Part shown: positions 1-32,000 of the stretch, in pieces
How positions within the stretch are numbered: the first letter of the stretch is position 1
Layout: each line of letters starts with the position of its first letter
Origin: an uncultured archaeon
Lineage (GTDB): Archaea > Asgardarchaeota > Thorarchaeia > Thorarchaeales > Thorarchaeaceae
Assembly: GCA_964354495.1 (NCBI GenBank)
Contig: CAYHAA010000009.1
Span: 1-32,000, forward strand
Direction of reading: 5' to 3'
Length of the DNA stretch: 32,000 nt
Notes under the pieces: generated by a model
Told to the model about the DNA's origin: nothing
The model's database searches: none
The model's input: only the letters and a program-made list of their open reading frames with translations
Translations under genes and position numbers: made by a program

Positions 1-1544
1 GTCGTTGTCGTTGTAGTTGTGGTGCTTGTAGTGATGGAACCGATCGAGTTTCTAACTCGAATCACCATCTCTTCGCCAACATGCACTACTCCACCCGCTG
101 TGACAGTTGCTTGAACAGTAATGTTAGTACCATCAGTCTGGGCAGGAATGACATGGAAGTAGTTCTCTAGATCACCTTCTGACGACTCAAAGACATTGGC
201 CGTAATCGTATGGTTGGTCCAAGCTCCGGGACCTATCCTAACACCAAGACTGACAGATGTAACCGGTGAAGAATATAGCATGTGAGCATAGACTGTGACA
301 TTGGTGGGTGAAGCACTAGTAGGAATATTCGGATTCCAATAGACATTGACTTCGTTCATTACGTCGCAATCACCAATTCCCCAGTCATAGTCATACACAT
401 TCTGATACCACTGAGAAACTGCCTCGTTCTCAATGATAACACCCGCTTCTCTATTCTCAGAGATGCTTCCATCGCTATAGTTGATGCTACTGAGTAGGAC
501 GATTCGGCCATCCACAATGATACCCTTGTTGTGATTGGCGGAGAACCAACGCGTGTCTTGCCAGACAATTGGGATATCGTGTTCCTCCAGGAGTGCTGCA
601 ACCTCAACGAAATCGTAGTCTTCCTCAGTAATCACTCGGACTGTCACGCCGCGGTCCTTCGCTGCAACTATTGCATCAAGGATTTGAGTCACCGCATTGC
701 CAGCATTGTAGTTCGTAAAGTAGGGAATCTGAATATCAAGAGTCGCTTGAGCTACATTGATACAATAGAGAATTCCCTGAAGGCTTGTATCCGGACTGAA
801 GATCGGGGTGACATTCATCGCACCAGCCAATGTTCCAGCGACGTCAAATGGTCTAGGATATGTACTACTAGTCTCGGAGTAGGACAATGGGTCACCAGTT
901 CCATGAGCAATTGGATCATAATCGATTCCGTTACTCCAATCATAGTCGAAGACATTTCGATAGTATTGCGTGACATCAGTATCAGTCATCGCAATGCTCC
1001 ACTCCCTATTAGCTACCTTGCCAGCCTCGGGGAAACTTGTCTTCGCCCAATTGCCAGAGTGCACAATCGTTGTCTTGTTGTCGATTATGATGAACTTCTG
1101 GTGGGCGAAGGTGAATTCTGTGTCATTGGTCCACTTCACAGGATAGCCAAGAAGAGTAAGATTGTTGGCAACATAATCATTGGGACTATAGTAGCCTAGG
1201 CTGTTCCATCCAATCAAGAACTTCATCTCGAGGGCAGGCTTGGTGGTATGAAGTCCGTGAATCAGGTCAAGGATGTAGGGATTGTTTATTCCGAAGATTT
1301 CAACATAGATACTCTCCTGCGCTGAATTAAGGAAGTGCCAGAGAGCATCGCGACTTCCGTCAGGGGAAACGAACATTGTCACATTCATGTTCTTGCTGAA
1401 GGTCTGCAATGTGAAAGCTGAAGGCGAAAAGCTACCTTGAGAGCTCTCAAATGAAACCATAGGAGAAACAACAAGAGGAATGAAACCTGAAATCAATAGT
1501 GAAAGCATAAGAATGCTGATTGCCTTGTGGTGGGTTTTGATCAC
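1..1544 (-). CDS. Secreted phospholipase D-family protein (two HKD motifs); 3' end truncated by the window edge
   Basis: Manually translated; not in the ORF track. GTG start at 1544 with GGGAGGA at 1557-1551. Hydrophobic signal-like N-terminus (MIKTHHKAISILMLSLLISGFIPLVV). HxKxxxxD motifs HQKFIIID (~1113-1090) and HNKGIIVD, followed by SGNW and SSINYS. Thr-rich linker at the window edge. Confidence 0.9.
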   Translation of the reverse strand, partial: MIKTHHKAISILMLSLLISGFIPLVVSPMVSFESSQGSFSPSAFTLQTFSKNMNVTMFVSPDGSRDALWHFLNSAQESIYVEIFGINNPYILDLIHGLHTTKPALEMKFLIGWNSLGYYSPNDYVANNLTLLGYPVKWTNDTEFTFAHQKFIIIDNKTTIVHSGNWAKTSFPEAGKVANREWSIAMTDTDVTQYYRNVFDYDWSNGIDYDPIAHGTGDPLSYSETSSTYPRPFDVAGTLAGAMNVTPIFSPDTSLQGILYCINVAQATLDIQIPYFTNYNAGNAVTQILDAIVAAKDRGVTVRVITEEDYDFVEVAALLEEHDIPIVWQDTRWFSANHNKGIIVDGRIVLLSSINYSDGSISENREAGVIIENEAVSQWYQNVYDYDWGIGDCDVMNEVNVYWNPNIPTSASPTNVTVYAHMLYSSPVTSVSLGVRIGPGAWTNHTITANVFESSEGDLENYFHVIPAQTDGTNITVQATVTAGGVVHVGEEMVIRVRNSIGSITTSTTTTTTT

Positions 1545-1643
1545 ATTGAATCCTCCCGACTCATTGAGACAGGAGGTGTGAAACTGAATCACTTATATCT
1601 TCCTGCATGTATATGATCTGGACAAATAAGAGGCCACAAACTC

Positions 1644-1901
1644 ATGAAGCTGTTTTACAGAGTCAATCCCAGTGAATACAGGAGATGCATGGAGCAGATA
1701 CAAAGCAAGTTTGCAATGCATGAAGAGATTGATGAAGCACGCACTACTCTTATGTTAGAAGACGAATCGCAGATTGAGAGAGTCATAGGTACCTTTGACC
1801 CCAAATGCGATCGGGCAGCTCACGTGCGAGTTATTCTCGTGGATGACTCGCTCAGGGAGTTCTTTGATTCGGTTCTCGGAGAACCATACATGGTAAAATG
1901 A
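1644..1901 (+). CDS. Small hypothetical protein (85 aa)
   Basis: ATG ORF with globular, acidic protein-like composition. It fills the gap divergent from the PLD gene, with AT-rich TATA-like sequence upstream. Confidence 0.7.
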   Translation: MKLFYRVNPSEYRRCMEQIQSKFAMHEEIDEARTTLMLEDESQIERVIGTFDPKCDRAAHVRVILVDDSLREFFDSVLGEPYMVK

Positions 1902-1938
1902 CTTGGTCTGATAGTACGCTAAAACCAAGAATATTACT

Positions 1939-1977
1939 GACAGGAACACCCTCGACGAGCGAGGTGGCGCTCCTGTC
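1939..1977 (-). terminator. Strong RNA hairpin (terminator or 3'-UTR element) between convergent genes
   Basis: On the minus strand GACAGGAGCGCC(AC)CTCG-CTCGT-CGAGGGTGTTCCTGTC folds by hand into 12 bp (2 G-U) + 2-nt bulge + 4 bp. It lies 60-98 nt after the ferredoxin stop. Confidence 0.5.
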
Positions 1978-1995
1978 GTACCAGTTCTCATCGAG

Positions 1996-2025
1996 AAATG
2001 AGAGCCAGTGAAATGAGAGTCAGTG
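1996..2025. repeat. 15-bp tandem direct repeat (2 copies, 1 mismatch)
   Basis: AAATGAGAGCCAGTG (1996-2010) is followed directly by AAATGAGAGTCAGTG (2011-2025). Confidence 0.85.
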
Positions 2026-2036
2026 TATTGCTGGTC

Positions 2037-2219
2037 TTATGCCTCTTCAATAGCGGCCTCAGGGCAGCTATCAACACAGGCATAGCATTCGGTGCATTCG
2101 TCTGCGCGGGCGACTTGGTACACAGACTTCTCATTGACCACGTACAAAGACGGGTCAACAGGACAGACATCAGCACAAGTTCCGCACGCTGTACATGCGT
2201 CAGTTACTTTCCATATCAT
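2037..2219 (-). CDS. 2[4Fe-4S] ferredoxin (60 aa)
   Basis: Two CxxCxxCxxxCP motifs (CTACGTCADVCP, CTECYACVDSCP). Start moved from 2306 to the ATG at 2219 (MIWKV), which gives a typical ferredoxin length. TTTAAA TATA-like element at ~2280-2285. Confidence 0.95.
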   Translation of the reverse strand: MIWKVTDACTACGTCADVCPVDPSLYVVNEKSVYQVARADECTECYACVDSCPEAAIEEA

Positions 2220-2375
2220 TTCGACCACATCGTTTAGACTAGTATACCAGTCCAGCGTCGGGAACGCCACATCTGACCATTTAAACCTAAGTGTATGGTG
2301 TGTCAAGAATGAAAGATACTGTATTGAACTGGTTCCAATAGTTGAGTTCTCTCTTGGCTGATCTTCATGGACAGG

Positions 2376-4187
2376 CTAGTCTGGTTCTTCCGTGTGAAGC
2401 CAAGTGTATAGTGTCCTAGCTGAAGACTGAGACATGCCTTCCACCTTGGCTAGCTCATCAGCAGTTGCGTTCCTCACACCGTCATAGCTTCCAAATGCAT
2501 CGATGAGTGCCTTGCGCCGTTTCGGTCCGATTCCAGGCGCTTCCTCAAGTATTGAGCCGGTAAAGCGCTTCTCGCGGAGCTTGTGATGATATCGCTGCGC
2601 GAATCGATGTGCTTCATCACGAATACTCTGAATGAGGTGCAGACCCTCAGAACCATAGTCAAGCACGACGCCCTCAAGGTTGCCTCTAGTGAAGATTCGC
2701 TCTTCCGTCTTGGCGACAGCAGCCACCTGCAAGTACTCAAGTCCAAGTTCCTTGAGTGCATCAAGCGCTACCTTCAGCTGCCCCTTCCCACCATCAATAA
2801 GAATAAGGTCAGGGAGAGAATGACCACGTTCAAGAACGCCCGTGTAGCGCCTGAAGACAACTTCTCGCATCATAGCATAGTCGTCAGGAGTGTCCTTGGT
2901 CCGCACTCGGAACATGCGGTACATCTCGTTGTCTGGTTCACCGTTTTGAAATACAACACATGAGCCTGTGGGATCCGTGCCCTGTATGTTGGCAATGTCA
3001 AAGCCTTCAATATGCATCGGCGCCTGATTGAGGCCAAGAGCCTCTTTGAGCTCCTTGACACCATCATGTACTATCTCATCTTCACTGGAGCCAAGTATGA
3101 GCATCTTTCTGAGTGCACGGTGGGCATTCTTGTTCGCCATCTCAACGAGCTCGAGGCTCTTTGCGTCAAAGGCCTCAGTGACTTTGACCTCATGACCGTT
3201 GCTTTCGCTGAGCCACTCACTGAACTGTCGCATATCAGGAATCTTGCAGGGCAAGACTATCTCGTTTGGCAATCTTGGAAGTCCAAAATAGAACTGCTCG
3301 ATATATGCAGTAAGTACATCCGAGTCCTTTACCTCTAGGTCAACTTCAAAGTAGAAGTTGTCTTGACCAACCAGTCGTCCATTCCGAATGATTAGCATCT
3401 CTATGAGGGCGGCTTGTTCAGTACGAGAGATGCCGAGGATATCCCGATTGATGCCCTCGAACTCAACGACTTTCTGTCGGCTCATGATGATTTCAATATC
3501 TGTCAGTCGATCACGCAGCTCAGCTGCAGCTTCAAATCGCATCTCTCTTGATGCCCCTTGCATCTGTTCTTCGATGGATCTTGTCAGCTCCTCTGACCTG
3601 CCATCGAGATACATGCACATCTGCTCAACAAGTGACATGTACTCCTCCATTGAGATGTGTCTTTCACAGGGAGCCGTGCATCGTTCAAGATGATAGTCCA
3701 TGCAGGCACGCTTGACTTTCCAAGGTTCTTTGCATGTGGCAACGGGAATGATTTTCCGTATGGTGTCCAAGAAACGGTCCAAGCGCTTTGTACTTCCATA
3801 GGGACCAAAATATGTCGCTCCATCCTTCTCAGCATCTCTAGTGACCTCAAACGTGGGAATAGGGTCATTCTTGTTCACGCGCACCCATGCGTGTCGCCGA
3901 TCGTCCTTCAGAGCTATATTGTACCGAGGTTGATGTTTCTTGATGAGAGTCTGCTCCAGAATCAGTGCCTCACGCTCTGTATTCGTGATGATGGTTTCCA
4001 GGTCAACTGCCTCCTGCATCATCTCCCATGTCCTACGGTAGAGACCTGTCTTTCGCATGTACGACCCGACGCGACGCTTCAGCATCTTTGCCTTGCCAAT
4101 GTACAGAATGTCGCCCTTGCTATTCTTCCAGATGTAGACTCCTGGCTGCTCGGGCAAGTCACTGACTAAGGCTGAAAGGTTCGACAT
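2376..4187 (-). CDS. uvrC: Excinuclease ABC subunit C
   Basis: N-terminal GIY-YIG (GVYIW...YIGKAK), Cys-rich region, UVR coiled coil (EMRFEAAAELRDRL), RNase H-like domain (IEGFDIAN, LIDGGKGQL, RDEAHRFA), C-terminal HhH2. Confidence 0.98.
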   Translation of the reverse strand: MSNLSALVSDLPEQPGVYIWKNSKGDILYIGKAKMLKRRVGSYMRKTGLYRRTWEMMQEAVDLETIITNTEREALILEQTLIKKHQPRYNIALKDDRRHAWVRVNKNDPIPTFEVTRDAEKDGATYFGPYGSTKRLDRFLDTIRKIIPVATCKEPWKVKRACMDYHLERCTAPCERHISMEEYMSLVEQMCMYLDGRSEELTRSIEEQMQGASREMRFEAAAELRDRLTDIEIIMSRQKVVEFEGINRDILGISRTEQAALIEMLIIRNGRLVGQDNFYFEVDLEVKDSDVLTAYIEQFYFGLPRLPNEIVLPCKIPDMRQFSEWLSESNGHEVKVTEAFDAKSLELVEMANKNAHRALRKMLILGSSEDEIVHDGVKELKEALGLNQAPMHIEGFDIANIQGTDPTGSCVVFQNGEPDNEMYRMFRVRTKDTPDDYAMMREVVFRRYTGVLERGHSLPDLILIDGGKGQLKVALDALKELGLEYLQVAAVAKTEERIFTRGNLEGVVLDYGSEGLHLIQSIRDEAHRFAQRYHHKLREKRFTGSILEEAPGIGPKRRKALIDAFGSYDGVRNATADELAKVEGMSQSSARTLYTWLHTEEPD

Positions 4188-4264
4188 TCCGTATCATCCT
4201 TTAATGTGAGTCCAATCATTTTTGAACTCCGTGCCAAATCAGTGATTCGGTGCGTACAAGCGAG

Positions 4265-4780
4265 TTACTTGGAGTGTCCATCAGGGCTTCTCTGAATGGC
4301 GATCTGTCTAATTCTCGTGCGCCAACGAATGATCGAGTCACAGGCACCATCCTTAGAACACCCGTAATATGTATAGTCGGAACAGTCTATGCAGGGGGAG
4401 ATGGCAACAGCGTTTTCGTTGGCAGCAGCCTCCATCCTACGAAGTACGTCAATCTCACCTCTGAGGGCGTCAATTGAGGAGGGGGCTCTCCTATCATACA
4501 GCTGATAGGCTTCATCAAGTCGCCCGAGATCCATGAGGATCCGTGCTAGCTCTTCCAGAAAATGTGCCGGGTCGGGGTTGAGGGAGATGGCCTTCCGCAG
4601 TGCCTCCTCTGCCTCGTCAAGTCTTCCGAAGGAATGGAGATACGAACCCAGAGTATACCATGTCTGTGCGTCTCGAGGAAATGTCCTGAGCCGCATTCTG
4701 AGGTCAGATTCTATCACAGTAGAAGGCCTGTCGCTTGAAATCGATTGATTAGTCTTCGTGGCATCCTCTCGCTGTGTCAT
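4265..4780 (-). CDS. TPR-repeat protein with C-terminal four-Cys motif
   Basis: TPR consensus (AQTWYTLGSYLHSFGRLDEAEEALRKAISLNP; LARILMDLGRLDEAYQLY) and C-x2-C-x7-C-x5-C. GGAGG precedes the ATG at 4780, preferred over 4807. Confidence 0.8.
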   Translation of the reverse strand: MTQREDATKTNQSISSDRPSTVIESDLRMRLRTFPRDAQTWYTLGSYLHSFGRLDEAEEALRKAISLNPDPAHFLEELARILMDLGRLDEAYQLYDRRAPSSIDALRGEIDVLRRMEAAANENAVAISPCIDCSDYTYYGCSKDGACDSIIRWRTRIRQIAIQRSPDGHSK

Positions 4781-5225
4781 GCGTTGTCCTCCCGGCGGAC
4801 GAATCATGAGGATTCTGTCGATGCAACCAGGGATGAATACCCTTGGAGTGCTAATATAGGGTATGTGTACGGGTGAGAGATTTAGACCTGACTGGCATTG
4901 TAACGGTTATGAATCCTTTTTTCTTACTTTTCAACGTTATACGTATCAGAAGACGCAAAATATGCATTCTAATCACCTCAATCTTGTAGTATAGACCTCA
5001 TAGCACGATTTCACATCCTTCCCTGTGAGAATAATGCGCAAGGCCAGACGACAAATCGAAAGCATAGGGCGCCCTTCTGTTTCTTCATTGCTTTTCGATT
5101 CGAAGTGCTTCTTCACGTTTGATTGCCAGTAGGCAGACTATGCTGGAACTACAAGTAAAACACCTGTGTGAATCGAATCCGGTGGAGAAATCGAAACAGA
5201 TGCAATGCACTACTCTAGAAGAGCT

Positions 5226-8060
5226 TCAAGATGTGGAGAGGACTGATTTCAGATGTTTTCCAGTATAGGATTTCTTCACTCTGGTCACTTCTTCTGGCGT
5301 CCCGACTGCGACGACTTCCCCACCACCGTCACCACCATCAGGGCCGAGATCTATCACCCAATCTGCGGTCTTTATCACTTCGAGATTGTGCTCAACAATG
5401 ACCACGGTGTTGCCTGCGTCGACGAGGCGATTCACTACTCCAAGAAGCACATGTACATCTGAGGCTGAGAGTCCAGTCGTCGGTTCGTCCATCAGGTAGA
5501 GTGTGTTCCCTGTAGACTTGCGGGATAGCTCAGCAGCCAGCTTCATGCGTTGAGCTTCGCCGCCACTCAATGTCGTTGCCGGCTGGCCCAGCTGAAGATA
5601 GCCAAGTCCGACATCGACCAAGGTTCCTAACCTCTCAGCAATCTTGGGAATGTCAGCAAACAACTGTAACGCTTCCTCAATGGTCAAAGAGAGGACCTGC
5701 GTGATGTTCTTTCCTTTGTAAGTGACCTCCAGGGTCTCCCTGTCGAATCGGTTACCCTTGCAGACATCGCAGGTCATGAAGACATCAGACATGAAGTGCA
5801 TCTCGACCTGAATGACGCCACTGCCTTTGCATTTCTCACACCGACCGTCTCTCGTGTTGAAACTGAAACGGCCAGGTCCGTACCCTCTCGCTTTCGCCTC
5901 AGGCATCATTGCAAAGAGGTCTCGAATCTCTCCGAAAGTCTGCGTATACGTTGCAGGATTACTTCTCGGAGTGCGACCGATCGGAGACTGGTCAACGAGA
6001 ATCATTCTATCAATATTCTCGACACCGTCAATAGAATCATAGCTCCCTGGGACAGTACTTGTTCCGTTGAGTTGCTGAGCCAGTGCCTTGTATAGAGTTT
6101 CATGGGTCAGAGAGCTCTTTCCGGCCCCAGAAACGCCAGTGACGCATATGACCGTGCCAAGGGGAAATGCAGCGTCGATGTTCTTGAGGTTGTTGGCCCG
6201 AGCTCCATGAATGACGATCTGCATACCGTTGCCGCACCTTCGCTCTTCAGGAATGGGTATCCTCTTGACTCCAGCTAGGTATTGAGCAGTGAGAGACTTC
6301 GGATCTGCAAGAACTTCAGAGGGTGGTCCCTCAGCCACAAGATAACCGCCATTGACACCGGCAAGAGGGCCGAGATCAATGAGATGATCAGCAGCTGTAA
6401 TTGTATCGCGGTCATGCTCTATCACCACAACAGTATTCCCGAGAGATCTCAAGTGATAGAATGTTTCGATGAGCTTTCCCACATCGCGAGGATGGAGCCC
6501 GATTGATGGCTCATCAAGGCAATACAATACTCCCGTGAGGGCAGACCCTATCTGTGTAGCAAGACGGATTCTCTGGCTCTCCCCTCCTGATAGGGTCATG
6601 GATGCCCTGTCAAGACTCAGATACTCGAGACCTACGGCCAGTAGAAAGTTAAGACGTGCTCGTATCTCCTTGAGTACCAGTTCTGCTATCTTGAACTCTC
6701 GTTCAGTAAGCGTGATGGTCTTGAAGAATTCAGCCGCCTTCTCAATGGTCATCGAGGTAATCTCATCAATGGGCTTTCCCGCAACAGTGACAGCCAGACT
6801 CTCAGGCTTCAGCTTTCTACCATTGCATGCGTCGCAGGCAGTCTTCCGGGAGAACTCATTGGCAATGCGTTGAGCCCACCAGCGGTAGTACAACTTATCG
6901 CTGGCCTTTCCTCGGTCAAAGATACGTTCGAGCCATCTGACTAGACCATACCACTTCCTTGTTATCTCCCACGTCGATGTTTCGCCTTCCTGAGTATAGT
7001 GAAGTGTATATTCAGGACGACCCCAGACCAGTGCTTCTATCTGGGATTGGCTAAGCTCATTGAATGGGGTCTCTAAAGTGAATCCGAGAAGTCTGCCCAG
7101 TTCAACAAGTCTGTCATTCCACCAGGTCCGTTCACCTGCATTGATATGCCGACTTATCTCATGAACCGTCATGCTCTTGTCAGGTACTAAGAGCTCAGGA
7201 TCAATTGACATTGTCACACCAAGACCGTTGCAGACAGGACATGCTCCATCAGGCCTATTGAAGGAGAATGCTTTTGGACCCAGTTTCTCGTACTGAATGC
7301 CACACTTCGGACACATTAGCTGTTGAGCAAAGGTGAGATCCTCTACGCCTTCTCGAGATACGATTGCCCTACCGTCGCCAGTTTCAAGAGCGGTCTCCAA
7401 GGACCCTATCAGCCGCTCACGGTGCTTCTGATTCAGTTCGAGCCTATCAATGACAACATCGATATCGTGCTTCTTCCGTGCATCCAAGTCTACTTGGTCT
7501 ATATCCATGACATCTCCATCCACACGGACACGAACGAATCCATTCTTGTGGAGCCCATCAAGAGCGTCCTGATGCTTACCTGTCTCGCCACGGACTATGG
7601 GGGCGAGGACGTGAATTCTCTGTCCGCCGTTCTCGTCAAGGAGTAGTCGTGCAGCAGACTCAGCGGTCAATTGCTCCATGGGAAGACCGCATTTGACACA
7701 GTGAGCAACTCCAATATTTGCATAGATTAATCGGAGGTAATCATGAATCTCTGTACTCGTGGAAACTGTCGATCGCGGGTTTTTTGTGCGGCCCTTCTGC
7801 TCAATGGAGATAGCAGGTGGGAGTCCCGTGATCTTCTCGACCTTCGGCCTATCGAGCCGTCCGAGAAATCTTCGAGCGTAAGAGCTAAGGCTCTCCACAT
7901 AGCGCCTCTGGCCTTCAGCGAAGATCGTGTCAAGTACAAGGGTTGACTTGCCTGAACCACTTGGCCCCGTGACCACAACAAGACAGTCTCGGGGGATGTC
8001 TACATCAATTGACTTGAGGTTGTGTTCCTCAGCCTTGCGTACCTTGATGTAGCCCGTCAC
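5226..8060 (-). CDS. uvrA: Excinuclease ABC subunit A, second paralog (944 aa)
   Basis: Two Walker A motifs (GPSGSGKST, GVSGAGKSS), LSGGE signatures, DEP Walker B motifs, Zn modules and a UvrB-binding domain. The GTG start overlaps the upstream uvrA stop by 4 nt. Confidence 0.95.
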   Translation of the reverse strand: MTGYIKVRKAEEHNLKSIDVDIPRDCLVVVTGPSGSGKSTLVLDTIFAEGQRRYVESLSSYARRFLGRLDRPKVEKITGLPPAISIEQKGRTKNPRSTVSTSTEIHDYLRLIYANIGVAHCVKCGLPMEQLTAESAARLLLDENGGQRIHVLAPIVRGETGKHQDALDGLHKNGFVRVRVDGDVMDIDQVDLDARKKHDIDVVIDRLELNQKHRERLIGSLETALETGDGRAIVSREGVEDLTFAQQLMCPKCGIQYEKLGPKAFSFNRPDGACPVCNGLGVTMSIDPELLVPDKSMTVHEISRHINAGERTWWNDRLVELGRLLGFTLETPFNELSQSQIEALVWGRPEYTLHYTQEGETSTWEITRKWYGLVRWLERIFDRGKASDKLYYRWWAQRIANEFSRKTACDACNGRKLKPESLAVTVAGKPIDEITSMTIEKAAEFFKTITLTEREFKIAELVLKEIRARLNFLLAVGLEYLSLDRASMTLSGGESQRIRLATQIGSALTGVLYCLDEPSIGLHPRDVGKLIETFYHLRSLGNTVVVIEHDRDTITAADHLIDLGPLAGVNGGYLVAEGPPSEVLADPKSLTAQYLAGVKRIPIPEERRCGNGMQIVIHGARANNLKNIDAAFPLGTVICVTGVSGAGKSSLTHETLYKALAQQLNGTSTVPGSYDSIDGVENIDRMILVDQSPIGRTPRSNPATYTQTFGEIRDLFAMMPEAKARGYGPGRFSFNTRDGRCEKCKGSGVIQVEMHFMSDVFMTCDVCKGNRFDRETLEVTYKGKNITQVLSLTIEEALQLFADIPKIAERLGTLVDVGLGYLQLGQPATTLSGGEAQRMKLAAELSRKSTGNTLYLMDEPTTGLSASDVHVLLGVVNRLVDAGNTVVIVEHNLEVIKTADWVIDLGPDGGDGGGEVVAVGTPEEVTRVKKSYTGKHLKSVLSTS

Positions 8061-11005
8061 TTCGCTGACCTCCGCTTCAGTGCCTTCTTGGGCACTGACT
8101 GTTTCATGGGAATAGCTCGCCCTTGTTTCATCGGTTTCAGTAGTCCACGAAGGTAGTGGCCAGTGAACGAACTCTCACATGCAGCTACATCTTCAGGAGT
8201 TCCTTCCGCAATGAGATATCCGCCTCCATCTCCGCCCTCAGGACCAAGGTCTATCACCCAGTCAGCGGTCTTGGCAACATCCAACTGGTGCTCAATCACG
8301 AGGACTGTGTTTCCTAGGTCAACGAGTCGATGGAGAACTTCGAGTAGTTTCTTGATGTCGGCAAAGTGCAATCCGGTCGTTGGCTCGTCTAGTAATATGA
8401 GAGTCTGCCCAGTGGCAGGTCGTGAGAGGTACTTGCTCAGCTTGATACGCTGCGCCTCGCCGCCCGAGAGCGTAGTCGCGGGCTGTCCGAGTTTCACATA
8501 GCCCATACCAACTTCACAGAGGGTTTCGAGCCGTCTGCGGACACTGGGAATGCCCTCGAAGAACTTGACTGCCTCATCGATACGCATGTCCAAAATGTCT
8601 GCGATGTTCTTGCCCTTGAACCGCACCTGCAGGGTCTCTCTATTGTACCGCCGTCCCTTGCACTCACTGCAAGTGACCTGAACCGGAGGGAGAAACTGCA
8701 TTTCAATGATCTCAACACCTGCACCCTTGCAGGTCCCGCATCGCCCACTCATGACATTGAAGCTGAAACGTCCGGGTTTGTATCCTCTTACCTGGGACTC
8801 GGGAAGGCTTGAGAAGAGGTCTCTCAAGGGTGACCAGAGACCTACGTATGTCGCAGGGTTCGACCTAGGTGTTCTCCCTATGGGACCTTGGTCAATGACT
8901 ATCACCTTGTCAAGCTGCTCCACGCCGAGTATCTCATCAAACTCACCTGGTTTTGCCTCTGCATTGTGGAACCTTCGTGCAAGTTCTCGTTGAAGAGTTT
9001 CTACAATCAGAGAGGATTTGCCAGATCCTGAAACTCCCGTGACTGCGATGAACAGACCGAGGGGAATCCGAAGATTCAGGTTCTTTAGATTATTATGCCG
9101 GCAACCCCTTATTTCGAGGAACCGACCGTTTGGGTGTCTTCTATTCTTCGGAACAGGTATACTATCCTCGCCCCGAAGGAACTTGCCAGTGATGGACCTT
9201 TCACATTTGAGAACATCGTCGAGAGTCCCGGCTACGACAACTTCTCCGCCTTCAGCACCGGCTCCGGGGCCCAGGTCGACGATGTAGTCAGCTCTCCGGA
9301 TGGTCTCTTCATCATGCTCCACAACAAGAACATTGTTCCCCAAGTCTCGCAGATGAGTCAGAGACTTCAGGAGCCTGTCGTTGTCTCGACTGTGAAGCCC
9401 GATACTGGGCTCGTCACACACATACGTCACACCAACAAGGTTTGAGCCAATCTGGCTCGCAAGGCGAATCCTCTGAGCCTCGCCTCCTGCAAGACTCGGA
9501 GCGGACCTATCGAGAGTGAGATAGTCTAGTCCTACATCCTCGAGGAATCCGATACGCCCCATTATCTCACGAATAATTGGGTCAGAAACCGGTCGAAGTC
9601 TAGGCACAACTTGTGCCTTCTCGAAGAACTCCCTCAGAGCCTTGATTGACATGTTGTTCAGGTCAGTGACAGACTTGCCATCGAATGTCACGGCCAGAGA
9701 CTCGGATCTCAGCCTCCTGCCGTTGCAGAGGGGGCAGGTCTGAGATGACATGAACTTCTCGAGAATACTCTGACCATACTCAGATGTTGTAGTCTTGTAG
9801 AGCCTCTTCGCCCGTTCTACCCACCCCTCAAAGGGCCTCTGGAACGTCCCCTTGAACTGGACCTCGTACTCTGGATTATCGGCTTCCCATGTGGCCTCGA
9901 ACTTCTCGTCACCTGAGCCATAGAGAAGTAGGTTTCGCTGCTTCTCCGTCATGTCCTTCCATGGTGTGTCCATGGTAAAGCCGTAGTGCTCAACAATCTT
10001 CTTGGTGAAGTCGCGTTTGACTTTCCACTCGTCTGTCGAGAACAGGCCATCATTCAGAGAGCGGCTTGGATCTGTGATGAACATATCAGGGTCGAACTGC
10101 CTGATGACACCAATGCCTGTACAGCGAGGACATGCGCCTTGAGGTGTGTTCCAACTGAAGATACGAGGTTCCATTTCTGGAAGACTGATACCACAGTCAA
10201 CACAGGCGAACTGCTCTGACAAGGTCAGATCTCCATCAGGACCAATGATAGTGACCACTCTCTCGGCCATCTTCAGTGCGGTCTCCACAGCCTCTGAGAT
10301 TCGCCCTCGCTCTGATGCCTTCACAGTGAGACGGTCGATGACCACTTCTATCGTATGCCCAAAGTACCTATCAAGCGACATACCTTCCTCAAGCTCAAGG
10401 AGTTTCCCGTCAACGCGCGCTCGTATGTACCCCCTCTTCATCAGGTCCTTGAACTCTCTCCGATACTCTCCCTTGCGTCCCCGGACAATAGGAGCCAGAA
10501 TCATGACACGGGAGCCCTCTTTGAAATCCATGATTCGGTCAACAATCTGCTGAGATGTCTGGGGTTCGATCTTCTTTCCGCATTTCGGGCAGTGGGGCTC
10601 TCCGACTCTAGCGTACAGAAGGCGCAGATAATCATAGATCTCTGTAATGGTCCCAACAGTTGACCTTGGATTACGGCTGACACTCTTCTGATCGATTGAT
10701 ATCGATGGTGAGAGACCTGTCATGAGGTCGACCTTTGGTTTCTCAAGCATTCCCAAGAACTGCCGAGCATACGGTGATAGTGACTCGATAAATCGCCTCT
10801 GGCCTTCACTGTAGATAGTATCAAAGACCAAGGAGCTCTTCCCTGACCCCGAGAGACCTGTCACTACTGTAAGAGTATTCTTTGGAATAGTGACATCGAT
10901 GTGTTTCAGATTGTGCTCAGCGGCGCCAATGACCACGATTGACCTAGGAATATCTTCCTCAGACTCTAGGTCACCAGTGCTCTTCTTCTTGTCCGCCGTG
11001 GTCAC
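8057..11005 (-). CDS. uvrA: Excinuclease ABC subunit A (982 aa)
   Basis: GAAEHNLK, GLSGSGKSS, EGQRRFIESLS, Zn modules, GRTPRSNPATY, LSGGEAQRIKL. The GTG start overlaps the uvrB stop by 4 nt. Confidence 0.98.
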   Translation of the reverse strand: MTTADKKKSTGDLESEEDIPRSIVVIGAAEHNLKHIDVTIPKNTLTVVTGLSGSGKSSLVFDTIYSEGQRRFIESLSPYARQFLGMLEKPKVDLMTGLSPSISIDQKSVSRNPRSTVGTITEIYDYLRLLYARVGEPHCPKCGKKIEPQTSQQIVDRIMDFKEGSRVMILAPIVRGRKGEYRREFKDLMKRGYIRARVDGKLLELEEGMSLDRYFGHTIEVVIDRLTVKASERGRISEAVETALKMAERVVTIIGPDGDLTLSEQFACVDCGISLPEMEPRIFSWNTPQGACPRCTGIGVIRQFDPDMFITDPSRSLNDGLFSTDEWKVKRDFTKKIVEHYGFTMDTPWKDMTEKQRNLLLYGSGDEKFEATWEADNPEYEVQFKGTFQRPFEGWVERAKRLYKTTTSEYGQSILEKFMSSQTCPLCNGRRLRSESLAVTFDGKSVTDLNNMSIKALREFFEKAQVVPRLRPVSDPIIREIMGRIGFLEDVGLDYLTLDRSAPSLAGGEAQRIRLASQIGSNLVGVTYVCDEPSIGLHSRDNDRLLKSLTHLRDLGNNVLVVEHDEETIRRADYIVDLGPGAGAEGGEVVVAGTLDDVLKCERSITGKFLRGEDSIPVPKNRRHPNGRFLEIRGCRHNNLKNLNLRIPLGLFIAVTGVSGSGKSSLIVETLQRELARRFHNAEAKPGEFDEILGVEQLDKVIVIDQGPIGRTPRSNPATYVGLWSPLRDLFSSLPESQVRGYKPGRFSFNVMSGRCGTCKGAGVEIIEMQFLPPVQVTCSECKGRRYNRETLQVRFKGKNIADILDMRIDEAVKFFEGIPSVRRRLETLCEVGMGYVKLGQPATTLSGGEAQRIKLSKYLSRPATGQTLILLDEPTTGLHFADIKKLLEVLHRLVDLGNTVLVIEHQLDVAKTADWVIDLGPEGGDGGGYLIAEGTPEDVAACESSFTGHYLRGLLKPMKQGRAIPMKQSVPKKALKRRSAK

Positions 11006-12993
11006 TCTTGAACTCCCTCTACTCTCTTCCGTAATCCTGCAATCTGATCTCGGAGCTTTGCAGCCCTCTCGAACTCAAGGTTCCGGGCAGCCTCCTTCAT
11101 TTGTTCTTCCAAGTCGATGATGTAGTCAGCAAGTTCATCCACCTCAAATGGGTCAAAGTCCTCTAGCTTTGTCTGAGCTTCTTTCTCAGGCTTGACAATA
11201 CCCTGTGCAATGTCCTGAATGCCCTTCACAATTGACGTCGGTCGAATGCCATGTTCCTCGTTGTATTTCGTCTGATAGCGACGTCTTCGGTTGGTCTCAT
11301 CGATGGCAGACTGCATCGCATCTGAAACGTGGTCACCATATAGAATCACACGCCCATTGGCATTTCTTGCTGCTCGGCCCATCGTCTGAATGAGTGCCCA
11401 GTCCGTTCGTAGGAAGCCTTCCTTATCAGCATCCAGAATTGCCACCAAAGAAACCTCTGGGAGGTCAAGCCCCTCTCGAAGGAGGTTAATTCCGACCAAG
11501 ACGTCAAACTTTCCCTGACGAAGTTCGCGAACAATCTCAATTCGCTCGACGGTCCCTATATCGGAGTGGAGATATCGCGCCTTGACACCTGCTTCTACAA
11601 GATACTCACTCAGCATCTCAGCAGTCTTCTTTGTGAGTGTCGTGACTAGGATTCGGTCACCCAGAGTAACTGTCCTCTTGATCTCTCCAAGGAGATGGTC
11701 CACCTGACCTACTACAGGCTTGACGATGACCTCAGGGTCTAGGAGCCCGGTTGGTCGAACCAGCTGCTCAACTATCTGCTGACTCACCTTCTTTTCAAAC
11801 GGGCCAGGTGTCGCGGTCGTGTAGATGACGCTCCTCATGTACTTCTCAAACTCGTGGAACTTCAGGGGTCTGTTGTCAATCGCGGAAGGCAACCTGAAGC
11901 CATAATCAACAAGGTTCTGCTTCCGAGCAAGGTCGCCATTGTACATCCCATGTAACTGGGGGATGGTCATATGACTCTCATCAAGAATCATCAGGAAGTC
12001 ATCAGGGAAGTAATCCAGCAGGGTAAAGGGTTTTACACCCTTTGCACGGCCATCAATGAATCGTGAGTAGTTCTCAATCCCCTGACACATGCCAGTCTCT
12101 CTCAGCATCTCAAGATCGAATAGGGTTCTGCGCTTCAGGCGGTCCGCCTCGACTAATTTGCCCTCTTTCTTGAACCACTCAACCCGCTCTTCCATCTCCT
12201 GCTCGATCTCATCGAGGACCTCAACGACTTTCTCATATCGTGCGATATGATGACGGGCAGGGTAGAGTTCAAACCAGTCAGGATTTCCAATTTTCCTGGC
12301 AGTGAGGCGTTCAAGAAGAGTGAGCCTGTCAACAACATCACCGTCAAGCTCTATCCGGATGCTATTCTCGGACCCTGAGGGGTACACATCGATGACATCG
12401 CCTCTGACCCTGAAGACTCCCGGTTTGACATCCATGTCGTTGCGTTCGTACTGCATGGCTACAAGGCGTTCCAGAATCTCTCTCCTGTCGACCTTTTTTC
12501 CTCGTTCGACGTACATTCGGAAGTAATCGTACTCGCTTGGGTCCCCCACACCATAGATACAGGACACGGAGGCCACCACAACGACATCCTTTCGAGAACG
12601 GAGTGAGTGGGTCGTTGAGTGGCGGAGTCGTTCGATCTCTTCATTGATGTCAGTCTCTTTCTCAATGTACATGTCCTTTGAGGGAACATACGCCTCGGGC
12701 TGGTAGTAGTCATAGTAGCTGACGAAGTACTCCACCGCATTTGACGGAAAGAACTGCTTGTATTCAGAGGCGAGCTGTGCTCCTAGAGTCTTGTTGTGGG
12801 ATATGACCAGAGTAGGTTTCTTCACTGCCTCTATGACATTGGCAATTGTGAACGTCTTGCCTGAGCCTGTGACTCCCAGAAGGGTCTGATGCTCAAGACC
12901 GCTCTCCAGACCCTCCACCAGCTTGGCAATTGCCTGTGGCTGGTCACCAGTTGGTTTGAAGGGTGCCCTGAGCTCAAAGTTCTGGTCTGCCAT
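11002..12993 (-). CDS. uvrB: Excinuclease ABC subunit B
   Basis: PTGDQP, GVTGSGKT, beta-hairpin YYDYYQPEAY, DESH, LREGLDLPEV, QTMGRAARN, C-terminal UVR domain. Start probably the ATG at 12993 (alternatives 13005, 13023). Confidence 0.98.
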   Translation of the reverse strand: MADQNFELRAPFKPTGDQPQAIAKLVEGLESGLEHQTLLGVTGSGKTFTIANVIEAVKKPTLVISHNKTLGAQLASEYKQFFPSNAVEYFVSYYDYYQPEAYVPSKDMYIEKETDINEEIERLRHSTTHSLRSRKDVVVVASVSCIYGVGDPSEYDYFRMYVERGKKVDRREILERLVAMQYERNDMDVKPGVFRVRGDVIDVYPSGSENSIRIELDGDVVDRLTLLERLTARKIGNPDWFELYPARHHIARYEKVVEVLDEIEQEMEERVEWFKKEGKLVEADRLKRRTLFDLEMLRETGMCQGIENYSRFIDGRAKGVKPFTLLDYFPDDFLMILDESHMTIPQLHGMYNGDLARKQNLVDYGFRLPSAIDNRPLKFHEFEKYMRSVIYTTATPGPFEKKVSQQIVEQLVRPTGLLDPEVIVKPVVGQVDHLLGEIKRTVTLGDRILVTTLTKKTAEMLSEYLVEAGVKARYLHSDIGTVERIEIVRELRQGKFDVLVGINLLREGLDLPEVSLVAILDADKEGFLRTDWALIQTMGRAARNANGRVILYGDHVSDAMQSAIDETNRRRRYQTKYNEEHGIRPTSIVKGIQDIAQGIVKPEKEAQTKLEDFDPFEVDELADYIIDLEEQMKEAARNLEFERAAKLRDQIAGLRKRVEGVQE

Positions 12994-13272
12994 CCTAACG
13001 GTCATCTCCTTTGCTAGGCTCACGCATAAACATTACAACTTAGGGTTAGTGGTACATGCTATGCCAGCGAATGACTGAAACTAGTACTAGTAGCTTCTTG
13101 AGCGATGTAATCCGCAAGCACGGACAACCCTGTCGGGGAGAGGTAGGTGAATATATCATTACATCTCAATGGAACCGAGCTATCTTTCCTCCTGTGTTTT
13201 TCTACGTCAAAGGCAATCTTATTGTGCAGAATTAGGGCCTCCCGGTTGAGGTGGTCTACCATATTTAGAGAG

Positions 13273-14379
13273 ATGAGTAGGAATTCATACGAAGATGCCA
13301 GGTTTCTGTTCAAGCGATTCGGTTACCAAGTTGTTGTGAGGGCAGTAATCGATGGGACTTCACCAGGAAAGATCTGGATTGACAATGAGGAAAACCCCAA
13401 ATGCGGTTTCATGGCCACCACTGAAGGTTGGTTTCTGGCCGGGACTCCCGAGAATGACGATTTCAACCATGGCTTGAGGGATCTCGTACACGACATGATT
13501 TTGAGAGGCGACTACTACTCACCGGTCAACCCTGAGTTTCTGAGGGAGCTCTTCTTCCACATAGACACTGAGGAATGGAAATCGAAGTTCACCTATCTCT
13601 TTGATATCCGCCCACCATTACCATGTCGAAGGATGCACTTCACATGCAGTCAGGTCACCTTAGATTGGCAGGACAAGATACCAGAGGGGTATCATCTACT
13701 AGCGGTCGACTCAGCGCTGGATGTCGATGCATTGGAATTTCCTGAAGACATCAAAAAATGGGTAGAAAGCAGTCTGGAGGACCAGAAGAAAAGAGGGTTC
13801 GGGAAGTGTCTTGTTCATGGAACCAAAGTGGTAGTATGGATCAATGCTGATTGTGCAAGCGGAGATGAGTGCGAGATTGGCATCATTACCACTGGAGATT
13901 ATAGAAAGAAGGGGCTTGGGAGTCTGACAGCAGCAGCTGCGGTTAATCACTGCCTCTCCAACGGATTCTCCCTTGTCGGATGGCATTGTGATGTAGGCAA
14001 TGACGGGTCAGTTGGCGTGGCGAAGAAGGTGGGCTTTGTCAAGGAACGCGACTATATCCACTACATTTGCATGTTCAGTGAGGCCGAGCACCTCGCAGAG
14101 TCTGGCTTGAGACACTTCTACGACCGACAGTATGAGGAGGCACTATCTGACTTGGAAGAAGCACTTCGAATCGGTGAGGCTCCGACCTGGACACATGTTC
14201 TAGCTGGCCGTTCCTATGCTGCCATAGGTGATACGACGAACGCTTCGAAACACTTCATAAGAGCGAAATCGGATGGCTGGAGCAACTGGGACTGGCTACT
14301 CCAGAATGAAGAGATAAAATCAAAGTTCGGAAGAACAGAATGGAGAGAGCTAGTTTCACAATTGCGGCAGATCATCTAG
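13273..14379 (+). CDS. GNAT-family acetyltransferase with C-terminal TPR-like extension
   Basis: Acetyl-CoA-binding motif YRKKGLG..AAAA and WHCDVGNDGSVGVAKKVGF, followed by TPR-like helices. The start is uncertain. The track start at 13147 is probably too far upstream; ATG 13273 is used, and GAGGTG at 13248-13253 would also fit TTG 13246 or ATA 13261. Confidence 0.85.
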   Translation: MSRNSYEDARFLFKRFGYQVVVRAVIDGTSPGKIWIDNEENPKCGFMATTEGWFLAGTPENDDFNHGLRDLVHDMILRGDYYSPVNPEFLRELFFHIDTEEWKSKFTYLFDIRPPLPCRRMHFTCSQVTLDWQDKIPEGYHLLAVDSALDVDALEFPEDIKKWVESSLEDQKKRGFGKCLVHGTKVVVWINADCASGDECEIGIITTGDYRKKGLGSLTAAAAVNHCLSNGFSLVGWHCDVGNDGSVGVAKKVGFVKERDYIHYICMFSEAEHLAESGLRHFYDRQYEEALSDLEEALRIGEAPTWTHVLAGRSYAAIGDTTNASKHFIRAKSDGWSNWDWLLQNEEIKSKFGRTEWRELVSQLRQII

Positions 14380-14528
14380 AGGGCTTGCGCTTCTCCAGCG
14401 TGGAAATGCAATAATGAGTTGAGGAGCACGTTTTGTGCAGGAGCACCATGCTGCACACCGAAACCACCATATTCGAATGGAATTCTGCGCCCTCGGCTCT
14501 CTTGGATTGACTTTGATCATGGAGGACA

Positions 14529-14771
14529 ATGCTGATGACCTCTGACTGCTCCGATGGCTACTGTAAACAGAAGATACAGGCAATCGATAATGCAATAGGA
14601 CACACCAAGAACGAATGGGCGACTCTTCTTCATGACACAAGCAAGTATGAAGATGTGTCTCAGGCACTCAAGTTCTGTGAAGCCTTCAGGCTGGAGGCAA
14701 GGGTCAGCGTGACTTCTGAAGGCTACAGTGTGCAGTTCCGTCAGGATACGACGAGAAACAACAAGCTCTGA
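14529..14771 (+). CDS. Small hypothetical protein (80 aa), possibly TusA/SirA-like
   Basis: GGAGGA SD 2 nt before the ATG (8 nt before the second ATG). Protein-like composition with an N-terminal Cys pair. The fold guess is by eye only. Confidence 0.6.
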   Translation: MLMTSDCSDGYCKQKIQAIDNAIGHTKNEWATLLHDTSKYEDVSQALKFCEAFRLEARVSVTSEGYSVQFRQDTTRNNKL

Positions 14772-14901
14772 AGGCCCTGTTCACACTCCGGATTCGTTTG
14801 AGTGCATGCCCCTGGATTACCCTGCGCTGCTGCAGGTACGTCATTTGAACAGACTCAAATAGAGGTGCTACCGCGGATGATGCAAGCGAGGAGAAAGAGT
14901 C

Positions 14902-15609
14902 GTGACTAGCGCAGAAGACTGGAAGAACAAGAAATGGACGGCTAGTGCAAGGCAGTTGATTCACTGGATAGCCAAAACTGATCCTGAGAAGCCTGTCATG
15001 GTTCTAATTAGACACTCGCACAGAGAAACTATGCGATACCATAGTGACATGCTGAGTGTTGGATTGACTCCTCTGGGAAAGGCCATCTCAGTAGAGATGG
15101 GGCGACGGTTTCCAGTCAATAGAAAGGCTTACATCTTCTTCAGTATTGTTCCTAGATGTTATGAAACAGCAGAGGGAATCTCGCAGGGATTCATTCAGGC
15201 GGGTGGGGAAGTCATCGATATGGATTCACTTCCAACATTGGCCAGACCCGAATATACGGATGACAAGGTATGGAAGAACCTGAACCCAAATGGAAACAAC
15301 GTGACTGAGTTCGTCAATCGATGGGCAGATGAGGAGTTCGAGGGTCGTATGGAGTCCTTTGATGAGTTTCAGGCAAGGTTGTTGGACGATACCCTTAGGC
15401 GTTTCATATCACTGAAGGAGAACCAGCTTCATATCCATGTGACTCACGACCTCTCGTTGATGTCTGCCAAGAGAGCACTCAACGGAAGAGCTCTCACGAG
15501 GGATGATCGAGAGCCATTCTTGGGCGGTGTTGCAGTCGCATACAGAAACTCAAGATTGCATCTCTTCATTGGAGGAGAGAGTGAAGAGCTGCGAGTACCA
15601 CACGTCTGA
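14902..15609 (+). CDS. Histidine phosphatase family protein
   Basis: LIRHSH catalytic-His motif, PRCYETA, distal VTHD. GTG start after GAGGAG. Confidence 0.85.
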   Translation: MTSAEDWKNKKWTASARQLIHWIAKTDPEKPVMVLIRHSHRETMRYHSDMLSVGLTPLGKAISVEMGRRFPVNRKAYIFFSIVPRCYETAEGISQGFIQAGGEVIDMDSLPTLARPEYTDDKVWKNLNPNGNNVTEFVNRWADEEFEGRMESFDEFQARLLDDTLRRFISLKENQLHIHVTHDLSLMSAKRALNGRALTRDDREPFLGGVAVAYRNSRLHLFIGGESEELRVPHV

Positions 15610-15623
15610 TACACAACCTCACT

Positions 15624-17486
15624 CTACTCAGCTGGTGGCGATACAGACCTCCTATGGCGAAAGATGCCATAGACACTCAACAGGATTACCACCGTCGAAC
15701 CAGTAGAGATGGCTGATGTAATATTGAGAGTCATGCTAGACCATCCGTTCACTCCTGTTGTCGTGATGGTGCCAGTAGTAGTATTCGCTGGTGGTCTAGG
15801 TTCATGCAGGGACGCATTCACTCTGTAGTGGAACAGGGGATTCCAAGTCAGATTGTACCACTGGTTTGGTTCATAGCCCGCCAACAGAAAGGGACCACAG
15901 GTCACATGAGGAGCCTCTGGGTCAAAGACAGGATTCCACTCACTCCAACCATCGTAGCCGATACCTCTGTCGGATGCAAAGATATGCTTGGGGATTGTTC
16001 GCAAATAGGCGAACTTCGAGAAGTGCCAGTATGATTCTGTAGCGTACTCGAAAATCACCCGGTATGGGTTCGGAGCATATGCTCCGATAAGATCACCAAG
16101 CTCTGTTGCAGCAGGATTGCCGTAGGCGCCACTCTCGAAGGCATAGGCAATCGTGAATGCAATGTCCTCGGCAGTCAAGGGAACACCATCGCTCCACGTG
16201 GCGTTCTGAATGATGTCAACAGTAAACCTTGTATGACCAAGCGGCACAGCAGGATTGTCTGCATGACTCTCGATCAGAAGACTGCTCGCAAGGTCAGGGT
16301 ACGGCCTTAGGTCGGGGCCGTATCTGTATAGCGAGGAATACAGTTCATCGAAGATGAATTCGGAGGCGGGCGATTCAGCGGTGTAGATGTTGAAGCTGTC
16401 AGGAGCCTCACGTATCGCGATGGGAACCACGCCACCGTCAGTCCCGTCGAGCAGATGAATCCTCCTCATAGTCCAGAGATTCGGAATGTATCCGCTGAGG
16501 TCTTGAACGTGGCCGGTGAACTTGTCGGTCCGATACTTCTGGGTGTAGGTATCCTCGTACACAACTAGAAGTGGCACCTGCTCATGGAGAATCCTCTGCA
16601 TCCAATATGATGCATTATAGACCTCTTCATAAGTTGTTCCGTGAAGAAGTTGTTGACTGCATCGGTCATAGGTTTCGTTACTGAAGCTAGATGGATTCTG
16701 GTGGGGTACATCAGCATACTCTGAGCAGAATCGATAAGCCAGCCAGTCGACATCATCACTATCGAAGCCATAGGCAAAGAAAGTCATATCCCACTCAACG
16801 TAAGTATTGTAATCACCATAATGAGATGCCATTCGTAAAGAAGGCATACCAAGTGACCGGAGAGCCTCTGCAGCGTAATAGGTAATATCGTCGAAATATG
16901 AGCACCCAACGATAATGGGTTCGATGGGTTGACCCTTGTAGGTTCTCCAACCATCCAGACCATATGGGAAGAGGCCGGACGCATTCAGCAGCAAGTTGCC
17001 ATAGGCGGATTGACTAGTGTAGTAGTGCCACTGCAGCTCATCCTCGATGCACCAGCTGCTCGCACTAGGAACAATGGAATCGTGCACTTGGGGCAGTCCG
17101 TCGAAGAGCTCCTCAATCACACGTGCCTTGTCAAAGGCAAAAGCAAATGCCCTTCTCAGAACGCTCTCATTTAGAGGTGCAGTACTGCAGTTGATTGCAA
17201 AGCAACCATAACCGTTTCTCAGCACCCTGAACTCCTGAACACTAGGATTCTCCTCAGGTATCTCAGAGGGGTCCTGATAGAAAGTCGTGTCCATCTCTAT
17301 TACTCCTGCATTCATTGCCCAGAGTTTTTGGTCCTGATTCTCAATCACCGTGAGAAGTATTGAATCAATGAGGGGACCTGAATTGAGGTTGGCTGGTACG
17401 GGGAGAAACGCACTTGCATAGGGTGAGGAGGCAATCAGAAATGATAGCAACAACAAGCCAACAATGACACACTTTGCTGATCTCAA
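15624..17486 (-). CDS. Family-5 (Opp/Dpp-type) ABC solute-binding protein, circularly permuted, C-terminally anchored
   Basis: Signal-like N-terminus, LRRAFAFAFDK, WSDGVPLTAEDIAFT, GPFLL...WNP, Thr-rich linker, then a hydrophobic tail ending RHRR. Confidence 0.9.
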   Translation of the reverse strand: MRSAKCVIVGLLLLSFLIASSPYASAFLPVPANLNSGPLIDSILLTVIENQDQKLWAMNAGVIEMDTTFYQDPSEIPEENPSVQEFRVLRNGYGCFAINCSTAPLNESVLRRAFAFAFDKARVIEELFDGLPQVHDSIVPSASSWCIEDELQWHYYTSQSAYGNLLLNASGLFPYGLDGWRTYKGQPIEPIIVGCSYFDDITYYAAEALRSLGMPSLRMASHYGDYNTYVEWDMTFFAYGFDSDDVDWLAYRFCSEYADVPHQNPSSFSNETYDRCSQQLLHGTTYEEVYNASYWMQRILHEQVPLLVVYEDTYTQKYRTDKFTGHVQDLSGYIPNLWTMRRIHLLDGTDGGVVPIAIREAPDSFNIYTAESPASEFIFDELYSSLYRYGPDLRPYPDLASSLLIESHADNPAVPLGHTRFTVDIIQNATWSDGVPLTAEDIAFTIAYAFESGAYGNPAATELGDLIGAYAPNPYRVIFEYATESYWHFSKFAYLRTIPKHIFASDRGIGYDGWSEWNPVFDPEAPHVTCGPFLLAGYEPNQWYNLTWNPLFHYRVNASLHEPRPPANTTTGTITTTGVNGWSSMTLNITSAISTGSTVVILLSVYGIFRHRRSVSPPAE

Positions 17487-17612
17487 TCAAGCATCCCCAG
17501 CATGCAACCTGCACTCAGTATGGATAAGGCTTCGTATAACTTATACCAATCCCGCATTTGAAGCCAATTCATGGTACTGCTTATTAGGAAGCCACACTGA
17601 ACGCTGCTGATT

Positions 17613-18497
17613 ATGATGCAGCTGTCCGGTATCCCAAATGACATTCTTGGTATCATTCTAGCACTGATCACCTCATTGCTCTGGAACACAGCTCCCATTG
17701 TCCAGAAGGAAGCACTTGCGGAGATGGAGGAGATTGATGTCAAGAATCCGCTGAAACACACTCGAAAGCTCTTCTCGAAACCACGTTGGGTCCTTGGATT
17801 TGGAATGGCACTCATTGGCGGACTCACATACATGCTTGCAACGAATCTTGCGGGGATTGTGGCGATCCAACCTCTCATGAACGTGGGATTGATCGCTCTC
17901 GTGTTCTTTTCGATAAGACGTCTCGGCGAAAAGATCGATTTGCCCGCAGCAATCGGAATCGTGCTTATGATTCTCACACCCGTATTCATTGCCTTCGGTG
18001 GCGTGACGGAGCCGTTGATGTTCACAGATTTCACCGGTATCCTCCTGTATTCTGCGACTATGCTTGTGGGGATTGGACTCATGGCAGGCGGCACGAGCCG
18101 AATCGCAATCCTTTGGGCGCCGATTACCTCGCTCTTTCAGGCCCTGGCAGCACAGTTCACCCAGTGGTTCACCCTCGAGCTTTTCGGGGCTGCTGATATT
18201 GTTCAGGGATTTGTCAACGCCTTCTTGCCCCTCATCCTACTGGGCATCTTCACAGCAATCGCAGCCATCTATACCGTATCGATAGGTCTGCAGAGGAATC
18301 CAGCATCCAGATTCAATGCAATAACTGGGACCATTAGTATGTTTGCTGTGGTTCTTGGAGGCATCATGATCTTCGGGCAGATAATAACGAACACCCTCTT
18401 CTATGGAATCGGTCTGGCATTCGGAATCATCGGCGTGATTCTGCTCAGCAAATACCAGGATCAAGGGAGTGTTAGTCCTGAGATAGAAGAGAAGTAG
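17613..18497 (+). CDS. DMT/EamA-superfamily membrane transporter
   Basis: About 9 hydrophobic segments; motifs KPRWVLG, AIQPL and LGEKI typical of DMT (NIPA-like) proteins. Confidence 0.8.
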   Translation: MMQLSGIPNDILGIILALITSLLWNTAPIVQKEALAEMEEIDVKNPLKHTRKLFSKPRWVLGFGMALIGGLTYMLATNLAGIVAIQPLMNVGLIALVFFSIRRLGEKIDLPAAIGIVLMILTPVFIAFGGVTEPLMFTDFTGILLYSATMLVGIGLMAGGTSRIAILWAPITSLFQALAAQFTQWFTLELFGAADIVQGFVNAFLPLILLGIFTAIAAIYTVSIGLQRNPASRFNAITGTISMFAVVLGGIMIFGQIITNTLFYGIGLAFGIIGVILLSKYQDQGSVSPEIEEK

Positions 18498-18551
18498 ATG
18501 GACCGATGGCGCGCATGAAGCACCACCGGTCTTCTGTGCAATCCATTTGCA

Positions 18552-20981
18552 TTATGTTGCAGGTTTGCCTCTCATCCGCAAAACCACAGCTGCCACAACA
18601 ATGACAACCGCAGCCGCTCCGATGATTATCAGGAGCGTTGTGATATCGCCACCCAAACCAACAGCAAGTACCTCTATGCTTCCTTCAACTGACGTAGACG
18701 TATCAATGGTACTCACCATGTAGATAGTATAGTTCAGTGTGCCTGCCTCGGCTGGAGTCCAACTGTATGTATAGGTATCTCCACTTGCCTCCATTGGATG
18801 ACTGCTACCATTGAATTCGATGCTCACCGAACTGACTCCTAGGAAGTATGTCACATTAACAGCGACTGTCACCTCAGTCCCAACGTAGACGACAGCGGGA
18901 GTGATGAGAAGTCCCTCATAGCTTGGACCTGTCGTTAGTGGAGTATATGTGAAGCTCTGCTCAGCCCAGTCGGACCAGAAGCCATAGCTGTCACAGGTCT
19001 GGACTCGCCAGTAATAGCTAGTATTGTTAACTAATGAAGGACCAGCGTAGTCAACAGATGATTCAGACTCTACGAAGTCGATCATCAAGTTGTACCCTGC
19101 AGTCTGGTTTCCTAGTCTTGGTAGTCCCAGCCAGTGAACGTCCCATGCCCTATAACACACCGCGGCTGAGTAAAGATTCGGTACTTGTGCATATCCACTA
19201 GAGAGCGAATCCCATTGTAGCTCTATGAGCAAGTCGTGAGTATTGCTGTAGTAGAATGTGTTCTCAAAGTCGAGTACCAAGCAATTACCCAGATTTCGAA
19301 CTTCGTATGTGCTCGCATCTATTACGACAGTGGGAGTCCTTCCGCCATAGTTGGAACTGAAGTCGAGATGCGCGAGAGGACCTATGACGGGTGTTTCCAC
19401 GACAGAAACGGTGAGATTCTCAAAGACAACATTGCCATCCACTTGAAACACTCTGAAGTAGACCTTATCGATTGTGCCATCTCTGTCAATGATGGACTGG
19501 TTGTACTTGATTTGGAACAGACCTGGTGAACCAGGTGTGGTCCCAAAGGGGAACGCATTAGAGTCTACTAAAGCAGATGCAAAGACCTCTTCCGTTTGGA
19601 AACCAATCTTGAGATCATATAATCGATCAGCTGTATAGATTGCTGTGTCTGTTGTGTAGGCTCCGGATCCATAAGCGCCAGCTACGCTTCCTGGAACTGT
19701 GTTCACGCGGCCTATTCTCGTGATATCAGCTGTATTATTCATCAGTCTGAACTCTATGATCAGATTGAGATAGTTATTCAACATGAAGATATTTTCAACA
19801 TCAATCACTAGGATGTGATTTGAGTAAGACACTTCATAGAGGTCCATTGAGAGAACTGTCGTAGGCTCACGTCCATCATAATTCACGGTAAAGTTGGAAC
19901 TGAGCACGGATGTGTCTTCGACCATGAACATTCGAATCTCGAAATCCTCAAGCACAAGAGTCCCAGATTCCTCAATTGTTCGGAAATAGAGTCTGTCTAC
20001 CATTCCTGAGCGTGGCAATTCCGAGCTGGGGTATTTTGTCTGAAGTCGTATCTCCTCGTCCATGCCAAAGGGATGATAGTTCCCGTCCATCAATGCACTA
20101 CTGTAGATGGTGGTCACGTCTTCACTAGAGGAGTTCCACATCTGGGTTCCATTATAGTACTCAGTATCCCAGACCTCAACATTGTGACCTCTCTGGTAAT
20201 CACCAACATCAGGATCAGAAAATTCCCAGCCAAGTGTTGGAGAGGCGTCCTGAATATAATCAATCAATGGTGATTCAGAATACCCACTTGTTGTTAAGCC
20301 ATTTACTGCAGGATTCGTAAATGATAGCTCTATGTAGGCGGCAAAGATAGGCGCGTGGGTAGATTCATCATAGTAGTCGAGCGCATTCTGCGTTCCTATC
20401 TCTACCGTCTGCTTAAGTACCTCAGTAAGCATCTTATCACCAGCTAGTGCACCACGGACATCATTCGTGATTTCCCAGCCATACCAGGTCTTGTCAACAA
20501 ACATATCAGGGCTTGCGGGCGAATCGATGACATCTGAGGGCACCGCAGCGAATGCTGGTTGGAGGTTCCAAGTCAATGTTGACTCAGTCCAACTATCATC
20601 ATCGCAGTAATAGACTCCGACAGGCTCATCAGGTTCTCCCCACTCATAGTTCATGCGCACATACATGGTTGCCTTGTAGAATGGCTCACTTGCCTCGCTG
20701 AGATTGAATTTAAGCCAGGAGCGAGCAGTCCACCACATACCATCAAAGCCTGTTCCAAGGAGCAGAAATAGTTGATCGATAAAGTTGATATCTCCATATG
20801 AACCGTTGAGAACACTCACGTCTTCCGAAACAACTATGTTCTCCAATGAACCCTCTGACAATCCAGCTGGTTCAAAGGTGTACGTCAAACCATCAGCACG
20901 TACCAGTGCCAACGTCGACGTGGTGGATATCATTTGCAAAAAGATGAGCATACTCATAATGATTAAGGATAGTTTCTTCAT
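18552..20981 (-). CDS. Large secreted, membrane-anchored surface protein (DNRLRE-like domain, internal tandem repeat)
   Basis: ATG at 20981 (MKKLSLII signal) after GAGGT. RSWLKFNLS...SWTESTLTWNLQP resembles a DNRLRE/CBM96-like domain. YYWRVQ Fn3-like strand, Ig-like domain, C-terminal TM helix with a basic tail. Confidence 0.85.
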   Translation of the reverse strand: MKKLSLIIMSMLIFLQMISTTSTLALVRADGLTYTFEPAGLSEGSLENIVVSEDVSVLNGSYGDINFIDQLFLLLGTGFDGMWWTARSWLKFNLSEASEPFYKATMYVRMNYEWGEPDEPVGVYYCDDDSWTESTLTWNLQPAFAAVPSDVIDSPASPDMFVDKTWYGWEITNDVRGALAGDKMLTEVLKQTVEIGTQNALDYYDESTHAPIFAAYIELSFTNPAVNGLTTSGYSESPLIDYIQDASPTLGWEFSDPDVGDYQRGHNVEVWDTEYYNGTQMWNSSSEDVTTIYSSALMDGNYHPFGMDEEIRLQTKYPSSELPRSGMVDRLYFRTIEESGTLVLEDFEIRMFMVEDTSVLSSNFTVNYDGREPTTVLSMDLYEVSYSNHILVIDVENIFMLNNYLNLIIEFRLMNNTADITRIGRVNTVPGSVAGAYGSGAYTTDTAIYTADRLYDLKIGFQTEEVFASALVDSNAFPFGTTPGSPGLFQIKYNQSIIDRDGTIDKVYFRVFQVDGNVVFENLTVSVVETPVIGPLAHLDFSSNYGGRTPTVVIDASTYEVRNLGNCLVLDFENTFYYSNTHDLLIELQWDSLSSGYAQVPNLYSAAVCYRAWDVHWLGLPRLGNQTAGYNLMIDFVESESSVDYAGPSLVNNTSYYWRVQTCDSYGFWSDWAEQSFTYTPLTTGPSYEGLLITPAVVYVGTEVTVAVNVTYFLGVSSVSIEFNGSSHPMEASGDTYTYSWTPAEAGTLNYTIYMVSTIDTSTSVEGSIEVLAVGLGGDITTLLIIIGAAAVVIVVAAVVLRMRGKPAT

Positions 20982-21264
20982 GCTACATACCTCAACTCTG
21001 CTATTGACGAGGTGCTTTAGCCTCAAAACCAGCAGTGCAGACGAAGTTTTCCCAAGGAATCCAGTCGTCACACTCCTTTTGCCAAGACTCCTCGCGAATT
21101 CCAGACTTCAGATACGATGGGAGATGCAGCTTATTACTTTTCCTGTAAAATTGGCAAGGTCTACCTCTGGGGCATCATTGGAATGAAGTTTGGAAACTTG
21201 ATTGATCTAGTAAGCTGCGAAAACAGATTTGATTCCAGTTCTACTCTAGCACAGTGAAGATTGA

Positions 21265-22119
21265 TTGAGAACCACTGGCATCTATCTGGACAAGAACAGG
21301 CTACAACCAGGAGAAACACTCTCAGGTCAAGTCACCATACGAACTAGCAAGTCATACGAATGCAACCGGGTTGTTCTGAAGACAATAGGGAAAGAGAGAA
21401 CGGAACGTGCTGCTGGAGAAACTAATGTAGTTGAGGAAAAGCACCATATCAATACCGTGTTCACAATCAGCGAGGGAGGTATCATCCCAGAAGGTGTATC
21501 TCGATTCCCATTTTCCTTCAGACTGCCGAGCAGTCTACCGCCAAGCTATCATGGGAGAAACGGGACAATTGAGTATTCAGTCCGGAGTGTGGTTGAGGTC
21601 AATTGGGCTCTGGACCCTGTGTCGGAAGAATCATTCTATGTCCTACAGGAGGGACCTCCTAGTCTTCACGATATCTTTGATGTTCGTCGCCTGAATCAGA
21701 CATCAGGACATCTGCATGTCAAGCTCGATTCGAATGCTATATGGATGAACAGAGGAATACGTGTAAGGTTCATGGTGAGTGAGAGGAGTCGAGTGAAAGG
21801 AGTCAGGTTTGAAATGCTCAAGAGAGAAGAAGCACTCTGTCAGCATCATGTAGTGAATAACCATGAAACGGTGGCCTTTGAGTTCTATCCTATTTCTCCT
21901 GCTGATTTCGAGAGTTGGAAGGATGTACAGGTCGGAAAAACGTTGGATTGCCAATTACCATTCCGCGGAGAGCTTATTTCCGTTTCTTACATTCTGAAGG
22001 TCAGCCTAGATGTATCACTCGGACGAGATCCTGATGTGATGATTCCGCTCGAGTTCTCAAAAGATGTCCCTGTTGGGAATGTATTGGATGAAATTGAGCG
22101 CGACCTCTGGCGAATCTAA
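21265..22119 (+). CDS. Arrestin-fold (arrestin-N/SpoOM/Vps26-like) protein
   Basis: PGETLSGQVTI and FPFSFRLPSSLPPSYHGRNGTIEYSVR match the arrestin-N pattern. A second beta-sandwich follows (ISVSYILKVSL). TTG start. Confidence 0.8.
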   Translation: MRTTGIYLDKNRLQPGETLSGQVTIRTSKSYECNRVVLKTIGKERTERAAGETNVVEEKHHINTVFTISEGGIIPEGVSRFPFSFRLPSSLPPSYHGRNGTIEYSVRSVVEVNWALDPVSEESFYVLQEGPPSLHDIFDVRRLNQTSGHLHVKLDSNAIWMNRGIRVRFMVSERSRVKGVRFEMLKREEALCQHHVVNNHETVAFEFYPISPADFESWKDVQVGKTLDCQLPFRGELISVSYILKVSLDVSLGRDPDVMIPLEFSKDVPVGNVLDEIERDLWRI

Positions 22120-22270
22120 TAAGCAGTCCTTTTTGGAGAAGTGAATGACGACAGAGGATTAGGTCTATTAAACCAAAGGAGCATCAAGAAGGCAATAGAT
22201 GTCATTCCACGCCCAGACAGATTGCTCTTGATTTGTTGCCCGATGTCTCATCCTAGGTGCGGAGAACCTC

Positions 22271-23026
22271 TCAAGCAGACAATCCATCGTCAAAGAAATA
22301 GTCTAATGGTAGGGTCACAGCATAGTGGTCAGAGAATCTTGTTCGGTGCTCAGTGCGGACAGGAAGTGATGGATGCTTTGTCAGCATATAGAGCGTTCTC
22401 ATCGGAGTCTGCTCTACAAGGATATGGACTTGAGCATTGGTCGCCAAGGCCCTGCCAACGGGGGGAATTGCTTTGGAGGACGGATGGCTGCCCGTGGAAA
22501 CAAGAGTGACAAGTCCGTACTCAAGGGTCTTCGCCATAAGTCGGGCAGAGGCATGCGCAATCTGTTGAGACCTCTCGCCATCGAGGCCTTCGCTAGCGAA
22601 GAGATCAGGCAGACCAGGGACTATAAGTATCTTCGCAGCGATGCGTTCCATGTATTCGTCAAGATGGTTGACCAGAAGGTCGTAGGTCTGAGAGGAGTTG
22701 AATGCTCTTGAGATGAAGATGTTGTCCATCACGTCTTCAGCGTTCAATTCATACTCGGAAGCATAGTCTGCAAGCTTCAGGGTATCGATCATGTTTGAGC
22801 TATCGATGATGATTACTGGACCAGCAAATCCACCTCGTGCCTCTGGAATCTGAGCCCATACCGCTGCACGAAGCAAGTCCTCACAGAACGAGGTGTGTCC
22901 GTAGAAGAGATGTACAAGTCCGCATTCGTATCCGCCCTCAAGCAGTCTATCAATGGCTAGAACGCCGCTTCCAAGACGCACATGCACTAATGCGTCTGCA
23001 GTCTGGAAGCTTACATCATGGTGCAC
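22271..23026 (-). CDS. RadA/Rad51-like protein, ATPase-dead and lacking the N-terminal HhH domain
   Basis: GSGVLAIDRLLEGG, AQIPEARGGFAG, IIIDS and ISRAFNS align to RadA. Walker A reads GHTSFCED and Walker B reads ILIVPG. Confidence 0.85.
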   Translation of the reverse strand: MHHDVSFQTADALVHVRLGSGVLAIDRLLEGGYECGLVHLFYGHTSFCEDLLRAAVWAQIPEARGGFAGPVIIIDSSNMIDTLKLADYASEYELNAEDVMDNIFISRAFNSSQTYDLLVNHLDEYMERIAAKILIVPGLPDLFASEGLDGERSQQIAHASARLMAKTLEYGLVTLVSTGSHPSSKAIPPVGRALATNAQVHILVEQTPMRTLYMLTKHPSLPVRTEHRTRFSDHYAVTLPLDYFFDDGLSA

Positions 23027-23255
23027 TCTGTAGTCCTCATGAGTCTAGGAACCACTGTACAACTAGAGTGTTCGTAAGCATGGGCGCGACTATATTCCGC
23101 TCCCAGAGAGAATTAACTACTTCGAAATGCTTCCCGAAATCCCAATAGTTTGGTGAGTTTATTAGGCATCATCAAGAATATGCGTGTTCTACGATGGAGT
23201 GAGTGGATACTCCAATTCGCCGCTTTCGTAATCCAGTAATAGCTCACTATGGTTA

Positions 23256-23717
23256 ATGATGTGGGAGAACATGCCACACTTTGGAGTCATTGATGAATCG
23301 CTAGAAGAAGAGGAAGCGCTCCTAATGAGAGCAATGCTTCATGTCAGAGGAGGCTGGATTCGATTCTCAGAAGAAAGAACGGGTGATGGAATTGCTGCCA
23401 TCTATGACGCACTCTCATCTTCAATGAGAATATTTGCAGTCCCGAATACGACAGGCCGAATTCTGAAAACTGCAGAGGGGGAGGACCTTTCCGATGATCT
23501 AACTCTCTTCAAGACTCTCAAGCGCTCTGGAGCCTTTGACGACTTGGCGAAACTTGAAGACTTCAGGTACATTGCTCAGAGTCTGGATGATGCTCTGGAG
23601 AACCGATTAGCAGGATTCGATGAAACAAGATTCGTGGAAACAACCAATAGACTCCTGATACAGCTGGGTGTGCTCCCTTTTAACGCGTGTGCACTGCCTG
23701 ATTCTGTCACTCTGTAG
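23256..23717 (+). CDS. Hypothetical alpha-helical protein (153 aa)
   Basis: Long ATG ORF with protein-like composition. Its 3' end overlaps the convergent gene by 11 nt. Confidence 0.75.
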   Translation: MMWENMPHFGVIDESLEEEEALLMRAMLHVRGGWIRFSEERTGDGIAAIYDALSSSMRIFAVPNTTGRILKTAEGEDLSDDLTLFKTLKRSGAFDDLAKLEDFRYIAQSLDDALENRLAGFDETRFVETTNRLLIQLGVLPFNACALPDSVTL

Positions 23718-24069
23718 CAGTTGCCACAACATCGAGGATAGGACCATAGAGGAGTCCTGCAAACCATCCCATCAAATCAAAGATGGTAGCAGAAAGCAGC
23801 AGAGTTGCAGATGTGATGATAAGTCCGAGTACTAGACCTCTGACAATCGAGTTACTGTAATTCTTTTCCTTTGCGCTCTTGATGATGATGATATCACTCG
23901 AGGCTCCAATCAGCAGGCCCATGATTACACGGTTATACCATACCGCGATTAGATAGACCGTATTAGCGGAGTAGCCGCCGGGAATACGGGCACCAACTCC
24001 AATGATGCACAACACCCCGAGTAGGGCTCCCGCGACTGTGGCAATAGCTATGCGTCTGTATGTTGTCAA
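23707..24069 (-). CDS. Small integral membrane protein (about 4 TM helices)
   Basis: Four hydrophobic Gly-rich segments; TTG start. Confidence 0.8.
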   Translation of the reverse strand: MTTYRRIAIATVAGALLGVLCIIGVGARIPGGYSANTVYLIAVWYNRVIMGLLIGASSDIIIIKSAKEKNYSNSIVRGLVLGLIITSATLLLSATIFDLMGWFAGLLYGPILDVVATATE

Positions 24070-24117
24070 TATTCAATCCCGTCAGCAGCAAATGCACTTC
24101 AACGCTTTAACAGTATC

Positions 24118-24651
24118 TTATTCGCTGAGAAATCGATTCAAGTGCTTGAAACACTCAGTGTACACGTCCCACAGTGTCTGCCTCTCGGGATACTGCGGGA
24201 TAAGCTGCTCAAGTAGTGAGAGCGCTTCGGGATGGTATCCACGCATCGCATAGTAGCGGATAAGATGGTGAAGAACATGGGGCTCGTCTGATCCCAGCTC
24301 TACAGCCATACGGTATGCGCGACCTGACTCTTCCTCATCTCCAACGAGACCGAGTAATTCCCCCAAAATAGACCAAGTCCATGCGATGCTCGTATCCAGT
24401 TCGAGGGATCGCTCTATGGCATCCTCCGCGTCATCATACCTGTTGGTCATCATGTATACAAGGGCTAACGCATTCCACATCGTAGGATTCTGTGGCTCGA
24501 GCATCATCGACCGCAAGCAGGCGTACTCCGGCTCAAGTCCTTGAAGACCATTAAGCAGACCATTCTGTCTGTGCAGAGAGATGGAAACCATCTGCATCAT
24601 GGCCTGAAGGTGACCTAGTATATTCTGTTCCTCGATATCAGATCCTGACAT
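24118..24651 (-). CDS. TPR-repeat protein
   Basis: MWNALALVYMMTNRYDDAEDAIERSLELD, AWTWSILGELLGLVGDEEES. GGAGG SD before the ATG. Confidence 0.85.
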   Translation of the reverse strand: MSGSDIEEQNILGHLQAMMQMVSISLHRQNGLLNGLQGLEPEYACLRSMMLEPQNPTMWNALALVYMMTNRYDDAEDAIERSLELDTSIAWTWSILGELLGLVGDEEESGRAYRMAVELGSDEPHVLHHLIRYYAMRGYHPEALSLLEQLIPQYPERQTLWDVYTECFKHLNRFLSE

Positions 24652-25110
24652 CGTTTCTTCCTCCTATGATTTCTCCATGCTGTCATGGACCGCTATAGAA
24701 TCTGCGAGAGAACTCGCATATTGACATCGTATCTGTCAGAGATTTGTGGGGTTTCTTGTTTCTGGCCGATGAAACGCGGCTCTTCATTTTTCCAGGCATC
24801 ATCATTCTTCATCTTGCATCCTGCAGCAGGTTCACTTGGAAACAACTGCATGACATGGGATAGCTCATAGGAAAATGGTGTTTTCGAAACCAATAGAAAA
24901 GGACCACTGCAATCACAAAATCACTTTGAGCAAATATGACAATTTCTTGCAGGCAAAGAGGATCGCAATGCACACATTGTGCATTTTTGAGGACTCATAA
25001 TCCCTTTTCTTCGCTGGAAGGTGTCCGTTCTGCAATCTAGCTCGGTTTCACTCCAATTCTCTGTGAAGTACTTCTTGGCAATATCCTGATGCCAACATCA
25101 GAGTAGCAGA

Positions 25111-26238
25111 CTAGAGCGCATCTAAGAGCTCAGAAACCCTCTCAAAAGCCCGCTCAAGATATTCTCTATCTGCACCGAATCCTATCCGAATGAATCCGGG
25201 CACCTCAAAGTATTCACCAGGAGCGATGAGGACACTCTTCTCCTTCAGCAGCCGCATCACTAGATCCAGAGATGAGATTCCTGTCTTCTGCTTGATGAAA
25301 CAGATTGCGGAAGCAGCTGGGGGCACATACTCGAACAGGTTGGAGTGAGAGTCCAACCATTTCTTCGTGATGATCCAGTTCTCTCGAATGAGTTTCCTTG
25401 TGCGTTGCTCAATCTTGGCTCTGAATTCGGGCCTCAATGCATGAATCGCTAGCCAATCGCTTATCTTTGATGGACAAATGGTGGTATAGTCAGAATACAT
25501 CCAGAGCTCCCTAGCAACATCTGGAGAAGGACACACCGCCCATCCTAGTCGAAGCCCTGGAAGGGCACAGACCTTTGACAGACTTGACGTGATAATGGTC
25601 TTGTTGTAGCGGTCATGCATCGATGGCGCCTTCTCCTCTTTCATCTCTGCACCCCTGTAGACCTCATCAGATACAATCCACGCCCCCTTCTCATCAGCAA
25701 TCTCTACAATTGCCTTCAGACTGCCAATGTCGATGATTGCGCCCGTTGGATTGTTTGGATTGCAGATCATGATAGCCGCAGTCCTGTCTGTCACAATCTG
25801 CTTCAGTGATTCAATATCGGGAACCCAGCCTCTCTTTGTCAGCTGAAGCTTGCATGTCCTGACCTTGCCTCCGAAGGCCTTCCAGATGCCACTCATCTGC
25901 ATGTAGTTTGGGACCATGAAGACAAGTTCACGACGATTGGGATTCTCATGGAAGAGCCACCATGTGACTAGGAAGTTGGCCTCAGCACCCCCATTCGTGG
26001 CGAGTATATTCTCTGCTCCGGAGCCAGGATAATACTGGGCTATAGCTTCCCGCAATGGCACAGTCCCATTGGTCTGGGAGTATCCCAGCTGCATGTTCAG
26101 AAACTGGTCCCTGAGCTCAGGCGTTTCGAGCAGGTCTGTTATTCTAAGCGGTTCAACACCGCTCTCACTCAGATTGAAGTCTATACGATGTTCCCATTCA
26201 GACTGTATTCGCTCAAGATTGAAAGGTTCAAGGTTCAC
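25111..26238 (-). CDS. PLP-dependent aminotransferase class I/II
   Basis: NGGAEAN, NPNNPTG, SDEVY, SSLSK(PLP)VCALPGLRLGW, RIGFG. Start moved to GTG 26238, which has a GGAGG SD at 26251-26247. Confidence 0.92.
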   Translation of the reverse strand: MNLEPFNLERIQSEWEHRIDFNLSESGVEPLRITDLLETPELRDQFLNMQLGYSQTNGTVPLREAIAQYYPGSGAENILATNGGAEANFLVTWWLFHENPNRRELVFMVPNYMQMSGIWKAFGGKVRTCKLQLTKRGWVPDIESLKQIVTDRTAAIMICNPNNPTGAIIDIGSLKAIVEIADEKGAWIVSDEVYRGAEMKEEKAPSMHDRYNKTIITSSLSKVCALPGLRLGWAVCPSPDVARELWMYSDYTTICPSKISDWLAIHALRPEFRAKIEQRTRKLIRENWIITKKWLDSHSNLFEYVPPAASAICFIKQKTGISSLDLVMRLLKEKSVLIAPGEYFEVPGFIRIGFGADREYLERAFERVSELLDAL

Positions 26239-26358
26239 TAGGATTGCCTCCGAATGCTCCTGATCGAACAGGACTAGACACCAGCTTATGAACTCTACCC
26301 AAGTGACAGCAGTCCTGGTTTCTTTCACGAAGACCCGTTGGACCAAGGAAGAAATGAT

Positions 26359-26775
26359 TCAGACTTCTGGGTCGTTTTCGAGAATGGGTATCACGTACTT
26401 CTGAAGATAGCCCGATTCAGTGTCGAAACTGACACCTCGTAACGTGCTCCGAAATGCTGGTGCTATCAGATCTTCATCAAATGATCTTGCGAGAATGATA
26501 AGCTGCGCGCCTGAACTTGTGATGAATAGTGTCGCGAAGTCTATTGTATTTGAGTATGTCAATCGATCTATCCCTCCCATTATCTCATTTGCAATCTTGA
26601 CAGCCGTGTAGTAGACCACATCATTCTCGTGCAGGCCTCGCGTGTCATGAACAATGTAGGCTGATTCCTGGATGATGGCTTGGGCTCCCATGCCCTTGAG
26701 TACGCTGTCGAGAGTATAAAATCCCCGAGAAAATGATGACGTGTCCTGCAGGCGGGGGAATCGCATTGTGCCCAT
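26359..26775 (-). CDS. Hypothetical protein (138 aa)
   Basis: ATG ORF with protein-like composition, co-oriented with the aminotransferase. Confidence 0.7.
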   Translation of the reverse strand: MGTMRFPRLQDTSSFSRGFYTLDSVLKGMGAQAIIQESAYIVHDTRGLHENDVVYYTAVKIANEIMGGIDRLTYSNTIDFATLFITSSGAQLIILARSFDEDLIAPAFRSTLRGVSFDTESGYLQKYVIPILENDPEV

Positions 26776-26824
26776 TACCGAAGGTATTTAACTATTGTGA
26801 ACTCATTATCGGCAGGTACAGAAA

Positions 26825-27313
26825 ATGATACTAGTCGAACGAAACGTATGTCTCAATGTCGGGGAAAAGGCCCCAGACTTTGACTTGCTCGATCAAGATG
26901 GGAAGAATATCCGCCTATCAGACTACCGAGGAGACTACAATGTCGTCCTTGTATTGAATCCTGGGAAACTCAACGATTCCTGTAAGAATTATCTCGTGTT
27001 CTACAAGGAACACCTGATGGACTTCAGTGCACTGCATACTCAGGTCCTAGGCATCAACATGGATTCTGTGTCTATGAATGAGCAATGGACTCGGAAACTC
27101 GGGGGACTAGGCTTCCCGCTGCTCTCAGACCATTCTCCACTGGGAAGAGCAACCCTCAAGTATGACTGCTTTATGCCAAATGAAGGATACGGCAAGCGGG
27201 CACTCTTCGTTATCGATAAGAAGGGGACTATTCGTCACATCGAAGTTCTCTCTGGAAAATCTGGAGCATGCCCTGACTTGACTCGCCTACTGGATGCACT
27301 TCAGGCAGTATAG
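26825..27313 (+). CDS. Peroxiredoxin-like (BCP/AhpE-type) redoxin
   Basis: VGEKAPDFDLLDQDG, PGKLNDSC, FPLLSD, RALFVIDKKGTIRH. Confidence 0.88.
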   Translation: MILVERNVCLNVGEKAPDFDLLDQDGKNIRLSDYRGDYNVVLVLNPGKLNDSCKNYLVFYKEHLMDFSALHTQVLGINMDSVSMNEQWTRKLGGLGFPLLSDHSPLGRATLKYDCFMPNEGYGKRALFVIDKKGTIRHIEVLSGKSGACPDLTRLLDALQAV

Positions 27314-27389
27314 AAACCGCCTTAATCGTGAAGCGGCTTGTTGACACGTGCGCGGACCGAGCTGTGGTCAGCCTTAGCCACAAAGAAAC

Positions 27390-27950
27390 CTAGATGATAT
27401 CGATCAGCACACGTCCGTCTCTGACAAGGCCCCATGCCAAGAAAGGCATCTGCGTCCATCGTTCGAACGCGATTGACTGAAGACTGCGCAACTGAGAGAA
27501 GTACAGAGTGAGTATGATGCCGTGTGAAACGACGAGTATGTTCTTGTCGTAAAACATGATATTGATTCGTTTGACAACCTCTGAGAGTCTCCGCAGAGCC
27601 TGCGCCCCAGACTCCCACCCAGGAGGACCACGCCCCCAGTCGGTGAGAGTCTCTCTGACACGGAGGCGATACTCCTTGTTCGATAGAAGTGTTCCGGCCG
27701 GACGGCGCAGCTCATCGAACTCGGGTAGCTCATAAAGATCTACTTGAAGCCCCTCTGCAAATACATCTGCAGTCTGCCTCGCCTTCCGTTCACTTGAGTG
27801 GACTATTCCATCGATCTTGGTGAAGATATCTGACTTCGCTAGCTCTCGTGTCTTCTTGATGCCGTCTGCGGTTATGGACCACTCACGAGCAGGAAGAGAA
27901 GGATTGATACTAGTTTCCGCATGCCTCAGTAGGATGATTGAGTTTGACAA
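27390..27950 (-). CDS. Histidine phosphatase family protein
   Basis: LLRHAET, SSERKARQTA, LVVSHG; TTG start. Confidence 0.9.
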   Translation of the reverse strand: MSNSIILLRHAETSINPSLPAREWSITADGIKKTRELAKSDIFTKIDGIVHSSERKARQTADVFAEGLQVDLYELPEFDELRRPAGTLLSNKEYRLRVRETLTDWGRGPPGWESGAQALRRLSEVVKRINIMFYDKNILVVSHGIILTLYFSQLRSLQSIAFERWTQMPFLAWGLVRDGRVLIDII

Positions 27951-28231
27951 TGATTCCTTCTCCTCATGTTTTCTTTTCGCGCCTTGCAGGCCTAGTCATC
28001 AAGAACATATGACTTCAAAAGAGGCGGGCGAGAATAAGACATCAGTTGGGTGTGGTAACCGATCGTAGTCAGTCACTATGATATCTTACCGACGCCCGTT
28101 TTTATGTATGTCATCTCGTACTAAAGCATTCGCCTCCTTAGCGGGGACACTCAGCTGGATAGATTGGTGAGAATTCTGATAGGGAAATGAGATTGATCTC
28201 TGAAAGTGATTCCGCTCTTCACGACTTCTCC

Positions 28232-28684
28232 TTATTTCCCAATCTTGATAACTGACTCAAACTCACTCACTACATAGATCTTGTCAATCCTGACACGAAT
28301 AACAGCACAATCAGGAGAGCTCACAAAACCCATCAATGAAGGGTGACGACTCAATAGGAGGTCTGCATACTTCTGACGCTCATGATTGATGACATCGCCT
28401 GCCGAGCCCACCGCGGTAACCGAGGTGGTTTCATTGAAATCGCTGGCTCTCTTGTCACGGTCGTCCATCGTGAGTGTCACTCTTGGATTCGCCATTATGT
28501 TTTGATACTTCAGCCGCTTCCTCATGGTGGCAAAGACGAGCTCTTTCAAATCCTCTGTTGCTGCGAATGCCACTAGACACGAATAGGGTTCATCATTCTT
28601 AGCTGTACCAAGGACCGCAATAGTCTGCGTGCTAAGAATCTCATTGATTCGACTCTTGACTTCTCGATTCGCATCCATCAGCAT
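28232..28684 (-). CDS. Pyridoxamine 5'-phosphate oxidase-like FMN-binding split-barrel protein
   Basis: AVLGT...PY..LVAFA...FAT.R...KYQNIMANPRV pattern. Confidence 0.85.
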   Translation of the reverse strand: MLMDANREVKSRINEILSTQTIAVLGTAKNDEPYSCLVAFAATEDLKELVFATMRKRLKYQNIMANPRVTLTMDDRDKRASDFNETTSVTAVGSAGDVINHERQKYADLLLSRHPSLMGFVSSPDCAVIRVRIDKIYVVSEFESVIKIGK

Positions 28685-28728
28685 TCCCTCACCAAATCAG
28701 GAGACAGCAACTGATAAGGTCGACCAAA

Positions 28729-30783
28729 TCATGCGGCCTTGCTTCCAGGGGTCACACCGTCGAGTTTCACAGGGAGCCAACGACCGGGTTGGTCGCCCTT
28801 CTCCACTGCGATGATCATGCCATGACTCTCAATGCCGCCAATCTTCTTGGGTTCCAGGTTGGTCAGGAACAGAGCAGTCATCCCAAGTAGCTCTTCGGGC
28901 TTGTACTGGTCCGCAAGGCCCGTGATGATTGTACGCTTCTCGGTCCCAATATCCACCTCCAGCTGGAGGAGTTTGTCTTTCTTCGGAACACGAACACATT
29001 TCAGTATCTTGCCTGCTCGTAAGTCAAGCTTCTTGAACTCATCAAATGTAATCATTTCCTTCTCTTCCACTATTGGTTCACCTCGCTGAGCTGCCTCAGC
29101 CGCCTTTATTCGATTATCGATTATGGTCGTCAATGACGCCAGAAGGGCGTCGTCTATCTTTGCTATGACAGGCTGAGGATTGACGATTTTAGTACCTGCC
29201 TTTGGAGGCTCGAGTGCCGCCTCAAGAGGCACAGTATGGATTTCAGGACCTTTGAAGCCGAGCTGCTTCCAGATCTTCTCTGCAGCACTTGGCATAATGG
29301 GCTCGACAAGAACAGCAATAGCCTTGACGAGAGCTACCGAGTTATACAGAACTTCCCCGCATTTGGCCTTGTCTTCCTTGACAAGTGCCCAAGGTCGATT
29401 TGTCTGGAAGTACTCATTGCCAATTGATGCCAAGCGGAGTATCTCATCTGATGCCTTCTTGAGTTCGTATTCATTGACTGCATCAATGATCGTCTCAATG
29501 GACTTCTCCACTTCCGTCTTCAACGATTTCTCGAACTTTCCCTCTGGAACAGTACCATAGTGTTCCTTGGTGAAGTAGAGAGTTCGGTAGACGAAGTTCC
29601 CCAGTGTACCAACTAGCTCCGTGTTCACTTTATCGGCGAACGCTGAAAAGCTGAAATCGAGGTCACGTGTGTGTCCTGTGAATGACACCATATAGTACCG
29701 TAGGTAGTCAGGATCTAGACCATTCTTCAGGTAATCATCCAGAATCCAGATGACATAGCCTCTGCCCCGGCTGAAGTTGTGACCCTGTATCTTGACCATT
29801 CCAGATGCAACGATCGCTGATGGAAGGTTGTAGTTGCTCCCTTTCAGCATGGCCGGCCAGAACAGGCAATGATGGTACACGATGTTCTGTCCGATGAAGT
29901 GGACCAATCGACCGTTGCCAGGCAACCAGAATTTCTTCCACTCGTTTGGCTTCTTGATCTTCTTTGCCCACTGCTCTGTACTCGACATATAGTGAATTGG
30001 AGCATCAACCCAGACATAGAGTTTGAGACTCTCATCGCCAGGATACGGGATACCCCATTCCAGGTCTCTTGTGATGCACCAGTCCTTGAGACCCTCATTC
30101 ACCCAACCGAGAGCGTAGTTCTTTGCTACCTTTGAACCGTCGACGTCGGTAAGATACTTCTTCAGAAAATCCTGGAATGCAGACAGTCTGAAGTAGTAGT
30201 GCGTTCGAGTGACTGTCCGGGTCGGAGAGCCACAGATGGCACATCTTGGATTCAGAACTTCGCCTGGTTCCAGATACCGACCGCAGCCCTGGTCGCACTC
30301 ATCGCCGCGAGCGTCCATATGACAATATGGGCACTCACCACGGACATATCGATCCGGCAGAGACCTGCGATCGTTGTCACAATATGGGGAGGCCAAGTCT
30401 TTCGGATAGATGTGCCCGTTCTTCTGAAGCTCTTTCACGATCTGAAGGGTGCGAGCGATGTTTTCAGGATCATCAGTCGTGCCGTAGTTGTCAAAGTTGA
30501 TATTGAGCTTGGGAAAGATGTCGAGATAGTACTGGTGGTACTTTGTATAGAGCTCTTTGGGACTGACGCCAGCGGCCTCTGCTGCGGTCAGGACAGGGGT
30601 ACCATGGGTGTCTGAGCCACAGACGAATGTAACATCCACTCCCATCTTCTTCAGGAGTCTGACAAACACGTCGGCAGGTACATAGGTCCTGAGGTGACCG
30701 ATGTGCATCTGCCCACTAGCATATGGAAGTCCGCAAGTTACAAGGACTGGATCTTTAGTGGGGTAGTTTCTCAGTCTAGTCAC
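28729..30783 (-). CDS. metG: Methionyl-tRNA synthetase with C-terminal tRNA-binding OB domain
   Basis: GLPYASGQMHIGH, GSDTHG, Zn knuckles, YVWVDAPIHY, C-terminal FDEFKKLDLRAGKI...SHGM. Confidence 0.97.
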   Translation of the reverse strand: MTRLRNYPTKDPVLVTCGLPYASGQMHIGHLRTYVPADVFVRLLKKMGVDVTFVCGSDTHGTPVLTAAEAAGVSPKELYTKYHQYYLDIFPKLNINFDNYGTTDDPENIARTLQIVKELQKNGHIYPKDLASPYCDNDRRSLPDRYVRGECPYCHMDARGDECDQGCGRYLEPGEVLNPRCAICGSPTRTVTRTHYYFRLSAFQDFLKKYLTDVDGSKVAKNYALGWVNEGLKDWCITRDLEWGIPYPGDESLKLYVWVDAPIHYMSSTEQWAKKIKKPNEWKKFWLPGNGRLVHFIGQNIVYHHCLFWPAMLKGSNYNLPSAIVASGMVKIQGHNFSRGRGYVIWILDDYLKNGLDPDYLRYYMVSFTGHTRDLDFSFSAFADKVNTELVGTLGNFVYRTLYFTKEHYGTVPEGKFEKSLKTEVEKSIETIIDAVNEYELKKASDEILRLASIGNEYFQTNRPWALVKEDKAKCGEVLYNSVALVKAIAVLVEPIMPSAAEKIWKQLGFKGPEIHTVPLEAALEPPKAGTKIVNPQPVIAKIDDALLASLTTIIDNRIKAAEAAQRGEPIVEEKEMITFDEFKKLDLRAGKILKCVRVPKKDKLLQLEVDIGTEKRTIITGLADQYKPEELLGMTALFLTNLEPKKIGGIESHGMIIAVEKGDQPGRWLPVKLDGVTPGSKAA

Positions 30784-31019
30784 ACTCCTTCAGATTTTCT
30801 TGAAGACCTACTGTTTTCTGAGAACGGACATCTCTGCAGAAAAGGAAGTTGCCCTACTCTAGAGTAATCGTCACTGGGGGCACCTGATACATGTGGTTCT
30901 TGTTTTCTTTCTGTGAGTTCTTTTCCCGCCATCAGTTAGTAGGTTACAGATTGACCGCCAATGAGGGATATAACTTTGACGGCATACCTTAAGAGTCAGT
31001 CAATCGAAACATCAGCAAT

Positions 31020-32000
31020 ATGACCAGAGACTGGATTTCAGCCTTAGAAGCGGTGCCTCTAGATTGGCTTCTGGAAGCAGACAATCCTCCAGTCCGGTTC
31101 TACACCATGAGAGACCTCCTGGATTATCGAGCAGATAATTCTGAGTTGATTGCTGCGAACGAGGCGATTATCAGCTGTCGACCGGTTCAACAGATACTGA
31201 AGAAACAGAACTCCGATGGATCATGGATGTCTAAGGATGAACCCTACATCCCGAAGTACAAGTCCTCGTATTGGCAGGTCATGCTCCTTGCGATGTTCGG
31301 CATGAATCGCAGGAATCCACAAGTAGAGTCAGCAATCAACCACCTACTTGCTTTTCAGCACCCAGAAGGCGGTTTTGAAACACATGAAGCAACAAGGAAG
31401 CAATACGAGTTCGTGCGCAAGAGAAACCTAGCCAAGAAGAGACCTACACCAAGTTTCGAGGAGTGGGCGCCTCTCAAGTACAGAGAGATGCAGATGTCCT
31501 GCCTGACAGGAAATGTCTGCCTTGCATTGATTCGGCTGGGATATGAACATCATGATGCCCTAAAGAAAGCACTACAGTGGCTGGTCGAGATTCAGAATGT
31601 GGATGGGGGATGGACATGTCCATATTGGGGAGCTCATAAGAATGACAAGCATGGATGCTTCATGGGCACTATTACACCACTCGACGCATTCTCGGAAGCA
31701 CAAGTGAATCCTAAGGATGCAAGTATGAAGGAAGCGATCAGACACGGAGCTGACTTCCTCCTGATGCATAGACTCTACAAATCTGACCATCATGACTTCA
31801 GCGTGATAGATTCGAGATGGCTGAAAATCTGCGTCCCGCAATTCTTCTTTGACATTCTCAGAGGGTTGGCAGTCCTAACGAAGCTCGGGTATTCGAATGA
31901 CGAACGCATTGATGATGCCTTGCAGATTGTATTGAAGAAACAGGATCGCTCCGGAAAGTGGCATTCGGACTATAGCTATTCAGGTCGCCTCCATGGAACT
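31020..32000 (+). CDS. Prenyltransferase/squalene-oxidase-repeat (alpha/alpha toroid) protein; 3' end truncated
   Basis: Manually translated from ATG 31020, open to the window edge (327 codons). QW-type repeats QNSDGSW, QHPEGGF, QNVDGGW, QDRSGKW. Confidence 0.85.
   Translation, partial: MTRDWISALEAVPLDWLLEADNPPVRFYTMRDLLDYRADNSELIAANEAIISCRPVQQILKKQNSDGSWMSKDEPYIPKYKSSYWQVMLLAMFGMNRRNPQVESAINHLLAFQHPEGGFETHEATRKQYEFVRKRNLAKKRPTPSFEEWAPLKYREMQMSCLTGNVCLALIRLGYEHHDALKKALQWLVEIQNVDGGWTCPYWGAHKNDKHGCFMGTITPLDAFSEAQVNPKDASMKEAIRHGADFLLMHRLYKSDHHDFSVIDSRWLKICVPQFFFDILRGLAVLTKLGYSNDERIDDALQIVLKKQDRSGKWHSDYSYSGRLHGT

Follow-up and report, generated by a model that had tools for sequence, protein, structure and literature searches.

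The window analysed here, a 32,000-nucleotide stretch of DNA from a member of the Thorarchaeaceae, carries uvrB, two adjacent uvrA genes, designated uvrA and uvrA′, and uvrC within one co-oriented cluster (Table 1). An ORF check found uvrB, uvrA and uvrA′ as three minus-strand open reading frames in the order and at the positions given in a preliminary description of this DNA, and both of their junctions read as the 4-nt GTGA overlaps that had been described there. The coordinate that needs correction is the end of uvrB: position 13005, where this end had been placed, is an internal ATG on the minus strand, and the open reading frame reaches a GTG at 13023. The true start of uvrB may be the internal ATG at 13005 or that at 12993, and the match to the family model NF003673 starts at residue 15. 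In the whole genome (97.7% complete) uvrB gave a single match, as did uvrC with TIGR00194, and UvrA and UvrA′ are the only UvrAs.

Upstream of the uvrA start lies the purine-rich sequence GAGGGAG (11013–11019), while the uvrA′ start is preceded by a Shine–Dalgarno-like box located within the 3′ end of uvrA. The GTG of uvrA′ is the sole in-frame start codon close to the first residue that aligns with the family (residue 4–5).

Table 1. Genes, junctions and domains of the uvr cluster, with positions in the window
Feature	Position	Strand	Details
uvrC	2376–4187	−	Pfam GIY-YIG, UvrC RNase H domains, HhH; TIGR00194 537 bits
TPR protein with Cys-rich tail	4265–4807	−	Between uvrA′ and uvrC; Pfam TPR matches
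uvrA′, second (“C-type”) unit	5226–8060	−	944 aa; NF001503 1316.7 bits
UvrA′ Trp-rich insertion domain	6810–7199	−	aa 288–417; 8 Trp
UvrA′ UvrB-binding domain	7290–7706	−	About aa 119–257; partly eroded
uvrA/uvrA′ overlap GTGA	8057–8060	−	uvrA stop TGA (8057–8059) and uvrA′ start GTG
uvrA, first (“N-type”) unit	8057–11005	−	982 aa; NF001503 1378.6 bits
Shine–Dalgarno-like GGAGGT	8068–8073	−	Within uvrA 3′ end, 7 nt ahead of uvrA′ start
UvrA insertion (DNA-binding) domain	9710–10090	−	About aa 306–432; 44% identity to canonical consensus, 4 Trp
uvrB/uvrA overlap GTGA	11002–11005	−	uvrB stop TGA and uvrA start GTG
uvrB	11002–13023	−	673 aa; NF003673 1008.7 bits, cut-off 743

Class membership and conservation of the pair

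UvrA is a textbook homodimer. The canonical class I UvrAs of E. coli, G. stearothermophilus (2R6F, 3UWX), T. maritima (3PIH) and M. tuberculosis (3ZQJ), together with Ct-UvrA (9GXK), have a full domain set of two ABC modules, three zinc modules, a UvrB-binding domain and an insertion domain, and the same set is found in both UvrA and UvrA′. Class I membership was judged by the NCBIfam UvrA equivalog model NF001503 (TIGR00630), for which both proteins pass the curated cut-off of 1147 bits, and in phmmer searches both match solved UvrA structures at E = 0. As with canonical class I genes, their operon includes uvrB and uvrC. The two proteins share 48% identity over 939 aligned residues. The Walker A, Walker B, signature and H-loop elements of both ABC modules are intact in both paralogs and in their orthologs, so that each UvrA and UvrA′ pair has four competent-looking ATPase sites. 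Conservation across both ortholog groups is 100% for the 12 cysteines that make up the six CxxC pairs of the three zinc modules, and also for the residues corresponding to E. coli R216 and E222, for which a mutant has been described (PMC3025350).

Class II UvrAs (D. radiodurans UvrA2, 2VF7; DrrC; Ecm16, 7SH1) are likewise second UvrA-family proteins beside a class I UvrA, but neither the first zinc module nor a UvrB-binding domain is present in them (PMC9328131). UvrA and UvrA′ have both, and a class II identity was therefore rejected for either paralog. The earlier view that these are two full-length class I UvrAs, each with a UvrB-binding domain, is thus upheld.

A survey of tandem uvrA genes, suggested in the preliminary description, showed that the arrangement is not unique to this assembly. 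Adjacent, separate uvrA pairs occur in at least 22 of the 32 sampled genomes of the Thorarchaeaceae, covering 14 genera, while a second uvrA within 6 kb was found in none of 80 sampled bacterial uvrA loci. The gene order uvrB-uvrA-uvrA′-...-TPR-uvrC is kept in relatives, where the two units again have separate ORFs, and the TPR–Cys gene lies immediately upstream of uvrC in all of the relatives' loci that extend that far (11 of 11). The translational coupling proposed from the GTGA overlaps is also retained: uvrA and uvrA′ overlap by [AG]TGA in 14 of 15 loci of the genus, and a GGAGG/GGGAGG-like box stands at the same place, 7–9 nt upstream, in the 15 relatives' loci examined. The uvrB/uvrA junction in relatives is a 1- or 4-nt overlap. 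In a sister family there is also a Shine–Dalgarno box, with the ATG of uvrA′ located 2 nt past the uvrA stop.

Both paralogs have dN/dS values of 0.03–0.05, similar to uvrB and indicative of strong purifying selection, so the relaxed selection that had been raised as a possibility for one copy is absent from both. It is scarcely credible that either gene is a duplicate that is redundant or in decay, or that the pair is an artefact of assembly or binning. At 48% identity the genes are no assembly repeat, and neither copy shows decay in its dN/dS. In those relatives whose loci were examined the reading frames are open, and long contigs from many samples carry the pair. Nothing was found in favor of this explanation, and it was rejected.

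Divergence between UvrA and UvrA′

UvrA is the more canonical copy. Its UvrB-binding domain retains the canonical residues, namely RKGE and the Q..Q..D helix. UvrA deviates by Y55F and A84S (Ct-UvrA numbering) and in signature I, which reads LAGGE. In UvrA′ both the Q..Q..D and RKGE motifs are lost, and the UvrB-binding domain has 44% identity to the canonical consensus, compared to 55% for UvrA. Among residues conserved to 90% or more in canonical UvrA, the lineage-fixed deviations of UvrA′ include Q65R, S82P, R115N, the change of GLH to GLS after Walker B-II and the RKGE loss. The most diverged region is the insertion domain, which is only 23% identical between UvrA and UvrA′ and in UvrA′ has 24% identity to the canonical consensus. 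The insertion domain of UvrA′ contains 8 tryptophans (7–8 in orthologs) and that of UvrA contains 4, against a mean of 2.3 and a maximum of 5 in 87 canonical UvrAs. The strong divergence of this domain and its Trp-rich character in the second copy had both been recognised previously, and the counts agree.

The erosion of the UvrB-binding domain, GLS instead of GLH and an insertion domain that is the most unusual of the pair would suit a scheme in which UvrA is the working sensor for nucleotide excision repair (NER) and UvrA′ is a UvrB-independent DNA-scanning ATPase like class II UvrA2, DrrC or Ecm16, for example clearing DNA-bound toxins, that happens to ride in the operon. We consider this very unlikely, as UvrA′, unlike the class II proteins, has zinc module 1, a UvrB-binding domain that is present in full and the R216 and E222 equivalents. 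It also exceeds the UvrA equivalog cut-off, and both its position between uvrA and uvrC and the coupling of its start are conserved.

The interface residues of the homodimer have been defined by cryo-EM of Ct-UvrA (PMC12796330). Both the dimer-interface and the UvrB-contact residues are kept in both subunits, with copy-specific fixed changes at the interface that comprise Y55F and A84S in UvrA and Q65R, S82P and M508T in UvrA′. The ATP-binding-I domain, which provides the dimer interface, is split in sequence between residues 1–88 and 504–590. Unlike the canonical homodimer, the Thorarchaeota pair consists of two translationally coupled subunits of 48% identity, in which changes specific to one copy have become fixed at the dimer centre, in the UvrB-binding domain and in the insertion domain.

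Relation to fused double UvrAs

The preliminary description had posed the choice between local duplication and separate acquisition. Forcing the UvrA and UvrA′ clades together was rejected (AU p = 0.009; 34 rows, LG+G4), so on phylogenetic grounds the pair did not arise by local duplication and is no recent duplicate. Unlike canonical single-copy UvrAs, both copies branch outside the canonical clade (97/93 support) and fall among the halves of fused double UvrAs, which in these trees came from Heimdallarchaeota, Chloroflexota and Planctomycetota. In the best ML trees UvrA groups with the N-halves of the fused proteins and UvrA′ with the C-halves, matching the gene order, with SH-aLRT values of 98 and 92 in one tree and 92 and 89 in another. 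Ultrafast bootstrap support for these pairings was weak, at 66 and 52. FastTree put UvrA′ with the canonical UvrAs; this topology joined long branches and disagreed on the place of UvrA′, and it was set aside for that of IQ-TREE.

The motif states agree with these pairings: UvrA and the N-halves retain RKGE and Q..Q..D, UvrA′ and the C-halves have lost them, and a derived “RY” is common to UvrA and the N-halves of the fused proteins. When sites bearing on orthology with the fused halves were pooled, the count was uninformative, at 3 concordant and 4 discordant. Counted by lineage, the ratio of concordant to discordant sites was 11:4, 19:9 and 5:0 in three fused lineages and 2:3 in the Chloroflexota type.

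[quoted passage not shown] NCBIfam includes a double-length model, NF001885 (PRK00635), with a cut-off of 3054 bits. The fused relatives tested fall below this value (Heimdall 1365, Chloroflexota 1269 and Chlamydiales 1683 bits), as do UvrA (675.9) and UvrA′ (662.9). The Thorarchaeota pair resembles the fused proteins in having two diverged full-length units, a fixed N-then-C order and an expected 1:1 ratio. It differs in being two polypeptides, each half the length of a fused chain, separated by a real TGA stop and a re-initiation signal, and in being clustered with uvrB and uvrC, whereas the Heimdall fused gene sits apart from both.

The split pair is probably the unfused form of the double-length UvrAs of many microbes. 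The earlier suggestion of an undescribed system has to be narrowed accordingly, since the pair groups among the units of a widespread fused double UvrA that is already in databases and noted for Planctomycetes. Literature searches that covered the classes of UvrA, NER in Asgard archaea and uvrA genes in tandem or duplicate gave us no description of a split class I UvrA pair.

A predicted UvrA–UvrA′ heterodimer

The heterodimer role discussed here is predicted from sequence. We think it fairly probable that the two genes encode non-identical subunits of one damage sensor, a UvrA–UvrA′ heterodimer that would be an unfused “double UvrA”. Coupled translation would yield UvrA and UvrA′ in about equal amounts, the two would pair via their ATP-binding-I domains in the manner of the canonical homodimer, and together with the single UvrB and UvrC of the cluster they would carry out bacterial-type NER. 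UvrA, with its canonical UvrB-binding domain, could be the main UvrB loader, while the Trp-rich insertion domain and eroded UvrB-binding domain of UvrA′, together with Q65R at the DNA-probing centre, could give a different contact to DNA or lesion. A replacement of a symmetric homodimer by two paralogous subunits with divided roles is known from MutS, which gave way to MSH2–MSH6, and from heterodimeric ABC exporters. By analogy roles may be split between the paralogs here, although a degenerate ATPase site, which marks many obligate ABC heterodimers, is present in neither copy.

Homodimeric UvrA becomes asymmetric on damaged DNA, where a “recognition-ID” and a “support-ID” have been distinguished and a UvrA2UvrB1 intermediate described (PMC11985968), and this published asymmetry gives a heterodimer a plausible role. 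The UvrA2 homodimer gains its asymmetry only on damaged DNA, whereas in a UvrA–UvrA′ sensor it would be fixed in the genes. The heterodimer idea is strengthened by the fused relatives, the conserved coupling and the complementary changes in both copies. Against a sensor that is exclusively heterodimeric stands the conservation of the interface, which is high enough that either protein could homodimerise as well. In addition, fused N–C chains could in principle pair N:N and C:C between chains, and the fusions are therefore no proof of N:C pairing.

A different use of the same genes would be as two independent homodimeric sensors, UvrA2 and UvrA′2, with different preferences for lesions or DNA structures and a shared UvrB, in which case co-expression would just ensure that both are made. 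In favor of this, each protein is a full class I UvrA in which the ATPase sites, the zinc modules and the residues contacting UvrB are intact. Aromatic residues remain in each at the positions where the interface contacts itself (Ct Y55 and F66), and there are strong differences between the insertion domains, which have been implicated in recognising damage (PMC3025350, PMC11985968). However, independent homodimers would have no need of a strict 1:1 coupling kept across 14 genera, and their repeated appearance as single-chain fusions in several lineages would be unexpected. Having lost motifs of its UvrB-binding domain, UvrA′ also fits the part of a stand-alone UvrB loader less well, and among the matches listed there is no sampled member of the family with just one of the two, contig-end truncations aside. 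Two separate homodimers are on balance unlikely.

The UvrA–UvrA′ heterodimer could be taken further, to a hard-wired asymmetric sensor in which UvrA loads UvrB and the lesion side is held or probed by UvrA′, with its Trp-rich domain and an Arg for the DNA-inserting Gln, giving a UvrA–UvrA′–UvrB complex of fixed polarity. We put this forward tentatively, as a possible but more doubtful proposal than the heterodimer itself. There is debate about how a symmetric UvrA dimer selects the strand that is damaged and comes to leave just one UvrB at the lesion (PMC11985968, PMC12796330). With a two-gene pair that occurs in nature, it would be possible to mutate, label or swap each protomer alone, which is impossible in a homodimer. 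If the hard-wired sensor is true, strand choice and the transition from UvrA2B2 to UvrB1 would be directly testable by mutation of one subunit at a time. In databases the fused double and split forms are all named plain “UvrA”; the split pair is the only UvrA in Thorarchaeota, and the family merits a name of its own.

Two class I UvrA proteins in one cluster

The genes uvrB, uvrA and uvrA' lie in tandem on one strand, with uvrC downstream of uvrA' on the same strand. The GTGA overlaps reported for both junctions in the preliminary description can be read directly from the sequence, the stop codon of each gene and the start of the next overlapping by 4 nt. In uvrA' the overlapping GTG is the sole in-frame start codon near residue 4–5, where the family alignment begins, so the coupling of uvrA and uvrA' is independent of the choice of start codon. 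The two proteins are 48% identical from end to end. Across the genome, which spans 3.3 Mb and is 97.7% complete, there is one uvrB, one uvrC and no UvrA beyond these two. Near-identical proteins carry source names that put the organism in Thorarchaeota, an Asgard lineage. Elsewhere in the window, an ORF with Pfam matches to arrestin N and C and Vps26-like domains is a eukaryote-like signature that fits an Asgard host.

Coordinates of the uvr cluster and of the arrestin/Vps26-like ORF in the window
Feature	Position	Strand	Description
uvrB	11002-13023	minus	673 aa; UvrB score 1008.7 bits (cut-off 743)
uvrA	8057-11005	minus	982 aa; UvrA score 1378.6 bits (equivalog cut-off 1147)
uvrA'	5226-8060	minus	944 aa; UvrA score 1316.7 bits (equivalog cut-off 1147)
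TPR protein gene	4265-4807	minus	180 aa; Cys-rich tail; between uvrA' and uvrC
uvrC		minus	
Arrestin/Vps26-like ORF	21265-22119	plus	284 aa

Both proteins were aligned with 87 canonical UvrAs, 10 UvrA orthologs, 9 UvrA' orthologs and the separated halves of seven fused double UvrAs, in which an N-half and a C-half UvrA unit form one chain. UvrA and UvrA' each retain two intact sets of Walker A, Walker B, signature and H-loop motifs, all 12 zinc cysteines and the residues matching E. coli R216 and E222, which were studied in the UvrB-binding domain as an R216A E222A double mutant (PMC3025350). Class II UvrAs (UvrA2/DrrC/Ecm16 type) have neither a UvrB-binding domain nor zinc module 1 (PMC9328131); both are retained here and neither protein is therefore class II, as had been proposed from the retention of the UvrB-binding domain. 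Each carries every sequence feature of a class I UvrA, and as two ORFs they do not form the single chain of a fused double UvrA. Neither they nor their fused relatives reach the cut-off of the double-length UvrA model NF001885.

Conservation across relatives

The pair is real and conserved. Another 14 species of the genus share the order uvrB-uvrA-uvrA'-(0–2 inserted genes)-TPR-uvrC, and one sister-family genome has the uvrB-uvrA-uvrA' part. Among 151 genomes surveyed across the phylum, at least 22 of 32 from the window's family (14 genera) have two uvrA genes side by side in separate frames, so the tandem is not unique to this assembly. Two other families (Heimdall type) have a single frame of 1917–1972 aa with two UvrA units, and the remaining families have one uvrA. 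The uvrA/uvrA' overlap is ATGA or GTGA in 14 of 15 loci of the genus, with a GGAGG-type box 7–9 nt upstream within the 3' end of uvrA; in the sister family this box is also present, and an ATG lies 2 nt past the uvrA stop. Relaxed selection on one copy, raised earlier as a possibility, is seen for neither gene: for the four species pairs with unsaturated dS, dN/dS is 0.030–0.049 for uvrA, 0.029–0.048 for uvrA' and 0.023–0.071 for uvrB.

A homolog of the TPR protein (45–94% identity) immediately precedes uvrC in each of the 11 relatives' loci long enough to include this region, also when one or two other genes separate it from uvrA', and may be an accessory factor of the cluster. At four loci (L040, L041, L042 and L048) these insertions are 1–2 opposite-strand ORFs of 616–639 aa; their placement after uvrA' and ahead of the TPR gene makes the uvrB-uvrA-uvrA' and TPR-uvrC blocks separable. 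At locus L039 (G003:C37, 11912-13674) uvrB is divided between overlapping ORFs of 321 and 266 aa, which may reflect a frameshift or assembly error, and one in-frame TGA is present in the uvrA match of one family member (G153:C4:346681-349437).

A third full-length UvrA is encoded at a separate locus in some species of the genus (L054–L059; G003:C45, G013:C5, G018:C54, G023:C152, G001:C15 and G017:C148), absent from the window genome. It scores approximately 1110 bits, is 41–43% identical to the window UvrA, and forms a long branch within the canonical clade. Missing from it are the counterpart of R216, the DNA-probing trio Y62/Q65/F66 and some of zinc module 1. Fused proteins of approximately 1630 aa with two truncated UvrA-like units (family positions ~247–923 and ~404–921), each followed by a coupled ORF of approximately 345 aa, occur at L060 (G001:C5), L061 (G013:C5) and similar loci in G003, G004, G005 and G018; the window genome has none.

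Relationship to fused double UvrAs

Of the best 150 matches in a profile search against 1.84 billion representatives, most were double-length UvrAs (91 of at least 1700 aa), with source names including Heimdallarchaeota, Chloroflexota, Chlamydiales, Poribacteria, Planctomycetota (Isosphaeraceae) and Armatimonadota. Trees were built from halves of the fused proteins, 80 named bacterial UvrAs and single-copy Asgard UvrAs; no second uvrA lies within 6 kb at any of the 80 bacterial loci. Under LG+C20 in IQ-TREE, UvrA groups with the N-halves (SH-aLRT 98) and UvrA' falls on the C-halves' side of a branch supported at 92; the corresponding supports in a 34-row LG+G4 tree are 92 and 89. The preliminary description had posed local duplication against separate acquisition, and with the same 34 rows and model a tree forcing both Thorarchaeal clades together was rejected by the AU test (lnL difference 27.2, p=0.009). 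A careful bootstrapped search recovered a canonical clade of bacterial and single-copy Asgard UvrAs (97/93) that leaves out UvrA, UvrA' and all fused halves. It is thus well supported that the pair is old, did not arise by local duplication and groups with double-UvrA units rather than canonical UvrA.

The pairing of each gene with a particular half is less firm. The bootstrapped search gave the N-type grouping only 66/95 and the C-type only 52/90, and FastTree placed UvrA' differently. Site counts for orthology to the fused halves are 3 for and 4 against when pooled; by lineage they favour it for Heimdall (11:4) and the fused proteins P0137 (19:9) and P0157/P0183 (5:0), and are 2:3 for the Chloroflexota type. 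Motif states add support, since RKGE and the Q..Q..D helix are present in UvrA and N-halves and absent from UvrA' and C-halves, and a derived “RY” is common to UvrA and N-halves. Our best estimate, which we hold to be fairly probable, is that the pair represents the fused form in a split state, with its units in matching order. Unlike the split pair, which has both genes in its cluster, the Heimdall-type fused protein at L053 (G028:C24, 6499-12249, 1916 aa) is flanked by neither uvrB nor uvrC over 6 kb in each direction.

Divergence and a candidate heterodimer

Of 341 columns with at least 90% conservation among canonical UvrAs, 21 differ in UvrA and 27 in UvrA', and in each lineage these differences are fixed. 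Divergence is greatest in the insertion domain, with 23% identity between the copies and 44% (UvrA) or 24% (UvrA') to the canonical consensus; that of UvrA' contains 7–8 Trp compared with a canonical mean of 2.3, bearing out the divergent, Trp-rich domain described previously. UvrA' has lost the canonical Q..Q..D helix and RKGE of the UvrB-binding domain, which UvrA retains. Cryo-EM of Ct-UvrA places R54, Y55, S58, F66, G80-I85 and L507-V510 at the dimer interface and Y62, Q65 and F66 within the DNA helix (PMC12796330); at these positions UvrA has Y55F and A84S, UvrA' has Q65R, S82P and M508T, and the others are conserved. After the second Walker B, UvrA' has GLS where 97% of canonical UvrAs have GLH, and signature I of UvrA is LAGGE.

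Judged from sequence, damage in this UvrABC system is probably sensed by a UvrA-UvrA' heterodimer, its subunits made one to one by coupled synthesis, with a putative UvrB-binding role and lesion preference. Four features argue for it: the interface is conserved, synthesis is coupled 1:1, the family, wherever sampled, retains both copies, and the unit pair repeatedly occurs as one chain. Each protein could also form homodimers, and fused chains could pair N-with-N between molecules; a rival with two homodimeric sensors, UvrA2 and UvrA'2, therefore keeps some weight, though we consider it rather unlikely. In recent structures, the UvrA homodimer loses its symmetry on damaged DNA: recognition falls to one insertion domain and support to the other, with a single UvrB binding first (PMC11985968). 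It is in these elements, the insertion domain, UvrB-binding domain and DNA-probing centre, that UvrA and UvrA' show their fixed differences, which suggests that in a UvrA-UvrA' pair this asymmetry would be built into the genes. The literature searched, whose reach did not extend to a 2013 paper on UvrA classes, gave no description of a split class I pair, which we regard as a variant of a known but unstudied double-UvrA kind. It is of moderate interest because the split pair offers a tractable handle on UvrA asymmetry.

Follow-up and report, generated by a model that had tools for sequence, protein, structure and literature searches.

A Thorarchaeota pseudo-ATPase of the iRadA family, encoded apart from PPB2 and PolB2, with a conserved FxTAD motif and a PIP-like tail

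Introduction

What might a RadA-like protein do once its ATPase sites are lost? This question is raised by a gene at positions 22271..23026 of the 32,000-nucleotide stretch of archaeal DNA analysed here (the window). The gene, which lies on the minus strand together with all of its features given below, has a GTG start and encodes a protein of 251 amino acids. The first-pass annotation, made from the letters alone, had read this protein as a RadA/Rad51 pseudo-ATPase, proposed that it acts on recombinase filaments and pointed to reports of inactive RadA-like genes next to archaeal PolB2. On the basis of its reading frame, Pfam Rad51 match, AlphaFold2 model, Foldseek matches, homologs and dN/dS, we describe it as an iRadA-like pseudo-ATPase, paralog A of Thorarchaeota (Thor).

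An operon of iRadA, PPB2 and PolB2 was described by Makarova et al. 2014 (PMC4104785). Its products make up the PolB2 mutasome of archaea and bacteria, a translesion-synthesis complex in which iRadA is the catalytically dead RadA-core subunit. Timinskas et al. 2025 modelled this complex as a heteropentamer of PolB2, an inactive RadA homolog and a trimer of PPB2, which has an MGRT arm; PolB2 contacts iRadA by means of a loop mimicking the oligomerisation motif of Rad51 (PMC11791011). Many, not all, iRadAs end in a PCNA-binding motif; the published description states that the oligomerisation region is missing, does not discuss an N-terminal FxTAD and makes no mention of Asgard archaea (PMC11791011). 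Our literature search found no paper naming a Thor or Asgard iRadA. To our knowledge, the PolB2 mutasome is known only through genomics, structure prediction and Sulfolobus genetics on PolB2 itself, and we know of no experimentally established function for its iRadA subunit.

Results

A RadA-type core with degenerate ATPase sites

Pfam Rad51 covered residues 16-159 of paralog A with an E value of 1.6e-15, and the NCBIfam models of RadA, RAD51 and DMC1 matched it at 53-56 bits, far under their cut-offs (56.4 bits against a cut-off of 259 for RadA). The NCBIfam RadB model gave 15.8 bits against a cut-off of 172. The cores of RadA and RAD51 were the best solved relatives in residue-level alignment. 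The AlphaFold2 model, built from a 54-sequence alignment, had a pLDDT of 85.5 and a pTM of 0.82, with low confidence confined to residues 1-9 and approximately 230-251, and Foldseek placed it on RAD51/RadA protomers at a TM score (TMq) of 0.82. Together, the confidence profile and the structural match indicate that paralog A comprises an entire RecA-type core flanked by two flexible tails. As the first-pass annotation had noted, no N-terminal HhH domain was present in the 251 residues according to the reading frame, Pfam and the AlphaFold2 model, since the protein begins six residues before FQTA.

Alignment to RadA and RAD51 delineated the loss of each ATPase element. The Walker A motif, GEFGSGKT in RadA/RAD51, is replaced by GHTSFCED (residues 43-50, 22877..22900), which is two residues shorter than GxxxxGKT, and Walker A was degenerate in every member of the iRadA-like family that we compared. 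DSS at residues 75-77 (22796..22804) replaces the DTE that true RadAs retain, with loss of the catalytic Glu; D75 and S76 were invariant in the Thor alignment, and S77 was mostly serine and at times alanine. The Walker B segment LLIVDS corresponds to ILIVPG (residues 133-138, 22613..22630), wherein Asp has become Pro; all family members had P, S, T or A at this position, followed by an invariant G138. These alignments agreed with the initial reading of both Walker sites, including the two-residue deletion. Judged from its sequence, paralog A should be unable to bind or hydrolyse ATP. Its L2 region is also shorter than that of RadA, Rad51 and Dmc1.

Other recombinase segments are retained, and the alignment upheld the earlier identification of QIP..RGG and RAFNS. 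The latter belongs to SRAFNSSQ (residues 106-113, 22688..22711), the most conserved block of the protein, in which R107, A108, F109 and Q113 were invariant across the family alignments. In RAD51 and RadA, the region homologous to this block lines the pocket that receives FxxA. Hydrophobic positions of paralog A align with M158, I160, F166, L171, L186, V189 and L203 of RAD51, which we take to be its pocket residues, and we infer from this mapping that the SRAFNSSQ region forms a predicted FxxA-type pocket.

Conservation and purifying selection

A large protein collection contained 187 relatives of paralog A, nearly all about 250 aa long and 92% to 45% identical to it, and named Candidatus Thorarchaeota wherever a name was given. 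Species-representative genomes contributed 79 loci, nearly all from Thorarchaeota MAGs, including Thor OWC2 at 92% identity. A 30-sequence alignment, with identity down to 44%, contained 33 invariant columns. Among unsaturated pairs within paralog A, the Nei-Gojobori dN/dS ratio was 0.06-0.13, which indicates strong purifying selection rather than decay, and the reading frame was intact in dozens of genomes. In-frame TGA codons were reported for three genomes of one genus, where the 242-aa ORFs are intact from their own Met; these stops presumably lie upstream of the start. The destruction of all ATPase motifs would suit a RadA duplicate that is decaying or survives as a remnant with no function, and a dN/dS near 1 had been named beforehand as the sign of a decaying gene. 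The low ratio, the intact frames, the invariant columns and the confidently folded model speak against a remnant; selection and conservation refute a pseudogene and leave this reading a virtually negligible probability.

Conserved motifs in both flexible tails

The N-terminal tail carries FQTAD (residues 7-11, 22994..23008), a polymerisation (FxxA) motif of the RadA type, with FQTA itself at 23008-22997, exactly where the first-pass annotation had located it. Residues 1-9, which include the N-terminal part of FQTAD, had a pLDDT below 50 in the AlphaFold2 model. F7, T9, A10 and D11 were each at least 90% conserved in the 30-sequence alignment. Furthermore, Fx[TSA]A[DE] was found near the N-terminus of 110 of the 117 near-full-length cluster representatives, the remaining seven being N-terminally truncated gene calls; the conservation in orthologs that had been proposed as a check is thus present. 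The RadA of the host has GFETAD at the homologous position, so that its consensus is identical to the family's FxTAD. The linker from FxTAD to the core is five residues shorter in the iRadA-like proteins than in RadA.

The motif has a different fate in the operon-encoded iRadAs of other Asgard archaea. Those of the Loki-like family have only the aromatic residue left (GFxV, GYxY), and sequence comparison detected nothing of FxTAD in those of the other Asgard family. F-x-T-A is also found N-terminally in a few unrelated iRadA-like clusters (P0208, P0226, P0229, P0254 and P0265), and we therefore rejected the idea that FxxA retention is unique to Thor. Retention is thus strongest in Thor without being exclusive to it.

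The C-terminal tail holds a PIP-like box, TLPLDYFF (residues 238-245, 22292..22315), which is followed by an acidic end and does not appear among the features of the first-pass annotation. The tail had low pLDDT, with a short helix at residues 241-243 of the AlphaFold2 model. The pattern [TD]LPLxx[FY][FLI] occurred near the C-terminus of 110 of the 117 near-full-length representatives. TLPLDYFF fits xxxLxxFF and, compared at the level of sequence, resembles the genuine PIP boxes of the same genome, namely QSSLSDFF at the end of FEN1, QSTLEQWL in a FEN1-like protein and TTLDKFF at the end of a 972-aa PolB. It has no canonical Gln and does not lie at the extreme C-terminus. The Loki-type iRadAs terminate in T[LI]DxWF. 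The tail of the host PolB2 has no aromatic pair, which fits the published pattern that the clamp motif usually resides on either iRadA or PolB2 (PMC11791011). The host also encodes two adjacent PCNA homologs (G000:C6:122906-124108, plus strand; frames of 256 and 275 aa), and a heteromeric clamp composed of the two would matter for which PIP box binds where.

Paralog A belongs to the iRadA family

Subsequently, we placed the protein among RadA-like families. Across 201 genomes of the phylum, profile matches with E <1e-88 were confined to the Thor family, usually with two in each genome. A second Asgard family and one genome of a third gave full-length matches (about 250 aa) at ~1e-47, and a further Asgard family gave them at ~1e-30; ordinary RadA scored ~1e-20 against the family profile. 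Stretches of 16.7 kb around 20 of the matching places were compared. At six loci from two other Asgard lineages, the iRadA-like gene lay upstream, on the same strand, of a gene for a ~90-aa protein and one for a 756-804-aa protein, directly adjacent to this pair at three loci (L041, L042 and L045) and with the pair 1-5 genes further downstream on the same strand at the other three. Pfam DNA_pol_B matched the larger product at 81-114 bits, which marks it as a divergent DNA polymerase of family B, and the ~90-aa proteins all start with MGRTV[PR][ST]FR, the hallmark of PPB2 (PMC11791011). The presence of a polymerase and an MGRT small protein beside an iRadA-like gene identifies these loci as iRadA-PPB2-PolB2 operons.

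When the operon iRadAs were searched back against the host genome by tblastn, paralog A and its relative paralog B ranked above RadA. In a quick IQ-TREE search with SH-aLRT support only, which does not resolve the base of the Thor clade, the Thor proteins formed one clade (SH-aLRT 95) that grouped with the operon iRadAs, apart from RadA, the second RadA, the RadB-like protein and a further pseudo-ATPase encoded in the host genome. A phylogeny had been proposed as a check by the first-pass annotation; this one separates the Thor proteins from RadA and RadB and joins them to operon-encoded iRadAs. Both the NCBIfam RadB score and the tree speak against a RadB identity, for which retention of the P-loop GxxxxGKT would be expected; the genome's own RadB-like gene (on contig C3) keeps GEAAAGKT and branches apart from the iRadA-like clade. 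Membership in KaiC or aRadC was likewise ruled out by profile scores and the tree.

A profile search of 1.84 billion proteins extended this picture. About 130 of the best 150 representatives were iRadA-like proteins without Walker A, which have in common YG, [IV]DG[GN]N, [IV]SRAF[TN]xxQ and a Walker B that lacks Asp; many of them end in a PIP-like motif (TLDxWF or LDxF[LFM]). The representatives form a continuum of Walker-A-less proteins, and in the same search true RadAs first appeared at E values of ~5e-28 and weaker. Collectively, the sequence comparisons establish paralog A as a member of the iRadA sequence family. Some longer proteins also contain an iRadA-like core (P0148 with 481 aa, P0172 with 616 aa, and P0143 and P0163 with 442 aa) and are possibly fusions; iRadA-PPB2 fusions have reportedly been described.

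The iRadA-like genes and the PPB2-PolB2 pair are separated in Thor genomes

Six places in the host genome (G000; 3.3 Mb, 97.7% complete) belong to the Rad51 family: RadA, a second full-length RadA, the RadB-like gene, a weak pseudo-ATPase inside another operon, paralog A and paralog B. On contig C1, PPB2 (91 aa, starting MGRTVRTF) lies directly upstream of PolB2 (G000:C1:211504-214058, minus strand), and no iRadA adjoins this pair. The same arrangement, a PPB2-PolB2 pair without an upstream iRadA, was found at 12 Thor loci, and PPB2 was present in 57 of the 61 Thor genomes searched. Thor PolB2 is an ortholog of the operon PolB2s and keeps the Phe in the loop before DRGG, with PEFLK[TS]ITEL in Thor versus EGFKTGTEL and EGFRSGMDL in the operon lineages. 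The retained Phe suggests that PolB2 still expects a RadA-fold partner, for which paralogs A and B are the sole candidates in the genome. Orthologous PolB2s have a longer N-terminus that includes a GWLLD segment, which in the host frame is located ahead of the first ATG, GTG or TTG.

Paralog A itself is flanked in the window by an arrestin-like gene and a 153-aa gene of no assigned function, and has no PPB2 or PolB2 neighbor; the genomic linkage that defines iRadA is therefore not found for it. The first-pass annotation was right that no polymerase flanks the gene, yet the argument it drew against a PolB2 link does not hold, given that the polymerase is encoded elsewhere, on contig C1. Its mention of PolB2-associated inactive RadA proved pertinent, with the nearest non-Thor relatives residing in iRadA-PPB2-PolB2 operons and a PPB2-PolB2 pair orphaned in the genome.

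Paralog B (258 aa; G000:C1:433867-434643, minus strand) carries FFTAD, YGDHCPHDD, VTGLPNLY and TLPLSCFL. B-type genes were found in nearly all Thor genera, in a neighborhood conserved in most of them, with GcvH upstream at 49 of 57 loci and a protein of ~2600 aa downstream. In the 201-genome sample, A-type genes were confined to the window's genus, most genomes of which have both copies; they account for 22 of the 79 species-representative loci and form a clade (SH-aLRT 98) on a longer stem branch. A and B are located on different contigs with unrelated neighbors. Two fairly complete, fragmented Thor MAGs, G197 (99% complete) and G016 (95% complete), had PolB2 and no strong iRadA-like match. 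All of these genome counts are drawn from samples of MAGs. Some Thor genomes (G131, G046 and G205) had 3-5 PPB2-like matches, and on contig C96 of G131 a distance of 1.2 kb separates a C-terminal iRadA-like fragment from a second PPB2-like gene. Some Thor genomes may therefore contain extra iRadA-PPB2 pairs, which have reportedly been seen in haloarchaea.

Two candidate links for paralog A were considered and rejected. The motif GGAATAT[AT] upstream of A, B and PPB2 in the host was not conserved upstream of the orthologs, and is attributable to chance or to a TATA-like element. An operon partner was likewise dismissed, given that the divergent 153-aa gene and the convergent arrestin-like gene are kept only in the nearest genomes and are absent at the G087 locus of the same clade.

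The wider neighborhood includes genes of DNA repair. Within 5 kb of A-type loci, a histidine-phosphatase gene was found downstream in 16 of 22 cases and uvrB-uvrA in 5 of 22; the gap between paralog A and uvrB varies, with 1.5 kb in one genome at the lower end and ~9 kb in the window at the upper. With the A-type genomes all falling in a single genus, the linkage may simply have been inherited, and we treat an A-uvrB-uvrA association as a lead only. In the window, a bacterial-type nucleotide-excision-repair cluster at 2376-13023 (minus strand) comprises, in this order, uvrB (673 aa), two tandem uvrA genes, a TPR gene and uvrC (603 aa); the tandem UvrA paralogs, of 982 and 944 aa, are 48% identical according to a comparison with a relative. 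The convergent neighbor of paralog A at 21265-22119 (plus strand) encodes a 284-aa arrestin-like protein (Pfam Arrestin_N, Arrestin_C and Vps26) of the eukaryote-signature type of Asgard archaea. Among the remaining genes, one encodes a predicted surface protein of 839 aa (18552-21071, minus strand) that combines CBM96 and Ig-like domains with a signal-like segment at its N-terminus and a hydrophobic anchor at its C-terminus. Others encode methionyl-tRNA synthetase (28729-30783, minus strand) and, both extending beyond the window, a PLD-like phosphodiesterase (3-1592, minus strand) and a squalene-hopene-cyclase-like repeat protein (31020-32000, plus strand).

Discussion

We consider it reasonably probable that paralog A is a lineage-specific iRadA paralog that serves as a trans-encoded adaptor for PolB2 and PCNA. 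According to this model, the iRadA gene would have left its operon in Thorarchaeota, with PPB2 and PolB2 staying paired on contig C1 and iRadA-like genes residing elsewhere, in two copies in the window's genus. The RadA-type hydrophobic pocket around SRAFNSSQ would take the Phe-containing loop of PolB2, as in the published iRadA model, and the PIP-like TLPLDYFF tail would tether the complex to PCNA. The N-terminal FxTAD could insert into the pocket of a second RadA-fold protein, be it RadA or paralog B; in this way the polymerase might be coupled to recombination intermediates, or A and B might be joined as a pair. The physical contacts of paralog A with PolB2, PCNA, RadA and B are in each case inferred ones. 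Our main doubt is that the mutasome subunit may be B rather than A: given that A is confined to one genus on a longer stem and B is widespread, A may have taken on a different job. Further points against the adaptor reading are the missing linkage of A to PPB2 and PolB2, a PIP-like box that has no canonical Gln and is not terminal, the non-conserved upstream motif, and the two MAGs, G197 and G016, with PolB2 and no strong iRadA-like match.

A bolder version, which we judge quite unlikely, is that the Thor iRadA is a free-standing, duplicated three-way adaptor, in which FxTAD would bind RadA or the sister paralog, the pocket would hold the PolB2 loop and the PIP-like tail would bind PCNA, coupling the error-prone polymerase to RadA filaments or D-loops. 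If true, archaea closely related to eukaryotes would possess an equivalent of RecA-activated Pol V and of Rad51-paralog complexes.

The evidence was also weighed for functions that do not involve PolB2. As in the original proposal, paralog A might modulate RadA filaments, with its FxTAD plugging the pocket at a filament end, its own pocket accepting the RadA FxxA, or both, so that it would act as a cap, nucleator or inhibitor like eukaryotic Rad51 paralogs. The near-invariant FxTAD that matches the host RadA, the conserved pocket-lining block and the absence of linkage to a polymerase are consistent with such a role; moreover, a new function would be in keeping with the status of A as an additional, lineage-specific copy with a longer branch, and RAD51 protomers from filaments that paralog complexes cap are among its best structural matches. 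Nevertheless, the nearest relatives are operon-encoded iRadAs, the host PPB2-PolB2 pair is left without its third subunit, the conserved PCNA-type tail points to a context of replication or translesion synthesis rather than filament control, and the linker between FxTAD and the core is shorter than that of RadA. We therefore regard filament modulation without PolB2 as unlikely.

Dead Rad51 paralogs also work in pairs in eukaryotes, as in Csm2-Psy3 of the Shu complex and SWS1-SWSAP1, and A and B might by likeness form a head-to-tail heterodimer or a short hetero-oligomer, with the FxTAD of one in the pocket of the other, serving either as a mediator or to offer PolB2 and PCNA a two-copy platform. 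The co-occurrence of both copies in most genomes of the window's genus, and the retention of FxTAD, the pocket block and the PIP-like tail in A as well as B, would suit this pairing. However, most Thor genera have only a B-type copy and keep FxTAD there too, which indicates that the motif does not need a second paralog, and the two genes stand on separate contigs among unrelated neighbors. Judged from the sequences, such a heterodimer seems very unlikely.

The Thor proteins show that an iRadA can be encoded in trans, be duplicated and keep the recombinase polymerisation motif under strong selection, and they yield the testable hypothesis that translesion synthesis is connected with RadA filaments and PCNA through a dead recombinase. 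They also account for the "orphan" pseudo-RadA seen in nearly all Thor genera. Furthermore, such proteins are relevant to counting Asgard RadA paralogs when the origin of eukaryotic Rad51 paralogs is traced; in one such study, identical sequences, highly divergent ones and RadB were removed from the RadA data set (PMC12722695).

Compared with known systems, paralog A shares with RadA, Rad51 and Dmc1 the core fold, FxxA before the core, the RGG and RAFN blocks and the pocket-lining region, whereas it lacks HhH, Walker A, the catalytic Glu and Walker B. It resembles XRCC2, Csm2-Psy3 of the Shu complex and SWSAP1 as a RadA-fold protein of the kind with a dead or weak ATPase that acts through protein contacts with the recombinase. 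Even so, paralog A matches XRCC3 and RAD51B far more weakly than RAD51/RadA and groups with archaeal iRadAs in the tree; no orthology with the eukaryotic paralogs is indicated. ImuA of the bacterial ImuA-ImuB-DnaE2 system and RecA in Pol V Mut (UmuD'2C-RecA) are recombinase-fold, non-recombining accessories of an error-prone polymerase, and the comparison suggests the same logic for paralog A. Among the ideas of the first-pass annotation, this analogy to ImuA, a dead recombinase as a mutasome accessory, appears to fit best. It comes with differences: no specific sequence relationship is evident, paralog A is of RadA rather than RecA descent, and the polymerase belongs to another family.

The closest likeness is to iRadA (arCOG07763, arCOG04294 and arCOG08101), which likewise consists of a ~250-aa RadA/Rad51 core without an N-terminal helical domain, has lost the ATPase residues and bears a C-terminal PIP-like motif. 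The closest non-Thor relatives of paralog A are encoded in iRadA-PPB2-PolB2 operons, and its host has both a PPB2 with the MGRT arm and a PolB2 with the Phe-bearing docking loop. Paralog A differs in standing outside the operon, in being duplicated (A and B) in the window's genus and in keeping a canonical FxTAD. The kind of protein, an iRadA pseudo-ATPase with PolB2 association and a PIP motif, is thus already known; what differs here is that it lies out of the operon across Thorarchaeota, is duplicated in one genus and has a strongly conserved FxTAD.
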